Shown one piece after another: positions 1-64,000 of a stretch of DNA of 64,000 bases; positions within the stretch are counted from its first letter, which is position 1, and every line of letters begins with the position of its first letter. A program made the translations under genes and the position numbers. Below the pieces are notes generated by a model, which made no database searches, was not told where the DNA came from, and saw only the letters and a program-made list of their open reading frames with translations. The stretch is taken from the NCBI GenBank assembly GCA_963717935.1, contig CAVQXP010000004.1, positions 608,001-672,000 on the forward strand, written 5' to 3'. Origin of the DNA: Candidatus Eiseniibacteriota bacterium. GTDB taxonomy: Bacteria; Eisenbacteria; RBG-16-71-46.

Positions 1-159
1 GCGCAGTACCTCGCGCACCGGTTTCTGCGTGTCCACCGGCGTGTAGACCAGGCCGAAGTGGGTGAGGAAGGAGAAGATCTCGCTCAGGTTCACGCGCTGC
101 TCGAGCCAGTCCACCCAGCTCCTGCGCGCGGGCGGGTCCTGCCGGCCGGGCCCGTTCAT
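1..159 (-). CDS. Cytochrome b/b6 N-terminus (partial, runs off window)
   Basis: Manual translation MNGPGRQDPPARRSWVDWLEQRVNLSEIFSFLTHFGLVYTPVD...; the W..WLE.R start is typical of cytochrome b, and its ATG overlaps the Rieske stop (ATGA). Confidence 0.7.
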   Translation of the reverse strand, partial: MNGPGRQDPPARRSWVDWLEQRVNLSEIFSFLTHFGLVYTPVDTQKPVREVLR

Positions 160-626
160 ACCTGGACGAAGATCTCGCCGGCGCGCACCGATGCCGGGTA
201 GCCGGGCAGCGGCCGGGGCGGCGGGCCGGAGAGCACGTTGCCCGAGAGGTCGAAGCGCCCGTCGTGGCAGGGGCAGACCAGCGTCCTGCGGGCCGGGTCG
301 TAGCCCAGGATGCAGCGCACGTGGGTGCACACCGCCGAGAGGGCCAGCACGCGCGTGGCGTCGAGGCGGATCACGTAGAAGGGCGTCACCCCGTGACGCA
401 CGAGGCGGCCCTCGCCCACGCGATAGTCATCGAGGAGCCCCGCGCTCACCGTCCGCTCGGAGTCGCGCTCGCGCTTCTCGGGGGCCTTGAGGTAGGCGCC
501 CACCACGGCGACGGCGCCGAGTCCCCAGAGCGCGAGGAACGCCTGCGAGAGCACGGTGAGGAAGCGGCGCCGGTCCGGTGGCGTGGACGCCGGCAGGTGG
601 ATCGGCCGGTCTTCGGGGATCGGCAT
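156..626 (-). CDS. Rieske 2Fe-2S protein (bc-complex type)
   Basis: CTHVRC and CPCHDG motifs, GPPPRPL tail, Tat-like RRRFL plus TM helix; ATG 626 with GAGG upstream. Confidence 0.92.
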   Translation of the reverse strand: MPIPEDRPIHLPASTPPDRRRFLTVLSQAFLALWGLGAVAVVGAYLKAPEKRERDSERTVSAGLLDDYRVGEGRLVRHGVTPFYVIRLDATRVLALSAVCTHVRCILGYDPARRTLVCPCHDGRFDLSGNVLSGPPPRPLPGYPASVRAGEIFVQV

Positions 627-843
627 GGGACCTCGGACGGGGTCGGGGCGCAGGCCGCACGGGCGGGTTGCCGTCTCCACTGGCCTGCGGCCGGCCAGCG
701 CCCCGCGCGTGGCAAGAAGTCCAGGCAGCATCATAGTCCGGGACCCGCACCCGGCCAATGCGATTCGAGACCCACGCCCGGCCCGCCCGACGCCGCCGGT
801 TTCGCTCGACCCGCCAGTCCATTTGCGTTATGAAGTCCCTCCT

Positions 844-2193
844 ATGATGCCCCGTGCCTGGATGATCGCGCTGGCCGCGGTACTCGCGGTCTTCCTGCTG
901 CCGGGCGGCGCCTTCGCCGCGAGCGGCAGCCCGGACATGCCGCCCCTGCTGCTCGCGCTGGTGCTGGTGCTCCTCGGTGCCCGGCTGGGAAGCGCGCTTG
1001 CGGAGAAATTCGGCCAGCCTCCGGTCCTGGGCGAGTTGCTCGCGGGGGTCGTCATCGGCAACCTCGGCCTGCTCGGCTGGCACGGGCTCGACGGGCTGCG
1101 CGAGGTCGCGGGGCTCGAATTGCTGGCGCAGATCGGCGTGCTGTTCCTGCTCTTCGAAGTTGGACTCGCCTCGGAGGTCGGGCAGATGCTCGCCGTGGGC
1201 GGCTCGGCACTGCTGGTGGCGACGCTGGGCGTGGTCGCCCCCATCGGTCTCGGCTTCCTGGTGTCGCGGGGGTTCTTTCCGGGGCACCATCCCCTGACCC
1301 ACTGGTTCGTCGGAGCCACGCTGTGCGCCACCAGCGTGGGCATCACCGCGCGCGTGCTCGCCGACCTGGGGCGCACGAAGAGTCGCGAGGGCCGCATCAT
1401 CCTCGGGGCGGCGGTCATCGACGACGTGCAGGGGCTGCTGGTGCTGGCGGTGATCAAGGGCATCATCGATTCGGTCGATCGCGGGCAGGCCTTCGACACG
1501 AACTCGGCACTGCTGATCGTGGCGAAGGCGGTCGCGTTCCTGGTGGTCGCGGTCGTCCTGGGCCGCTCGATCTCGAGCCGCGTCTTCCGGCTCGGCGCGC
1601 GCCTGCGCGGGGAGGGCGTGCTCCTCTCGCTGGCGCTGGCCTTCTGCTTCGCCTCCGCGTGGCTCGCGGGGCTGCTGGGCCTGGCGCCCATCGTGGGCGC
1701 CTTCGCCGCCGGGCTCGTGCTCGACGAGGTCCACTACCGCGACCTGCGGGCGCGCGACCGGGCCCAGCGCGACGTGCTGGCGCTGCTCAAGCCGATCTCC
1801 ACGTTCCTCGTGCCGGTCTTCTTCGTGCTCATGGGCATGCGCGTGGACCTCTCGGTGTTCGGCCAGGCGGGCATCCTGGGCTTCACCGGCGCGCTCATCG
1901 CGGTCGCACTGGTGAGCAAGCAGGTCTGTTCGCTGGGCGTGCTGGGCAAGGGGACCGACCGGCTGGCGGTGGGGCTGGGCATGATCCCGCGCGGCGAGGT
2001 GGGGCTCATCTTCGCGGGCATCGGGAGCGGACTGATGATCGGCGCCGAGCACGTCGTGGACCCGAGGATGTTCTCGGCCGTGGTCGCCATGGTCGCCGCG
2101 ACCACGCTGCTCACGCCACCGCTGCTGGCCTGGCGGTTGAGACGGCTGCCACTCGAGACCGGACCGCCGAAGGGCGGTCCTTCCGGGGGTTGA
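844..2193 (+). CDS. Cation:proton antiporter (CPA2/NapA/KefB-like)
   Basis: QPPVLGELLAG, ATSVGIT, AAVIDD, GMIPRGEV motifs; about 13 TM segments. Confidence 0.92.
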   Translation: MMPRAWMIALAAVLAVFLLPGGAFAASGSPDMPPLLLALVLVLLGARLGSALAEKFGQPPVLGELLAGVVIGNLGLLGWHGLDGLREVAGLELLAQIGVLFLLFEVGLASEVGQMLAVGGSALLVATLGVVAPIGLGFLVSRGFFPGHHPLTHWFVGATLCATSVGITARVLADLGRTKSREGRIILGAAVIDDVQGLLVLAVIKGIIDSVDRGQAFDTNSALLIVAKAVAFLVVAVVLGRSISSRVFRLGARLRGEGVLLSLALAFCFASAWLAGLLGLAPIVGAFAAGLVLDEVHYRDLRARDRAQRDVLALLKPISTFLVPVFFVLMGMRVDLSVFGQAGILGFTGALIAVALVSKQVCSLGVLGKGTDRLAVGLGMIPRGEVGLIFAGIGSGLMIGAEHVVDPRMFSAVVAMVAATTLLTPPLLAWRLRRLPLETGPPKGGPSGG

Positions 2194-2272
2194 GAACGCG
2201 CGGGCCTCGGGGGCTCGCGGGGACGATCCCGCGCGGGCTCGAGCGCCGGCGAGAAAGGGCGGAGTTGCAGAG

Positions 2273-2890
2273 ATGCTGTCCTACGGCAATCGGTTCTTCC
2301 GGATCAGCGTCACGTTTCTGGAGTGGATCCTCAAGAAGGTCACGGGCCCCGACCGGTGGCGGCCGGCGGGTGCGATCCGGGAGCTCCCCCCGTCTGCCCT
2401 CATCTATGACTCGCAGGAGGGCCAGCGGGCGGAGGGCGTGTTCCGCACGCTCTCGGCCCTGGGATTCACGCCCACGAGGGTGCCGCTCGCCGATCTGGCA
2501 GGCGGCATCCCCGAGAACTGCGGGATCATCTCCCGCGGCACGAAGGACTGCTGGGCCACGGTCGTCCTCGAGCCCCGGGACGACGTCAGCGCAAGGCACC
2601 TCGGCCCGGCCTTCCGGCGATACGCTCACCTGCACCCGGACGTCGTGGCGATCGTCGTCGGGCCACTTCCGAGCCGCTCGGAGATCCTGGACCGCTATCG
2701 GCATGTGGTGACGGCCGACGACGGCAGCGTCGCGCCCCCCGAGCTGGCGGCGGGGATGGCTCATGCCAGCGCGGCGCGCGTCCTCCATTGCGCGCGGCTG
2801 CTGAACACGGCCGTGGCGTTCTTCGCGCTCGTGGTGCTGATCATCGGCCTCGGGCTGGCCTGGGCCGGAGGGTTCCTCCCATGGCGATGA
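2273..2890 (+). CDS. Hypothetical protein with C-terminal TM anchor
   Basis: GC3-biased ORF with GGAG RBS; stop overlaps next start. Confidence 0.65.
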   Translation: MLSYGNRFFRISVTFLEWILKKVTGPDRWRPAGAIRELPPSALIYDSQEGQRAEGVFRTLSALGFTPTRVPLADLAGGIPENCGIISRGTKDCWATVVLEPRDDVSARHLGPAFRRYAHLHPDVVAIVVGPLPSRSEILDRYRHVVTADDGSVAPPELAAGMAHASAARVLHCARLLNTAVAFFALVVLIIGLGLAWAGGFLPWR

Positions 2891-3882
2891 ACCAGCTCGT
2901 CCTGCTGTCGCTTCTGACCCTCGCGGTGGCCAGGCCCGGGCCCGGCACGGCCGCCCCCGCGCTCGAGCTTGCCGGGCCCTCCGGCACGCGTGCGCTCACG
3001 CTCGCGCAGATCCGGAAGCTGCCCGCGACCGCCGGGCTGGCCGGCGTGAAGAGCAGCACGGGCAAGGTTTCCCTGCCAGCGCGGTACAAGGGGGTCGCTC
3101 TGCGCGACCTGGTCGCCGCGGTCGGCGGCTGCGACACCACGAAGAACCTCGCCGTCACCGCGAGGGACGGCTACAGCATCACGTTCTCGCACGACCAGGT
3201 GATGAACGGCGCCTTCACCGTCTACGACCCCGGCACGGGTGACACACTCGCATCGCGCGAGCCGCTGACCGCGATCATCGCCTACGAGCACGAGGGCCGG
3301 CCGCTGGACGTTACCGAGGACGGCCCGTTGCGCGTGGTGGTCGTGAGCACCACGGGCCGCCAGGTGACCGATGGCCACTGGTCCATCAAGTGGGCGACGA
3401 AGCTGACGGTCGAGCCTGCCAGCGAGGCGTGGTCGCTGAGCCTGGAGGGCGCCCTGACCGAGATCATGGACCGCGCCACGTTCGAGTCGGGGGCGTCGCC
3501 GAAGTGCCACGGGAACACGTGGAAGGATGCGCGGGGCCGGTCGTGGGCCGGTCTCCCGCTCTGGCTGCTGGTCGGCCGCGTGGACGATGGGCTCAGGCAC
3601 GGGGAGCTGGCATTCAACGACTCGCTCGCCGCGGCCGGCTACACCGTGGACGTGGTCGCGGGTGATGGCGCCACCGTCTCGTTCGACAGCGCGCGGCTCG
3701 AGCGGAACGACGAACTCATCGTCGCCTGCCTGCTCGACGGAGCGCCGCTGCCCGGGGAATCGTTCCCGTTGCGGCTGGCAGGTCCGGGCCTGAAGGACGA
3801 AGAGCGGATCGGCGGGGTCACGCGGATCGTCGTCCACGCGCCCGCCGCGACGCGGGCGCCCGCGGGGACTCCGGTGCGGTAG
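2887..3882 (+). CDS. Exported protein with two molybdopterin-oxidoreductase-like (Oxidored_molyb-like) domains
   Basis: Signal peptide; Y.GV.L.DL, A.DGY, GPLR.V and a second W.G.PL / A.DG / PLRL repeat. Confidence 0.7.
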   Translation: MNQLVLLSLLTLAVARPGPGTAAPALELAGPSGTRALTLAQIRKLPATAGLAGVKSSTGKVSLPARYKGVALRDLVAAVGGCDTTKNLAVTARDGYSITFSHDQVMNGAFTVYDPGTGDTLASREPLTAIIAYEHEGRPLDVTEDGPLRVVVVSTTGRQVTDGHWSIKWATKLTVEPASEAWSLSLEGALTEIMDRATFESGASPKCHGNTWKDARGRSWAGLPLWLLVGRVDDGLRHGELAFNDSLAAAGYTVDVVAGDGATVSFDSARLERNDELIVACLLDGAPLPGESFPLRLAGPGLKDEERIGGVTRIVVHAPAATRAPAGTPVR

Positions 3883-3998
3883 GCGGACCTCCGCCCTGCG
3901 ATCCCGGCACGGGTGACACGCTCGCGTCGTGCGAGCCGCTCACGCGATCCTCGCCCGCGCGCCGGCCGCCGGACGTCGCTCCGGCGCGTCCGGCTCGC

Positions 3999-5135
3999 TC
4001 AGGAGGCGCCGGGCTCGTGCGCCGGCGCGCCGAAGCGCGCCACGACCCAGATCAGGAAGGTGTGGGCGAAGGCGAAGTAGGAGATGTCGAAGTCGTCCTG
4101 GACCAGGATGTAGGTCCAGCCCTGGAGCGCGATGGACCAGGCGAACAGCGCCGCGATCACGCCGAACAGGACCCACACGATCCCGAGCCACGCCTGCAGG
4201 GCCGAGCGCGCCAGGCTTCCCCACGCGATCGCCGCGGCGAGCGCGACCGCCAGAAGCGGCTTCGGGATGTACGAGAGCTGGATGGCGAACGGGCCGAACT
4301 GCGCGAACCGGCGCGCGTCCCACAGGATGAACGGCACCAGCGTCGCGACGAAGGCGGCCGCGCACCACGCCGCCACGACGAGCCCGGAGCGCCGGTCGTC
4401 GCGGAAGCGCCACGGCAGGAAGACCGCGTACGCCAGCCCGACGATCCCGCGCGTGGAGAGCAGGAGCCCCGCGGCGATGCCCCGCCAAGGCGTGGCCGCG
4501 AGCCGCGCCTTTCCCTCGAGCCCCGCGAGGAGCAGCAGCACGAGCGTCATGTTGCTGAAGAGCTCGCTGCGCGTGACGACCTCGTAGAGGAAGAGCGGCG
4601 CCGCGAGCAGCAGCCCGAGCGCGAACCACGCCGTCTCCGGATGCGCGCGCGCCGCGCGGTGGCAGGCCCAGGCGAATGCCCCGAAGGCCGCGATCTGGAG
4701 GAAGCCGAGATCGCCGATCGCCTGGAAGGGCAGCGCGATCAGGAACAGCACCGGGAAGGAGGACGGCAGCACGGCCGAGGCGTACGGGAAGCGGCCGTGG
4801 AGCAGGTGGCCGAGCCAATCGCGGATCGCGGGGCAGCGCGTCACCCGCAGGGACTCCGGGTCGAACCGGGTCATGACCAGCGCCAGGGCGATCGCGGCGC
4901 AGCCGGCGACGACGGCGAAGCCCCGGCCACGGTGGTCGCGGCGCGCGCACGCCCGCGCGAGGCGCGGTCCCGCCAGCCACAGCGCGGTCGCGAAGGCCAG
5001 GTAGAGGGAGGCGGCGAGCAGCCCGTGTCCCCCGGCGCGCTCGGGGTACTTGTAGGCGAACGGGACGTTGACGACGAGGTACAGGACGGCGAGCGCGAAC
5101 CGGGCGCCGCGGCCAAGACGTTCGGGTGTGGGGAT
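3999..5135 (-). CDS. Polytopic membrane protein, possibly a GT-C (GT87-like) glycosyltransferase; start uncertain
   Basis: About 10 hydrophobic segments in the C-terminal part of ORF 3999..5870; G.FPY...PSSFP.LF motif; GAGGAG lies 7 nt before an in-frame ATC. Confidence 0.65.
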   Translation of the reverse strand: MPTPERLGRGARFALAVLYLVVNVPFAYKYPERAGGHGLLAASLYLAFATALWLAGPRLARACARRDHRGRGFAVVAGCAAIALALVMTRFDPESLRVTRCPAIRDWLGHLLHGRFPYASAVLPSSFPVLFLIALPFQAIGDLGFLQIAAFGAFAWACHRAARAHPETAWFALGLLLAAPLFLYEVVTRSELFSNMTLVLLLLAGLEGKARLAATPWRGIAAGLLLSTRGIVGLAYAVFLPWRFRDDRRSGLVVAAWCAAAFVATLVPFILWDARRFAQFGPFAIQLSYIPKPLLAVALAAAIAWGSLARSALQAWLGIVWVLFGVIAALFAWSIALQGWTYILVQDDFDISYFAFAHTFLIWVVARFGAPAHEPGAS

Positions 5136-5480
5136 GGTCGCGCTCCTCGTCGGGTACGGGGCCCGGAGACAGCCTCCGGTCGCTCTCCGCGCGGCCACCA
5201 GCCTGCACGCCGGCACGCTCGCGCACACGCCCGGTCGGGAGGCGGCGTCCGCGCTCTCGAGCCGGGAGCAGGGCAGACTACGACCCGTCCGCTGCGGGTG
5301 TCCACCGTCACGTCGCCACGCCGACGTGCCCCGGGGCCCCCGTTCCCGGCGATTCCGCTCTTCCGCCCCCTGTGCGAGAATGGCGCCTCGCCGGCCGCGG
5401 CGCGGGAGCGCGGCCGCGCGGAGGTCCCGCGGGGTGGGAGACCTCACACCCCCGCGCCGATGCCCATCCAGGAGGCGGCC

Positions 5481-5921
5481 ATGAGCCGAGTCGCGGACGT
5501 GCTTTCGCACAAGGGCCGTGAAGTCCACACCGTGGGGCGCGAGACGACCACCTTCGAGGCGCTCGAGAAGATGGTCCGCCACAATGTCGGCGCGCTGGTC
5601 GTCACCGAGGGTGACGCCACCGTCGGGATCTTCACCGAGCGCGACTTCCTGCGGCGCGTCGTGCTCCGGGGGCACGACCCGAAGGTCACGCGGGTGCGCG
5701 AGGTCATGACCGAGCGCCTGGTCTGCACCGATCCCGACCGGCCGGTGGAGGACTGCATGGCCGTGATGACCCAGGAGCGCATCCGCCACCTGCCCGTGGT
5801 CGCGGCCGGCCGCCTGGCGGGGATCGTCTCCATCGGTGATGTGGTCCGGCACCTCTCGGCGGAGCGCCACGTCGAGATCCGCTACCTCACCGACTACATC
5901 ACGGGGAAGTACCCGGGCTGA
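5481..5921 (+). CDS. CBS-domain pair protein
   Basis: GIFTERD, IRHLPV, GIVSIGD motifs; AGGAGG RBS. Confidence 0.93.
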   Translation: MSRVADVLSHKGREVHTVGRETTTFEALEKMVRHNVGALVVTEGDATVGIFTERDFLRRVVLRGHDPKVTRVREVMTERLVCTDPDRPVEDCMAVMTQERIRHLPVVAAGRLAGIVSIGDVVRHLSAERHVEIRYLTDYITGKYPG

Positions 5922-5935
5922 GCCGCGGGGGAACG

Positions 5936-6628
5936 ATGACGCTCACTCCGGGTGGTCCGGTCATCGTGGTGGGGGGCGGCGCGGGCTTCGTCGGGCGCGC
6001 CGTGGTGGGGGTCCTGCTCGCCGGCGGGGCGCGCGTCGTGGTGCCCACCCGCCGCGAGGAGGACGCCGAGCGCTTCTACCTGGAGGCGAGCCCCGAGACC
6101 GTGCCCCGCCTGCGCACCGCGGTGGGCGAGTTCGGCGACCCGGCGACGCCGGGGCGCATCGCGACCGTCGCGCGCCGCGAGTTCGGCGGCGTGGACCACC
6201 TGGTGTCGGTCATCGGTTCGCCACCGCTGGGCCCGCTGGCGACGCTCGACGCGCAGGGCGTGCAGGAGGCGGTCGAGGACAACCTCTCCGCTCCCGGGCG
6301 GTTCATCCTCGGGATGCTGCGCCACCTGAACGGCACGGCACCGGTGAAGCGCGTCGTCGTGGTCACGCCCGCGCCCGGGCGCGAGGCGCAGAGCGAGCCC
6401 GACGCCTGGTCGCTGGGCCGCACGTTCCTCGAGGGCCTGGTCGGCCTGCTGCGCGATGCGCGGCGGCCGGGGCTCGAGTTCTACGCCCTGCGCGCCCCGC
6501 GGCTGGCGGGCACCGGGACCGGCTCGGCCGCGGTGGGCCGGGCCGTCGCCCGCCTGCTGGCCGAGGGTGCGCCCCGCGGGTCCGGCGACTTCGTCGTGGA
6601 GTTCGTCGCCCCGGACGACGTGGCGTGA
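5936..6628 (+). CDS. Atypical SDR-family Rossmann-fold protein
   Basis: GGGAGFVG nucleotide-binding loop, FGGVDHLV; no YxxxK. Confidence 0.75.
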   Translation: MTLTPGGPVIVVGGGAGFVGRAVVGVLLAGGARVVVPTRREEDAERFYLEASPETVPRLRTAVGEFGDPATPGRIATVARREFGGVDHLVSVIGSPPLGPLATLDAQGVQEAVEDNLSAPGRFILGMLRHLNGTAPVKRVVVVTPAPGREAQSEPDAWSLGRTFLEGLVGLLRDARRPGLEFYALRAPRLAGTGTGSAAVGRAVARLLAEGAPRGSGDFVVEFVAPDDVA

Positions 6629-6647
6629 GCAGGGTGACCGCCGCCGC

Positions 6648-6784
6648 CGGACCCGTGCCGGGGGGCCCCGCGGGCACGCTCGCTCCGCCGTCCGGGCTCC
6701 GCTCGCTCTTCCTCGCCGGGCTCCGCCGGTCCCTGGCTCCGCCCGGCTCCGGGCGGCCTCGCGTGGCCCCCCGGCACGGGTCCG
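6648..6784. repeat. Intergenic palindromic element with perfect 20-bp inverted arms
   Basis: CGGACCCGTGCCGGGGGGCC (6648-6667) and GGCCCCCCGGCACGGGTCCG (6765-6784). Confidence 0.85.
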
Positions 6785-6803
6785 CCGGCGGCTGCGCCCC
6801 ACC

Positions 6804-7868
6804 ATGAGCCAGGTCGGCAGCCCCCTCGGCAAGATCGCGCCCGGGCAGTTCGAACGCGTCATCGCTCCGCATCTGGGCGCCGCCCGCTCCGAGGTGCTGG
6901 TGGGGCCGCGCGCGGGACAGGACTCCGCCATCGTGAAGCTCGGTGGCGGGCGCGTGCTCGCCGTCACCACCGACCCGCTCTCGGTCGTGCCCGCGCTCGG
7001 CTTCGAGGCCTCCGCCCGGCTCTCCTGCCACCTCATCGCCTCGGACCTGTGGTGCGCGGGTATCGCGCCCGCCTGGGCCTCGATCACCTTCAACCTGCCG
7101 CCGCAGATGGGCGACGCCGAGCTCGAGACCTACTGGCTCGCGATGAGCGACGAGTGGGCGCGGCTGGGCGTCTCGGTCGTGACCGGCCACACCGGGCGCT
7201 ACCCGGGCTGCGACTACTCCATCATCGGCGCGGGCACGCTGATGGGCGTGGGCGACGAGACGGCCTACCTCACGCCCGCCATGGCCTCACCCGGCGACCG
7301 CGTGATCGTGACCAAGGGCTGCGCGGTCGAGGCCACGGCCATCGCGGCCTGGCTGTTCCCGAAGCGACTGGGCGCCAGGCTCGGCCCCGAGGGCGTCGCG
7401 CGGGCCCGGGCGCTGCTGGGTCAGGTCAGCGTCGTGGCTGACTGCCGCGCGGTACTGCGCGTGGGCGTGCGCGACCGCGGCGTGACCGCGCTGCACGATG
7501 CCACCGAGGGTGGCGTGCTCGGCGGCCTGCTCGAGCTGGCGCGAGCCTGCGGGCACGACCTCGCCGTCGAGCGCGCGCGGATCCCGCTGCCGCCCGAGGC
7601 GCGTGCGGCCTGCGAGGTGTTCGGCACCGATCCGTACTGGACGCTCTCCGAGGGGGCCCTCATCGCCACGGCGCGGCCCGCGCACGCCGCGGCCGTGCTC
7701 GCGGCGCTCGCCGCCGCGGGGATCCCCGCGGCCGAGGTGGGCGAGGTCGTGCCCGGCGGCGGCGCGCTGCGGCTCGCGGAGCCCGGTGGCGTGCACGTCC
7801 TCACCGAACCCGAGGCGGATCCCTACTGGCCGGCGTACCAGCGGGCGATCGGCGAGGGCTGGGAATAG
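6804..7868 (+). CDS. AIR-synthase/PurM-like (HypE/ThiL-related) protein
   Basis: GQDSA, TTDP, GHTG, PGDRVIVTK, LHDATEGG, SEG.L motifs. Confidence 0.88.
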   Translation: MSQVGSPLGKIAPGQFERVIAPHLGAARSEVLVGPRAGQDSAIVKLGGGRVLAVTTDPLSVVPALGFEASARLSCHLIASDLWCAGIAPAWASITFNLPPQMGDAELETYWLAMSDEWARLGVSVVTGHTGRYPGCDYSIIGAGTLMGVGDETAYLTPAMASPGDRVIVTKGCAVEATAIAAWLFPKRLGARLGPEGVARARALLGQVSVVADCRAVLRVGVRDRGVTALHDATEGGVLGGLLELARACGHDLAVERARIPLPPEARAACEVFGTDPYWTLSEGALIATARPAHAAAVLAALAAAGIPAAEVGEVVPGGGALRLAEPGGVHVLTEPEADPYWPAYQRAIGEGWE

Positions 7869-8104
7869 CGGGATTGCGGGGATGCGCGGCGCTCCCGGGC
7901 CCTCCGGGGCGCGCGTCCCGGACCCACGCCCGCCGTTCCGGGCCCACCGCGCCGAACCCTTTGGGCCGTGGCGTGCATCCACCAGTCAGGCGGGTGCATC
8001 CGCGCCCCCCCGCGGCTTCCACTCGGAATCCCGCGCGCGGCACCCGCCTCTTTCGATCGAACGATCCCTGGACTCTCCGTCCAATCCCGTCCCAGGAGGA
8101 CCGC

Positions 8105-8539
8105 ATGGCAGCCAGGCAGCAGTCGAAGAACCCGAAGCTCGTCGCCCTGCTCAATCAGGCGCTGGGCTGGGAATTGCGCGCCCAGGCCATGTACGCGCAC
8201 TACGCGGCGTACGTGAAGGGCCTCGAGTCGCTCACCCTCGCCGGCCACTTCGAGGAGGAGGCCGCGGAGTCCGTCGCCCACGCCAGGCAGGTGCGCGACG
8301 TCATCGCGATGCTGGGTGGCGAGGCGGTCACGGTGCGCGACAGGGCGCCGATCGTCCACACCGGGGACACGCGCGTGATGCTCAAGGAAGCGCTCAAGAC
8401 CGAGGGGACCGCGGCGGAGGTCTACCGGAAGATCGTGCCCCTGGTGAAGGACAACTCGATCTTCTTCCACTCGCTCTCGCACGTCCTGATGGACGAGATG
8501 AAGGCCGTGGTGGAGATGGAGAACCTGCTGGGGCGCTAG
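8105..8539 (+). CDS. Ferritin-like (bacterioferritin-related) four-helix protein
   Basis: LNQAL.WE..A...Y, E..ES..H, E..A...Y; AGGAGGA RBS. Confidence 0.85.
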   Translation: MAARQQSKNPKLVALLNQALGWELRAQAMYAHYAAYVKGLESLTLAGHFEEEAAESVAHARQVRDVIAMLGGEAVTVRDRAPIVHTGDTRVMLKEALKTEGTAAEVYRKIVPLVKDNSIFFHSLSHVLMDEMKAVVEMENLLGR

Positions 8540-8620
8540 CCCGGACCGGGAACCGGAGGCCGCGAGGGCCGCACGGGTCACCTGCCCGTGCGGCCCCCTT
8601 CGGTTCCTGCCGGATGCGCG

Positions 8621-10483
8621 CTACTTCGCCAGCACGTCCTCCGGCGGCGCGCGCAGGGCCCGGGCGACCGGAACGAGGTTCTGCTCGGGGTCGGCCCAGG
8701 GCGAGCGGCGGTAGAAGAACTCCAGGCGCTCGTGGGGGTCGTTCGCGAAGGCCGAGTCCGTGGCCACCCGCGCGCGGAACTCCTTCGCCAGCGCGGGATC
8801 CTCCTGCATCATCTTCCGCGCCAGCGGCTCGACCACGTACGCCTCGCCGTATTCCTTCTTCTCGAGCACGGTGTCGAAGAAGTTCCAGTGCGCGAGCGCG
8901 TCGGGTGCCTGCGCCTCGAGCAGGTGCACGGCCACCAGGGCCGAGCGCTGGTCGAGCGGCACCCAGACATCGCCGGGCCGCCAGGTGCGCCAGCGCCGCG
9001 CGGACTCCACCCGGTCCACGGAGAGGGCGTGGTGCCCCTCAAAGGATTCGCTCGCGGCCTTCCAGCCCACGATCCGCGCCTGCTCGACCGTGTCGCTCCA
9101 GGCCCGCGCGAAGCGGCGGTAGCGCACGCCGTGCAGATCGAGGCGCTCGATGACCGACGGCCATTCCCGGGGCACCAGGTAGCCGGCCGGCTGGGTCACG
9201 GTGAGCGCAGGCGCGACCGCGAAGAAACGCGGGACCAGGGTGTCGAACGGCGCGGTGCCGTAGCGGATCACCGGCGCGCCCGCGATGTCGCTCCACTCCC
9301 ATGTGGGGCGCACGCCCTTGAGCATGAACATCACGCTGTCGCCAGTGGACTGCGAGGAGAGCGCGATGCTGCGCTTCGCCGGGTCGGGCTCGCGCCCGCG
9401 CGCGATGACCTGCGCCTCGGCGTCGGCCACCGCCGCGAGGAGCTCCTGCGGGCGCGCGTTGATCTCGGCGAGCGCGGCGGAGACCACGTCGTACGTGGCC
9501 CGCACGCGCATCTCGTAGGACTTGAGCATGTGGGTCTCGACCAGGATCGCGGGCCGGCACTGGAGCGGCGCGTAGCCGGTCGAGAAGCGCGGCGGGGCGT
9601 CCCCGGAGACGAAGCCCCGGAAGGGATTGGACCACTCCCGCAGGTAGAAGTAGGGCCCGACCAGGTGCCCCAGCGCCTCGACGGCGGGCAGCGCACGGCC
9701 CTCGAAGGCCGTCTCGATCCAGCGCGTCACGCTGGCCGGTTCCTGGGGCCCATGGTTGTAGCCCCAGGTCACGTCGTAGCGGCAGTCGAGCCCGTCGGTC
9801 GTGTGGGTGTCCATCAGCAGGTCCGGCCACCAGCGCGTGAAGACCTGCGAGAGGAACGCGCGCATCTCCGGTGATTCGGCCTTCAGGTAGTCGCGGTTCA
9901 GGTTCAGCCCGATGGGCGTGGTGCGCCAGCCCATCTCCTCGGGGCCGTTCTGGTTGATGCGGCCGTAGCGGCTGCGGCGCTCGTGCGAGTCCGGCGAGAG
10001 CATGGGCGCGATCAGCAGGATGCAGTGGTCGAGCAGGTCCTGCTGCCGGCCCGTGATGGCGATGTCGCGCAGCAGGGCGAGCATGGCGTCCTTGCCCTCG
10101 ATCTCGCCGGAGTGTACGCCGCACTGGACCAGGACCACGGGCTTGCCGCTGGCGCGCGCGGCCTCGGGCGTGAACGCGCGGTCCTTCGCGGCGACGACCA
10201 GCAGGAGGTCCCGTCCCTGCCCGCTCGTGCCGAAGGACTGCACGCGGATCAACGACGAGGACGCCTCGAGCCGGCGCAGGTACTCGACCGTCTCGTCGTA
10301 AGTCGAGGTCAGGCGGTAGGCCGTGCGCTCGGCGCGGGTGGCCCAGAACGCGGACAGCCCGAGCACCGGCGCCATGGGACGTGGAGCAAGGGCGAGCGAG
10401 TCGGCGCGGATCTGCGCCGGGGCGGAGCCCGGGATCAGCAGGACGGCGAGGGCCAGCGCGAGCGCGGGGGCGCGGGGAATCAT
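8621..10483 (-). CDS. M14 zinc carboxypeptidase family protein, exported
   Basis: HSGE (HxxE), NLNRD, DTHTT motifs; signal peptide. Confidence 0.9.
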   Translation of the reverse strand: MIPRAPALALALAVLLIPGSAPAQIRADSLALAPRPMAPVLGLSAFWATRAERTAYRLTSTYDETVEYLRRLEASSSLIRVQSFGTSGQGRDLLLVVAAKDRAFTPEAARASGKPVVLVQCGVHSGEIEGKDAMLALLRDIAITGRQQDLLDHCILLIAPMLSPDSHERRSRYGRINQNGPEEMGWRTTPIGLNLNRDYLKAESPEMRAFLSQVFTRWWPDLLMDTHTTDGLDCRYDVTWGYNHGPQEPASVTRWIETAFEGRALPAVEALGHLVGPYFYLREWSNPFRGFVSGDAPPRFSTGYAPLQCRPAILVETHMLKSYEMRVRATYDVVSAALAEINARPQELLAAVADAEAQVIARGREPDPAKRSIALSSQSTGDSVMFMLKGVRPTWEWSDIAGAPVIRYGTAPFDTLVPRFFAVAPALTVTQPAGYLVPREWPSVIERLDLHGVRYRRFARAWSDTVEQARIVGWKAASESFEGHHALSVDRVESARRWRTWRPGDVWVPLDQRSALVAVHLLEAQAPDALAHWNFFDTVLEKKEYGEAYVVEPLARKMMQEDPALAKEFRARVATDSAFANDPHERLEFFYRRSPWADPEQNLVPVARALRAPPEDVLAK

Positions 10484-10591
10484 GCGCGCAGGATAGCACA
10501 GGGACGCGCGTCCGCTTCACGCTCCGCGGATGTCAGCGTGACGCGTCGTCGAAGCGCCCGGTCCTCTCCGGCCTTCGATCCCGAAGGTCGA

Positions 10592-10619
10592 GCGGCCACC
10601 CCGCGAGGGAGGTGGCCGC
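10592..10619. terminator. Hairpin downstream of the 10655 gene (probable terminator)
   Basis: GCGGCCACC-CCGCGAGGGA-GGTGGCCGC inverted repeat; no clear U tract. Confidence 0.4.
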
Positions 10620-10654
10620 CCTGAAACAAGCGCACGGACCGCCGCTGTTCTTCG

Positions 10655-13339
10655 CTACCGCATCCAGATCAATCGCCGTGTGAGGGTGTGGCCCAGGGCC
10701 TCGAGCCGCGCGAAGTAGGCGCCCGCGGCGACCGTTCGCCCGCTCTCGTCACGGCCGTCCCACACCGCGCTGTTCACGCCCGCGCCGCGTGAGCCGTCGG
10801 CGAGGGTGCGCACCAGCTCTCCGCGCAGGCCGTAGATCCTGAGCGTCACCCTTCCCTCGGTGGGCAGGGTGTACTGCAGCCGGGCCGATCCCGAGGCGGG
10901 GTTGGGCCACACCGGCGCCAGCGCGAGCGTGTGGGAGTCGGGGCCCACGCCCGTCGGGGCCGTCACGGTGAGGGTCACGGCGCACTGCTCGACGAGCGTG
11001 TTCTTCTCGTTCCGCACGGCGAGCGTGAGGACGTTGGTTCCGCTGGCCGCGGTGTCGGGCGCGGTGACCGACAGGTCGATGCCCGCCGAGCCGGCGGCGG
11101 CCACGCTGCCGAGAGACCCGGGAGCGGGCATGGGCCAGGCCCGCGCGCTCGTCAGCTCATACGTATAGTCATTGGAGAAGAGCGGGTTCAGGTTGTTCAC
11201 GGTCCACGAGAGGTCCAGGCCGCCGTTCGGCGCGATGGCCAGGTCGGCCGGGCAGTCGCTCAGGGAGTGCCAGGTGTCGATCGCCGCCTCCCAGGTGTCG
11301 GGGTTGGAGCCGCGGCCGTCGGACCAGACCGGCCGGACGTAGCGCGAGTCGGCGAGCGTCGAGGAATAGTCGCCCATGTTGGGGGCCATGTTGCTCAGAC
11401 TGGTGGTGAAGTTGCTCGCGGCGTCCGTGAACCTCGCGTTCGCCTGCCAGGTCGTGCCGCCGTCGACCGAGCGGGAGGCGTACTGATGGCAGCGCGAGCC
11501 GTAGGTGTCCTCGCGGTAGTCGTACCAGGTCACGTACGGGCACCCGTCGGGGCCCACCACCACCTCGGGCAGGAAGTCGTCGAAGCCGAGGGCGTTGTCG
11601 TTGACCCGGGCCGGCGTGGACCAGGTCGCGCCGTCGTCCGAGTAGCACGCCAGCACGTCACGCTGGTCGCGGCCGTGGCCGGAGCCGGGCGCTCCGTAGG
11701 CGGTCAGGATGCGGTACTTGAAGAGCCGTGACGTGGTGAAGGCGGGCGCCATGCGCAGGAAGTAGGTCGCCGTCACGGGCGCGGTGAAGGAGTAGAAGGC
11801 CTCACCCGGCACGGAGCTCGTGGAGTCCAGTTCGGCCCCGAACGCGATGCGCTGAACGTCGTCGGGCGAAGGCGCGAAGATGCGCAGGGTGTAGGTGGCC
11901 CTGCTACTGAGCGAGTCGGCCCAGATCACCACGCTCTGCCCCGCGGTGAGCGAGAACTTCCAGTAGTCGAGATCGGCGGGGCTGCCCGTCGTGACGGTGC
12001 CTCGCAGGGTCTGGCCCGGGGTGAAGAGCGTGGCCGTGGCGGACGTGTTGTTGGACTCGACCTCGGCCTTGCCCGCGTTGATGGAGAAGCCCTGTCCCAG
12101 GATGTCCCAGGTCTCGCCCCAGGTGGCATGGACGCGCCCCCGGTTCGGGCCCGTCGTGCGATCCACGGTGATGGACGGGAAGCCGATCCCGCGCTCGCGG
12201 TTGAACCCGGGCGAGCCGGTGCCGAACTGGTCCATGTAGCTGGCCAGCGGGATCTCGGCGCTGAAGGTGGCGCCGTGGTCCACGGACCTGCGGACCTTGA
12301 AGTCGTTCGCGTCGGTCGTCCGGCTGATGGCCATCCACGTCACGTAGACTTCGCCGTTCGGGCCCACGGTGGGGCGCGACCCCTGCACGTAGCCGTTGTC
12401 CGCGGTCTGGGAGATCTGCGTGGCCGCCGACCAGGTGGCTCCGCCGTCGCCCGAGCGATAGAAGTCGATCCGGTTGGTGTTCGTGAACGTCGTGTTCGAG
12501 ACGTACACGTAGTTGCTGGACGAGTCGGCGAAGAACCACTGCTTGTCGAGGAAGGTGGTGGTGTTGGGGACCGAGCGCACCACGACCACGCTGTCCCAGA
12601 CGAACGACGCGCCCGAGAAGTGCCCGTACGCCACGCCGATGCCGTTGTGGGTGGCGTCGGGATTGACCAGGCCGCAGTAGTAGAAACGGCCGGTCTTCTC
12701 GTTGACCGTCGTCACCGGGTCGCTGGTCCAGGTCCACGAGGGATAGGCGGCCGGGTGCGGGATGTCGCCGCCGTCCACGAACGTGGCGCCGCCGTCGGTC
12801 GAGTAGCCCCAGCCCTGTGTGTCTCCGCCGGTGGAGAAGCCCTGGCTGTCGTTCCACGCGACGAGGATGTTGTTCCCGAGGAAGGCGATGCTCTCCTCGG
12901 ACTGGCACGAAGAGGTGGAGAGGTCCCCGGCCGGGTCGTTCACCCGCACGTTCGTGGGCACGACGGCCGTGGAGAGCGCGGTGAGGAGGTCCGCGGGTGC
13001 GGCGTGGCGCGCCGCGGTCTCCGGCACGAGGTAGTCCTCGCCCATGGGCCGGCCCGCGCGTGCGCCGGGCTTGATGGCCTTGCCGCGCTTCGCCGCCTTC
13101 AACTCCTTCACCTTCTGCTTGGCCCGCACGAAGTGCCGTCGCGCGCCCTTCCACATGAGGTTCCGCTCGAGTTCCTTGAGCTGGCGCAACTGGACGTCGT
13201 GAGGGACGGGCGTGCCTTCGACGCCCTGCCGTGCGTCCGGGCCCTGCCCGAACGCGGGGCAGGCGACGAGGGCGGCGAGCGCCACGGAAAACAGGACGCG
13301 CCGTCCGCTGGAGCGGTGCACCGGATCACACGGGGACAT
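10655..13339 (-). CDS. Secreted Asp-box (sialidase-like) beta-propeller protein with PPC-like insert and C-terminal FlgD-Ig/CTD-like domain
   Basis: Repeated S.D.G.TW/F Asp boxes; EVESNN..DLDYWKF PPC-like segment; tail WPNP...IYGLRGELVRTL...WDGRDESG...G.YF.RL; GGAGG RBS before ATG 13339. Confidence 0.85.
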   Translation of the reverse strand: MSPCDPVHRSSGRRVLFSVALAALVACPAFGQGPDARQGVEGTPVPHDVQLRQLKELERNLMWKGARRHFVRAKQKVKELKAAKRGKAIKPGARAGRPMGEDYLVPETAARHAAPADLLTALSTAVVPTNVRVNDPAGDLSTSSCQSEESIAFLGNNILVAWNDSQGFSTGGDTQGWGYSTDGGATFVDGGDIPHPAAYPSWTWTSDPVTTVNEKTGRFYYCGLVNPDATHNGIGVAYGHFSGASFVWDSVVVVRSVPNTTTFLDKQWFFADSSSNYVYVSNTTFTNTNRIDFYRSGDGGATWSAATQISQTADNGYVQGSRPTVGPNGEVYVTWMAISRTTDANDFKVRRSVDHGATFSAEIPLASYMDQFGTGSPGFNRERGIGFPSITVDRTTGPNRGRVHATWGETWDILGQGFSINAGKAEVESNNTSATATLFTPGQTLRGTVTTGSPADLDYWKFSLTAGQSVVIWADSLSSRATYTLRIFAPSPDDVQRIAFGAELDSTSSVPGEAFYSFTAPVTATYFLRMAPAFTTSRLFKYRILTAYGAPGSGHGRDQRDVLACYSDDGATWSTPARVNDNALGFDDFLPEVVVGPDGCPYVTWYDYREDTYGSRCHQYASRSVDGGTTWQANARFTDAASNFTTSLSNMAPNMGDYSSTLADSRYVRPVWSDGRGSNPDTWEAAIDTWHSLSDCPADLAIAPNGGLDLSWTVNNLNPLFSNDYTYELTSARAWPMPAPGSLGSVAAAGSAGIDLSVTAPDTAASGTNVLTLAVRNEKNTLVEQCAVTLTVTAPTGVGPDSHTLALAPVWPNPASGSARLQYTLPTEGRVTLRIYGLRGELVRTLADGSRGAGVNSAVWDGRDESGRTVAAGAYFARLEALGHTLTRRLIWMR

Positions 13340-13584
13340 AGGGCAGCCTCCGAAACGCAAGATGGGACAAAGATGCCATGCGGCTGGACCCTGATGATTC
13401 TACTCCAATGTATGCCCGGAGCAGGACAGCACCGAGCTGAGCCGCATCCGGCCCGGGGCTCCGGGGGCCCTCCGGGAGACGGGCCGCGTTGCGATCTGCA
13501 CGATGGCAGGTGCGCCGGCGGGCATCCTGGTCCTGGCCGGGCGGGCCGGTGGCGCCCTGCCCGGTCCCGGGGGTTCCGCCGGGC

Positions 13585-16500
13585 TCAGCGAGTGACGATC
13601 AGCTTGCCCGTGGCCCGGCGACCCGCCTGCGACAGCCGCAGGAGGTAGAGCCCGGGCCGGAGCGATCGGGCCTCCGCGAGGTCCACGCGGTGAAGGCCGG
13701 GGCCCAGACCGCCCAGTTCGAGCGCGTGCACCCGCCGTCCCGCGAGATCGAGCAACTCGAGCCGCGCCGGCTGGTCGCCGGCCAGCGTGAGCCACACGTG
13801 CGCCGTCCCGTGCGTGGGGTTCGGCCAGACGCCCCGCAGCGCCAGGCCGGCGGGGGCCGTCACGCCCGCGCCGAGCAGCGCGGCGGGGATGATGGTGAAG
13901 TTCGAGTCGTTCACGGCGGCGTGTCCCGGCACGGCCGGGTCCGCGACCCGGACGCGTGCCTGCGCCGTGTACGGGCCGGTCACGTTCCACGTCCAGCTGG
14001 TGTCCGTCACGCTGCGGGCGAGCGTCTGCCAGTTCGCGCCCCCGTCGCGAGAGAGGGCGACGTCCACGGCGAGGATGCCGGCGCTGCGCGTCCACGCGAG
14101 CGTCCGCTGCGTCCCGGTGATCCACTGCTCCCCTCCCGCGGGGACCGTCACCTGGAGCGCCATGGGCAGCGGGCTCGGGCACGAGGCGAGCAGGACCGAG
14201 ACCGTGCCCGAAACGGCGCTGTTCGCCACGGCGAAGTCGGCCATGCCGTCGTGATCGAAGTCGCCGCTCGCCAGCGCGCGCGCCTGCGTGCCGGCCGCGA
14301 AGGCCTGCGGCGTCGCGAACGTGCCGTCGGGCCGCCCGCCGCTCGCGCGTCCGGTGAGGATGGAGACGGTGTTCGTCGTGCTGCTGTTGGGCACCGCGAG
14401 GTCGGGGACGCCGTCTCCGTTCCAGTCGCCCACCACGATCGCGTAGGGGGACGCGCCGCAGGCGTAGTGCACGGGCGGGAGGAACGAGCCGTCGCCCTGT
14501 CCGTCCGCACCGCTTCCGAGCAGGATCGAGATCGAGCCGCTGCCCGAGTTGGCCACGGCGAGGTCGGTGATGCCGTCGGCGTCGAAGTCGCCCGTGGTGA
14601 CGCCGAAGGGGGTGCTCTGGCAGACGTAGGTGGTCTTCGCGCCGAAGGTGCCGTTGCCGCGGCCGTCCGTGCCCAGGCCGGGCAGCACGTTCACGCCCGC
14701 GCCGCCCGCGACGGCGAGGTCGATGATGCCGTTCGAGTCGAAGTCGCCGGTCGTGATCGCGTACACGGCCGTGCCGATGGTGTAGTGCACCGCGAGGGCG
14801 AAGGTGCCGTCCGGGACGCCGTCCGAGCCCCGGCCGATCAGGACGGAGACCTTGCCGCTGCCGCAGGCCACGGCCAGATCGGGGATGCCGTCGGCGTCGA
14901 AGTCGCCCACGGCGATCGCCCAGGGGTTCGCGCCCACGGCGAGCTTCGGCCCGACCGTGAAGGTGCCGGTGCCGGCCCCGCCCGTGCCCTGGCCGAACAG
15001 CAGGCTCACGCCGGCGGCCTCTTCGTCGGCCACGGCGAGGTCGAGGATGCCGTCGCCGTTGAAGTCGCCGCTCGCGAGCGCGACGGGGAACGACCCCGCG
15101 GGCAGGGCGCAGGGGACCGCCGTGGCGAACGTGCCATCGCCGGTGCCGTCCAGGCCCTGGCCGCGCAGGATGGAGACGGTGTTGCCGACGAAGTTGGCCA
15201 CGGCGAGGTCGAGGATGCCGTCCTCGTCGAAGTCGGCGGACAGGCACGCGGTCGGCGACGACCCCACGGCGTACGCCACGGGCGCCGCGGGCCCGCACAC
15301 CACGCTTCTCACCTCGCCGCAGAACGCCGAGGAATCCGTGCTGCACATCGCCTTCACCTTGTACCAGAAGGCGCCGATCGCCAGGTCCGCCAACCCGGCG
15401 CCGGTCGTCGTGCCGATCAGCACCGGGGCGAGGTCCTGCGGCCACGGGCTCCGGTAGACGTCGTAGCGCAGGACCCCGGCCGTCGGGCTGGCGGTCCAGG
15501 TGAGGCTCGCGCCAGCCGAGTCCGTAGCGACCGCGAGATCCGACGGGGGCTGGATGACGGCGGCCGCGAAGCAGTTGGCGTGCTCGGCCGCGTCGCGCAT
15601 CACGCTCCTGCAGGCGGGATGGAAGTCGAGCCGGATACTGCCCTCGCCGCCGATCAGGTGACAGTAGGACATGATGGTGCCGAGGTCGGCGGGCACGATG
15701 CCGACGACGCCGGTGTAGCAGGAGCCCTCCGCCGTGTAGCAGGAGTCGAGCAGCGCGCCCGCGGGCGCGTAGCCGTGCAACTGCCACCAGCAACTGTGCG
15801 TGTGCTGGGAGCTGAAATTGTGCCCCAGCTCGTGGGCCATCACGTTGATGTCCCAGGTCGTGACGGCGGACGGGTAGGGGTTGTTCCCGTTCAGGTTGGA
15901 GATCACGCTGTAGCCGTAGGTCGTGCTGCACAGCGCGCCGACCCAGGCGATGCCGCCGCCCAGCGCGCGGCCCGAGACGAGTTGCGCGAGGTCGCGCGTC
16001 ACATCCGCGCGGTTGTCTATCCACCAGGTCTGGAACTCGGTCAGCGCGGGGCTGAGGGTCGTGGCCGAGTAGGGGTCGGCCGGCGTGGTCCAGACGTTGA
16101 GGTACGAGGTCCGCAACTCCACGTTCACCTCGCGCTCGTAGATCGCCGAGGTCGTGCCCAGCAGCACGAGCGCGTAGTTGACCGCGCGCGTCGCGTCGCT
16201 TCCCTCCTTGACGAAGAACTCGTAGTCGCAGTCAAGCGCCAGGTCGCACACCAGCCGCGCGGTCGTGGCCTGCACGTCCGCGGGGAGTGCCGGGAGGCCT
16301 GCGGGTGGCTCGGGGCCGTCGCCCTGCAACTCGTCGGAGGGGCAGAGGAACGCGACGGCCGGCGGCGCGGGCAGGCTGGCCTCGTCGGCGATGACGTGCC
16401 CCCCGCCCGTCTCGTCGAGCGGTGCCACGATGAGCCGGCCCGCGGCGCGCTCGACCCAGCCCGTCACCTGGCTGGAGGTCATGGCGATCACGGCGAGCGA

Positions 16501-16863
16501 GCCGGGCTCGTCCTCGACCAGTCCCCTGAACAGCGTGAGGTCGGGCTGCCAGGGCACCGGGCCGTGCTCCCCGCTCAGCGTGACCGTTGCCCCCGGGGCG
16601 AGCACCTCGAAGCGCTGGAGTACGAGCGTGAGCGTCGAGCCGTCGGCCAGCGGCAGGTCGAGGCGGCCGGCGTCCTGGAGCCGGAAGCGGCGCAGCGCCT
16701 CGCGGTCCACCGTGGCGGCCGCGGACCCGCGCGGGGTGGCCACCGGGACCGCGGCCGTCTGGCGGCGGAAGACACCGGCGGAAGCGCCGGTCTGCGCGCG
16801 GACCGGCGCGCTCACGAGGAGCCCGGCGAGGATGGCGAGCAGGAGCGCGCGGGATCGCTTCAT
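13585..16863 (-). CDS. Secreted M12/reprolysin-like metalloprotease with FG-GAP/VCBS repeats and CTD-like tail
   Basis: HELGHNFSSQH zinc motif, TIMSY Met-turn, seven GDFD.DG..DLAVA-type repeats, WPNP...LELLDLAGR tail. Confidence 0.88.
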   Translation of the reverse strand: MKRSRALLLAILAGLLVSAPVRAQTGASAGVFRRQTAAVPVATPRGSAAATVDREALRRFRLQDAGRLDLPLADGSTLTLVLQRFEVLAPGATVTLSGEHGPVPWQPDLTLFRGLVEDEPGSLAVIAMTSSQVTGWVERAAGRLIVAPLDETGGGHVIADEASLPAPPAVAFLCPSDELQGDGPEPPAGLPALPADVQATTARLVCDLALDCDYEFFVKEGSDATRAVNYALVLLGTTSAIYEREVNVELRTSYLNVWTTPADPYSATTLSPALTEFQTWWIDNRADVTRDLAQLVSGRALGGGIAWVGALCSTTYGYSVISNLNGNNPYPSAVTTWDINVMAHELGHNFSSQHTHSCWWQLHGYAPAGALLDSCYTAEGSCYTGVVGIVPADLGTIMSYCHLIGGEGSIRLDFHPACRSVMRDAAEHANCFAAAVIQPPSDLAVATDSAGASLTWTASPTAGVLRYDVYRSPWPQDLAPVLIGTTTGAGLADLAIGAFWYKVKAMCSTDSSAFCGEVRSVVCGPAAPVAYAVGSSPTACLSADFDEDGILDLAVANFVGNTVSILRGQGLDGTGDGTFATAVPCALPAGSFPVALASGDFNGDGILDLAVADEEAAGVSLLFGQGTGGAGTGTFTVGPKLAVGANPWAIAVGDFDADGIPDLAVACGSGKVSVLIGRGSDGVPDGTFALAVHYTIGTAVYAITTGDFDSNGIIDLAVAGGAGVNVLPGLGTDGRGNGTFGAKTTYVCQSTPFGVTTGDFDADGITDLAVANSGSGSISILLGSGADGQGDGSFLPPVHYACGASPYAIVVGDWNGDGVPDLAVPNSSTTNTVSILTGRASGGRPDGTFATPQAFAAGTQARALASGDFDHDGMADFAVANSAVSGTVSVLLASCPSPLPMALQVTVPAGGEQWITGTQRTLAWTRSAGILAVDVALSRDGGANWQTLARSVTDTSWTWNVTGPYTAQARVRVADPAVPGHAAVNDSNFTIIPAALLGAGVTAPAGLALRGVWPNPTHGTAHVWLTLAGDQPARLELLDLAGRRVHALELGGLGPGLHRVDLAEARSLRPGLYLLRLSQAGRRATGKLIVTR

Positions 16864-16877
16864 GGGTCTTCCCTGGT

Positions 16878-19508
16878 CTACCGGACGACGGTCACGCGGG
16901 TGGTGAGGCTCCTGTGTCCCCGGGTCAGACGGATGAGATAGACGCCGGGCTCGAGGGCCAGACCCTCGGAGACGTTCACCAGGTGCTCGCCGGCGCCCGC
17001 CACCGGTTGCTCGCCCAGCCGGCGGCCGGTCACGTCGAGCAACTCGAGCGTGGCGGGCGCGTCGTCGGGCAGTGCCAGCGAGACGAACACGTCGTGCGAG
17101 GCGGGGTTGGGACGGGCGCCGCGCAGGGCGAAGGCCGACGACACCGAAACCACGGGCACGTCCACCCAGGCCTCGCTCGTCGTGTACTGCGTCGCATCCT
17201 CGAGCCATGCCAGCCGGTAGGCGTAACGGCTGCCGGGCGACACCGTGGTGTCCGCGAAGGATAGACTCCCGGCGCCGTCGCTCGTGGGCTCGCCGATCGT
17301 GACGAAGTCCGTGGCGGTCTCGCGGCGCTCGACCGTGGGGGTGAGCACCACGTGCCCGGCGGTGTTCCAGGTCAGGGTCACGCGCTCGGGAGTGGCCTCG
17401 ACGTTCGTGAGCGCGACCTCGCCCGGCGCGGTCAGCAGCGGCACCGTGACGGCGTAGATGTCGGAGTCGGCGTTGCGCCCGTCGGCCCAGGCCGCGTACA
17501 GGTTCGAGTGGTTCGCGAACAGCGATAGGTAGTCGCCCTGGTTCGGCGCGATATTGCTGCCGACGTTGGTCCAGTCCGTCCGTGCCGCGCTGAGGGCGCC
17601 GACCAGGGTCCAGGTGCCGCCGTTGTCGTCCGAGCGCGACAGGCAGACGTTCGAGCCACCGCCGCAGATCGAGGCCGATTCACGCCAGTCGTACCAGAGG
17701 CAGTAGGGCCTGTTGTCGGTGTTGCTTCCGCCCACGGCCACCTCGGGGAGCCAGTCGTCGTAGCCGGCGGGGCTGTCGCTCGCCCGCGCGGGCGTGGACC
17801 AGGTCGTGCCGCCGTCCGACCAGGCCACGAACACGTCGCGGTGGTCGCGCGCGCGCTCGCCCGCCGTGGGGGTGTCGAGGCCCGTGACGATCCGGTAGGA
17901 GCCCGTGCTGCTGCCGTCCCACGAGGCGCAGCGCAGGTAGTAGGTGCCGCCCACGGGCAGCGTGAAACAGAGGAAGTTGTTCTGCCCCGTGCCGGGCGCA
18001 GAGAGGGCGAGGCGGGTCGTGCCGTCGCTGCAGAAGAGCCGCAGCGACATGCTGAGCGAGGAGGTGATGGAGTCGGCGTAGAACAGGATCGTCTGGCCCG
18101 CCGTGCCGTCGAACCGGAAGTAGTCGAAGTCCGAGGGCGACGAGACGGAGCCCCTCACGATCTTGCCGGGGGTGAACGCGTCCGCCGTGGCTGGCACGCT
18201 GTTGTCCTCCGTCTCGGAGACGGAGCCGGTCCCGCCCATCGCGTCGTCGTAGAAGTCGATGGACTCGTTCCACGCCAGGTAGACGCGGCCGCGGCGCGTC
18301 CCGGCCGAACGGTCCACCGCGATCGAGGGGTAGGTGAGGCCGGTGCCGCGGTTGAATCCGGGCGCGCCGCTGCCCCAGTTCGAGTAGGCCGAGGCCGCGT
18401 TGACGGCCGGGCTGAAGGTCGCGCCCTGGTCCGTGGACTTGCGGATCTTCATGTAGTCCACGTCCACCGTGCCGATGGAGTACCAGGCGACGTAGACCTC
18501 GCCGCCCGGGCCGACCGTGGGGCGGGAGCCCTGCACGAGGTTGGATTCGCTCTCGGAGGACAGGCGTTGCGGGCTGCCCCAGCTCGTGCCGCCCACGGAC
18601 GAGCGCTGGAAGACGATGGTGTCCCCGACCGTGCTGAAGACGGTGTAGGAGAGATAGAGCCGGCCGCTGAGCGAGTCCGCCGCGAGCCAGGGCTTGTCGA
18701 ACAGGATCGAGGAGCTGTAGCCGGAGCGCACCAGCGCGGGCGCGCTCCACTGCACGGTGCCGGCCTCGAAGCGCGCCCTCACCAGCGCGATGCCGTTCCT
18801 CGTGAGGTTGTCATCCACCAGGGCGCAGAACCAAAAATCACCCGTCTTCTCGTTCACCGCGACGAGCGGGTCGCTGGCCCATCGCCAGCCCGCCGGCACC
18901 GGCGGAGCGCCGCCGTCCGTGTAGGTGGCCCCGCCGTCCACCGAGTAGCCGTAGCCCTGCGTGCTCGTGTACGGCCCGGTCGTGAACCCCAGCCCGTCGT
19001 TCCAGGCGATCAGGATGTTCGAGTCCTGCGCGGCGGTCATCTGCTCGGCCTGCCCGACGTAGGAGTAGGGGGCGTCCTGCGTGCGGTCGTTGACGAGCAC
19101 GTCGGGGACCAGCGCCACCGTGGCTCGCGCGGGCAGAGCCGTCCGCGTGGCCGACGCCAGCGTGTCCGGACCCTGGGGGCCACCGGCTTCGTTCCAGTCG
19201 CCCCGCCGCCGGACCCCGGCGCCGGGCCGCACCTGCTCGGGGTGCTTGCGGGCCAGCCGGGTGAGCGCCTTCGCCCGCGCCATGCGCTGGCGGGCGCCCT
19301 GGAGGAGGAGTCGCTGCTGCAAGCGCTTGAGCGCGGGGGCATACGAGGAGACCTTCGCCCCGGTCTCGGGCCGGGAGTCCTGGCCAGGGGCCGCGGCGCG
19401 GGCCGCAGGCGGCCCGGCGACTGCGGCAGGGAGCATGGAGGACGCGAGCGCCAGCGCGAGCACGAACGCTGCGCGGAGGGCGGCGGAATGGCGCAGACAC
19501 GGTGACAT
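16878..19508 (-). CDS. Secreted Asp-box beta-propeller protein, paralog of 10655..13339
   Basis: Same motifs (IAWND, GY.YS.DGG, SDP...VNEKTG, QGSRPTVGP.GEVYV, PGFNR, PEV, APN.GDY) and CTD-like tail. Confidence 0.85.
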   Translation of the reverse strand: MSPCLRHSAALRAAFVLALALASSMLPAAVAGPPAARAAAPGQDSRPETGAKVSSYAPALKRLQQRLLLQGARQRMARAKALTRLARKHPEQVRPGAGVRRRGDWNEAGGPQGPDTLASATRTALPARATVALVPDVLVNDRTQDAPYSYVGQAEQMTAAQDSNILIAWNDGLGFTTGPYTSTQGYGYSVDGGATYTDGGAPPVPAGWRWASDPLVAVNEKTGDFWFCALVDDNLTRNGIALVRARFEAGTVQWSAPALVRSGYSSSILFDKPWLAADSLSGRLYLSYTVFSTVGDTIVFQRSSVGGTSWGSPQRLSSESESNLVQGSRPTVGPGGEVYVAWYSIGTVDVDYMKIRKSTDQGATFSPAVNAASAYSNWGSGAPGFNRGTGLTYPSIAVDRSAGTRRGRVYLAWNESIDFYDDAMGGTGSVSETEDNSVPATADAFTPGKIVRGSVSSPSDFDYFRFDGTAGQTILFYADSITSSLSMSLRLFCSDGTTRLALSAPGTGQNNFLCFTLPVGGTYYLRCASWDGSSTGSYRIVTGLDTPTAGERARDHRDVFVAWSDGGTTWSTPARASDSPAGYDDWLPEVAVGGSNTDNRPYCLWYDWRESASICGGGSNVCLSRSDDNGGTWTLVGALSAARTDWTNVGSNIAPNQGDYLSLFANHSNLYAAWADGRNADSDIYAVTVPLLTAPGEVALTNVEATPERVTLTWNTAGHVVLTPTVERRETATDFVTIGEPTSDGAGSLSFADTTVSPGSRYAYRLAWLEDATQYTTSEAWVDVPVVSVSSAFALRGARPNPASHDVFVSLALPDDAPATLELLDVTGRRLGEQPVAGAGEHLVNVSEGLALEPGVYLIRLTRGHRSLTTRVTVVR

Positions 19509-19678
19509 GTTGGAAGTCCTTCTCGGGGCGTGGTGATCGGGGCCCCGCGCACGTCCCTGTCGAGGGAGAACTGGCCTGGGATTCGCGGCGCCCCGTCCTT
19601 CCGGATGGCGAAGGCGCCCATGCTGCTCACGCAGGTCGATTTTCGCACCCCCCGGGGTGGGAGTCCACCCGGCCGGTC

Positions 19679-21484
19679 TCAGGGACGCCGCGGGGCCGGG
19701 GCGCCCGTCCCGGCGCTGTCTGCACTCGTGCTGTCGGTGGGGGACAGCGCTTCACGCGCATGACCGCGCAGCGTGACGCTCAACGAATCGGCCGGCGGCA
19801 GCAGCGCGGGGTCGAGCCAGCCCCTGGCGATCATGGCGCGGCCGATGAAGTGCATCTGCGCGCGCTCGAAGGGGCGCAGCGAGCCGTCGGGGGCGAAGCG
19901 GTACCGCCACTTCGTGGGCGCCGGCACCACCGTGGCGAGGAAGAGCGCCTCGTCCACCGTGACGCGTGCCGGATCCTTGTCGAAGTAATAGCGCGTGGCC
20001 TCGGCTGCGCCGTGGACGTCGGGGCCCCACTCGATGATGTTCAGGTAGATCTCGAGCAGGCGGCGCTTCGAGGCGCCTGTCAGGTGTTCCAGCACCCAGG
20101 CCAGCACCACTTCCTGCGCCTTGCGGGAGAGCGTGCGCGCGTGGCCGAGCCACAGGTTGCGCACCAGTTGCATGGTGACGGTGCCCGCGCCACGGCGCCA
20201 GGCGCCCGCCTTCACGTTGAAGGCGATGGCGAGCCTGATGGCGTCGGTGTTGAAGCCGCGGTGGCGGAAGAAGCCGCCGTCCTCGTTCGTGAGCACCGCG
20301 TGGACCAGGGCCGAGTCGATGTCCTCGAGCGGGCGGAAGAAGGGATTCAGCGACGACATCTCACGGGTGACCAGGCGCTCGTGCGGCAGGTGGATGGTGG
20401 CCAGGAAGGGCTGCTCGAGCCCGAATAGATCGAGCGTGGTGCGCGCCGGGTCGAGGAACAGCCCGTGGGGGATGACGTCGGCCTCGAAGCGGACGCTGTC
20501 GGGACGCGCGAGGTCGAGGTCGAGCGCGAACCGGTAGTCGAAGGAGCCGCGCACGGCGAGCCCGGGGAGCGGGCCGAGCATCTGGCGCGGCACGCTCGCC
20601 AGGACGCGGCCTTCGGTGATGCCGTCGGCGGCAAGACGGAGGGTGAGCCGGGGGCCGTGCCGCTCGAGCGAGCCACCGAGCAGGACCGGGAGCCGTCCGA
20701 GGGAGACTCGCGTCGAGTCGGCGAGCCGGAGCACGCCCGCGCGGCGGTCCTGCGCGAGCACGCCGTCCACGGTGATGCGCAGGCTCTCGTCCGGACCGCC
20801 CGCAAGATCGCCGAGGGTCAGTACGGCCCCGCCCGTGAGCCGGTCGTCGTGCCCGTAGGAAAGTCCCACCTCGAAGGAGGCCTCGTGCTCGAGGTCGAGC
20901 GCCCCGGCCGCGCGCAGGCGCATGCCGCCGGGAGCGTGGTCGAGCGAGAGCCACGCGAGTCGCCCGCCGCGGAACGGGCTCTCGTCCGACGCCGCGGCGA
21001 CCACGAGGTCGCGCACCTCGAGGCGTGGCAGCCGTCGCGCGGGCGCGAGCAGCAGGCCCGCGAGCGACTCGGCCGCGTGGCGCAACCTCGCGGCGCGCGG
21101 CGTGACGGCGACGGGGGGGGCTTCTTCGGGACCGAGTGTGTCGGGCCGGCTCGCCGGGCGCGACAGGAGGCGCAGGCGCGCGTGGGCGACCACGATCTCG
21201 GTGGCACGGGGGTGGAAGAAGACGACTGACGCGGGATCCAGCGCGACGGCGATGGAGTCGGCCGTGACGAGCGTGTCACCCCGGGCGCGTTCACGGACGA
21301 CGATCCCGTGCAGTCCGGCGCGCAGGGGGAAGCGCACGTGCAGGCGATCCCAGCGGACCGTGCACCCGCGCTGACCAGCGACGTGCCGCAGCCCCCAGGA
21401 GATCGCGGCGGGCGCCAGGAGGCGCGCGGCGCCAAGCACGGCAAGCAGGACGGCGGCGGCGATCCAGAGGCGTTGCGTGCGCAT
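19679..21484 (-). CDS. GT51 peptidoglycan transglycosylase (no transpeptidase domain) with long N-terminal extension
   Basis: EDGGF..H.G, GAGTVTMQL.RNL, RK..E, LEIYLN motifs; N-terminal TM. Confidence 0.85.
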   Translation of the reverse strand: MRTQRLWIAAAVLLAVLGAARLLAPAAISWGLRHVAGQRGCTVRWDRLHVRFPLRAGLHGIVVRERARGDTLVTADSIAVALDPASVVFFHPRATEIVVAHARLRLLSRPASRPDTLGPEEAPPVAVTPRAARLRHAAESLAGLLLAPARRLPRLEVRDLVVAAASDESPFRGGRLAWLSLDHAPGGMRLRAAGALDLEHEASFEVGLSYGHDDRLTGGAVLTLGDLAGGPDESLRITVDGVLAQDRRAGVLRLADSTRVSLGRLPVLLGGSLERHGPRLTLRLAADGITEGRVLASVPRQMLGPLPGLAVRGSFDYRFALDLDLARPDSVRFEADVIPHGLFLDPARTTLDLFGLEQPFLATIHLPHERLVTREMSSLNPFFRPLEDIDSALVHAVLTNEDGGFFRHRGFNTDAIRLAIAFNVKAGAWRRGAGTVTMQLVRNLWLGHARTLSRKAQEVVLAWVLEHLTGASKRRLLEIYLNIIEWGPDVHGAAEATRYYFDKDPARVTVDEALFLATVVPAPTKWRYRFAPDGSLRPFERAQMHFIGRAMIARGWLDPALLPPADSLSVTLRGHAREALSPTDSTSADSAGTGAPAPRRP

Positions 21485-21556
21485 GGCGCGGTGGACTCTA
21501 CCCGCTCGGCGAAGGCCGGACCAACGGAGCCGCGGCGGCACGAGGCCGGGTTCCGC

Positions 21557-21922
21557 TCACTCCCCCCGGTACGTGCAGCGCGCCGTGCAGGTCTCGTGCA
21601 CGGTGATGGCGGCCAATCCGGGCAGCCGCTGGACGAAGCGGTGCCACAGCCAGCCGCACAGCACCTCGGAGGTGGCGTTCTCGAGCCCGGGCACGTCGTT
21701 CAGCGTGCGGTGGTCCAGTTCACCCTGGAGGACGGGCTCCACGATGGCCGTGATGCCGGCGTAATCCACGAGCCAGCCGGTCTCCGCGTCCACCTCGCCC
21801 GCCACCGTGATCTCGATGCGGAACGAGTGCCCGTGCAGGCGGTGGCACTTGTGGTCGGGCGGCACCATCGGCAGGCGATGCGCCGCTTCGAAGCGGAACT
21901 CCTTGGTCAGCTCGACACGCAT
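21557..21922 (-). CDS. queD: 6-carboxytetrahydropterin synthase
   Basis: FEAAHRL, C.RLHGHS, LDHR.LN, ENATSE, ET motifs. Confidence 0.95.
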   Translation of the reverse strand: MRVELTKEFRFEAAHRLPMVPPDHKCHRLHGHSFRIEITVAGEVDAETGWLVDYAGITAIVEPVLQGELDHRTLNDVPGLENATSEVLCGWLWHRFVQRLPGLAAITVHETCTARCTYRGE

Positions 21923-21924
21923 GG

Positions 21925-22644
21925 TCAGGTCCGGGAAGAGGGCTCGAGGCCCGGGGCGTCCGTCGCGTAGCGCACGGGGTCGGGCACGCCGGCCTCGCGA
22001 AAGCCCTTCAGGCGCAGCCGGCAGGCGTCGCAGCGCCCGCAGGCCGCACCGTCGGGGGCAGGATCGTAGCAGGTGTGGGTGAGCGAGTAGTCGAGCCCGA
22101 GCGAGCGCCCGAGGCGGATCACGCCCGCCTTGTCGAGGTTCATGAGCGGGGTGTGCACGGTGAAGGCCGCGCCCCCCGCGCCGGCGCGTGTGGCGAGGTT
22201 CGCGAGGGCCTCGAAGGCGCGCACGAACTCGGGACGGCAGTCCGGGTAGCCGGAGTAGTCGAGCGCGTTCATGCCGGCCACGAGGTCGTGCGCGCCGAGC
22301 GTCTCCGCCAGGGCGAGGGCGAGCCCCAGCAGCACGGTGTTGCGCGCGGGCACGTAGGTGACGGGGATGTCCGCGCCCATCGTGCGCTCGTCGCGGTCGC
22401 GCGGGACCTCGAGGTCGGCGGTCAGGGCCGAGCCCCCGATCGCGCGCAGGTCCAGCCGGAGTTCGCGGTGCCCGGCCGACCCGAGGGCCCGCGCCACGCG
22501 CCGCGCGGCTTCCAGTTCCACGCGATGACGCTGGCCGTAGTCCACGGCGAGCGTCCAGCACTCGAAGCCCTGGCCGCGCGCCCAGGCGAGGCAGGTGGAG
22601 GAATCGAGACCGCCCGAGAGCAGCACGACCGCGCGCCCGCTCAC
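21925..22644 (-). CDS. queC: 7-cyano-7-deazaguanine synthase
   Basis: SGGLDS, YGQRH, VPARN, GYPDCR, C..C..C..R motifs; GTG start. Confidence 0.95.
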
Positions 22645-22654
22645 GCCGGATCCT

Positions 22655-23314
22655 TCACACGCCCCGCCTCGCGCCCCACAGCCACACGTGGAGGCGCGGC
22701 GAGAGCCGGAAGCCGTGGCGCTTGCAGACCTCGGAGAGCGCCACCGCGCGGTCACGCAACCCGTCGTCGGTGTAGCCCTCGGGCATGAGCAGGACGCGCC
22801 CGGCCGGGATGGCGTTCTCCTCGATGAGGCGCAGCGCATCGGCCTCGTCGGGCGCTTCGCCCACGACGATCTTGAACGTGGCGTTGGGCTCGGCGAGCCA
22901 GGCGGCGGTGTGCCGCCAGGTCCGTTCCCAGAGCGGCGTGGCCCGGGGCAGCTTGGGCGAGACGTTCCACAGCAATTGCTCGTGCGAGAACGGTGGCGGC
23001 AGCACGCCGGCGGTCTCGACCTCGATCCGCTCCCAGCGCTCGATCGCGCGCTCGAGGAGCGGGACCAGGGCCGGCGTCTCGAGCGGTTCGCCGCCGGTGA
23101 CGACCAGCAGCGACGCGGCGCCGAGCGCGCGCAATTCCTCGAGCAGCAGGTCGGGCTCGCACTCGCGCCCGCCCGTGGCGTCCCATGAGTATTTCGTGTC
23201 GCACCAGCTGCAGCCGACCGAGCAACCCTGCAGGCGCAGGAAATGCGCCGGCACGCCGGCCGAGGGTCCCTCGCCCTGGAGCGAGAGGAAGGTCTCGCTC
23301 ACGCGCACCGTCAC
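22655..23314 (-). CDS. queE: 7-carboxy-7-deazaguanine synthase (radical SAM)
   Basis: [16 protein letters not shown] (CxxxCxxC), TGGEP, SPK, RLH motifs; start GTG 23314 or CTG 23329. Confidence 0.93.
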
Positions 23315-23325
23315 GGCCGGCGCGC

Positions 23326-23508
23326 TCAGTGTCCGGCCCCGCGGTTCAGGTCGAACTCCTTGTGGCAGTTGAAGCACTTCCAGTGGTAGGCGGGCTGGAC
23401 GGCGGGCCACGCGACGTAGTCGTTGCGGCCGCAACCGGGACACGAGATGCGGGTGCGCTCGGTCTTACCGTGGGCGGCGAGCGAGTCCTGCGAGATCTCC
23501 TGCGTCAT
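23326..23508 (-). CDS. Small (60 aa) zinc-ribbon protein
   Basis: CPGC-x18-CFNC; first gene upstream of queE; TATACT -10 at 23557-23562. Confidence 0.7.
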   Translation of the reverse strand: MTQEISQDSLAAHGKTERTRISCPGCGRNDYVAWPAVQPAYHWKCFNCHKEFDLNRGAGH

Positions 23509-23626
23509 GGATCGTCCGGGATCGGGGTAGGACGGCGCGGCGAGGGCGAACGCGGGAGTATAGGCGCGCGGCGAGGCGGGGCCGGGGAGAAGGCGGGGCG
23601 GCGTGCCAGGAGGCGTTACCCACACG

Positions 23627-23705
23627 CTCGCCCTTCGCCCCTGGCCGCACCCCGCCGCGTGCTCTGCGGGGCCCTCGCCCTTCGCCCCTGGCTGGACCCC
23701 GCCGC
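23627..23705. repeat. Two 32-nt direct repeats, period 47
   Basis: CTCGCCCTTCGCCCCTGGC-cgc/tgg-ACCCCGCCGC at 23627 and 23674. Confidence 0.8.
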
Positions 23706-23757
23706 CTGCATGCGGGTCGGCGGTTCCGCGCTCCGCCGGGCCCGGAGGTCGGGGCGG

Positions 23758-25125
23758 CTACCCGGCACCGCCGGGGCGGTCCACGTCGGTCCACGCGGCA
23801 CCGTCGGGGATCCGGGTCTCGGCCGGGAGCCCGCGCGAATCGCGCAACTTCCAGGCCGCGCGCACGCCCACGAGGCCGGCGACCGCGCACAACGCGAACA
23901 ACAGCGGGGCGTTGAGCCAGTCCACGAGCGCCCCACCCAGCATCGGCAGCAGCATGGTGGGTCCGAGGAAGGTGTTGATGAGCCCGACGAAGGCCTGGCG
24001 GCGGCCGGGTGGGGCGAGCAGCAGCATGAGACTCGAGTACCCGACGCTGATCGCGCTCTGTGCCGCACCACCCAGGCTGACCACCGCCTCGAGGGCGAGC
24101 ACGGCGGCGCCGGCCGGGATCCAGCCCAGTCCCCAGGGCGAGGCGACGGCGATCGCGGCCGCCGCCAACGGCAGCGCGCTGCAGGCCGCCGCGCCGATGC
24201 GCAGCAGCACGCGGTCGCCGTGGCGGACCGAGAGGCGGTGCCAGAGCAGGTTGGAGAGCACGAACCCGGCCATGCGCACCAGCAGGAACGTGCCGGCGGT
24301 GCGCGCGCTGCCGCCCAGTTCGTGCACGGCGAACAGCACGATGAAGGGCGCCGACGCGAACCACACCGAGAGCGTGGCGCGCGCGACCAGCAGGCGGCGG
24401 AAGTGCGCGTCGTGCGCGAGCATGGAGAGGCCCTCGCGCAGCATGCCGAGCGGGCCCGCGGTCTCGGGGGACGGCGCGGCGGCGGGCTCGTGGATGGATG
24501 AGAAGAGCCCGTAGCCGAGCGAGACGAGCAGGGCGGCGATGGCGAAGAGCAGCGCGAAGCGCGGCGCATCCGTCCCGCCCTGGAGCAACTGGCGCACGAA
24601 CAGGCCGGCGGCCGCGGCGAACAGGCCACCCCAGAACAGGCGCAGCGCCCAGTAGGCCCCGAGCCGCGAGCGCGGCACGGTCTTGCCGACCACCTCCATG
24701 AACGGGACCGCGGCAAGCCCCGAGCTGAACGCGTAGGCGCCGTAGCAGGACAGGAATGTGGCGAGCAGCGCCCGCGGGTGGGCCGCAAGGGGGACGATGA
24801 ACAGGGCGAGCAGCGTGAAGGCCAGGCCGCGCACGACGGCGGCGAGACGGTAGAGCCCGAGCGAGCGCGGCCGCCGCGAGAGGAACGGGACCGTGGCGAA
24901 CTGCGGCAGGAACCAGCCGAGGTCCGGCAGTGCGGCGCTGAAGCCGATGAGAGCGTTCGAGGTCGTGAGCTTCGAGAGGAACACCGGGATGACGGTGTTC
25001 GCGTCCACGAAGCCCTCGCCACCCTGGTAGAGCGCGCCGTTCCAGACACCGAGCCGGAAGGAACGGCGGCGCTCGGATCCGGAGGTGCCGGCGACGGGGT
25101 CGGGCGCGGCGGTGGGCGGGTCCAT
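23758..25125 (-). CDS. MFS transporter
   Basis: About 12 TM segments with two-fold MFS pattern. Confidence 0.85.
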   Translation of the reverse strand: MDPPTAAPDPVAGTSGSERRRSFRLGVWNGALYQGGEGFVDANTVIPVFLSKLTTSNALIGFSAALPDLGWFLPQFATVPFLSRRPRSLGLYRLAAVVRGLAFTLLALFIVPLAAHPRALLATFLSCYGAYAFSSGLAAVPFMEVVGKTVPRSRLGAYWALRLFWGGLFAAAAGLFVRQLLQGGTDAPRFALLFAIAALLVSLGYGLFSSIHEPAAAPSPETAGPLGMLREGLSMLAHDAHFRRLLVARATLSVWFASAPFIVLFAVHELGGSARTAGTFLLVRMAGFVLSNLLWHRLSVRHGDRVLLRIGAAACSALPLAAAAIAVASPWGLGWIPAGAAVLALEAVVSLGGAAQSAISVGYSSLMLLLAPPGRRQAFVGLINTFLGPTMLLPMLGGALVDWLNAPLLFALCAVAGLVGVRAAWKLRDSRGLPAETRIPDGAAWTDVDRPGGAG

Positions 25126-25222
25126 GGAGCCGGGGAGGATGGCTCCGGGAGCCGGCGCTGCGCAAACGAAACCCGGCGCCCCGGCCCTTTCGGGACGGCC
25201 GCGCCGGGGCGCCACCGCCAGA

Positions 25223-26230
25223 CTAGGGCCTGGGGCTGAGGGCTTGCACCAGCCTGGGCAAGCTCAGGTCGTAGCGGTACGAGATGTTCCTGTGCCCATC
25301 GTCGAATTCCTCGTACTCGTGCGGGACGTCCAGCTCCCGCAGGCGCCGGCTGAAGAGCCGGGCGCCGTGCAGCAGGTTGAACTCGTCGTTCGTGCCGCAG
25401 TCGAGGTGGAGGAACCGGAGCGAGCGCAGCGCCGCGGCGTGTGATTCGAGCAGGGCCAGCGGATCGTGCTCGAGCCACCGCTTCCAGACGTCCTCGCGGA
25501 ACGCGCCGGTCTCGAGGTCGCAGGGCAGGTCGAGGCCGAAGGGGACGGAATCCGGGTTCGGCGAGTAGGCCGCGGCCATGCCGAGGATGTTGAACGCGAG
25601 CATGTCGCCGTGGCCCTTCTGGCGCCGGGCCTCGAAGCGTTCGAGCCAGGCCGCGAGCCCGCCGGCCTGCTGCACCTGGGTGCAGAACTTCGGGATGTCG
25701 CCCCGGTAGCAGTAGTCGAAGTACAGGTCGCCGCTGTGGCAGGCCACCGCGCCGAAGACGTCCGGGTGCTTCATGCCGAGGGTGAGCGCTCCGAAACCGC
25801 CCGACGACTTGCCCGCCACGCCGCGGTGGTCGCGCGATGCGAGCGTGCGGAAGCGCGCGTCCACCCAGGCGACCAACTCCTCGGCCACGTGCGTCTCGTA
25901 GCGGCCCGTGGCGCTCGAGTCCAGGTACTGCGAGCCTCCGAAACGCGTGAAGCAATCCGGCAGGACGAGGATCGCCTCCCCGCAACCCGCGGCGATGAGA
26001 CCGTCCATGCGGTCGTCGAGCGCCGGCGACCAGGGGTTGTCGTTGAGGAGCATGCGCCCGCGTCCGGTGAAGCCGGCGAGCACGAAGACCACGGGATAGC
26101 GTCGCGCGCGGTCCGCCTCGTAGGACGGCGGCAGGTAGACCGGCACCGTACGCGTGCGCGGGTCACCCGCGGGATTGCCCGCGAGGACAGCGCTTTCGAA
26201 GCGCTCCATCAGGACGTTGCCGCGCTTCAT
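25223..26230 (-). CDS. Alpha/beta hydrolase (enterochelin esterase-like/putative esterase)
   Basis: VYLPPSY, YPVV, GKSSGG nucleophile elbow, DCG..DEF, GH; GGAGGAG RBS. Confidence 0.9.
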   Translation of the reverse strand: MKRGNVLMERFESAVLAGNPAGDPRTRTVPVYLPPSYEADRARRYPVVFVLAGFTGRGRMLLNDNPWSPALDDRMDGLIAAGCGEAILVLPDCFTRFGGSQYLDSSATGRYETHVAEELVAWVDARFRTLASRDHRGVAGKSSGGFGALTLGMKHPDVFGAVACHSGDLYFDYCYRGDIPKFCTQVQQAGGLAAWLERFEARRQKGHGDMLAFNILGMAAAYSPNPDSVPFGLDLPCDLETGAFREDVWKRWLEHDPLALLESHAAALRSLRFLHLDCGTNDEFNLLHGARLFSRRLRELDVPHEYEEFDDGHRNISYRYDLSLPRLVQALSPRP

Positions 26231-26386
26231 CTGGTCTCCTCCGGCGGGTGGCCCCGGTCCATGCAGCCCTGAAGATAGCCGCAAGGGGGCCCGAATCCCA
26301 ACCTAAGGCCCGCGGCGGACTTGCCGATAACTCCCGCAGGTCCGCTGTCCCGCGTCTCCAGAACTCCCGGCATGGAGTACCGCCTG

Positions 26387-27973
26387 ATGAAGTCGGAATC
26401 CCGCCCCACGAGGGACAAGCTCGACCGCAACGCCTGGTCACTGCTGGGCCTGACCTTCATCGTGGTCCTTGCCCTCGCCGCGGCGGTGCCGCTGCTCTAC
26501 CTGCCCCAGGCCAGCCTCCTGCGCGAGGGCTCGGGCGGCGAGCCCGTGCAAGAGCAGTACCTGGCGGTCGTGGGCCTGAGCGGCCTGGTGGTCATCTTCT
26601 GCCTCTACACCGCACTCAAGCAACGCGAGCTGGACGCGATGCGCCGCCGCCTCGAGCAGGAAGAGCGCGAGAAGGCGAACGTGGGCACGCGCCTCTCGGA
26701 GTTGTCGGCCCTCTTCCAGCTCTCGACGACGCTGAACCTGCAGCTGCAGCTCGAGGACATCCTCGAGATCATCGTGCGCCGCGTGGTCTCCACGCTGCAG
26801 GCCCAGCAGGCCTCGATCATGATCTTCAATCCCGAGACCAGCCTGCTCGAGACCCGTGCCTCCTACGGTCTCGAATCCGAGTTCGCGCGCAATGCCCGCA
26901 GGAAGCTGGGCGAGGGCATCGCCGGCTGGGTGGCCGAGCGCCGCGAGCCGGTCCAGCTGGACTCGGGCCAGAGCATGGGTGCCTTCCAGAGCCAGCACAA
27001 GGTCAACCGGAACATCACCTCGGCCCTCTCGCTGCCGCTCCTGGTCGGCGAGCGCTGCGTGGGCGTGCTCAACGTCAACCGGATCAACCACCCGGAGACC
27101 TTCCAGGACCACCACCGCGACGTGCTCCGGCTCTTCGCCGAACACGTCGGCTCGGTCATCGAGCGCGCCGGGGTCCTGGAACGTCTCGGGAGCCGGGCCC
27201 GCGAGCTGGAGGCCGTGAACCTGGAGCTCAGCGAGATGAACCGCCTCAAGGGCGTGTTCCTCTCGACCGCCAGTCACGAGCTCAAGACCCCTCTCACGTC
27301 GGTCATCGGTTACGCCGAGCTGCTCGACGACAACGACGAACGCATGACCCGCGAGCAGCGCGGGGAATTCCTGCGGCGGCTGCGAGCCGAGGCGGGACGG
27401 CTGCTGGGCCTGATCGAGGACATCCTCGACCTGACCCGGATCGAGAGCGGCAAGCTCACGCTGCGCTGCGTCTTGATGTCGGCGAACGAGGTGGCGCATG
27501 CGGCCGTGGAGACCACGCGTCTGCTTGCCCAGAAACACGGCGTCGAACTGATCGAGCGGCTCGATCCCCTCCTGCCGCACGTGGCCATGGACGAGGTCAA
27601 GATGCGGCAGGCGCTGGTGAACCTGCTGGTGAACGCCGTGAAGTTCAGCCCCGAGCACGGGAAGGTCGTGATCGAGACCCTGCGTGACGGCGATTTCCTG
27701 CGGATGCACGTGACCGACCAGGGCGAAGGCGTCGCCCCCGAGGACGCGGCGCACATCTTCGATCTGTTCGGCCAGAGCGCCCGGGGTGCGCAGGGGGGCG
27801 GACTCGGCATCGGGCTCCATCTGGTCATGCGCATCACCGAGCTGCACGGCGGTCACGTGGGCGTGAACAGCCGGCCCGGCCAGGGCAGCACCTTCTGGCT
27901 GCGGTTGCCGCTGCGATCCGCGGAGTCCGCGGAGTCCCCGGAACAGGTGGTGGCCGCCCGAGAGGCGGCCTGA
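26387..27973 (+). CDS. Membrane GAF-domain sensor histidine kinase
   Basis: 2 TM, GAF (GEGIAGWV, GVLNV), H-box SHELKTPL, N-box NAVKF, DQGEG, GLGIGL. Confidence 0.92.
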   Translation: MKSESRPTRDKLDRNAWSLLGLTFIVVLALAAAVPLLYLPQASLLREGSGGEPVQEQYLAVVGLSGLVVIFCLYTALKQRELDAMRRRLEQEEREKANVGTRLSELSALFQLSTTLNLQLQLEDILEIIVRRVVSTLQAQQASIMIFNPETSLLETRASYGLESEFARNARRKLGEGIAGWVAERREPVQLDSGQSMGAFQSQHKVNRNITSALSLPLLVGERCVGVLNVNRINHPETFQDHHRDVLRLFAEHVGSVIERAGVLERLGSRARELEAVNLELSEMNRLKGVFLSTASHELKTPLTSVIGYAELLDDNDERMTREQRGEFLRRLRAEAGRLLGLIEDILDLTRIESGKLTLRCVLMSANEVAHAAVETTRLLAQKHGVELIERLDPLLPHVAMDEVKMRQALVNLLVNAVKFSPEHGKVVIETLRDGDFLRMHVTDQGEGVAPEDAAHIFDLFGQSARGAQGGGLGIGLHLVMRITELHGGHVGVNSRPGQGSTFWLRLPLRSAESAESPEQVVAAREAA

Positions 27974-28001
27974 GCGCAGACGCCCACGCGGCGGTCGCGC
28001 A

Positions 28002-28040
28002 GCGGCCCGGGCTCTTCGGAGCCCGGGCCGCGTTCGTTTC
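28002..28040 (+). terminator. Intrinsic terminator between convergent genes
   Basis: 13-bp stem GCGGCCCGGGCTC-TTCG-GAGCCCGGGCCGC followed by GTTCGTTTC. Confidence 0.8.
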
Positions 28041-28053
28041 CGGTGGAGGGCGC

Positions 28054-29625
28054 CTACGCCGCCAGCGGCTCCTCGGGGTATTCGTGCGCCGCGAGCGAAC
28101 GCGTCACGCTCAGCGCCGCCGGCAGCGGCCGCAACTCCTTCGCCTCGGCCGGCGAGAACGGCACTCCGCGCTCGTCCATGATCACGCGCACGTGGGGCCG
28201 CGCGAGATCCTGCCTGTCGGGGGCAAGCACCACGGCGGTCCGCCCGTCGCTCAGCTCCACCAGTTGGCCCGGGGGGTAGAAGCCCACCGAGTAGACCAGC
28301 GCCCACAGGATGACCGGGTCGAAGCAGCTGGCGATGGGCCCGAGCATGATGCCCAGCGCCCGGCAGGGCGTGACGCTCCTGCCCCGCTCGCTGCGGTGCA
28401 TCTGCAGGCTCACGAAGCAATCGGCGGCCGAGACGATCTCGGAGAGCCGGCTCGTGCGCCAGCCCGCAGGCAGCGCCGGATAGCCGGCGCACCCGGCCGG
28501 GGTGCGCGATGGCTCGCCCTCCTGCGGGGCGCGGACGGCATGGTGCTCGAGCGCCACGTGCAGGCAGCGCAGGGTGGCGGCGTTGAGCGTGGTCGAGCGC
28601 GCGATGAGCTTCACGCCCTCCAGGGGGTGGCTGTCCGCCAGCCGCCGCTCCTCCTCGTCCATCTCCTCCAGCGGGTGCTGGATCCGGTCGTAGACCGCGG
28701 CCTTGCCCACGTCGTGGAGCAGGGCGGCGACGCCGAGGTCGGCGAGCGCCCTGCGATCGAGCCCGAGGAGGTGGCCCATGGTCACGGCAACGAGGCAGAC
28801 GTTGACCGAGTGAGCGTACGTGTACTCGTCGTGGCGGCCCAGGCCCGGGAGTCCGAGCACGACGGGCTCGTTCGCGAACGCCCCGTCGATGAGCGGCTGC
28901 ACCACGCGCTTGGCGTGGCGCAGCACCACGCCATCCTGCAGGGTGGTCGCGGCGAGCAGCGAGCGCGCCCCGAGGATGGCCAGCGAGTAGCTCTTGTGCG
29001 CGGCGGGCCGCATGCTGGCGGTGCCGGGCGCCGGGGCTGTGCCGCCCTCGCCGCCGCCATCGACCCCCGGCAGGGCCGGGTCGGGTGCGCCGAAGCCCGC
29101 GACCGGGTCTTCGCCGGGACCGGTCGCAAGGCCGTCCGGGGTGGGCGGGTCGCCGGACTCGGTCGAGGCGTGCACGACGGGCAGGACGTGGCCCAGCCCC
29201 CCGGCCACGCAGGCCTCGAGCAGCGCGGTGCCGCGGTAGGTGTCGGGTTGCAGGAAGAACCGGAAGAAGCCACCGAGCTCGGATTCGGTGACGCCGTCGA
29301 GGACCCGCACGCCCGCGATGTGCCGGCGCGTGAACTCGTCCATGAGCGCCCGGTGGAAGCGCAGGTTCGCGGTCGTGACCGGGAGCCTCACGCCGTTCAG
29401 GTAGAGGTCGCTGTCGAGCGAGATGAGCAGGACCTCGGGCGTCTCGGCGAAGACCGGGCCGAGCGATTCGATGAAGGTGGGGAGTTGCTGGTGGAAGGCC
29501 CGGTTCTCGACCCTGTAGGAACGGCCGGTGCGCACCAGCGCGAGGAATCGCAGGATGACGCCGTGGCCGTGCTCGCGCAGGCGCTCGTCGCGGGGGCGGA
29601 CCGTGGGCTGCGGAGCCTCGGTCAT
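28054..29625 (-). CDS. HD-GYP domain protein (c-di-nucleotide phosphodiesterase family)
   Basis: HSVNV, LHDVGK, HP, EHH, GYP, AD motifs; C-terminal YPPG..VELSDG. Confidence 0.88.
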   Translation of the reverse strand: MTEAPQPTVRPRDERLREHGHGVILRFLALVRTGRSYRVENRAFHQQLPTFIESLGPVFAETPEVLLISLDSDLYLNGVRLPVTTANLRFHRALMDEFTRRHIAGVRVLDGVTESELGGFFRFFLQPDTYRGTALLEACVAGGLGHVLPVVHASTESGDPPTPDGLATGPGEDPVAGFGAPDPALPGVDGGGEGGTAPAPGTASMRPAAHKSYSLAILGARSLLAATTLQDGVVLRHAKRVVQPLIDGAFANEPVVLGLPGLGRHDEYTYAHSVNVCLVAVTMGHLLGLDRRALADLGVAALLHDVGKAAVYDRIQHPLEEMDEEERRLADSHPLEGVKLIARSTTLNAATLRCLHVALEHHAVRAPQEGEPSRTPAGCAGYPALPAGWRTSRLSEIVSAADCFVSLQMHRSERGRSVTPCRALGIMLGPIASCFDPVILWALVYSVGFYPPGQLVELSDGRTAVVLAPDRQDLARPHVRVIMDERGVPFSPAEAKELRPLPAALSVTRSLAAHEYPEEPLAA

Positions 29626-31376
29626 GGCTTGCTCCGGGGCCTGAGGGCCTCGAGACAGGCCGCGCGCACCGCCTCGCTGCGCGCGTGCGCGCCGGCTTCA
29701 AGCGCGGCCATCGCGTCCGGCGTGCCGATGTGACGCAGGGTGCGGGCGGCCGCCGCGCGCTGGAAGGTGCGGCGCGCGAACCACCCGCCCTTGTGCAGCA
29801 GTGCCTCGAGCGCCGGCACCGAGAGGTCGTCGGCGATGTCACCCAGCGCGCCGAACAGGATGCGCTGGTTGTCTTCGTCGCGGGACTCGAAATCGGATGA
29901 CTCGATGAGTGCGAGGATGGCGCGCGCGACCTGCGGGTTCTTCTCTCTCGTCAGCATGTTGAGGGTGGCGGCCAGCACCTGTGCGTCACGCACGCTGAGT
30001 TGCTCGAGGAGCAGCGGATTGCGGTCCTCGAGCGGGACCGAGCCCAGCGCCTGCACGAGCTGGCGGCGCACGCGCGGCTCGGGATGGCGGGCGACGGTGC
30101 GCAGCAGGGGCACGACGGCCGGACCGCCGATCTGGCCGAGCACGAAGACGAGGTTGCTCACCAGCGGCCAGCGCGGGTCGGCGAGCCAGGGCGCGAGCAG
30201 GTGCGGATCGTCGGCGCAGAGGTAGCACAGGGCGGTCACGGTGGCGGCGCGCGCGCGCGCCTTGTCGGTGCGGGCCAGGATGTCCACGCAGAGGCCGATG
30301 GCCGGGGTGCCGAGCGCCACGGTGAACGCGGCGAAGCGGCTCTGGTCCGACGTCTCGCCCTCGTCGAAGCGGTCCGCGATGACCCCGGCGTCGAGCCCGG
30401 CGAGCGCAGCGGCCAGTTCGTCGCCCACCAACTCGCGGTCCCGGTCGAGTTCGTTGAGCAGCCTGAGCGCGCGCTGCGCCTCATCCCAGGCCATGCGCTG
30501 CAGCGCCGGGGCGAGCCAGGAGATGATCGAGTGCCCCAGCGTCCGCCGCATGTCCTCCGAGCCGTCGAGGGCGTACAGGCCGCGCAGGAAGTCCGGCGCC
30601 TGCTCGATCCACGCGGTCGAGTTCTCGAGGTCCCAGGCCGCGAGGAAGCCGGGACGTCCCGCCTCGGCCAGCGGTTCGAGCCGTGCGAAGGCCTCGGGCA
30701 CGTCCGCCGTCTCCTCGGGCAGGGCCCAGTCATCGAAGGTGTCGCGATGCAGGCCCTGCGCACCCGCAGCCCGGCCCAGGTCGGCGTGGATCTCCGCCCC
30801 GGTGGGTGACCAGGCGAAGACCTGGCCCCGCTTTTCCTGGGCGGCCCCCGGGCTGCCGTCGGTCCGCGAGGAAAGGAAGATGGTCTGTTCGAGCGGCACG
30901 GCCTCGAGTTGGATGTGCGAGAGGTTGGCCTGCCATAGCAAGGTGACGAGGTCGTCCTGCGCGGCACTACAGCTGGCGTCCAGCAGGATCCGGAACAGCG
31001 TGTTCAATGTGCTGCCCGGCGCGTCTGCCGCGATCGTGAGTCGGCGGATGCCGTCGCGGTAGAAGAGAAGGGGCAGGCGGTCCGTGATGTTGGTGGCGCG
31101 ATCGGCGCCCGGGGCCTGAGGGACCACCTGGACGACCGGCTCGTCGTCGAGGAAGATCTCGGTGGCTGAGAAGCGCAACCGCCAACCGCCGTGGGCAGCG
31201 ATCAACTCGGCCAGCGCCGAGACGGCCGTCCTCTGCGCATCCAAGGCCGTGGGGTTGCTACAGTTGTAGAGATGGAAGATGCGCAGCGAGCGCGCCAACT
31301 GCCGGAACCAGGTGGCTGCGGCCCGGGCTTGCGGCGAGAGAGTCCGGAGGGTCTGCGTGCTGGGGGTGGGCGTCAT
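29622..31376 (-). CDS. HEAT-repeat protein
   Basis: L.D.RW.LV.N.V..LG.IG and VR..LV.ALG repeats; stop overlaps HD-GYP start (ATGA). Confidence 0.85.
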   Translation of the reverse strand: MTPTPSTQTLRTLSPQARAAATWFRQLARSLRIFHLYNCSNPTALDAQRTAVSALAELIAAHGGWRLRFSATEIFLDDEPVVQVVPQAPGADRATNITDRLPLLFYRDGIRRLTIAADAPGSTLNTLFRILLDASCSAAQDDLVTLLWQANLSHIQLEAVPLEQTIFLSSRTDGSPGAAQEKRGQVFAWSPTGAEIHADLGRAAGAQGLHRDTFDDWALPEETADVPEAFARLEPLAEAGRPGFLAAWDLENSTAWIEQAPDFLRGLYALDGSEDMRRTLGHSIISWLAPALQRMAWDEAQRALRLLNELDRDRELVGDELAAALAGLDAGVIADRFDEGETSDQSRFAAFTVALGTPAIGLCVDILARTDKARARAATVTALCYLCADDPHLLAPWLADPRWPLVSNLVFVLGQIGGPAVVPLLRTVARHPEPRVRRQLVQALGSVPLEDRNPLLLEQLSVRDAQVLAATLNMLTREKNPQVARAILALIESSDFESRDEDNQRILFGALGDIADDLSVPALEALLHKGGWFARRTFQRAAAARTLRHIGTPDAMAALEAGAHARSEAVRAACLEALRPRSKP

Positions 31377-31568
31377 GGTTCTCCGTGGTCCCGGCCGGCA
31401 TGCCGGAACGCCCCATCGCGGGGCCCGGGCCGGGGCGCCGTGTGGTTCTCCAGCGGGTTATCGGCGGGCCGGGCGCCCGGATTGAGGGTCTGAGGCGGGG
31501 GAAGTCGGCCGGACGCGCCCCTGGAGGGGGGCCCGCCGTCCCCGGGCGCCCCCCGCCCCCCCCTCGCC

Positions 31569-31597
31569 TTGACTCGACGGGGGCTCTCCCGTAGCCT
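31569..31597 (+). promoter_or_regulatory. Sigma70-type promoter of rpmH operon
   Basis: TTGACT-17 nt-TAGCCT. Confidence 0.7.
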
Positions 31598-31649
31598 GCA
31601 CTGCTCCTCCATCGTCGCAATCCGCTGTGCAATCGAGGTATCCCTACCG

Positions 31650-31802
31650 ATGAAGCGTACCTACCGCCCCCGCAACCGCCACCGGAAGAAGACCCACGGC
31701 TTCCGGCAGCGCATGAAGACCAAGGGCGGCCGCAAGGTGCTCGCGGCCCGACGCAAGGTGGGCCGCAAGCGCTTGACCGTCTCGAAGAAGCCGAAGTCCT
31801 AG
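31650..31802 (+). CDS. rpmH: 50S ribosomal protein L34
   Basis: MKRTY.P...[23 protein letters not shown]. Confidence 0.98.
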
Positions 31803-31955
31803 AGCGCGGCACGTCATCCTTTGCGGTCCTCCCTCCTGGGTCACCAGCCCGCCATGGGCTGTGGGCTCGCTACCTTTGCCTGTCTGGCCGTGGCCGTACC
31901 GGGCCCCGGGGACGGCGCGTCCACGCTCCGGAGCCGGAGCACGGGACCGATCTCG

Positions 31956-32354
31956 ATGACCGTCGAACGCCGCGAGCGGCTGACACCCGAGCACCGGCTG
32001 ACCTCGTCGCTGCAGCATGCGGCGGTCAAGGAGTCGGGCGTGGCCTTCCGGGGCCGGCACTGCCTGATGCTGGTGTTGACGCGTCCGGGTGAGCCGACCC
32101 GCTTCGGCTTCGTCGCGAGCCGCAAGGCCGTGGGTGGGGCGGTCCAGCGCAACCGGGCCCGCCGCCGTCTGCGGGAGCTGGTGCGCCGCCGCTGGCCGCG
32201 CCTGAGCGAGCACGGCTACTGGATCGAGTTCATCGCCCTCCGCGGAGTGCTCGCCGCGCCACACCAGGAGCTGGCCACCGAAGTGGAGCACCTGCTGGCA
32301 CGTGCCGGGGCGCTCGCGCCCACACGCATCCCCGGGGCCCTGGGTCATGCGTAG
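31956..32354 (+). CDS. rnpA: Ribonuclease P protein component
   Basis: [22 protein letters not shown]; synteny. Confidence 0.95.
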
Positions 32355-32556
32355 CCCGGCGCTCCTGCTCCTGCGTCTCTACCAGGTGCTGATCTCGCCG
32401 GCCTTCCGCGGTTCCTGCCGTCACCTGCCCTCGTGCTCGGAGTACGCGCGTGAGGCCGTCGAACGCCACGGTGCGACTCGCGGACTGTGGCTCGCCCTGC
32501 AGCGTCTCCTGCGCTGCCACCCGCTCGGCTCGAGCGGATACGACCCGGTGCCCTGA
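32347..32556 (+). CDS. yidD: Membrane protein insertion efficiency factor
   Basis: YQ..ISP, CR..PSCSEY, RC.P...GYDPVP. Confidence 0.95.
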
Positions 32557-32558
32557 CT

Positions 32559-34403
32559 ATGAATCGTCGCACGATGGTCTTCGTCGTCCTGCTGATGATG
32601 GTGTTCCTCTTCTACCAGCCGCTGCTGAGGATGGCCGGGCTGGGCCAGTACCTCGACCCGCCGCGCCGGCCCATCCCCGCCGCGGTGGACACCACGCGCC
32701 CGGACACCGCGGTGCCCCGCGCGACCGCTCCCGTCACGGCACCGCAGCCGGCCGCCGTCGGCACTGCGCCCCCCGTGGCCCCTCCTGCGACCCCCGCGCC
32801 CGCGCAACTGGCGCCGCTGTCCATCCTGGCCCGGACGGGGGGGATCGAGAAGCGCTGGGCGCTCGAGACCCCGCTGTATCGCGCCGAGTTCACGAACCGC
32901 GGCGCGCGGCTCCTCACGGTGGAGCTCAAGCGCTACGTCGCGGCCCACGGGGCCTCCGCGAAGAACGGCAGGCCGCTGCGGGTTCCGGTCGGACGCGAGG
33001 TGCCTGCGGGCGACCGCGTGGTGCTGGCCGGCGGGCCGCTCTTCGGCATGGACTTCGGCTCGGGCGCGGGGCTCCGCTCGCTGGCCGACGTGGTCTACGC
33101 CGTCGCCGAGAGCACCGACGCGTCGGGCGAGACGCGGGCCCTCACCTTCATCGCGGAGGACGACGCGGGGCTCGTCATCCGCCAGACCTGGCGCGTGCGG
33201 CCCGATACCTACGCGCTCGACCTCGAGGTGGAGACGCGCGGGATCCCCGATTCCTGGCGGCTGAACGACTACTCGCTGACCATGCGGACGTGGCCGGCCT
33301 TCACCGAGACGGACCGCAAGACCGATCTGAACGACGTGCGCGTCACGAGTCTCGTGGGACGCAACCTCCACCGCGATCCTCCCCGGGGTCTGGTGAAGGA
33401 TCACAAGTCCTACGAAGGGATGGTCGAGTGGACCTCGGTGCAGAGCCGCTACTTCCTCTGCGCCACCGTGATCGAGCAGGCCATCCCCCGCAGTGCGACG
33501 GGCCGCGGCGAGGAGCAGCCGCTGACCGACGCCGAGCTCGGCCAGCTCGCCGCCAACGAGAAGCCCGTGCAGGTCGTGGGGGTCGGCACCCTGGTCGTGG
33601 GGCTGCCGTCCTCGGAGCGGCCCCGCCAGCGCTTCATCGTCTACGTGGGCCCGAGCGACCTGCGCGTGCTGTCGCGCCTGGGTCACGACCTGGCGCGCGC
33701 GGTGGACCTGGGCTGGAACTGGATGCGGCCCATCAGCGAGTTGCTGCTGAAGCTGCTCGACTGGATCTTCGTCGTGGTGCGCAACTACGGCCTGGCCATC
33801 TTCGCCCTGGCGGTGCTGGTGCGCATCGTGCTGCACCCGCTCAATGCCTCGAGCCTGAAGAGCATGCGGGCCATGCAGAAGCTCCAGCCGGAGGTGGAGC
33901 GGCTCAAGCTGAAGTACAAGACCGACGCACAGGCCATGAACACGGCGCTCATGGCGTTGTACAAGGAGAACAAGGTGAATCCGGCGGGCGGCTGCCTGCC
34001 GATCCTGCTGCAGATGCCGCTCCTGATGGCGCTCTACCAGGTGCTGCTGAAGGCCATCGAGTTGAGGCAGGCGCCCTTCATCGGCTGGATCCACGATCTC
34101 TCGGCGCCCGACGTGTTGTTCAGCGTGAACTACGGCACCGGTCTCTTCCCGATCCGCCTGCTGCCGGTGCTGATGGCGGGCTCGGGGTTCCTGCTGCAGA
34201 AGTTCACGCCCACGAACCCGCAGCAGGCGCCGACGCAGTACCTGATGAACGCCTTCATGCTGGTGCTGTTCTACAACCTGCCGTCGGGGCTGGTCTTCTA
34301 CTGGACCGTGATGAATCTGGCCAGCGCGTTCCAGCAGTGGATGGTGCTGCGTCAGGACAGCTCTGCGGTGGTGGTGATGGAGTCCGCCGGGGGCAGGAAG
34401 TAG
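32559..34403 (+). CDS. yidC: Membrane protein insertase
   Basis: VDLGW, NYG.AI, MQKLQP, NP.GGCLP.L.QMP, WI.DLS.PD, PSGL.FYW. Confidence 0.97.
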   Translation: MNRRTMVFVVLLMMVFLFYQPLLRMAGLGQYLDPPRRPIPAAVDTTRPDTAVPRATAPVTAPQPAAVGTAPPVAPPATPAPAQLAPLSILARTGGIEKRWALETPLYRAEFTNRGARLLTVELKRYVAAHGASAKNGRPLRVPVGREVPAGDRVVLAGGPLFGMDFGSGAGLRSLADVVYAVAESTDASGETRALTFIAEDDAGLVIRQTWRVRPDTYALDLEVETRGIPDSWRLNDYSLTMRTWPAFTETDRKTDLNDVRVTSLVGRNLHRDPPRGLVKDHKSYEGMVEWTSVQSRYFLCATVIEQAIPRSATGRGEEQPLTDAELGQLAANEKPVQVVGVGTLVVGLPSSERPRQRFIVYVGPSDLRVLSRLGHDLARAVDLGWNWMRPISELLLKLLDWIFVVVRNYGLAIFALAVLVRIVLHPLNASSLKSMRAMQKLQPEVERLKLKYKTDAQAMNTALMALYKENKVNPAGGCLPILLQMPLLMALYQVLLKAIELRQAPFIGWIHDLSAPDVLFSVNYGTGLFPIRLLPVLMAGSGFLLQKFTPTNPQQAPTQYLMNAFMLVLFYNLPSGLVFYWTVMNLASAFQQWMVLRQDSSAVVVMESAGGRK

Positions 34404-34785
34404 ACCGCGTGATGCCGCGGTGGACCGCGCGAACGGTGGCGCGGGGCCGCGCTCCCGGTCCGGTTCTCATCTGTTGTGGTCAGGGAGGTCGTACAGAGCT
34501 AGTCTAGAAGTACCCGAACGCGGTTGGGTCCGGACTCGCCACGCAGGCATCTCGTGCCCGCCGTGGATCCTCCGGCCCGATTCGCCTCCGCCGTGCGGGC
34601 GTCTCGCGGTCCCTTCATGGGCACCTGGCGGGCGTTCCGGCGAGGCTGCGAGAGGAAACACCCGCTGGCCGGGGGCCGGCGGGTCGGGGTCCGCCCCACC
34701 ATTCATGGTTCGCTTGCAGCGCGAGGGCAGGCATTCCAGGGTTCGCCTTGCCGCCCGGACGCGATGCGCAGGACTGAGGTGACCG

Positions 34786-36363
34786 ATGGCCCACATGGGC
34801 GATGTTTTCGAAGGCAGGACACTGGATACGGCGGTGACAAAGGGCCTGGACGCGCTGGGCCTCTCCCGCGCTGAAGTGATGATCACCATCCTCGAAGAGG
34901 GCTCGGGCGGATTTCTCGGCATCGGAGCGCGGCCCTACAGGGTGCGGATGATGCGGCGCCCCGGTGGCCCCCCCCTCCTGGATGCCGACGAACGGAGCCG
35001 TCGCGGAGCGGGGCGTGGCCGCCGCGATCGTGAGCGTGGAGCGACCACGGGACGCCCGGGGGAAGGAAGCCGCGGGTCCGGGGAGCGGCGCGATCGGCCG
35101 CGCGACCGGGGCGATGAGCGCAAGCGTGGCGAGCCGCGGCCGGAGCGTTCCGCCGAGCGCGGCGAGCGGCGGCCGGAGCGTTCCGCCGAACGTGGTGAGC
35201 GGCGGCCGGAGCGTTCCGCCGAACGCGACGAGCGGCGGCCGGAGCGTTCCGCCGAGCGGGGCGAGCGGCAGCCGAAGCGTTCCACCGAACGCGACGAGCG
35301 GCGGCCGGAGCGTTCCGCCGAGCGGGGTGAGCGGCGGCCGGAGCGTTCCGCCGAACGTGGCGAGCGGCGGCCGGAGCGTTCCGCCGAACGCGACGAGCGG
35401 CAGCCGGAGCGTTTCACCGAGCGCGACGAGCGGTGGCCGGAGCGTTCTGCGGAGCGCGACGAACGGCGTGGGGACCGTCCAGCTCCTCCGGAAGTCCAGG
35501 GCCCCGGAGCCGAAGCTCAAGGTGCGGGTGATCTCGACGGTGGCGAGGACCGCCGTCGTCGCCGCCGTGGCCGTCGGGGTGGGCGTCGCCGCCACGGTGA
35601 GGGTGCGGAGGGCCGGAGCGAGGCCGGGTTCTCGCCGCGCGAGTCCTCCGAGGAGCGTGGACCTGTTCATGAGGATCTCCCGGCGGAACGCGCCCCGGTC
35701 CACGATGAGTGGCCCATGGAGCGCGAGGTCTACGACGAACCGCCCGCTGTCCAGGTGGAGACGGCCGAGGCGCCGGAGCGCTTCGAGCCGCCGGTGCGCC
35801 GTGAGCCGCTGGAGCGCCCTGCGCGCGATCTCCCCCGCGAACCACGTCCCGAGACGTTCGACGGCCCCGGCCTCTCGGCCGACGAGTTGATCGCCCAGAG
35901 CACGCGCGTGACCGGGGATCTCCTCAAGGCCATGGGTTTTGAAGCCAAGATCAGCGCCACGGTGGACGGCAACCACGTGGATGTCACGGCAGAGGTCGCA
36001 ACGGACGAGGAACTGCTCACCGGCCGCAAGGGCGAGGTGAGGCAGGCCCTGCAGCACCTGCTCAATCGCATCCTCAACCGGGGCGAGGTCAGCCGCTACC
36101 ACCTGCAGCTCGAGATCAATGATTTCTGGAAGCGGCGCGAGGAGGAGTTGCGCGACCTGGCCCGCTCGCTGGCGGACGAGGCGATCGCCAGCGGTGGCGA
36201 GGCGGTGACCGAGTACCTGAACTCGCAGGAGCGGCGCATCGTCCACGTCACGCTCCGCGAGGACGCCCGCGTGAAGACCTATGCCCTGGGCACGGGCATG
36301 ATCAAACGCGTTGCGATCGCGCCGGCCGATTTCGAAGGCGGCCCGAGAGACGAGAGCGACTAG
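34786..36363 (+). CDS. jag: RNA-binding protein Jag/KhpB/EloR (Jag_N, KH, R3H) with long repeat-containing linker
   Basis: EEGSGGFLGIG (Jag_N), L.G.KG....ALQ.L (KH), ERRIVH (R3H); synteny after yidC. Confidence 0.92.
   Translation: MAHMGDVFEGRTLDTAVTKGLDALGLSRAEVMITILEEGSGGFLGIGARPYRVRMMRRPGGPPLLDADERSRRGAGRGRRDRERGATTGRPGEGSRGSGERRDRPRDRGDERKRGEPRPERSAERGERRPERSAERGERRPERSAERDERRPERSAERGERQPKRSTERDERRPERSAERGERRPERSAERGERRPERSAERDERQPERFTERDERWPERSAERDERRGDRPAPPEVQGPGAEAQGAGDLDGGEDRRRRRRGRRGGRRRHGEGAEGRSEAGFSPRESSEERGPVHEDLPAERAPVHDEWPMEREVYDEPPAVQVETAEAPERFEPPVRREPLERPARDLPREPRPETFDGPGLSADELIAQSTRVTGDLLKAMGFEAKISATVDGNHVDVTAEVATDEELLTGRKGEVRQALQHLLNRILNRGEVSRYHLQLEINDFWKRREEELRDLARSLADEAIASGGEAVTEYLNSQERRIVHVTLREDARVKTYALGTGMIKRVAIAPADFEGGPRDESD
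35137..35466 (+). repeat. 10 x 33-nt coding tandem repeat (RPERSAERGER)
   Basis: Counted in the translation of jag. Confidence 0.95.
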
Positions 36364-36381
36364 CCCGGTTCGAACTGGTTC

Positions 36382-36418
36382 GGCGCCGGGCTCTCTCGAG
36401 GGCCCGGCGCCTTTCTTT
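36382..36418 (+). terminator. Intrinsic terminator-like hairpin between jag and mnmE
   Basis: GGCGCCGGGCTCTC-TC-GAGGGCCCGGCGCC followed by TTTCTTT. Confidence 0.75.
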
Positions 36419-36430
36419 GGAGCGGTCCCC

Positions 36431-37888
36431 ATGCTCGACCTCGACGACACCATCGCCGCCATCGCCACGGCCACCGGGGCCGCTGGCCTCGCGGTGGTGC
36501 GCGTGAGCGGTTCCTCCGCGCTCACCATCGCGGACGCGGTGTTCGAGGGCGCGCGGTTGTCGGAGGCGCCCTGCCACACGCTCCACCATGGCTGGGCCGC
36601 GTGGCCGGAGGCCGCGCAGGGATCCCGGGCGGACGGCCACCCGGTCGCGGGCCGCCCGGCATCCGCCGCTCCGGCCGGGCCGGCACGGGCGCCCCGTGCC
36701 CGGCTCGACGAGGTGGTCGCCGCCGTGTTCCGCGCTCCGCGCTCGTACACGCGCCAGGATGTGGTCGAGCTTTCCTGCCACGGCGGAGCGCTCTCCGCCG
36801 GGCGCGTGCTTGCGGCGTTGCTTGCGGCCGGGGCGCGTCCGGCGCGTCCCGGCGAGTTCACGTTGCGCGCCTTCCTCAACGGACGGCTCGATCTGACCCA
36901 GGCCGAGGCGGTGGCCGACCTCATCCACGCCGAGACGGAAGGGGCGCACGCGCTGGCGCTGGCGCAGTTGCGCGGCGAGCTCTCGCGGCAGCTCGCCACG
37001 ATCGCCGAGGCCCTGCGCGACGCCGTGACCGAGGTCGAGGCGCGCGTGGACTTCGCCGAGGACGTGGGGGGCGTCGAGGTGCCCGGGCACGTCCTCGACC
37101 GGATCATCGGGGCCGGGTCCGCGCTCACCGCGCTCCTCGAGGGCGCGGCCTACGGACGCGCGCTGCGCGAGGGCGTGCGGGTCGCCCTGGTCGGGCGGCC
37201 CAACGTGGGCAAGTCGTCGCTCTTCAACGCGCTCGTGGACGAGCGGCGCGCGATCGTGACCCCGGTTCCGGGGACGACGCGCGACCTGGTGAGCGAGGCG
37301 ATCGAGGTGGCCGGCGTGCGCGTGACGCTCGCCGATACGGCGGGCCTGCGCGAAGGCGGCGACGAGGCCGAGAGCGAAGGCGTGGCCCGCGCGCGCGCGG
37401 CGCTCGAGGAGAGCGCGGTCGTGCTGTGGGTCGTGGACGCCTCGGCGCCGCTGGACGCGGAGGACCTGCGAATCGCCGCGCGGCTCGCGGACCGCCGTGT
37501 GATCCTCGCGCTGAACAAGTGCGACCTGCCGGGCGTCGTGGAGGTCCGCGCGATCGAGGCGTCGCTCGGCGCCGGGCCCTTTGCGACGGTCACGACCTCC
37601 GCGACCCGGGGCGACGGGATCGCGGAGCTGAAATCGGCGCTGGGACGGCTGTTCGCGGGAGCGGGCGGGTTCGCAGGCGTGGTCGCCAACCCCCGCCACG
37701 CAGAGGCCCTCGGGCGTGCGCGGGAGGCCCTCGGGCGCGCGCGTGCGGTGGCCGTGGATGGCGCGCCCGGGGAGATCGTGTCGCTCGAGTTGCACGAGGC
37801 ACTCCAGGCCATCGGCGAGGTGACGGGCGAGGCGGTGGACGAGGATCTGCTCGAGCGCATCTTCAGCCGCTTCTGCATCGGCAAATGA
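36431..37888 (+). CDS. mnmE: tRNA modification GTPase
   Basis: DTIAAIAT, CHGG, GRPNVGKSS, GTTRD, DTAG, NKCD, FCIGK. Confidence 0.97.
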   Translation: MLDLDDTIAAIATATGAAGLAVVRVSGSSALTIADAVFEGARLSEAPCHTLHHGWAAWPEAAQGSRADGHPVAGRPASAAPAGPARAPRARLDEVVAAVFRAPRSYTRQDVVELSCHGGALSAGRVLAALLAAGARPARPGEFTLRAFLNGRLDLTQAEAVADLIHAETEGAHALALAQLRGELSRQLATIAEALRDAVTEVEARVDFAEDVGGVEVPGHVLDRIIGAGSALTALLEGAAYGRALREGVRVALVGRPNVGKSSLFNALVDERRAIVTPVPGTTRDLVSEAIEVAGVRVTLADTAGLREGGDEAESEGVARARAALEESAVVLWVVDASAPLDAEDLRIAARLADRRVILALNKCDLPGVVEVRAIEASLGAGPFATVTTSATRGDGIAELKSALGRLFAGAGGFAGVVANPRHAEALGRAREALGRARAVAVDGAPGEIVSLELHEALQAIGEVTGEAVDEDLLERIFSRFCIGK

Positions 37889-39867
37889 GCGCGTTCGACG
37901 TGGTGGTGGTGGGCGCGGGACACGCCGGCTGCGAGGCGGCCGCGGTGTGTGCGCGACTCGGGCTGCGCACCGCGCTCGTGAGCGCGGACCCCGGTGGCAC
38001 CGCGCGCATGTCGTGCAATCCGGCCATCGGTGGCATCGCCAAGGGGCACATGGTCCGGGAGTTGGACGCGCTCGGCGGCCTGATGGGGCTCGCGACGGAC
38101 CGCGCGGGCATCCAGTTCCGGATGCTCAACCGCGGCCGCGGCCCGGCCGTCTGGTCGCCGCGCGCACAGTGCGACAAGGCCCGCTACACGCTCGAGATGG
38201 CACGGTTGCTCGAGGGCGTCGTCGGGCTCGAGCGCGTGACCGGCGTGGTGGAGCGCGTGCTGCTCGAGCGCGGCGCGGTCGCGGCAGTGGAGCTCGCCGG
38301 CGGGCGGCGGTTGCGGTGCCGGGCGGCCGTCGTCACGCCCGGCACGTTCCTCGACGCGCTCATCCACATCGGTCCGCGCAAGTCCGAAGGCGGGCGCCTC
38401 GGGGAGCACGCTTCACGGGCGCTGAGCGAGAGTCTCGCCGCGCTCGGGCTCGAGCGCGGGCGCCTCAAGACCGGCACGCCGCCGCGCCTCCACCGCGACT
38501 CGATCGACTGGGATGCGCTGAAGCCGCAGCACGGCGACGAGCCGCCCGTGCCGTTCTCGCACTGGACGGAGACTCTCGAGGTCGAGCAGGTCCCGTGCTG
38601 GCTCACCCGCACCAACGCCCGCACGCACGAGGTCATCCGCGCCAACCTGCGACACTCGCCGCTCTTCTCGGGCGAGATCCGCGGACGTGGGCCGCGGTAC
38701 TGCCCGTCGATCGAGGACAAGGTGGTGCGGTTCCCGGGGAACGCGTCCCACCAGATCTTCCTCGAGCCCGAGGGGCGGGACGTGCCCGAGATCTACGTGA
38801 ACGGGATGTCCTCGAGCATGCCCGAGGAGGTGCAGCTCGAGTTCGTGCGCAGCGTGCGCGGGCTCGAGCGGGCGGTGATGCTGCGCCCTGGCTACGCCGT
38901 CGAATACGATTTCGTGCTGCCGCACCAGCTCGCGCCGACGCTCGAGGTGAAGCGCGTGCCAGGCCTGTTCCTGGCGGGACAGATCTGCGGCACCTCGGGC
39001 TACGAGGAGGCCGCGGTGCAGGGCCTCGCGGCGGGAGTGAACGCCGCGCACCGGCTGCTGGGGCGCGAGCCCTTCGTGCTGCGGCGCGATCAGGCCTACG
39101 CGGGCGTTCTCGTGGACGACCTCGTCACGCGCGAGCACTTCGAGCCGTATCGCATGTTCACCTCGGCCGCCGAGCACCGGCTATTGCTCCGCGCCGACAA
39201 CGCCGACGAGAGACTCGCCGCGATCGGCCACGGGCTCGGTCTGCTGACGGACGGCCAGGTGGCGCGCGTGCGCGCGAAGTACGACGCGATCGAGGCGGAG
39301 GAGCGCCGGCTGGCGCGCGTGACGGTCCGGGTCGCGGCGTGCGAGGTCGCCGCCGCCGCGTTCGGGGCACCGGTGGACGACGCGGAGGAGATGACGCGCG
39401 CGGCCGGCGCCGTGGCCACGGCGTGCGATGGCGCGACGCGCGCGCCGGTGGAGGCGGCTTCCGCGGCGGTGCGGTCGACCGCGCCGGGTCCTTCCATGCG
39501 CGGTCCGGTCAGTGCCCTCGAGTCCCTTGCGCGTCCCGGGGCCACGTATCAGGGGCTGCGATCGCTCGGCGTGGCCACGGACCTGCCCGCGACGTGGGGC
39601 GAGTGCCTTGAAGTGCGTGTGCGCTACCGCGGCTATATCGAACGCCAGCGTCGCGTCGCGGCCCAATCGGCGCGGTTGGAACACCTGGAGTTGCCCACGG
39701 CGCTGTGGGCCGGAGAACTGAACGGTCTCTCCCGCGAAGCCCGCGAGAAGCTCGCGCACCGGCAGCCCGCGACGGTCGGGCAGGCCGCGCGCATCGCGGG
39801 CGTGTCGCCCGCGGATGTCGCCGTGCTTCTGGTGCACGCGCGCCGGCTCAGGAGCCCGTCCGAGTAG
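37885..39867 (+). CDS. mnmG: tRNA uridine 5-carboxymethylaminomethyl modification enzyme
   Basis: GAGHAG.EAA, MSCNPAIGG, KTGTPPR, YCPSIEDK, GYEEAA.QG. Confidence 0.97.
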   Translation: MSAFDVVVVGAGHAGCEAAAVCARLGLRTALVSADPGGTARMSCNPAIGGIAKGHMVRELDALGGLMGLATDRAGIQFRMLNRGRGPAVWSPRAQCDKARYTLEMARLLEGVVGLERVTGVVERVLLERGAVAAVELAGGRRLRCRAAVVTPGTFLDALIHIGPRKSEGGRLGEHASRALSESLAALGLERGRLKTGTPPRLHRDSIDWDALKPQHGDEPPVPFSHWTETLEVEQVPCWLTRTNARTHEVIRANLRHSPLFSGEIRGRGPRYCPSIEDKVVRFPGNASHQIFLEPEGRDVPEIYVNGMSSSMPEEVQLEFVRSVRGLERAVMLRPGYAVEYDFVLPHQLAPTLEVKRVPGLFLAGQICGTSGYEEAAVQGLAAGVNAAHRLLGREPFVLRRDQAYAGVLVDDLVTREHFEPYRMFTSAAEHRLLLRADNADERLAAIGHGLGLLTDGQVARVRAKYDAIEAEERRLARVTVRVAACEVAAAAFGAPVDDAEEMTRAAGAVATACDGATRAPVEAASAAVRSTAPGPSMRGPVSALESLARPGATYQGLRSLGVATDLPATWGECLEVRVRYRGYIERQRRVAAQSARLEHLELPTALWAGELNGLSREAREKLAHRQPATVGQAARIAGVSPADVAVLLVHARRLRSPSE

Positions 39868-39895
39868 TCCGAAAGCGCGGCGGGGGAATCAGTCC

Positions 39896-40098
39896 CGGCG
39901 TGGGCGCCGGTCGCGGTGCGCGGCGCGGCGAGAGACCCAGGCGTGGCGCGCCGTCCGGCGCGAGCGCCGGGCGTGGTGCGCGGTCCGGCGCGAGACCTAG
40001 GCGTGGCGCGCGGTCCGGCGCAAGCGCCGGGCGTGGCGCGCGGTCCAGCGCGGGACCCAGGCGTGGTGCGCGGTCCGGCGCGAGCGCCGGGCGTGGCA
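39896..40098. repeat. About 7 x 30-nt tandem repeat (alternating A/B units) between mnmG and rsmG
   Basis: Units CGGCGCGAGCGCCGGGCGTGGYGCGCGGTC and CGGCGCGAGACCYAGGCGTGGYGCGCGGTC. Confidence 0.85.
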
Positions 40099-40215
40099 CT
40101 GGGCGAGCAGAGGCACCATGCGCTCGCCCAGTGCCACCCCCGACGCCCGCTACTTCAACGCCTGCATTCGTCGTTACGGTGTCGGGTGGCCCGGCGCGTG
40201 CTAGAGTGCGCGGTC

Positions 40216-41466
40216 ATGAGAGAGCGCCGTCCGAGAGCCAGGCCGTCGAAGGGAACCCGTCGTCCTGCAAGGGGCGCTGCCGCCACCGGTGAACGCCGTG
40301 CCCGTCCGGGCGCAGGCAAGCCGCTCCGCGCGGGCGAGCGCCCGGCGCGTCCGGGCGCGGGCAAGCCGTTTCGCGCGGGCGAGCGTCCCGCACGTCCGGG
40401 CGCGGGCAAGCCGTTCCGCGCGGGCGAGCGTCCCGCGCGTCCGGGCGCGGGCAAGCCGTTTCGCGCGGGCAAGCGTCCCGCACGTCCGGGCGCGGGCAAG
40501 CCGTTTCGCGCAGGCGAGCGTCCCGCGCGTCCGGGCGCGGGCAAGCCGTTCCGCGCAGGCGAGCGCCCGGCGCGTCCGGGCGCGGGGAAACCGTTCCGCG
40601 CGGGCAAGCGCCCGGCGCGAAGGGGATCTGCCTCTCGCGAGACCTTCGGCGCACGACCGGAAGGCGGTTCCTGGGCCCCCGAATTGCGCTCTTCACGCAG
40701 CCGGAACCGGACCGGGGCTAAATCAAGGAACACCAAGAATGAAAATGGATTAAGACGTTCGGCTCCGGCCGGGCCCGTCAGGCGCGAGCCGTCGCGGGAC
40801 ATCGGGAAGTTGCTCGACCGCCAGCCCTGGGACTCGCTCACGCCGCACCTGCTGCGTGCGGGGACGGACATCGTCGAGGTATTGCCGCGCATCAGGCGGT
40901 TCGCCGAGCTCCTGCTGGAATGGAATCGTGGCTTCTCGAACCTGATCTCCACCAGCGACGAGACCCGGCTGGTGCAGCGACACATCCTTGAATCGCTCCA
41001 GCCGGCCCACTGGATCAAGTCCAGTGGCGCCCGGCGCTGGCTGGACTTCGGTTCTGGCGGCGGCCTCCCGGCGCTTCCCCTGGCGCTCGCCGGGATCGGG
41101 GAGAGCTGGACCCTGGTCGAGTCACGAAGGAACAAGACGTTATTCCTGCGTAAGGTAATTCAGGAGTTTGGGTTGAAGAACATAGAAGTGGAGCTGGCGA
41201 GGCTCGAGTCGCTCTCTGAAGAAGCGGACCGCCTTGGCAAGTTCGACGGCTTCACGTCGCGTGCGACGTTGCGGCTCGGACCGACGCTGGCACTTGCAGC
41301 AGATTGGGTTACACCGGGTGGCCTTGCATACCTCTGGAAGGGCAGCCGGAGGGAGCAGGAGATGGCCGAGGACCGCCGGTGGAAGGACTCCTGGGATCAG
41401 GACGGCTTGTTCGACATTGATTCCGGTCAGACTGTCGTGGCGAGATTCGTCAGAAAGACAAATTGA
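40216..41466 (+). CDS. rsmG: 16S rRNA m7G527 methyltransferase with long basic N-terminal extension
   Basis: WN...NL.S, H..ES, LDFGSGGGLP, ES..K..FL, SRA, KG in the C-terminal half; synteny; TG-C-TAGAGT just upstream of ATG 40216. Confidence 0.88.
   Translation: MRERRPRARPSKGTRRPARGAAATGERRARPGAGKPLRAGERPARPGAGKPFRAGERPARPGAGKPFRAGERPARPGAGKPFRAGKRPARPGAGKPFRAGERPARPGAGKPFRAGERPARPGAGKPFRAGKRPARRGSASRETFGARPEGGSWAPELRSSRSRNRTGAKSRNTKNENGLRRSAPAGPVRREPSRDIGKLLDRQPWDSLTPHLLRAGTDIVEVLPRIRRFAELLLEWNRGFSNLISTSDETRLVQRHILESLQPAHWIKSSGARRWLDFGSGGGLPALPLALAGIGESWTLVESRRNKTLFLRKVIQEFGLKNIEVELARLESLSEEADRLGKFDGFTSRATLRLGPTLALAADWVTPGGLAYLWKGSRREQEMAEDRRWKDSWDQDGLFDIDSGQTVVARFVRKTN
40294..40608 (+). 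repeat. 7 x 45-nt coding tandem repeat (RPARPGAGKPFRAGE/K)
   Basis: Counted in the translation, in frame with rsmG. Confidence 0.93.
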
Positions 41467-41486
41467 TGCGTTGATTCGTCACGCCG

Positions 41487-41502
41487 GGTTTCACGTGGAA
41501 CA
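41487..41502. promoter_or_regulatory. parS site upstream of parA
   Basis: GGTTTCACGTGGAACA versus consensus TGTTTCACGTGAAACA. Confidence 0.9.
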
Positions 41503-41603
41503 ATCCTCTTGTTCCGCTCAGCTCCGCGCTGTTATCTTGCCCCCACACCTCCCCCGTTGACCTCAGCCAGGTGGGCAAGGAATCGGCCCCCGCACGTAAG
41601 GAA

Positions 41604-42365
41604 ATGGGACGAATAATCTCAGTTGCCAGCCAGAAGGGCGGCGTTGGCAAGACCACTACTGCGATCAATCTGGGCGCGTGCCTGGCGCAGGAGAGCCGGC
41701 GCGTGCTCATCGTTGATGTGGACCCGCAGGCGAACGCGACGAGCGGGCTCGGGATCAACGGCAATGACCACAAGACCACGATCTATGAGGTCCTCATCGG
41801 CCATGCGGAACTGGCCGAGGCAGTCCTCCCGACGGCGCTGGCGAACCTCGATGTGGTTGTTTCCGGGCAGCGGCTGTCCGGCGCCGAGGTCGAGCTCGTC
41901 GGGGTGATGGCGCGCGAGACCAGGCTCAAGCAGGCCGTTTCCAAGGTGCGCGACCAATACGACTACATCCTGGTGGACAGCCCGCCTTCGCTCGGGTTGC
42001 TCACCGTGAACGCGCTCACGGCCTCTGACTCGGTGCTGATACCCTTGCAGTGCGAGTACCTCGCGCTCGAGGGGTTGACGCAGTTGATTGGTGCCATCCG
42101 ATTGGTTCAGGACCACCTGAATCCTGGCCTCAGAATCGAGGGCGTCCTGTTGACCATGTACGACTCGCGGCTCAACCTTTCGCAGCAGGTCGCGGATGAA
42201 GCGCGGAAATTCTTTGCCGACCGCGTCTACCGCACGGTGATCCCCAGGAACGTGCGGCTGAGCGAGGCGCCCTCCTTCGGGAAGCCCATAGTCCTGTACG
42301 ATCCTCACAGCACAGGCGCCGAGAGTTACCGAGACCTGGCGCGGGAGGTCCTTGACCATGCATAA
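41604..42365 (+). CDS. parA: Chromosome partitioning ATPase ParA/Soj
   Basis: KGGVGKTT, D.DPQ.NAT, D.PPSLG, PRNVRL.EAPS.G; AAGGA RBS. Confidence 0.97.
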   Translation: MGRIISVASQKGGVGKTTTAINLGACLAQESRRVLIVDVDPQANATSGLGINGNDHKTTIYEVLIGHAELAEAVLPTALANLDVVVSGQRLSGAEVELVGVMARETRLKQAVSKVRDQYDYILVDSPPSLGLLTVNALTASDSVLIPLQCEYLALEGLTQLIGAIRLVQDHLNPGLRIEGVLLTMYDSRLNLSQQVADEARKFFADRVYRTVIPRNVRLSEAPSFGKPIVLYDPHSTGAESYRDLAREVLDHA

Positions 42366-43221
42366 GAAGGTACTGGGGCGGGGGCTTGAAGCGTTGATAC
42401 CGATTTCCGGCACCGCAACGGCCACGCCCGAGGCTCCCCGGGGCGGAACGTCTGAGTTGCCGGTCGATGAGATCGTCGCGAACCCCTACCAGCCGCGCAC
42501 TCGTTTCGATGAAGAGGCCATCCAGGAATTGGCGGCTTCCATCAGGGCTACGGGCGTTCTCCAGCCCGTCCTCGTCCGCCACACCCCCGGCGCCAGCGGC
42601 TACCAGCTGGTGGCCGGAGAGCGTCGCCTTAGAGCTGCCATTGTTGCTGGCCTCAAGAAGATACCGGTAATCATCAAGGACGTGCAGGACCGGGAGATGA
42701 TGGAGTTGTCCCTGGTCGAGAACATCCAACGCGAGAACCTGAACCCGATGGAGGAGGCGAAGGCCTACCAGACCCTGGTCAAGGAGCTAGGACTGACCCA
42801 CGACCAGGTGTCCGAACGCGTTGGCAAACAGAGGGTCTCGATCACCAACGCGCTGCGGCTCCTCGGCCTTCCGGACGAGGTCCAGGAGATGGTTTCACGT
42901 GAAACACTGAGTGCCGGACATGCACGGGCCCTGCTCGCGATTGACAAGTCCGCGGACCAACTGGCTGCGGCGCGCTACGTCCAGAGCAGGGGATTCTCGG
43001 TGCGACGCACCGAGGCCTTCGTGCGGCGCAAGCTGCGCCGGCTGCACTCGCGGCCTCGCCCGCCGAAGCTCAGCGGGCTGCGGGAGTGGGAGGTCCGGCT
43101 CCAGCAGAAGTTCGCCACACACGTGGCGATCACGCCTGGCCGCAAGGGCGGCAAGGTCGAGTTCGAGTACTACGGGCAGGAGGATCTGGAGCGTCTCTTC
43201 GAAGCCTGGGGAGTTCTCTAG
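42358..43221 (+). CDS. parB: Chromosome partitioning protein ParB
   Basis: LGRGL.AL, NP.QPR, GERR.RA, EN.QRE.L, HTH, GHARAL. Confidence 0.97.
   Translation: MHKKVLGRGLEALIPISGTATATPEAPRGGTSELPVDEIVANPYQPRTRFDEEAIQELAASIRATGVLQPVLVRHTPGASGYQLVAGERRLRAAIVAGLKKIPVIIKDVQDREMMELSLVENIQRENLNPMEEAKAYQTLVKELGLTHDQVSERVGKQRVSITNALRLLGLPDEVQEMVSRETLSAGHARALLAIDKSADQLAAARYVQSRGFSVRRTEAFVRRKLRRLHSRPRPPKLSGLREWEVRLQQKFATHVAITPGRKGGKVEFEYYGQEDLERLFEAWGVL
42891..42906. promoter_or_regulatory. parS site inside parB
   Basis: GGTTTCACGTGAAACA (15/16 consensus), read as VSRET. Confidence 0.92.
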
Positions 43222-43291
43222 CCGAAGCTCGTCTGGCCGTGGACGGCGGCCACGGCCGCACAGATCGGCCGCATCGCGAGGAGAGAACACG

Positions 43292-43696
43292 ATGTTCCGT
43301 TCGCGCGCACCCGAGGTTGAGGAAGTTCCTGTGCCCAGCGCGCTGATCGGCGTTGGATCGAGTTTCCACGGCACCCTGATGGTTCACGGCACGCTTCGCA
43401 TCGACGGAGAATTCGAGGGGGACATCCTCGACTGCGACCGGCTCGAGATCGGCGAGCATGGTTTGATGCGGGCGGACGTCGAGGTGAAGGAGGCGGTGAT
43501 CCGCGGGCGCGTCCAGGGCAATGTCCGGGCGCTTGGCTCACTCGAGATGAAGCAGGGCGCCCACATCGAGGGCGACGTGGCGGCCGTGAACGTGGTGATC
43601 GAGACCGGCGTCTATTTCACGGGGCGCTGCACGATGCTGGACACGGGGACCGAGGGTGTCCAGATTCAGACGGAGAACACCCGCGCGCGTGGCTGA
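43292..43696 (+). CDS. Bactofilin (polymer-forming cytoskeletal protein)
   Basis: IG.G..F.G.L...G.LRIDG.F.G.I, G.V.GNV, GA.I.GDV, IE.G..F.G.C.M; GAGGAG RBS. Confidence 0.93.
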   Translation: MFRSRAPEVEEVPVPSALIGVGSSFHGTLMVHGTLRIDGEFEGDILDCDRLEIGEHGLMRADVEVKEAVIRGRVQGNVRALGSLEMKQGAHIEGDVAAVNVVIETGVYFTGRCTMLDTGTEGVQIQTENTRARG

Positions 43697-43802
43697 CCTC
43701 CTGCGTGTGGCACCGTGCCCACGGCCGCGATGGGGGGCGCCCATGCGATTCCCACGGCTCCTGCCCCCGGGATCGGCGCCCGGCTCGGACTCAAACGAGA
43801 TC

Positions 43803-45212
43803 ATGCGGCCGAGCGTCCCGCTCCTGGCGAGTCTTGCCGTCCGGCTGTCAGTGTGTCTCGTTGTGGCCTCTGTTACCTGTTGTCTTGCATGTGATTACAG
43901 TATTTCGGCCGGCCCTGATTTGGCCTCGCTCTGGATCCGCGCCCAGGTGGGTTCGTCCGAGTGTGCCACTGCCGTCCCGGACACCGCGGACATCGCGCCC
44001 CGGCCGGTGTCGCTTGCCTCGCTGCCGTGGCCGGACGGCACGCAGGTACTCCGCTTCGAGGACCTCGAAGGCGCAATCCTCGTGCGCGCGAGGCTTGTCT
44101 CGGCGTCCGGCCGTGACACGAGCGGGGTCCTTATCCTCGACACGGGCGCCGGTTTCCTCGCCCTCGACCTCGACCTCGCCCGCCTGTTCGGCGTTGCGGA
44201 CTACGCCTCGGGGGCCGCCGCGGTGGACCTGGCCGCTCGGCCGCTCGCCCGTCTCGAGCTGGGTGGGCTGCAGGTGGACCAGGTCTGGCCCGTGCTCACG
44301 GTGGACGCGGGCGTGATCCGGCGGGTCACCGGCCGGCCCGTCCTGGGGTTGCTCGGGCACGCGCTGTTCCGGGACCGGGTGGTCATGCTCGACTACCTCG
44401 AGGGCATCCTGGTCCTGCTGCCACCCGAGACGGGTCCGGGCTCGCCCTTCAGGGCCGTGGGTCTGGCCCTGGCGCCCGGGGCGGTGCCTGTCCCCTTCCG
44501 GCTGGCTGGCGACGGAAAGGTGCTCGTGAGGGCCCGGGTCTCGGGACGGCGCGGGCCGTCCGCGGAGGAGCTCACCCTGATCGTGGACACGGGGGCGACG
44601 AAGTGCGTGTTCTTCCGGGAGGCGCTCGACCGGCGCCTCCCGGGCTGGGGATCCTGGCCGGCGCTTCGAGGGCTCGGGGCCCCGACGCTCACCGGGGACG
44701 CGAGCGCCGAGCTGGTGCGTGTCCCCGGGATCGAGTTCCGCGCGCCCGGGGCGTCCGTCGCCCGGGGTGGCGTGGACGCGGCCGTGCTCCAGGGGGACCT
44801 GGGCAGGGCGCTCGCTCGAGCCGCCGGCGAGCCGGTGGAGGGTCTGCTCGGCTACTCGTTCCTGAAGCACTACCGGATCGCCCTGGACTACCCACGCCGT
44901 CTGCTCTGGCTCGACGGTTCCCGGGGCGACGTCGCGGACCGTCTCGAGGAGTATTCCCACCCCGGACTTCAGCTCGAGAGCGTGGGTGGAGAGGTCCGGA
45001 TCTTCGCGGTCGCGGAGGGGTCCCCGGCGGCGCACGCGGGGATCCTGGCGGGCGACGTGCTGGTGGCGATCGACGGCGAATCCGTCACGGACCTCGACGT
45101 CGTGGCGGTCGCGCGGAAGCTCGAGGGTGCGCCCGGAACCGCGCTCTTGCTGGGGCTGCGACGTGGTCCACGAGAGTGGACCTGTCGCGTGGTCCGCAAG
45201 CTGCTGCTCTAG
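43803..45212 (+). CDS. Two-domain retropepsin-like aspartic protease with C-terminal PDZ; start uncertain
   Basis: ILDTGA and IVDTGA, GLLG twice, PDZ GSPA..AGI..GD....IDG. Confidence 0.88.
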   Translation: MRPSVPLLASLAVRLSVCLVVASVTCCLACDYSISAGPDLASLWIRAQVGSSECATAVPDTADIAPRPVSLASLPWPDGTQVLRFEDLEGAILVRARLVSASGRDTSGVLILDTGAGFLALDLDLARLFGVADYASGAAAVDLAARPLARLELGGLQVDQVWPVLTVDAGVIRRVTGRPVLGLLGHALFRDRVVMLDYLEGILVLLPPETGPGSPFRAVGLALAPGAVPVPFRLAGDGKVLVRARVSGRRGPSAEELTLIVDTGATKCVFFREALDRRLPGWGSWPALRGLGAPTLTGDASAELVRVPGIEFRAPGASVARGGVDAAVLQGDLGRALARAAGEPVEGLLGYSFLKHYRIALDYPRRLLWLDGSRGDVADRLEEYSHPGLQLESVGGEVRIFAVAEGSPAAHAGILAGDVLVAIDGESVTDLDVVAVARKLEGAPGTALLLGLRRGPREWTCRVVRKLLL

Positions 45213-45506
45213 CCTCGCGGGACCCCCTCGACATCCCGGAAACGGCGTCCCGATATTTCGTGAAACAGTCGTCTATTTGGAATCCTGCAGACTGGCAACA
45301 TGATGCCGCACATATGAATTGCCGATTTGTCCAAAATCACGACATTTCGTGAATAACCGACTTGAAGGGAAGTGACTGCGGGCTCTCCCGCGACCCCCTC
45401 GGAGGCGCCTCGCCCGCTCGCCGGAACGCTCGAAAGAGCACGTCCCGGCCCTGGCCGAACGTCGCTCTGCGGGCATCCGTGATGGGTCCCGTCGAGCTGC
45501 TCTTCG

Positions 45507-45965
45507 CTAGCTCGCCGCGGCGAGATCCTCGTCTGGCGCATGCAGGGCACGGAGGCGCTCGCACACCTTCTCGACCCGCATCGCGCTCACCGTCTCGACC
45601 GAATAGGGCTCGTCCCAGATCAGGTTCCCGCGCAGCCAGACTCTCAGTTCGGGGTGGGCCTGCAGGAGGGTGAGACCGGTTCGTCCCTTGAGCTGTCGGA
45701 CGGTGCCCGAGACACTCTGCGTGGGGCTCAGCCCGAGGACCAGATGGACGCGCTGCGGCGCGGCCGCGAACTCGACCAGAGTGAAGTCCAGCTCGTCACA
45801 GGTCTGCTGGATCAGGTCGCGGAGGGTTCTGACGTGGCGGTCCCTCAGCACCGGCCGGCGGCCCCGCGTACTCCAGGTGATCACGTAGTGGAGCTGGCTC
45901 CGGTAGACCGGCTCCCAGCGTCCACGCAATGCCTCATCGACCTCGGGGGCGAGATTGCGGTTCAT
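45507..45965 (-). CDS. IS200/IS605 TnpA (Y1 HUH) homologue with degenerate active site
   Basis: LHY.I.W.TR.RRPVL, VHL.L.L.P..SVS..V..LKG.T, .W...Y.V.TV motifs; DHVH is QRVH and YI.NQ is RLRAL; AGGAGG RBS. Confidence 0.85.
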   Translation of the reverse strand: MNRNLAPEVDEALRGRWEPVYRSQLHYVITWSTRGRRPVLRDRHVRTLRDLIQQTCDELDFTLVEFAAAPQRVHLVLGLSPTQSVSGTVRQLKGRTGLTLLQAHPELRVWLRGNLIWDEPYSVETVSAMRVEKVCERLRALHAPDEDLAAAS

Positions 45966-45983
45966 GTTCGTGCCTCCTGTTTG

Positions 45984-45999
45984 CTGAACATCCGTGCAG
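45984..45999 (-). promoter_or_regulatory. Putative LexA box upstream of the TnpA-like gene
   Basis: CTGCAC-GGAT-GTTCAG, 5 nt upstream of the SD; matches the palindrome in the lexA promoter. Confidence 0.75.
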
Positions 46000-46103
46000 T
46001 ACACGTACACACTTCTAGATGCCATCAACTGCCTGGGGGGTTCATCCGGTCGACCGCGGTCGCGACTCCCGGGCGGCCGGTGCCCCGGCCCCGGCCACGC
46101 GCC

Positions 46104-46703
46104 CTAGCCGCCCACGGTCCGCAGCACGCCGGTGACCACGCCCAGGATCCGGAAATCCTGGCCCTCGGTCACCTGGATGGGGTCGTATTTCTCGTTCGCC
46201 GGCACGAGCTCGATCCGGTCGGGCCGGGGCCGGTAGTACTTCACCGTGGCCTCCTCGCCGATCAGAGCCACCACGATCGCCCCGGGCTTTGCCTGGTCGC
46301 GCTGCCGGACGATGACGACGTCGCCCTCGAGGATGCCGGCGTCCACCATGCTGTCGCCCCGCACCCGCAGTGCGAACAAGTCGCTCGAGTCGCCAAACGC
46401 CTGTCCCACGTCCAGCCGGTCTTCGATGCACTCCTCGGCCAGGATGGGCTGGCCCGCCGCGACCCGGCCGATCAGCGGGACGCCGATGCCCCGCCCGGTC
46501 GAGGCCAGGCCGCAGCCCCGCGAGACCCCGCCACGGTGCTTCAGGTAGCCCGCCTTTTCGAGCATGGTCAGGTAGTAACGGACCCCGTTGGTCGATGAGA
46601 TGCCGAAGGCCTTCCCGATCTCGCGGATCGTGGGAGGCATGTCGTGCTCATGCTGGAAGCTCCGGATGTAGGACAGGATCTTTCGCGCTCGGTCGTTCAA
46701 CAT
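46104..46703 (-). CDS. lexA: SOS repressor LexA
   Basis: PPT.REI wHTH, GRVAAG cleavage site, GDSM catalytic Ser, ATVK catalytic Lys. Confidence 0.97.
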   Translation of the reverse strand: MLNDRARKILSYIRSFQHEHDMPPTIREIGKAFGISSTNGVRYYLTMLEKAGYLKHRGGVSRGCGLASTGRGIGVPLIGRVAAGQPILAEECIEDRLDVGQAFGDSSDLFALRVRGDSMVDAGILEGDVVIVRQRDQAKPGAIVVALIGEEATVKYYRPRPDRIELVPANEKYDPIQVTEGQDFRILGVVTGVLRTVGG

Positions 46704-46752
46704 GACTCGCGCCCCCGGTTGGCCTCGTCCACGATGGACGTCGACGGACGGC

Positions 46753-46782
46753 AGGTTAGTGCACAGGCGTGCAGCGTGTCAA
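46753..46782 (-). promoter_or_regulatory. lexA promoter with LexA-box-like palindrome in the spacer
   Basis: TTGACA-18 nt-TAACCT; the spacer contains CTGCAC-GCCT-GTGCAC (46759-46774). Confidence 0.8.
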
Positions 46783-47472
46783 GGGGCGATTTCGGGCCGT
46801 AACGGCGCGGGCTCCTGCTGGCCGGCGCCCCGTGCACGGCGGCTACGCCGCGTGACGCGGGGCGACAGCGACGCGAAGCGCAGGAGGTGCACCGGGCTCA
46901 GGACGTCCATGCGCTGACGCCGCCTGGTACTCCGTGGACAGTCGCGCCCGGCGGACGCTGTCACGCTCGGCGCGGCGGAGGCGATCGCCCCCGCGGGAAT
47001 CACGACTTGCGCGTTTCCGCCGTCCGCGTCACGTGTTGGTCCGCAGATTGCGATGGGTCGAGATCGAGGTCGCGAGACCTCTGCACGAGAGGCAAGGAGC
47101 GGGGGCCGGGTCCGTGGAGGTTGGCCGCAATCGGGGGCCGGTCGGCTGAAGCGATCCGCCCCGCCACCTTGTCGGTCGAGCAGGGCGATCAGGCCCGGCA
47201 CCACATGACCGTGGAGCCGGGCCCCGTCCTTTATAGGGTGCGCAGCGGTCTGCCACTTCCAGCGCTGGGTGAGCCCGGCAGACCCGTTGCGCGGCAGGGG
47301 GGCTCGCAGGACTTCCCGCGCGGGCCGTTGATGAACCCCGCTGCGCTTGGCGCTTCGCCGTGTGAATGGAGCGCGTCGTCGCTTCCTTGACTTCGCTCTG
47401 CGCCATCGCGAAGACTCCCCGCGCGCACCATCCGGTTCCGTGTCGTGTCCCGATCGCCTGGAGACCCCATCC

Positions 47473-49509
47473 ATGAGGCGTGCCCGCCAGTTCTTCACCT
47501 GCCTGTCGCTCCTCATGCTGTCGGTCCCTTCCGGCGCGGGCCCCGCGCGATGCGCCGCACCGGCGGACACGGCGAGCGTCGAGGTCGAGGGAGTGACCAT
47601 CTTCGGCACGCGCCCGCTCACGACGCGAGGCGGCAGCAGCGCCATTCGCGCCGTGCTCGATTCGCTGCCGATCCCGGCGGCCGGCAGCCTGGAGCAGGTG
47701 CTGCGCAGTCTGCCCGCGCTCCACGTGCGCACGAACAGCCGCGGCGAGGCCGAGCTCTCGGTGCGGGGCTCCGAATCGCGACAGGTGGCGGTGCTCCTCG
47801 ACGGTGTGCCGCTCACGCTGAGCTGGGATGGCCGCACCGACGTGTCGGTGATCCCGGTGGGCGCGCTCCAGCAGGTGACGCTGGTGCGAGGGCTCTCCAC
47901 GCTGCTCTCCGGACCGAACGTGCTCGGTGGCGCGATCGAGTTCGAGAGCGGCGCGGCCGGCGGACGGCCCGACCCGTCTTCGTTCCAGGTCCGCTCCGGC
48001 GCCGATCAGGTCGGGGCATTCGGCGCCTCGGCCACGATCACCGCTCCCAGGGCGACGCCGGGCGGGGTCCTCACCCTGCGTGCCGGGATCGGTCATCGTG
48101 ATGCCCCGGGCGTCCCGCTCGCCCGGGGGGTCGTCGAGCCGATCCCCTCGGATGATCTCAGGATCAACACGGACCTCACCGAGACCGACGGGTTCGCCTC
48201 GGCCCGCTTCGACCGTGGCGACGGGGGCTGGGTGTCGCTGGCCGGCTCCGCGTTCCGCGCCGAGCGAGGCATCGCCGCGGAACTGGGCGTGGACGGGCCC
48301 CGCTTCTGGCGCTATCCGTACGTCGCCCGCTCGCTCACGGTGCTTTCGGGCGGGAGCGGCGTGCGTCGCGCGCCCTGGGGCGGCGTATCGAGCCTGCGGG
48401 CGAGCTTCGGCCTCGACGTCGGCCGAACGGAGATCGACGCGTTCGATTCGCGGACCTACGAGAACCTCGTCAGCGAGGAAGACGGCGATCAGCGCACGCT
48501 CTCGATGCGCATCCTGGGGACACAGACGTTCGGCCGCCGGGCCGATCTCCGGCTCGGGGTCACGAGCGGCGATCTGACCTACGACGAGCACCTCCAGCCG
48601 GGCAGCACCAGCCGTTACCGGCACCGGCTGTGGAGCGTCGCCGGGGAGTCCATGGTCCGGCTGCCCTTCGCGGCCGGCGGCGGGCTGGACGAGATCGACC
48701 TGAGCCTGGGTGGGGCGTTCGACCGCTCCACCAACCCGCTCGCGGGCGGCAAGACCGCCCTCGGCCCTCGTAACGAGTGGGGCGGGCGCGCCGGCGTGAG
48801 CGCCCTGCTCGCCGACGGAGCCGTGACAATGCACGCGAGCACGAGCCGGCGGGCGCGATTCCCGTCGCTGCGCGAGCTCTACTCGGGGGCGCTCGGCAAG
48901 TTCGACCCCAACCCGGACCTCGTGCCCGAGAAGCTCGTCGCGACCGAGGCCGGCGTCACGCTGCGCGGTCCATCGGGAACGCTTCAGCTGGTCGGCTACC
49001 GGCAGCGCCTGAGCGACGCCGTCGTGCGCATCAAGGTCGGAAGCCTGTACCGCCGCGTGAACCAGGAGGGCATCCGGAGCACCGGGGTGGAGTTGCTGGG
49101 TTCGCGCACCATCGGGTGGCTCACGCTCGGAGGGAACCTCGTCGCCCAGTCGGTAGAGCTGCTCGATCCGAGCGCCGCGCTCGAACATCCCGAGAACCTG
49201 CCCGAGGTGAGCGGCGGCCTGCACGTGGAGATGTCGCTCCCGCACCGCCTGGCGCTCGGCGCGGGCACGCGTTACATCGGCGAGCAGTTCGCGATCGATC
49301 CCAACAGCGGGGACCTGGCCACGCTTCCCGCCCGTGCGCGGGTGGACGCGGATCTCGGCCACACCTGGAGCTTCGGACCGGGCCCGGGCGGGGTCTCGAC
49401 GCTCCACGCCCGGATCGCGGCGGAGAACCTGACGGACGAAGCGATCTACGACGCGTTCGGTCTCCCCGAGCCGGGCCGCACGATCCGCCTCGAGCTGAGA
49501 CTGCAGTAG
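47473..49509 (+). CDS. TonB-dependent receptor
   Basis: Signal peptide, plug (VRG...V.VLLDG.P, V.LVRG....L.G....GG.I), NPDL.PE, ENLTD, GRT...L barrel end. Confidence 0.92.
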   Translation: MRRARQFFTCLSLLMLSVPSGAGPARCAAPADTASVEVEGVTIFGTRPLTTRGGSSAIRAVLDSLPIPAAGSLEQVLRSLPALHVRTNSRGEAELSVRGSESRQVAVLLDGVPLTLSWDGRTDVSVIPVGALQQVTLVRGLSTLLSGPNVLGGAIEFESGAAGGRPDPSSFQVRSGADQVGAFGASATITAPRATPGGVLTLRAGIGHRDAPGVPLARGVVEPIPSDDLRINTDLTETDGFASARFDRGDGGWVSLAGSAFRAERGIAAELGVDGPRFWRYPYVARSLTVLSGGSGVRRAPWGGVSSLRASFGLDVGRTEIDAFDSRTYENLVSEEDGDQRTLSMRILGTQTFGRRADLRLGVTSGDLTYDEHLQPGSTSRYRHRLWSVAGESMVRLPFAAGGGLDEIDLSLGGAFDRSTNPLAGGKTALGPRNEWGGRAGVSALLADGAVTMHASTSRRARFPSLRELYSGALGKFDPNPDLVPEKLVATEAGVTLRGPSGTLQLVGYRQRLSDAVVRIKVGSLYRRVNQEGIRSTGVELLGSRTIGWLTLGGNLVAQSVELLDPSAALEHPENLPEVSGGLHVEMSLPHRLALGAGTRYIGEQFAIDPNSGDLATLPARARVDADLGHTWSFGPGPGGVSTLHARIAAENLTDEAIYDAFGLPEPGRTIRLELRLQ

Positions 49510-49529
49510 CGGCGCAGCGTTCCCGCCCC

Positions 49530-50465
49530 ATGTCCGTCCGCCGCCCAGCCCTGCTCTACCCGGCGATGATGCTCAACGTGCTGATCGCGGCGGGCACGTT
49601 CCTCATCGCCAAGTCCACGCTCCGGGAATTCCCCCCGCTCGTGCTGGCGCTCGTGCGCTTCGTCCTCGCCACCTGCGTGCTGTGGCCGGTGGCGCGGCTC
49701 CTGCGGCCCGGCAAGCGCATCGCGCGCGAGGACCGCGGCCGCATCCTCCTGCTCGGGCTCCTGGCCATCCCGCTGAACCAGGGCCTGTTCCTCTATGGGA
49801 TGCGCTGGGCCAGCGCGACGCACGCGGCGCTCCTCTACGCGCTGACCCCGACCTTCATCATCCTGATCGCCACGGCGCGTGGGACCCGGCCCTCGCTGCG
49901 GCAGGTCGCCGGCATCGGGCTCGCGTTCGCCGGCGTGCTCACGCTCCTGCTCCAGCGGGGGCTTCACTTCGACCCGAACTCCCTCTCCGGGGATCTGCTC
50001 ATCCTCGCGGCCGTCGTGGCCTGGGCCTTCTACCTCTACCTGGGCCGCGGCCTGACGCGCCGCCACGGGCCCATCCTCGTGACCAGCGAGTCGCTGCTCG
50101 CGGGCACGCTCATGTTCCTGCCCATCGGCCTCGTGGCCCTGTGGGGCTTCGATTTCCGAACGGTCTCGCCGGCGGGCTGGTCGGGCGTCTTCTACCTGGC
50201 CTGGCTCACTTCGGGGGTGAACTACCTCATCTTCTTCTGGGGCATCGAGCACATCGGGCCGGCCGCGGTGGCCGTGTGGTCGAACCTGCAGCCACCCGCC
50301 ACGGCGGCCATGGCGTGGGCGTTGCTCCACGAGGCCCTGCCTGCCGGCTTCCTGCTCTCGGCCGCGCTGGTCCTGGGCGGCGTGTGGATCGCGCTGGGGG
50401 CGGGGCCCGACCGGCCGCCGCCGGGCCACGAGCCCGTGGTCCCGCCGCTCGCGAGCGGGGGTTAG
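49530..50465 (+). CDS. DMT/EamA family transporter
   Basis: 10 TM, two EamA repeats. Confidence 0.9.
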   Translation: MSVRRPALLYPAMMLNVLIAAGTFLIAKSTLREFPPLVLALVRFVLATCVLWPVARLLRPGKRIAREDRGRILLLGLLAIPLNQGLFLYGMRWASATHAALLYALTPTFIILIATARGTRPSLRQVAGIGLAFAGVLTLLLQRGLHFDPNSLSGDLLILAAVVAWAFYLYLGRGLTRRHGPILVTSESLLAGTLMFLPIGLVALWGFDFRTVSPAGWSGVFYLAWLTSGVNYLIFFWGIEHIGPAAVAVWSNLQPPATAAMAWALLHEALPAGFLLSAALVLGGVWIALGAGPDRPPPGHEPVVPPLASGG

Positions 50466-50504
50466 CGGCCGGGGGGCGGGCTCGGCTACCCTGCGGTGAC
50501 CGAC

Positions 50505-51425
50505 ATGAGCACCGCCACCGCCGCCCTCCGCCCGCTGGCCCGCCTGCGCACCTACGCCTCGTTCGTGCGCTTCGAGCACACGCTCTTCACCCTGCCGCTC
50601 ATCCTGGCCGGGATCTTCAGCGCGCCCCGGCCCGCGATGGACGCCGGACGCTGGCTGCTGATCGCGCTCGCCGCGGTCGGCGCGCGCACCACCGCGATGT
50701 CGCTCAACCGGCTCATCGACCGCCGGCTGGATGCGCTCAATCCGCGCACCCGGGTGCGTGAGTTGCCGAGCGGCGCGATGAAGGTGGCGGAGGCGTGGGG
50801 CCTGCTCGCCGGATCGCTGGCGGCGTACGTCGCGGCCTGCTGGGCGCTCGACCCGGCGGGGCATCTCTATCTGAAGCTGGCCGCCGTCCCGGTCGCGGTC
50901 TTCACGCTCTACCCGTACGCGAAGCGCTTCACGCCCTTCTGCCACCTCGGGGTCGGTGCGGGGATCGGGCTGGCGCCGCTCGCGGGCTACGCCGCGGCGC
51001 ATCCCGATCTCGCCAGCCCCTGGGCCGCGCTCTGGCTCGGCGCCTTCACGTTCCTCTGGGGGAGCGGTTTCGACATCATCTACTCGACGCTCGACGAGGA
51101 CTCGGACCGCGCGAACGGTGTCCGGTCCATGGTCGTGTGGCTCGGACGCGGGCGGGCGCTCGAGGTGTCGGCGTGGCTGCACCGCGCGGCGCAACTCTGC
51201 CTCATCCCGATGGTGGCGCAGGTGCTGCTCGCGGCCGGGCAGCCGCTGCCGTCCTTCGCGGCGTTCGCGGCGTTCTTCGTCTGGTTCGGCGCCGGCGTGC
51301 TGCTGTACCTCGAACAGAAATGGGCCGAGGACGTGAACCTCGCCTTCTTCAAGGTGAACGTCTGGGTGGGTGCGGTGGTGCTCGCCCTGGTGCTGGTGAC
51401 CCGCGCGGCGGGCGGAGGCTTCTGA
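50505..51425 (+). CDS. UbiA-family prenyltransferase (MqnP-like)
   Basis: FEHT.F.LP, NRLID...D..NPRT..R.LP, Y.Y.KR, DIIY...D...D. Confidence 0.9.
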   Translation: MSTATAALRPLARLRTYASFVRFEHTLFTLPLILAGIFSAPRPAMDAGRWLLIALAAVGARTTAMSLNRLIDRRLDALNPRTRVRELPSGAMKVAEAWGLLAGSLAAYVAACWALDPAGHLYLKLAAVPVAVFTLYPYAKRFTPFCHLGVGAGIGLAPLAGYAAAHPDLASPWAALWLGAFTFLWGSGFDIIYSTLDEDSDRANGVRSMVVWLGRGRALEVSAWLHRAAQLCLIPMVAQVLLAAGQPLPSFAAFAAFFVWFGAGVLLYLEQKWAEDVNLAFFKVNVWVGAVVLALVLVTRAAGGGF

Positions 51426-51426
51426 C

Positions 51427-51981
51427 ATGGCGCGTTACCTGATCGGCATGACCGGCGCCTCGGGCAGCGTCTACGGCGTGGATTTCATCCGGCGCTGCCC
51501 CGGCGAGAAGTACCTCGTACTCTCCGACTGGGCGCGCCAGGTGCTGCACTCGGAGACCGGGCTCAAGCCCTCCGACCTCGAGCCGCACGTGAAGCGGATC
51601 TTCGCCGACGCGGACCTCGCCGCGCCGTTCTCCTCGGGCAGCAACCGCCACGACGCCTATGTCATCCTGCCCTGCACGGTCTCGACGCTCGCCAAGATCG
51701 CCGTCGGCATCGCCGACTCGCTCATCACGCGCGCGGCCGCTGTCGCACTCAAGGAGCGCATGCGCATGATCGTCTGCGTGCGCGAGACGCCGCTCTCGAC
51801 CATCGCGCTCGAGAACATGCACAGGCTCTCCCGCGAGGGCGTCATCGTGATGCCGGTCTCGCCGCCCTGGTACGGGAAGCCGGAGAAGCTGGACGACCTC
51901 GTGGCCGGCTTCACGGACAAGCTCCTCGCCCTGCTCGGCGAATCGGCCGGCCCGGCCTGGCGCGAGGAGGAGCTGGAGTGA
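51427..51981 (+). CDS. ubiX: Flavin prenyltransferase
   Basis: TGASG, SSGS, PC...TL, RAA.V.LKER, RETP. Confidence 0.93.
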   Translation: MARYLIGMTGASGSVYGVDFIRRCPGEKYLVLSDWARQVLHSETGLKPSDLEPHVKRIFADADLAAPFSSGSNRHDAYVILPCTVSTLAKIAVGIADSLITRAAAVALKERMRMIVCVRETPLSTIALENMHRLSREGVIVMPVSPPWYGKPEKLDDLVAGFTDKLLALLGESAGPAWREEELE

Positions 51982-53747
51982 AGGGCTTCCGCACGCTCGG
52001 CGACTTCCTCGCCGACCTCGAGCGCCGCGGCGACCTGAAGCGCGTGACGCGCGAAGTGGACCCGGAGTGCGAGGTCGCCGAGATCGCCTGCCGCGAGGCG
52101 AAGGCCGAGGGCCCGGCGCTGCTGTTCGAGAACGTGCGCGGGGCGCGCTTCCCGCTGGCCGTGAACGTGCTCGCCGCCGCGCGCCGCATCGAGTGGGCGC
52201 TGGGCCGCGCGCCCGCCGCGGTCGGCGCGGAGCTCGAGGAGATCTTCCACGCGTTGCCGCCCCGGCGGCTCGCCGACCTCTGGCGCCTGCGCGGCAGTGC
52301 CGCGCGCGTGCTGGCCATGCGGCCGAAGACGCTCGCACGCGGCCCCGCGCAGGAGCAGGAGATCGGCGCCGACCTCGAGGCACTGCCGATCCTCAAGCTG
52401 TGGCCGAAGGACGGCGGGCGCTTCCTCACCTTCCCGCTGGTGCTCACCGAGCACCCCGAGACCGGGGTCCGCAACCTCGGCGTCTATCGCATGCACGTCT
52501 TCGACGGGCAGACCACCGGCATGCACTGGCAGATCGGCAAGGGCGGCGGGTTCCACCACCACGCGGCGGAGAAACGGGGCCAGGCGCTCGAGGTCGCGGT
52601 CGCGGTGGGCGCCGACCCCGCGACGCTGCTCGCCAGCGTGGCGCCGCTGCCCGAGGGCGTGGACGAGCTGGCGTTCGCGGGCTTCCTGCGCGGCAGCCCC
52701 ACGCGGCTCGCGCCCGGAACGAAGCTGCGCATGGCCGTGCCGGCGGACGCGGAGTTCGTCGTCGAGGGCGTCGTCCCGGCGGGCGAGCGCCACCTCGAAG
52801 GCCCCTTCGGCGACCACTTCGGTCACTACTCGCACGCCGCGGACTTCCCCGTCTTCCACGTGCGCAACGTCACCCATCGCGCGCGGCCGGTCTTCCAGGC
52901 GAGTGTCGTCGGCAAGCCTCCCCAGGAGGACAAGTTCATGGGCGAGGCGGTGCAGGAGATGTTCACCGGCGTGCTCAAGGTCCTCCACCCCGAGATCCGC
53001 GACCTGTGGGCGTACTTCGAGGCCGGCTTCCACAACCTGCTGGTGGTCGCGGTGGAGAACCGCTTCGCGAAGGAGGCGAAGAAGACCGCGCTCGCCCTGA
53101 TGGGCACGGGGCAGCTCTCGCTCACCAAGGTCATCGTGCTGGTGGACGCCGGGGTGAACCCGCGCGACCGCGCCGCGGTGTTCGGGGCGATCGCGCGCAA
53201 CTTCGACCCGGCCGAGGACCTGATCCTGCTGCCCGGCGTGCCGCTCGACACGCTCGACTTCACCTCCGGCACCATGAACCTCGGCAGCAAGCTGGTGCTC
53301 GACGCGCAGACGAAGCCGGGGCGCGCGCCGGTCGCGCCGCTCGCGAGCGTGGCGGACCCCCGGGCCTTCGACGAGCGCATCGCGGCGTGGCGGCTGGCCT
53401 GGGGCGGGATGCTGGTCGTGCAGTTGAAGGAAGGCGCCGGTGGGCGCGAGGTCGTCGAGCGGCTCGTGCGCCGCCCGGAGCACGCGGCCGTGAAGCTCAT
53501 CGTCGCGGTGAGCGCGGACGTCCCGCTCGACGACGACGAACTGCTGCTCTGGGGCATCTTCACGCGCTTCGACTGCGCCCGCGACGTCGTGCCCGCGCAG
53601 ACGGAGACGCGCGGCGCCTGGCTCACCTGCCGCGGCCCGCTCGGCATCGACGCGACCTGGAAGCGAGGTTACCCCGAGCCGGTGGCGAACACGCCGGAGC
53701 TGGTGGCGAAGGTGGACGGGTGGTGGGGGAAGGGCTCGGCGGGGTAG
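51978..53747 (+). CDS. UbiD-family prFMN decarboxylase (menaquinone MqnL-like)
   Basis: WP.DGG, N.G.YR, EGPFGDH.G.Y, GKPP.ED, D.LD, GIDAT.K. Confidence 0.92.
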   Translation: MKGFRTLGDFLADLERRGDLKRVTREVDPECEVAEIACREAKAEGPALLFENVRGARFPLAVNVLAAARRIEWALGRAPAAVGAELEEIFHALPPRRLADLWRLRGSAARVLAMRPKTLARGPAQEQEIGADLEALPILKLWPKDGGRFLTFPLVLTEHPETGVRNLGVYRMHVFDGQTTGMHWQIGKGGGFHHHAAEKRGQALEVAVAVGADPATLLASVAPLPEGVDELAFAGFLRGSPTRLAPGTKLRMAVPADAEFVVEGVVPAGERHLEGPFGDHFGHYSHAADFPVFHVRNVTHRARPVFQASVVGKPPQEDKFMGEAVQEMFTGVLKVLHPEIRDLWAYFEAGFHNLLVVAVENRFAKEAKKTALALMGTGQLSLTKVIVLVDAGVNPRDRAAVFGAIARNFDPAEDLILLPGVPLDTLDFTSGTMNLGSKLVLDAQTKPGRAPVAPLASVADPRAFDERIAAWRLAWGGMLVVQLKEGAGGREVVERLVRRPEHAAVKLIVAVSADVPLDDDELLLWGIFTRFDCARDVVPAQTETRGAWLTCRGPLGIDATWKRGYPEPVANTPELVAKVDGWWGKGSAG

Positions 53748-53760
53748 CGCCCCTCCAGGG

Positions 53761-56259
53761 CTATCCGGCGCGCGCGCGCCGCAGCCGTTGCAGCAGGGCC
53801 CAGCCGGCCCAGGCGAGGAGGCCCGCCAGCCAGGCCCCGAGCCCGGCGCGGGTCACCGGAACGGCTTCGCGCATCCCCGCGGTCTCGTAGCGCATCTCGA
53901 CGCGATGCCGTCCTCCCGGAAGCGGGATCCCCCGCACGAGCAGGTTCGTCGGGGCGATCTGCGTGCGGCTCCCGTCCACCCACGCGCTCCATCCGGGGAA
54001 ATCGCTGTCGGCCACGACGAGGAACGCCCGGTCCGGAGCCTCGGTCTCCAGCACGAGCCACTGGGGATCGTCCCGGATCCAGCGGATCGCGCAGTCCGGC
54101 GAGCCCGGGTATCCGCCCTCGACGCTGGGATCCGTCGTCACCGCGACCGCGGCCGGGTCGAAGCCGGGGTGCGCCATCGCCCGCGCGATCGCGTCCCCGT
54201 CCGGCAACGCCACCACCAGAGGCACGGCATACGCGCGCCCGAGCGGCTGGTCCACCGCGTAGACCGCGGCGCGCTCGTCCTGCGTGACCAGCGCCAGGCC
54301 GGGGGACGTCGGGACGGTCGCGCGGTCCAGGTCCAGCCAGGCCACTCCCCAGGCGCGCAGCACGGACTGGGAGCGCGTCAGCCCGTGCTCCATCGCGATC
54401 CGCCACGCGGACGGGAAGGCGCCATGATTCCCCGTCAGGCAGCGCGCCCGCCAGCTCACCCAGAAGTTCGTGTAGCTCTCGGCATACCGACGGTCGGCGA
54501 ACACGCTGTCCTGCACGGGCCGGGCCGCGCCCACGTAGGCCCGGGTCCGTGGAGCGCGAGCCGCGACCTTCGCCAGCGGCGTGGCGGCCGGGGCCTCGAC
54601 GGCCGCGGGCGTCCCGCTCGCCCGCCACAGGGCGGGAGCGCCGACCGAGGCCAGATCCAGGGCGACGAGGAGTGCGAGCGCGGGCCGTGCCCAGGCCCTG
54701 CCGGCCCGTGCCGGCAGCAGGAGCGCGCACGCGCACGCGACCAGGGTGGAGCGCAGAAGGAGATCGAGGCCGGCGAACCGCGCCGCGGCGCGCGCGGTCG
54801 TCTCGTCCAGAGAGGACCGCAGCGTGCGGGCGAGGTCCGCATAGAGGGAGCCGGGCGGGCCGAACGCGAGCGCCAGGCCGGCGAGCGCCAGGACCGCGAG
54901 CGCGATCAGGACGCCGCGCAGACCCGTCCACCGTCCGGGCCCGGCGGACGGCGGCACGGCCGGCTGGCGCGGCTCCGGCGCGAGCACGGGATCCGGGGCG
55001 GTGACCCGCGACAGGCCGCGGGCGACGAGCAGGGCCAGCGCGAGACAGGCGCCGATCAGCACGTAGAGCGGCACGCGGAACTTGTTCCACAGCGGGACGT
55101 GCGCATGGACGAGACCGAACAGGCCGCCCAGGTTCACGCCGAGGGAGAAGGCCAGGCTGACCAGGAAGACCGCCCACCAGAAACGCGAGGTCGCATCGCC
55201 GCGATCCGCCGTGCGCCACGATCCGCCCAGGGCCAGGGCGATGGCCACCGCGCCGAGATAGGGGGCGTAGTCGGTGACCTGCATGCCGCCCCAGTACGTG
55301 ACCCCGCCGAAGCCGACCGCCTGGGGCCAGACGAGCGAGAGCAGGTCGCGCCAGTGCAGGCTGTACTTCGCGACGACGAGCAGGGAGACGCCCGGCGCGC
55401 TCCCGCCACCGCGCGACGACAGCTCGCTGTACAGAAGCGCGGGCCACCAGACGGCCGCGCCGATCGCGGCCCCGAGGGCGACCGCTGCGCCCCAGGGCAG
55501 CAGGCGCATCCAGCGCCTGCGCGTCCAGGCCTGGTGGAGCGCGAACAGCCCGATCAGGGTCGAGGAGTAGACGACGATCTGGGGATGACCGTGCAGGCAC
55601 TGGACCCCCAGCGCGAGCGCAAGCAGGAGCGCGCCGCCGAGGACCGCGCGCGACCGGCCGGAGGTGATCACGACGTGGGTGCCCAGCGTGACGACGGGCA
55701 GGAGCGCGTCGGCGAGGATCTGGGCGTCGTGGCCGTGGGCGAGCGGGCTCAGAATCGGGATCGTGACCAGCCAGGTCAGACCCCCGGCCGCGGCGCTCCA
55801 GGGATCCGCGCCCCAGAGACGGCGCGCCAGCACCACGACCGCCAGCGTCCCGGCGAGATGGGCGAGCAGCAGCCAGAGCTGGGGCGCGGCCGCGGGTTCG
55901 CTCAGGCGTTCGGTCGCATCGAGCAGTGGCCCCGGGAGGTACTGCGGGCGCGGGTCCGCGAGGCTGGCCACCGACTCGATCCCCATGAAGACATAGGGAT
56001 TCCAGTAGGTGCGCTCCCGGGTCTCGTGCCAGCGCGCCCGGGAGAACTCCGGGAACGGGCGGAACGCCGAGGAGTCACCCGGGACGAAGTGCTGGCCGAG
56101 GAAGAGCTGCGGGAGGAAGAGCAACGCCCACACCAGCGCGACGGCCAGGCCCGACGCCGCCCAGACGCGCGGCTCGTGGCGTTGCGGAAGGAACTCGCGA
56201 GGCGGGTCCTGGCCCTGCGGCTGGGCACCGGAGACCCGCGACCGGCGTGCTCGTGCCAT
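53761..56259 (-). CDS. YfhO-like GT-C membrane protein
   Basis: WNPY.F.G, GHPQ, FR.P, C-terminal D..FPGW.A.VDG...G.H.VE..Y. Confidence 0.8.
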   Translation of the reverse strand: MARARRSRVSGAQPQGQDPPREFLPQRHEPRVWAASGLAVALVWALLFLPQLFLGQHFVPGDSSAFRPFPEFSRARWHETRERTYWNPYVFMGIESVASLADPRPQYLPGPLLDATERLSEPAAAPQLWLLLAHLAGTLAVVVLARRLWGADPWSAAAGGLTWLVTIPILSPLAHGHDAQILADALLPVVTLGTHVVITSGRSRAVLGGALLLALALGVQCLHGHPQIVVYSSTLIGLFALHQAWTRRRWMRLLPWGAAVALGAAIGAAVWWPALLYSELSSRGGGSAPGVSLLVVAKYSLHWRDLLSLVWPQAVGFGGVTYWGGMQVTDYAPYLGAVAIALALGGSWRTADRGDATSRFWWAVFLVSLAFSLGVNLGGLFGLVHAHVPLWNKFRVPLYVLIGACLALALLVARGLSRVTAPDPVLAPEPRQPAVPPSAGPGRWTGLRGVLIALAVLALAGLALAFGPPGSLYADLARTLRSSLDETTARAAARFAGLDLLLRSTLVACACALLLPARAGRAWARPALALLVALDLASVGAPALWRASGTPAAVEAPAATPLAKVAARAPRTRAYVGAARPVQDSVFADRRYAESYTNFWVSWRARCLTGNHGAFPSAWRIAMEHGLTRSQSVLRAWGVAWLDLDRATVPTSPGLALVTQDERAAVYAVDQPLGRAYAVPLVVALPDGDAIARAMAHPGFDPAAVAVTTDPSVEGGYPGSPDCAIRWIRDDPQWLVLETEAPDRAFLVVADSDFPGWSAWVDGSRTQIAPTNLLVRGIPLPGGRHRVEMRYETAGMREAVPVTRAGLGAWLAGLLAWAGWALLQRLRRARAG

Positions 56260-56550
56260 CGTCCTCGATCTCGTGGAGGGTGTGCCGCCTGCCCACGGGC
56301 TCGCCCGGCCGTCCTTACCATAGAGACGGGGTCGGGGGCGCTCAGGGTGCCACGAGTGGCCGCCGCCGCCAAGGAACGTCCGTGGGGCGGGCGCGTAGAC
56401 GACGGCATCCGGACCGGATAAGGTGCCCCATTCGGTCGGGGGGGCCGCGTGCCGGCCTCCTTCGGGCCTGGTGCGCGAGGGGGTGGCCGTGGGCCGAGGG
56501 GTTCACCGGGCCGGGCGTGAGGACTCGGCAGGGAGCAACCGGGAGGTCAG

Positions 56551-58038
56551 ATGAAAGTCAGCATCACGCGGGATTTCCCCCGCACGTTCTGGACCGCGAA
56601 CGTGATGGAGTTGTTCGAGCGCGCCGCCTACTACGGGCTCATGTCGGTGCTGGCGATCTACCTGACGGGCAGGAAGGAGACCGGCGGGCTGGGCTTCACC
56701 GAGTCGGCGGTCGGCTTCCTGCAGAGCATCGTCTACGCCGCGACCTACGTCATCCCGATCCTCGGCGGCGCGCTGGCCGACCGCTACGGCTACCGGCGCA
56801 TGCTGCTCTTCGCCTTCTCGCTGCTCGCCACCGGCTACTTCGCCGCGGGCCACATGTCCTCCTACGCGGCGGTCTTCATGGCGCTGCTGCTGATGGCCAC
56901 GGGCGCCGGGCTCTTCAAGCCGATCATCTCCGGGACCATCGCCCGCACGACCGACGAGCGCACGTCGGCCATCGGTTTCGGCATCTACTACTGGATGATC
57001 AACCTCGGGGCCTTCCTCGCGCCGCTCGTGGTGAGCGTGCTGAAGGGCTTCTCGTGGCAGGCGGTCTTCACCGCCTCGGCGGCCTACACCGCTGCCATGC
57101 TGATCCCGACCATCTTCTTCTTCCGCGACCCGCCCCTGCCCGAGAACCGCAAGACCCTCAAGGAGATCCTGGGCGGTGCGGCCGAGGTGCTGAGCGACTC
57201 GCGCTTCGTGCTGATGATCGTCGTGTACTCGGGCTTCTGGGTCCTCTACTTCCAGAACTTCGGCTCGGTGCTCTGGTACCTGCGCGACTTCGTGGACCGC
57301 GCGCCGGTGAGCGCCGCGGTCAGCGGCTGGTTCTCCGCCATCGGGTTGCCCGTGCAGTTCGTCTTCGACGCCGAGCACGTCACCGTCATCAATGCCGGCA
57401 TGATCATCCTGCTCCAGGTGCTGGTGAGCCGCATCGTGCGGACCCGGCCCGCGCTGCCCACGATGGTGGCGGGCATGGTGCTGGGCGGGCTGGGGTTCGT
57501 GTGCCTCGCCATCTCGCAGAGTCCCTGGATCCTGATCCTCGGCATCGCGATCTTCTCGATCGGCGAGATGACGGCCCATCCCAAGTACTACTCGTTCGTC
57601 GGGCTCGTCGCGCCGCAGGATCGCAAGGCCGTCTACATGGGTTACTCGTTCCTCTACGGCATCCTGGGCTCGCTGCTCGGCTCCAACATCGGCGCCTTCC
57701 TGTACGAGCGCATCCTGAAGCCGGTCATCGGCATGCCGGAAGCCGGCGCGCGCGCGCGCCTGTTCTGGCTGATCTTCGCGGCCCTCGACGTGGTCGCGGT
57801 CCTCGGCCTCATCCTGTTCAACCGGGCCTTCGGCAAGGACACGCCCGAGACGCGGCGCGGCGCGACCCGGGTGATGACCGTCGTCTACGCGGGCATCCTG
57901 CTGCTGGGCGTGATGTTCCTGGCGTTCGCCTTCAGCTCGCAGCCGCCGCAGTACCGCACGGCGGTGCAGTCCATCATCTTCCTGGCCCTGGGCGGTGGCG
58001 GGCTGGTCATGAACCGCAGGAGGAAGGCGGTGGCGTGA
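56551..58038 (+). CDS. MFS transporter, POT/PTR-like
   Basis: ELFER.AYYG, GG.LADR.G, G.GLFKP, YW.IN.G, GE motifs; GGAGG RBS. Confidence 0.9.
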   Translation: MKVSITRDFPRTFWTANVMELFERAAYYGLMSVLAIYLTGRKETGGLGFTESAVGFLQSIVYAATYVIPILGGALADRYGYRRMLLFAFSLLATGYFAAGHMSSYAAVFMALLLMATGAGLFKPIISGTIARTTDERTSAIGFGIYYWMINLGAFLAPLVVSVLKGFSWQAVFTASAAYTAAMLIPTIFFFRDPPLPENRKTLKEILGGAAEVLSDSRFVLMIVVYSGFWVLYFQNFGSVLWYLRDFVDRAPVSAAVSGWFSAIGLPVQFVFDAEHVTVINAGMIILLQVLVSRIVRTRPALPTMVAGMVLGGLGFVCLAISQSPWILILGIAIFSIGEMTAHPKYYSFVGLVAPQDRKAVYMGYSFLYGILGSLLGSNIGAFLYERILKPVIGMPEAGARARLFWLIFAALDVVAVLGLILFNRAFGKDTPETRRGATRVMTVVYAGILLLGVMFLAFAFSSQPPQYRTAVQSIIFLALGGGGLVMNRRRKAVA

Positions 58039-58274
58039 TCGAGATCCGCCCCGAGGCCCCCGCGGACTTCGCCGCGGTACGCGAGAGCGTCGTCATGGTG
58101 CTCGGCCCTCCGCACGCCTACCCGCGCTTCGGGTTCGTGCCGGCCGCGACGAAGGGCCTCTCGTGCGAGTATCCTGTGCCGGACGATGTCTTCCCGGTGA
58201 CCGAGCTGGCGCCGGGCGCCCTGCGGGGCCGTACGAGACTGGTGAAGTACCACCCGGAGTTCGTGCGCGTCTGA
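58035..58274 (+). pseudogene. Internally deleted YhbS-like GNAT acetyltransferase
   Basis: N-terminus IRPE.PAD..AV fused directly to C-terminus VLG...YPRFGF...Y.PEF; the central acetyl-CoA-binding motif is missing (79 aa). Confidence 0.75.
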
Positions 58275-58332
58275 CGGCCGCGGCTGCGGGATCGTGAACC
58301 GTCCGGGCCGGGCCCGGGGAGGGATCAGCGAG

Positions 58333-59145
58333 ATGGACAGCCATGCCACGATGACCCAGCTCTTCGGCGTGCGCCGCGCGCTGATCGGCATGATCCACGT
58401 GGGCGCCCTGCCGGGCACGCCGGCGGCGGGCGCGCCGCTCGAGCGCGTGGTCGAGACGGCCCTCGCCGAGGCCCGCGCCTACCTCGACTCCGGCTACACC
58501 GCGCTGATGATCGAGAACATGCACGACCGGCCGTATCTGAAGGGCGTGGTCGGTCCCGAGATCGTGGCGGCGATGACGGCGGTGGGCCGCGAGGTCCGCC
58601 GCGAGGTCGCGCTGCCGTTGGGCGTGCAGGTGCTGGCGGGGGCGAACCGCGAGGCGATCGCGGTGGCGCTGGCCTGCGGCGCCACCTTCGTGCGGGCCGA
58701 GGGCTTCGTCTTCGCGCACGTCGCGGACGAAGGCCTGATCGAGTCCGGCGCGGGCGAGTTGATGCGCTACCGGCGCGCGGTCGGCGCGGAGCAGGTGCGC
58801 GTGTTCGCGGACGTCAAGAAGAAGCACTCCGCACACGCGCTCACCGCGGACGTGGGCATCGTCGAGACGGCGCGCGCGGCGGAGTTCTTCCTCGCGGACG
58901 GCGTGGTCGTGACGGGCCCGGTCACCGCGCGGGCGGCCGATACGGCCGAGGTCGAGGCGGTGGCCGCGGCCGTGGGCATCCCGACCTTCGTGGGCTCGGG
59001 TCTGACGCCCGCGAACCTCGCCGCCTACCCGGGGGCGGACGGCTTCATCGTGGGCTCCTTCGTGAAGCGGGGCGGGCTCTGGTCGAACCCGATCGACGGC
59101 GAGCGCGTGCAGGCGGTGGCGGCCGCGTTCCACGAGTCCGCGTGA
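58333..59145 (+). CDS. BtpA/SgcQ family TIM-barrel protein
   Basis: IGMIH..LPG.P, IEN..D.PY, G.Q.L, AD...KH, ADG.VVTG, GSG, VGS. Confidence 0.92.
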   Translation: MDSHATMTQLFGVRRALIGMIHVGALPGTPAAGAPLERVVETALAEARAYLDSGYTALMIENMHDRPYLKGVVGPEIVAAMTAVGREVRREVALPLGVQVLAGANREAIAVALACGATFVRAEGFVFAHVADEGLIESGAGELMRYRRAVGAEQVRVFADVKKKHSAHALTADVGIVETARAAEFFLADGVVVTGPVTARAADTAEVEAVAAAVGIPTFVGSGLTPANLAAYPGADGFIVGSFVKRGGLWSNPIDGERVQAVAAAFHESA

Positions 59146-60056
59146 ACGCCGATCTCGTCTGCCTCGGCAACCTCGTCGTGGACGACGTGGTGTTCCTCGA
59201 CGGCACGACGCGCATGGGCGAGCCGGGCGGCGCGATGCTCTACGCGGCGCTGGGCGCCGCGCTCTGGGAGACGGGCGTGGCCGTGGTGGCGCCGCTCGGC
59301 GACGACTACCCGGCCCGCGCGCTCCACGCGCTCGAGCACCGCGGCGTGGACCTCGAGGGCCTGCGCCCGCTGGGGCGTCCGGGGCTGCGCACCTGGCTGC
59401 TCTACGAGCCGGCGGCGCGCCGCATCGTGCACCGGCTGGGCGCGGCGAACCACGTGGAAGCTTCGCCCACCCCGGACGACGTCGCGGGCCGCTTCACCGA
59501 CGTGCTCGCCTTCCACCTTTCACCCACGCCGCTGGTCTGCCAGCGGCCGCTGCTCGAAGTCCTCTCGGCGCGCGCGGACGTACTGCTCTCGCTCGACCCG
59601 CACGACCCGGTGCGCGAGGACAACCTCGAGCGCTGGCGCGAGGCGCTGGCGCTCCTGGACGTCTTCTTCGTGAGCGAGGAGGAGCTGCAGCTGGCCGGGG
59701 TGGCGGACGATCCGCGGGGGGCGCTCGTGCGGCTCGCGGGCGGGCGGCTGCGCTACGCGCTGCTGAAACGCGGTGCGGCCGGCGGGTTGCTCTACGATGC
59801 CCGCACAGGGGAGACGCGCACCTGGGCGGCGCGCGCGGCGCAGGTGGTGGACCCGACAGGCGCCGGCGACGCGTTCGCGGGCGGGTTCCTCGCGGGCCTG
59901 CTCGCGGGCGAGGACGCCCCGGGTGCGCTCGAGCGGGGCGTGGTATCGGCGTCGTTCGCGCTCGAGGCGTGGGGTGCGGCAGGCCTGCTCGCGGCCACGC
60001 CGGCGGATGCGCGGTCGCGCCGCGCGGAATGGTTCGGCACGAGGATGGACACATGA
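59142..60056 (+). CDS. PfkB-family carbohydrate kinase (candidate pseudouridine kinase)
   Basis: GG, G.D, K.G..G, DPTGAGDAF.GG; coupled to psuG. Confidence 0.88.
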   Translation: MNADLVCLGNLVVDDVVFLDGTTRMGEPGGAMLYAALGAALWETGVAVVAPLGDDYPARALHALEHRGVDLEGLRPLGRPGLRTWLLYEPAARRIVHRLGAANHVEASPTPDDVAGRFTDVLAFHLSPTPLVCQRPLLEVLSARADVLLSLDPHDPVREDNLERWREALALLDVFFVSEEELQLAGVADDPRGALVRLAGGRLRYALLKRGAAGGLLYDARTGETRTWAARAAQVVDPTGAGDAFAGGFLAGLLAGEDAPGALERGVVSASFALEAWGAAGLLAATPADARSRRAEWFGTRMDT

Positions 60057-60967
60057 ACGAACGGCTGGTGCTGTCCGAGGAGGTCGCTCTCGCGCTGCGC
60101 CGCCGCAAGCCGGTGGTGGCGCTCGAGACCACGCTGGTCACGCACGGCCTGCCGCACCCGCAGGGGCTCGAGGCCGCGCTGGAGCTGGAGGCGGTCGTGC
60201 GCGCGGCCGGCGCCACGCCGGCCACGGTCGGCATCCTCGACGGCGGGGTGCGCGTGGGGCTCGCGCGCGCGGAGCTGGAGCGCCTGGCGACCGCGCGCGA
60301 TGTCGCCAAGGTGAACCCCGGCAACCTCGCGGCCGTGGTCGCCTCGGGCGCTCCGGGCTCGACCACCGTGGCGGCGACGATGTTCGTCGCGGCGGAAGCC
60401 GGGATCCGCGTCTTCGCCACCGGCGGGATCGGCGGCGTGCACCGCGACGTGGCGGAGAGCGGCGACGTCTCGGCCGACCTCGTCGCGCTCGGACGTTTCC
60501 CGGTGGCGGTGGTGTGCGCGGGCGCCAAGGCGATCCTCGACCTGCCCCGGACGGTCGAGATGCTGGAGACGCTGGGCGTGCCGGTGCTCGGCTTCGGCAC
60601 GGACGAGTTCCCGGCCTTCTACCGGCGCGCGAGCGGCCAGCGCGTGGACCGGCGTTGTGATGCGGTGGACGAGCTGGCGCTCGTGGCGCGCGCGCACTGG
60701 GCGCTGGGCTTCCGGACCGGCGTGCTGGTCGTGAATCCCATCCCCGAGGCGGATGAGCTGCCGCGCGCCGCCTACGAGCAGGCGCTGGAGAGCGCGCTGG
60801 CCGAGGCCGCGGAGCGCGGCCTGCGCGGCCGCGAGGTCACGCCGTTCCTGCTCGACCGCCTGCGCGAGTTGACGGGCGGCGACACGGTGAAGGCCAACCT
60901 CGCGCTGCTGCGGAACAACGCGCGCGTGGCCGCGGAGCTGGCGCTGGCGCTGGCGCGGGAGGCTTGA
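60053..60967 (+). CDS. psuG: Pseudouridine-5'-phosphate glycosidase
   Basis: VVALE.T...HG.P.P, TTV..TM, FATGGIGGVHR, D.SADL, GAK.ILD, TPFLL, N..L..NN. Confidence 0.95.
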   Translation: MNERLVLSEEVALALRRRKPVVALETTLVTHGLPHPQGLEAALELEAVVRAAGATPATVGILDGGVRVGLARAELERLATARDVAKVNPGNLAAVVASGAPGSTTVAATMFVAAEAGIRVFATGGIGGVHRDVAESGDVSADLVALGRFPVAVVCAGAKAILDLPRTVEMLETLGVPVLGFGTDEFPAFYRRASGQRVDRRCDAVDELALVARAHWALGFRTGVLVVNPIPEADELPRAAYEQALESALAEAAERGLRGREVTPFLLDRLRELTGGDTVKANLALLRNNARVAAELALALAREA

Positions 60968-60974
60968 GGACGGC

Positions 60975-63278
60975 GTGAACGGGAACCCCGGCTCCGGCGG
61001 CGGCGAGCGCGTGGGCGAACCTGCCCGCCCGGGCGCCCCGCTGCGGTGGCTCGACCTGGTCCGCGGCCTTGCCATCGCCTGGATCTTCACCAACCACGCG
61101 GTGGAACGGGTCCTGGGCTTCCCCCTCATCGCGAACCCCGCGCCCGACTGGCCGCCGCTCCACGAGCGGATCGCGCAGTTGCGGCCGCTCGCGGGCCACG
61201 GGTTCTGGGACCTGCCGCTCAACCTGCTGCGCTATGTCGGCTGGTCGGGCGACCAGGGGGTCACGCTGTTCCTCATCGCCAGCGGCTTCGGACTGACCTG
61301 GGGGCTGCTGCGCCGGCACGGCCGGGACCGGCTCCCGCTCGGGGAGTTCTACGGGCGTCGCCTGCTGCGCATCTACCCGCAGTGGTGGGGCGCGCACCTG
61401 CTCTTCGCCGCGAGCGCGCTCCTCGTCGGCTGGGGCTTCTCCGCGACCTCGCCTTCCTTCTGGCTGAGCCTGCTGGGCATCCGCTTCACGCCGCGGCTGA
61501 TGTACGCCTTCTCGCCGGCGTGGTGGTACGTGGGGCTCATCCTCCAGCTCTACGCAGTCTACCCGCTGCTCTGGATGGGGCTGCGCCGGCGCGGGCCGGG
61601 CTGGCTGCTGGCGGTCGCGTGCGCGGCGGGCTTCGCGGCGCGGCTCGCGGGTCTGCTCCTCTTCCACGGCTACCTCGACGCCTGGCAGCGCGGCGCGGTC
61701 TTCATCACCCGGCTCCCGGAGTTCGTGCTGGGCATCGCGCTCGCGGCGTGGATGTCGCGCTCGCCCGAGACCGTGACCGCGGGCCTGCGCCGGCCGCGCA
61801 CGCTCCTCGTGGCGGTCGCGGTCTACGCGGCTGGCACCGCTCTCTCGCTCACGCTGGCCGGGATGGCGGTCGCGCCTTTCCTGCTCGGGGCGTCCGTGCT
61901 GGTGCTGCTCCACGCGCTCTTCACCGCCGGCCGTGCCTGGAGCGGACGCGCGGGGGAGCCACTGGCCTGGCTCGGCCGCCACTCGTACGCGATCTACCTC
62001 CTGCACGGTCCGCTCGTGCGGCGCCTGGTCCCCGCGGGGCTCGCGCACGGCTGGCAGCGCGCGGTCATCGGCGTGCTGGCAGCGCTGGCCGCCACGGCGC
62101 TGCTGAGCGTGCTGTTCGAATGGGCGGTGGGCCGGGTCGAGGCGCTGGCGGGCCGCGTGCGCGGACGCGCCCTGGCGCTGCGCGTGACCGCGGCCGCGAC
62201 GATCCTGCTCGCGCTCCTCGTGCTCGCCGAGGTCGTGTCGCGCCGCGTGGCGCCCCAGGAGCTCGGCGGCTGGGGCGAGCGCCCGTCGCTGGTACCCGAT
62301 CCGGTGGTGGGCTGGAAGCTCAAGCCCTCGAGCGAGACGCGGCTGCGCTGGGCGAGCTACGACTACCGGGTGAGCGCCAACGCGCTCGGCTTCCCGGGGC
62401 CGCTCTACCCGGTCACGAAGGCACCCGGGACGTACCGGATCCTCGTCACGGGCGATGCCTTCACGAGCGCGGAAGGCGTGAACACGGCCGACGCCTGGCC
62501 CCGCCTGCTCGAACGGGAGCTGACGGCGCGATGGGGCGCCGGCGCGCCGCGCGGTCCCGGCCGCAAGGTCGAGGTGCTCGATTTCGCCATCACGGGCTAC
62601 GGGCCCAACCAGTACGCCGCGGTCGTGAGGGCCTACGCGCCGGTCTACGGGCCCGACCTCATCCTGGTCGAGATGTTCGTCAACGACTACCAGGACGTGC
62701 TGGAGAGCGACTCCACGTTCCGTGCCTCGATCGGCTTCGGCCGGCCCTCGCCCGACAGCCGGGGCTCGGTCCTGCGCCTCGAGAACCTCGGGGCCCTGCT
62801 CCGGGTCGGGGTGAGGGAGCCGCTCCTCGAGTGGCTGCGCCACCGGCCGCGGCCCGCGGGCTACTTCCTTGGCGGCTTCCCGGCGCTCGAGCGCGGCCGT
62901 CCCGACCGCGACCACGCGCGGCAGCTGGTGGCGGGGCGCCTGGCCGCGATCCGGACGGTGGCGGACAGCCTCGGGGCCCGCGTGCTGATCGTGCTGGTCC
63001 CGGCTCCGGTCCAGGTCTCGGGCCCGCGGGAGCTGGCCTACCACCCGCGCGGCGTGGATCTGAGCGACACCACCCGATTCGACCCCGAAGGCCCGGGCCG
63101 CGCGACGCGCGCGATCGCCGATTCCCTGGGCCTCGCCTGCCTCGACCTGCGCCCGGCGCTCGCGCGGGCGCAGGGGGGGCGCCCCTACCAGCGCCACAAC
63201 ATGCACTGGACCTTGAGCGGGCACCGCGCGGTCGCGGCCTGGCTGGCGGACACGCTGGCCAGCGGAAGCATCCGCTGA
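60975..63278 (+). CDS. Acyltransferase_3 plus SGNH-like fusion (OafA/OatA-like)
   Basis: LD..RG.AI, GV.LF...SGF, RR..RIYP, WY, SY.IYL.H; C-terminal GD.FT, GYG, ND, H.T..GH. Confidence 0.85.
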   Translation: MNGNPGSGGGERVGEPARPGAPLRWLDLVRGLAIAWIFTNHAVERVLGFPLIANPAPDWPPLHERIAQLRPLAGHGFWDLPLNLLRYVGWSGDQGVTLFLIASGFGLTWGLLRRHGRDRLPLGEFYGRRLLRIYPQWWGAHLLFAASALLVGWGFSATSPSFWLSLLGIRFTPRLMYAFSPAWWYVGLILQLYAVYPLLWMGLRRRGPGWLLAVACAAGFAARLAGLLLFHGYLDAWQRGAVFITRLPEFVLGIALAAWMSRSPETVTAGLRRPRTLLVAVAVYAAGTALSLTLAGMAVAPFLLGASVLVLLHALFTAGRAWSGRAGEPLAWLGRHSYAIYLLHGPLVRRLVPAGLAHGWQRAVIGVLAALAATALLSVLFEWAVGRVEALAGRVRGRALALRVTAAATILLALLVLAEVVSRRVAPQELGGWGERPSLVPDPVVGWKLKPSSETRLRWASYDYRVSANALGFPGPLYPVTKAPGTYRILVTGDAFTSAEGVNTADAWPRLLERELTARWGAGAPRGPGRKVEVLDFAITGYGPNQYAAVVRAYAPVYGPDLILVEMFVNDYQDVLESDSTFRASIGFGRPSPDSRGSVLRLENLGALLRVGVREPLLEWLRHRPRPAGYFLGGFPALERGRPDRDHARQLVAGRLAAIRTVADSLGARVLIVLVPAPVQVSGPRELAYHPRGVDLSDTTRFDPEGPGRATRAIADSLGLACLDLRPALARAQGGRPYQRHNMHWTLSGHRAVAAWLADTLASGSIR

Positions 63279-63285
63279 CGTGGAG

Positions 63286-64000
63286 ATGTCCCCCGCGCTG
63301 TCCGCGGCGCTTCGTTACACGGGCTCGGCGGCGGCCGCGACCGCGGCCCAGCTCGCGTTGCTGCTGGGCCCGGGGCTCGTGCTCGCCGCGCTCCTGCACG
63401 CGCTCTCGGGCTTCGTGGCCCGGCGGACGACCCGCACCCTGGGTGGCGCCGCGTACCTGCTCTTCGGCTGGCTGGGGACCGCGGTGCACGAGACCGGCCA
63501 TGCGCTCTTCTGCCTGCTGTTCGGCCACCGCATCACGGGCATCAAGCTGTTCGACTTCGCCCCGCGTGACGGCACCCGCGGCCACGTGAGCCACACCTTC
63601 GATCCCGCGAACCCGTGGCAGCAGGCCGGCAATTTCTTCATCGGCATCGGACCGATCCTCTTCGGGACCCTGGTGATCGTCGTGGCCGCGCGCGGGTTGC
63701 TGGGCGCGGAGGCGCTCGGGCGGATGACGGAGCCGCTGCCGGGTGGCGGACTCGTGCGCTCGGCCGGCGACGGGCTGGCACTGGCGGGCCACGTCGCCGC
63801 CGGCGCGGGCGCGGCGCTCGCCTCGCTTCTCCACCCGCACCGCCTGCTCGAGTGGAGGGCGTGGCTCTTCCTCTACCTGACCTTCGCGGTCGGCAGCTCG
63901 ATCTCCCTGAGCGGGGCCGACCTCAAGGGAGCGCTTGCCGGTTTCGCCACGCTCGTGCTCCTCGCGCTGCTCGCGAACCTCGCGACGCTCTGGCTGGGCG
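63286..64000 (+). CDS. Membrane metalloprotease-like protein (M50-like), partial
   Basis: Manual translation MSPALSAALR...GTAVHETGHALFCLLFGHRI...IGIGP; HExxH; no stop before window end. Confidence 0.75.
   Translation, partial: MSPALSAALRYTGSAAAATAAQLALLLGPGLVLAALLHALSGFVARRTTRTLGGAAYLLFGWLGTAVHETGHALFCLLFGHRITGIKLFDFAPRDGTRGHVSHTFDPANPWQQAGNFFIGIGPILFGTLVIVVAARGLLGAEALGRMTEPLPGGGLVRSAGDGLALAGHVAAGAGAALASLLHPHRLLEWRAWLFLYLTFAVGSSISLSGADLKGALAGFATLVLLALLANLATLWLG

Follow-up and report, generated by a model that had tools for sequence, protein, structure and literature searches.

The 64-kb window analysed here, the whole stretch of 64,000 nucleotides from a Candidatus Eiseniibacteriota bacterium, raises the question of what an open reading frame resembling an insertion-sequence transposase is doing directly behind lexA: is it a mobile element, or a protein of the host's response to DNA damage? 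A preliminary description had pointed out an intact 152-aa open reading frame with an AGGAGG Shine–Dalgarno sequence, directly 3' of lexA on the same strand and without tnpB, and had stated that the palindrome preceding its Shine–Dalgarno sequence matches the one in the lexA promoter. All these elements are present: both palindromes fit TGCAC-N4-GTNCA, and no tnpB lies beside the tnpA-like gene in the window. The features of the locus, in the direction of transcription, are as follows.

46777-46782, minus strand: lexA promoter -35 hexamer TTGACA, with TTGAC conserved when 66 lexA upstream regions are aligned on the box.
46760-46773, minus strand: candidate LexA operator of lexA, TGCACGCCTGTGCA, filling the spacer between -35 and -10.
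46753-46758, minus strand: TAACCT, a -10-like hexamer spaced 18 nt from the -35, with TAnnnT conserved across loci.
46104-46703, minus strand: lexA, 199 aa (TIGR00498, 183.4 bits against a cut-off of 110.95; Peptidase_S24 and LexA_DNA_bind).
45966-46103, minus strand: 138-nt spacer between lexA and the tnpA-like gene, with 0 terminator-like sites in the window and a folding z-score of 0.50.
45985-45998, minus strand: second candidate LexA box, TGCACGGATGTTCA, 5' of the tnpA-like gene.
45973-45978, minus strand: Shine–Dalgarno sequence AGGAGG, 7 nt 5' of the tnpA-like ATG, with GGAGG conserved across loci.
45507-45965, minus strand: tnpA-like gene, an intact 152-aa open reading frame with the TnpA (IS200/IS605) fold and without the catalytic tyrosine; start codon ATG at 45963-45965.
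45744-45755, minus strand: codons Q71-R72-V73-H74, the degenerate HUH motif of the window lineage.
45540-45557, minus strand: codons R137 to H142, in the helix that bears the tyrosine in active TnpA.
45510-45524, minus strand: C-terminal tail L-A-A-A-S; proteins of the family end in [LWF]-A-x-A-[SGC].

The LexA protein encoded upstream aligns over its full length to solved LexA structures and carries the Ala-Gly cleavage site (VAAGQP), the GDSM serine and the TVK lysine. The distance from TGCACGGATGTTCA to the Shine–Dalgarno sequence of the tnpA-like gene is 5 nt, counting the flanking C and G. The two genes are neighboured by a convergent PDZ/aspartyl-protease open reading frame (43656-45212) and by a divergent TonB-dependent receptor (47347-49509), and no recA, uvrA or similar gene was found in the 64-kb window.

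The HMM check confirmed the proposed identity of the 152-aa protein as a Y1 transposase homologue, with 70.5 bits against Pfam Y1_Tnp (cut-off 23) and 76.4 bits against the NCBIfam IS200/IS605 transposase model transpos_IS200 (cut-off 55). Structural comparison with IS608 and ISDra2 TnpA, also suggested at the outset, gave a concordant picture: the AlphaFold2 model (mean pLDDT 75.8) found its best PDB matches through Foldseek in the TnpA proteins of ISDra2, Sulfolobus, IS200 and IS608, with E-values from 2.8e-9 to 7.6e-6 and TM-scores of about 0.6-0.7. In addition, the core residues R36, H74, P81, K93, P105, W117 and Y121 are common to the tnpA-like family and canonical TnpA. The likeness to ISDra2, IS608 and IS200 TnpA therefore extends over HMM matches, fold and a predicted dimer formed via the same edge strands.

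The differences reside in the active site, whose positions were set by residue-by-residue alignment to ISDra2 TnpA (2xm3) and DR_0177 (2fyx). Specifically, Y27-V28 aligns with Y-H, Q71-R72-V73-H74 with D-H-V-H, R137 occupies the position of the catalytic tyrosine and L141 that of the glutamine four residues on, in full agreement with the changes first read from the sequence (YH to YV, HUH to QRVH, and an altered tyrosine helix). Position 137 is arginine in 64 of the 65 intact orthologues, valine in the remaining one and tyrosine in none, and it is arginine in all 121 aligned database relatives. Unlike IS200/IS605 TnpA, the family has arginine in place of the tyrosine and no glutamine four residues later, while the window protein also lacks the first histidine of the HUH motif. 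For IS608 TnpA, mutation of H64, H66 or Y127 is described as inactivating, and the Y127F protein as still forming the DNA complex (PMC3597680, in the part of the article available). Because arginine stands where the nucleophilic tyrosine should be, the tnpA-like protein is, judging from its sequence, unable to form the 5'-phosphotyrosine intermediate that transposition needs.

The preliminary description had gone further and proposed a selective loss of only the catalytic residues. This holds for the tyrosine, replaced by arginine in 64 of 65 sequences, but not for the histidines: all 65 orthologues retain the second HUH histidine (H74) and 63 of them also the first (H72), whose loss is confined to the window lineage and L042. 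The family HUH consensus is DHVH (D/E-H-V-H), so that the two-histidine motif is found in the family overall but not in the window protein, and QRVH is a trait of the window lineage rather than of the family. Arginine at position 72 is shared by that lineage with P0012, a relative at 85% identity, arose independently in L042, and is also found in P0127, which represents the sister clade. A further histidine, H142, stands five residues after Arg137 (L141 being at +4) and is conserved in 64 of 65 orthologues; it may be a metal ligand.

The conservation of H72, H74 and H142 suggests a metal site under selection in most lineages, and it is no less compatible with a catalytic role than with binding alone. 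A metal-dependent, hydrolytic, structure-specific nuclease for ssDNA (or RNA), SOS-induced and removing or processing hairpins, would be such a role: the HUH histidines and His142 would hold the metal, Arg137, present in 64 of 65 orthologues, would position the scissile phosphate, and water would replace the tyrosine. In favour of such an enzyme, the fold and the predicted dimer match TnpA, and the +5 spacing of H142 from position 137 is that of the class 3 metal-ligand glutamine in the excerpted text of Quentin et al. (PMC6006769). It is opposed by the arginine found at the first HUH histidine in the window lineage, independently in L042, and also in P0127, in a gene whose omega in the window is about 0.13. 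That purifying selection persisted after H72 became arginine argues for a dispensable metal site in the window lineage, where something other than metal-dependent chemistry would then be under selection. We know of no hydrolytic HUH enzyme, and we consider a nuclease unlikely. Non-catalytic binding of structured ssDNA or RNA, the activity that we prefer, is a plausible assignment for which we claim slightly less than even confidence.

The protein is predicted to form a homodimer. Its homodimer prediction scored 0.82, against 0.15 for the best of three controls, passing a mark attained by 20 of 30 proteins whose solved structures are pairs of one chain and by 1 of 23 with single-chain structures. 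Contacts agreed between runs to at least 80%, partner pLDDT was at least 78, and the interface was placed at residues 20-27, 81-87 and 120-128. Since solved TnpA dimers exist, the resemblance to them may be what produces this result, which would then not count as independent support.

The same fold and the dimer interface predicted as in TnpA are what could recommend the earlier suggestion that the protein inhibits resident IS200/IS605 elements, in a dominant-negative or competitive manner, when DNA is damaged, all the more as a tyrosine-less subunit would poison active sites assembled in trans (PMC3597680, as far as the available text goes). The identity to the nearest canonical TnpAs is only 22-28%, however, a distance at which heterodimers or recognition of the same ends are hardly likely; moreover, neither a canonical Y1 transposase nor another tnpA-like copy was found within the 64-kb window, and the phylum-wide, lexA-like conservation described below contrasts with the volatility of IS content. 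The inhibitor is accordingly disfavoured, and we hold it to be highly improbable. Binding without cutting, as a dimer of the protein with itself, remains the reading that we carry forward.

To place the gene among its relatives, 66 related loci were compared, mostly from Candidatus Eisenbacteria and almost all from metagenome-assembled genomes. Every one of the 66 loci has the tnpA-like gene directly 3' of lexA and in the same orientation; its reading frame is intact in 64 of them, and its length is constant, 152 aa being usual among the 120 relatives listed. The complete chromosomes OY970178.1 and OY970342.1 carry one tnpA-like locus each, and two loci were encountered in one assembly only (L016 and L050, the latter degraded). 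For the 13 closest pairs, omega ranged from 0.02 to 0.19 for the tnpA-like gene and from 0.03 to 0.23 for lexA; for the pair formed by the window and L001 the two values were 0.127 and 0.129. The pairwise identities of the tnpA-like and LexA proteins correlate with r = 0.81 over 2016 pairs. The genes further out make up a conserved, core parAB neighbourhood, with parB in the flanks of 49 of 67 loci, rsmG in those of 45 and parA in those of 27.

A profile search of 1.84 billion representatives retrieved one full-length representative at 259 bits and then fragments, followed by one sister at 128 bits with arginine at the tyrosine position, and by canonical, tyrosine-bearing TnpAs at no more than 90 bits. 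Plasmid-borne close relatives were sought as well, and the plasmid collection gave only distant canonical tnpA genes (310 matching records, all below 60% identity, with 27-35% among those listed). The ESM Atlas returned Y1_Tnp clusters only, and no fused longer forms were detected at E of 1e-10 or below among proteins of 267-2000 aa, which is weak evidence.

These data answer the question of a decaying insertion sequence or annotation artefact, whose basis would be that the protein exceeds the curated cut-offs of transposase HMMs and that source databases label its relatives 'putative transposase' or 'RayT'. Decay is refuted by the intactness of the gene in 64 of 66 loci, its constant length, an omega of 0.02-0.19, its fixed position and the lack of tnpB, and the flanks fold no better than shuffles; we regard its probability as practically negligible. 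The preliminary description had argued against a decaying IS, and its proposed checks of copy number, synteny with lexA and dN/dS below 1 all came out on the same side, while the absence or frameshifting next to lexA that would have spoken against it is not the pattern seen in relatives.

IS200/IS605 elements are mobile, with hairpins at their subterminal ends, often a tnpB, and variable sites and copy numbers, none of which describes the tnpA-like gene: this is single-copy, sits at a fixed chromosomal site by lexA and has no significant flanking hairpins in the window. Folding gave no sign of IS-end hairpins there, both the upstream spacer (z of 0.50) and the 3' flank (z of -1.06) being no better than shuffles. 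Closer in lifestyle are the REP-associated tyrosine transposases (RAYT, or TnpA-REP), named the first domesticated transposase of prokaryotes in the accessible portion of PMC8266576, which are likewise host-retained and usually single-copy derivatives of the same superfamily. The tnpA-like protein differs from them in scoring only 33.2 bits against NCBIfam REP_Tyr_transpos, below the cut-off of 80, and in matching the RAYT structure 4er8 far more weakly than it matches IS TnpAs. RAYTs, according to the extract available of PMC6006769, keep both HUH and Tyr, whereas the tnpA-like family is without the tyrosine. Nor were repeated palindromes found around the gene, as judged from one element tested over 750 kb. 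That element is a conserved stem-loop found 3' of the tnpA-like gene in 27 loci, the window not being among them. Its covariance model, R1, was searched against the 64-kb window plus 686 kb of flanks (750 kb) and matched only directly 3' of the tnpA-like gene, on the sense strand, with no other copy; within these 750 kb it thus does not behave as a dispersed repeat of the REP kind, and it could be no more than a terminator.

In conclusion, the tnpA-like gene is an orthologue of a Candidatus Eisenbacteria-wide gene derived from an IS200/IS605 Y1 (HUH) transposase and taken over by the host, and we are highly confident in describing it as domesticated, tyrosine-less and lexA-linked.

The second part of the question concerns its regulation. 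TGCAC-N4-GTGCA was found in the -35/-10 spacer of all 66 lexA upstream regions that were long enough, except L017, where the second half-site is GTTCA (the search accepted the palindrome either without mismatch or with a single K/M substitution in one of its half-sites). By the logic of lexA autoregulation, and by that logic only, we infer that this palindrome is a candidate LexA operator of Eisenbacteria. A LexA box with the same half-sites was reportedly described for Fibrobacter succinogenes by Mazon et al. in 2004. The dedicated operator-like box attributed to the tnpA-like gene proved to be a feature of the family: of 67 loci, 65 carry TGCAC-N4-GT(T/G/A)CA 5' of the gene, in most cases at a distance of 31-45 nt from the start codon, and the two that lack it are L008 (one mismatch) and L065 (frameshifted gene). 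Only 1 further match was present in 685,962 bases of flanks. In the 64-kb window TGCAC-N4-GTKCA occurs at 3 sites against 0.23 expected, a count reached by 0 of 100 shuffles; the third site (25671-25684) is intragenic.

No -35/-10 was found for the tnpA-like gene by a consensus scan of the minus strand of the window, and box-anchored logos from 65 loci revealed no -35/-10 resembling the lexA promoter before it. The box also departs from symmetry in a regular way: its second half-site is GTTCA in 61 of 65 loci, and the bases of its spacer show a conservation of their own. A domesticated gene that is not LexA-regulated, with the box acting as a promoter or translation-control element that resembles the lexA operator, would fit both observations. 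We nevertheless judge this quite improbable, given that the core TGCAC-N4-GTNCA recurs in all 66 lexA promoters and is so rare elsewhere in the 686 kb. Regulation of the tnpA-like gene by LexA is, from the conservation of the box, probable. With the palindrome taken as the LexA operator of the phylum, LexA would repress the tnpA-like gene and DNA damage would induce it. The fixed position by lexA and the LexA-type operator of its own in relatives make the product look like a host damage-response protein and not like a transposon.

At 53 of 67 loci a terminator-like hairpin followed by a T-run is found between lexA and the tnpA-like box, in contrast to the window, which has no such site. Where the terminator intervenes, LexA would act at a separate, unrecognised promoter or would roadblock read-through transcription.

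Adjacency to lexA, invariant in 66 of 66 loci, could also have another meaning. A regulator of the SOS circuit itself, binding an RNA hairpin of the lexA leader or single-stranded LexA boxes and feeding back on LexA synthesis, would explain the tie to lexA beyond mere co-regulation. It would find candidate targets in the hairpin conserved after the -10 in most lexA leaders and in the two boxes, both of which are palindromes with 5-bp arms and a 4-nt loop. The leader hairpin differs in sequence in the clade of the window, however, and ordinary SOS effectors adjoin lexA in other bacteria too; we therefore see such feedback as an unlikely role, a shade more so than a nuclease. In E. coli, dinF follows lexA as an SOS gene physically linked to it, and in this and similar cases, as here, a gene bearing a LexA box is kept beside lexA; we know of no transposase-derived gene among the lexA-linked SOS genes of other bacteria. 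ISCR elements, on the other hand, offer a transposase gene of the HUH superfamily under the SOS response (PMC13393415, partial text), but they belong to another HUH family and are actively mobile, whereas the tnpA-like gene is immobile, tyrosine-less and phylum-wide.

Taking the lines of evidence together, our preferred reading, held with moderate confidence, is that of an exapted, non-transposing, dimeric TnpA-fold protein, SOS-induced, which probably binds structured single-stranded nucleic acid without catalysis. LexA would repress the gene via the candidate palindromic operator; upon DNA damage, LexA self-cleavage stimulated by RecA would induce it; and the induced dimer would bind structured single-stranded nucleic acid without cutting and rejoining it. 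Its candidate ligands would be the hairpins that ssDNA forms in gaps or at stalled forks, and perhaps a hairpin of RNA. Neither flank folding nor the searches with the 3' hairpin turned up a nucleic-acid ligand element at the loci examined, and the only Rfam match over 45100-47000, at E up to 1, was to a miRNA and is put down to chance. The nearly invariant C-terminal tail (A149 in 63, A151 in 65 and S152 in 59 of 65 orthologues) could serve as a partner-binding or degradation signal. In its most specific form, which we offer tentatively and with more doubt than confidence, the proposal is of an Eisenbacteria-wide, nucleophile-less HUH dimer, induced by damage, that would bind and not cut ssDNA hairpins, possibly those formed by LexA boxes, and would use its tail to contact either the replisome or a protease.

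Domesticated transposases of prokaryotes are few, and RAYTs are their textbook case. Our literature search found no paper on a lexA-linked or tyrosine-less TnpA, or on LexA in Eisenbacteria. The 2018 survey of the superfamily, in the part of it available, states that all sequences share the HuH and Y motifs (PMC6006769). The present data add a member without the tyrosine, kept by a whole phylum under selection as tight as that on LexA and apparently wired to the DNA-damage response. As the curated transposase HMMs pass the protein, annotation pipelines will name it an IS200/IS605 transposase, which makes of it an annotation trap. The locus also yields a candidate LexA operator for the uncultured phylum Eisenbacteria. 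More generally, the family illustrates the possibilities of the TnpA scaffold once transposition chemistry is gone, and points to an unstudied SOS function that is testable with recombinant protein. If the proposed reading is true, Eisenbacteria would possess an SOS effector of a new type. No earlier core function of a stress regulon would be known to descend from an IS200/IS605 transposase, and no earlier conserved HUH protein to work in the absence of its tyrosine.

The gene that follows lexA in the window is a domesticated IS200-type tnpA whose product lacks the catalytic nucleophile. As the preliminary description had it, an ORF of 152 aa preceded by AGGAGG lies downstream of lexA on the same strand, and the palindrome ahead of this AGGAGG resembles the one found in the lexA promoter; both palindromes were located, in the following arrangement.

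46777-46782, minus strand: -35 element TTGACA of the lexA promoter, read in the sequence
46760-46773, minus strand: perfect palindrome TGCACGCCTGTGCA, filling the -35/-10 spacer of the lexA promoter
46753-46758, minus strand: -10-like element TAACCT of the lexA promoter, 18-nt spacer from the -35
46104-46703, minus strand: lexA, 199 aa (TIGR00498, 183 bits against a cut-off of 111; Peptidase_S24 and LexA_DNA_bind)
45985-45998, minus strand: second palindrome TGCACGGATGTTCA, 5 nt further up from the AGGAGG
45973-45978, minus strand: AGGAGG before the tnpA-like ORF, read in the sequence
45507-45965, minus strand: tnpA-like ORF, 152 aa, beginning 138 nt past the lexA stop codon

Alignment to solved LexA proteins shows that the window LexA has both the Ser and Lys motifs and an Ala-Gly cleavage site. 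The tnpA-like protein scored 70.5 bits with Pfam Y1_Tnp and 76.4 bits with the NCBIfam IS200/IS605 transposase model (cut-off 55), and did not reach the RAYT model (33 bits against a cut-off of 80). Specifically, alignment to ISDra2 TnpA and DR_0177 paired Q71-R72-V73-H74 with D-H-V-H, R137 with the catalytic Tyr, and L141 with the Gln that stands four positions further on, in agreement, for the window protein, with the earlier reading of the HUH motif as QRVH and of the Tyr as lost. The AlphaFold2 model (pLDDT 75.8), compared with TnpA structures as had been suggested, best matched those of ISDra2, Sulfolobus and IS608.

When the protein was predicted as a homodimer, it scored 0.82, against 0.15 for the best control; among proteins of known structure, 20 of 30 one-chain pairs and 1 of 23 single chains reach this mark. 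The score indicates likeness rather than proof, because TnpA dimers have already been solved. The runs share at least 80% of contacts, with a pLDDT of at least 78, and the predicted interface comprises strands 20-27 and 120-128 together with residues 81-87. The IS608 active site is described in PMC3597680 as formed in trans, with HUH provided by one subunit and Tyr127 by the other; the same paper reports that mutation of H64, H66 or Y127 inactivates TnpA and that Y127F still makes the DNA complex. On these data, a Tyr-less member cannot transpose and may still bind DNA. Binding of structured single-stranded nucleic acid is the activity that we would more tentatively ascribe to the protein, with an inhibitor of IS elements as an unlikely rival explanation.

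A word-indexed search with the tnpA-like protein retrieved 849 proteins with E-values of 1e-5 or lower; among the 120 matches listed of these, identity ranged from 63 to 94%, and 152 aa was by far the commonest length. R137, H74 and H142 are present in 121/121 sequences of the alignment of listed relatives, and His occupies position 72 in 119/121. Among 1.84 billion representatives searched with a profile, a single full-length one, at 259 bits, was followed by fragments, then by the sister-clade member P0127 (128 bits; Arg at the Tyr position, E-R-I-H at the HUH) and, after it, by Tyr-bearing canonical TnpAs at 90 bits and below. This steep drop, with canonical TnpAs far below, indicates that the family is a tight, isolated clade, which has Arg where canonical TnpAs have Tyr and is only 22-28% identical to them. 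P0127 (157 aa) has the PELRV and GNLVWDE motifs in common with the family. Fused longer forms of the protein were not found (weak evidence).

The genome scan gave 66 loci, 43 of them titled Candidatus Eisenbacteria, 17 'uncultured bacterium' or 'bacterium', and 6 with other names. In all 66, lexA lies immediately upstream of the tnpA-like gene on the same strand, with a spacer of 64-237 nt, and each of two complete chromosomes gave one such locus; of the features for which the preliminary description proposed to look in relatives, synteny with lexA is thus seen at every locus, and a single locus in both complete chromosomes. Homologues of parB (49), rsmG (45), bactofilin (32) and parA (27) recur in the flanks of the 67 loci, window included.

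31821-43218: rnpA, yidC, jag, mnmG, rsmG, parA, parB, in this order

In the window, a bactofilin-like gene and a PDZ protease come next; the tnpA-like gene and lexA follow on the opposite strand. This neighbourhood is core chromosome. A set like that from rnpA to parB is usually found close to the replication origin, and lexA and its partner may therefore be only some kb away from oriC. The mnmG (36601-39864, 1088 aa) and rsmG (39916-41466, 516 aa) ORFs have long N-terminal stretches devoid of domain matches, which may be over-long ORF calls or fusions.

Residues were counted in 65 intact orthologues (64 loci and the window; L050 and L065 left out). The idea that the family shares the same substitutions held for Tyr to Arg (R137 in 64/65, Val in L063) and failed for the first HUH His, since H72 is kept in 63/65; H74 is present in 65/65, H142 in 64/65, and Y27, H44, R90, K93, W117, D118, Y121, E124 and R130 in 65/65 each. 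L001 and L002, which are nearest to the window among the genome loci, read Q-H-V-H. Arg72 occurs only in the window, in its metagenomic relative P0012 (85% identical), independently in L042, and also in P0127. In most lineages, a potential three-His site (H72, H74, H142) is thus preserved beside Arg137, which keeps alive, for the consensus (DHVH) form, the rival explanation of a hydrolytic nuclease. One ligand position has changed to Arg in P0127 and in no fewer than two lineages of the family, with constraint kept where measured, which in our view argues that metal chemistry can be dispensed with.

All orthologues end in [LWF]-A-x-A-[SGC], with acidic residues just before it (window 45510-45524), a tail whose sequence suggests that it may be a partner-binding (docking) peptide or a degron/protease tag. 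A 2018 survey (PMC6006769) notes a presumed contact of IS608 TnpA with the beta clamp via its C-terminal region, which offers a lead only for the role of the tail.

Over the 13 closest pairs, omega (Nei-Gojobori) was 0.02-0.19 for the tnpA-like gene and 0.03-0.23 for lexA (0.127 and 0.129 for the window and L001), being informative for close pairs only because synonymous distances saturate in more distant ones; the expected dN/dS below 1 was therefore found, at values similar to those of lexA. Pairwise identities of LexA and the tnpA-like protein correlate (r = 0.81, 2016 pairs), which fits joint vertical descent of both genes. The omega values speak against the rival explanation of a decaying IS. 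Two loci are damaged, L065 (tnpA-like gene frameshifted) and L050 (lexA fragmented, tnpA-like gene truncated). L050 (contig CAVSAC010000006.1) is the second lexA-box-gene cassette of one MAG, whose assembly also has the intact L016; possible explanations are a duplicate in decay, a long-read contig rich in errors, or mis-binning of a relative.

The pattern TGCAC-N4-GTKCA (K, G or T) occurs at 3 sites in the 64-kb window, where 0.23 would be expected. Across loci, the box lies between TTGAC and TAnnnT in 66/66 testable lexA upstream regions (that of L010 is cut off), as TGCAC-N4-GTGCA in all except L017 (GTTCA). In the spacer between lexA and the tnpA-like gene, TGCAC-N4-GT(T/G/A)CA is present in 65/67 loci (right half GTTCA in 61, GTGCA in 3, GTACA in 1), usually 31-45 nt ahead of the start codon; the exceptions are L008, where it has one mismatch, and L065, where there is no such box. 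Outside both positions, the pattern was found once in 685,962 bases of flanks. Autoregulation of lexA is near-universal, and the LexA box of Fibrobacter succinogenes, a member of the same superphylum, reportedly has the same half-sites; for these reasons we call the box a candidate LexA operator, and LexA control of the tnpA-like gene is strongly suggested. The third site in the window, a perfect TGCAC-N4-GTGCA at 25671-25684 within a putative esterase ORF (25223-26281, minus strand), is probably there by chance.

No -35/-10 was recognisable at the second box in the window scan and the comparison of loci, a point for the unlikely rival explanation that the tnpA-like gene lies outside LexA control. 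A GC hairpin with a T-run separates lexA from the second box in 53/67 loci (for example L025 and L039), with a GGGAG/CTCCC stem in 46, and is absent in the window's clade (window, spacer 45966-46103; L001-L008; L010). In the window, transcription from the lexA promoter may extend into the tnpA-like gene, the second box then being an internal operator; outside this clade, the gene probably has its own promoter, none being recognised. LexA control is our preferred reading; for the role of the protein, a feedback regulator of lexA is a less likely rival. Most lexA leaders have a hairpin right after the -10 (GTGCCRGGTYC, loop, GRACC); that of the window's clade differs (GTCCA-TCG-TGGAC; window about 46725-46745, minus strand).

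In the window, neither flank of the tnpA-like gene folds better than shuffled controls, and Rfam returned nothing over the locus. In 29 aligned loci, picked from 66 candidates on stem score, the stop codon is followed by a GC stem of 12-16 bp with a loop of 22-28 nt holding a CGCATC-like motif (for example L059:1905-1963 and L058:6487-6545), with compensatory changes in 9/9 predicted pairs. Searched across 750 kb, its covariance model matched significantly 27 times, in 26 of the 29 loci and in L053; each match lies directly 3' of the tnpA-like gene in the sense orientation, and the window has none. The element may be a terminator or a 3' UTR element. The PDZ protease ORF and the tnpA-like gene converge, and the 295-nt gap between their stop codons (45212-45506) has a GC of 0.53-0.57, against about 0.70 nearby. 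On its minus strand, TTCACGAAAT is present twice in identical form (45255-45264 and 45344-45353). The 9-mer TCACGAAAT also occurs downstream of the gene in L002, L005 and L007 and, in the form of an inverted pair, in L008 and L010. There may be an operator or a small RNA gene here.

The superfamily survey of 2018 gives HuH and Y as common to all its sequences (PMC6006769), RAYTs are called the first domesticated prokaryotic transposase in PMC8266576, and PMC13393415 reports SOS control of the ISCR HUH transposase. Our literature search, which covered few subscription journals, found no paper on a lexA-linked or Tyr-less TnpA. Domesticated Y1 transposases as such are known; the one described here lacks the tyrosine and lies within a putative SOS circuit. 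In conclusion, LexA would control the tnpA-like gene, and the SOS response would induce a dimeric, non-transposing protein of TnpA fold that would bind structured single-stranded nucleic acid.
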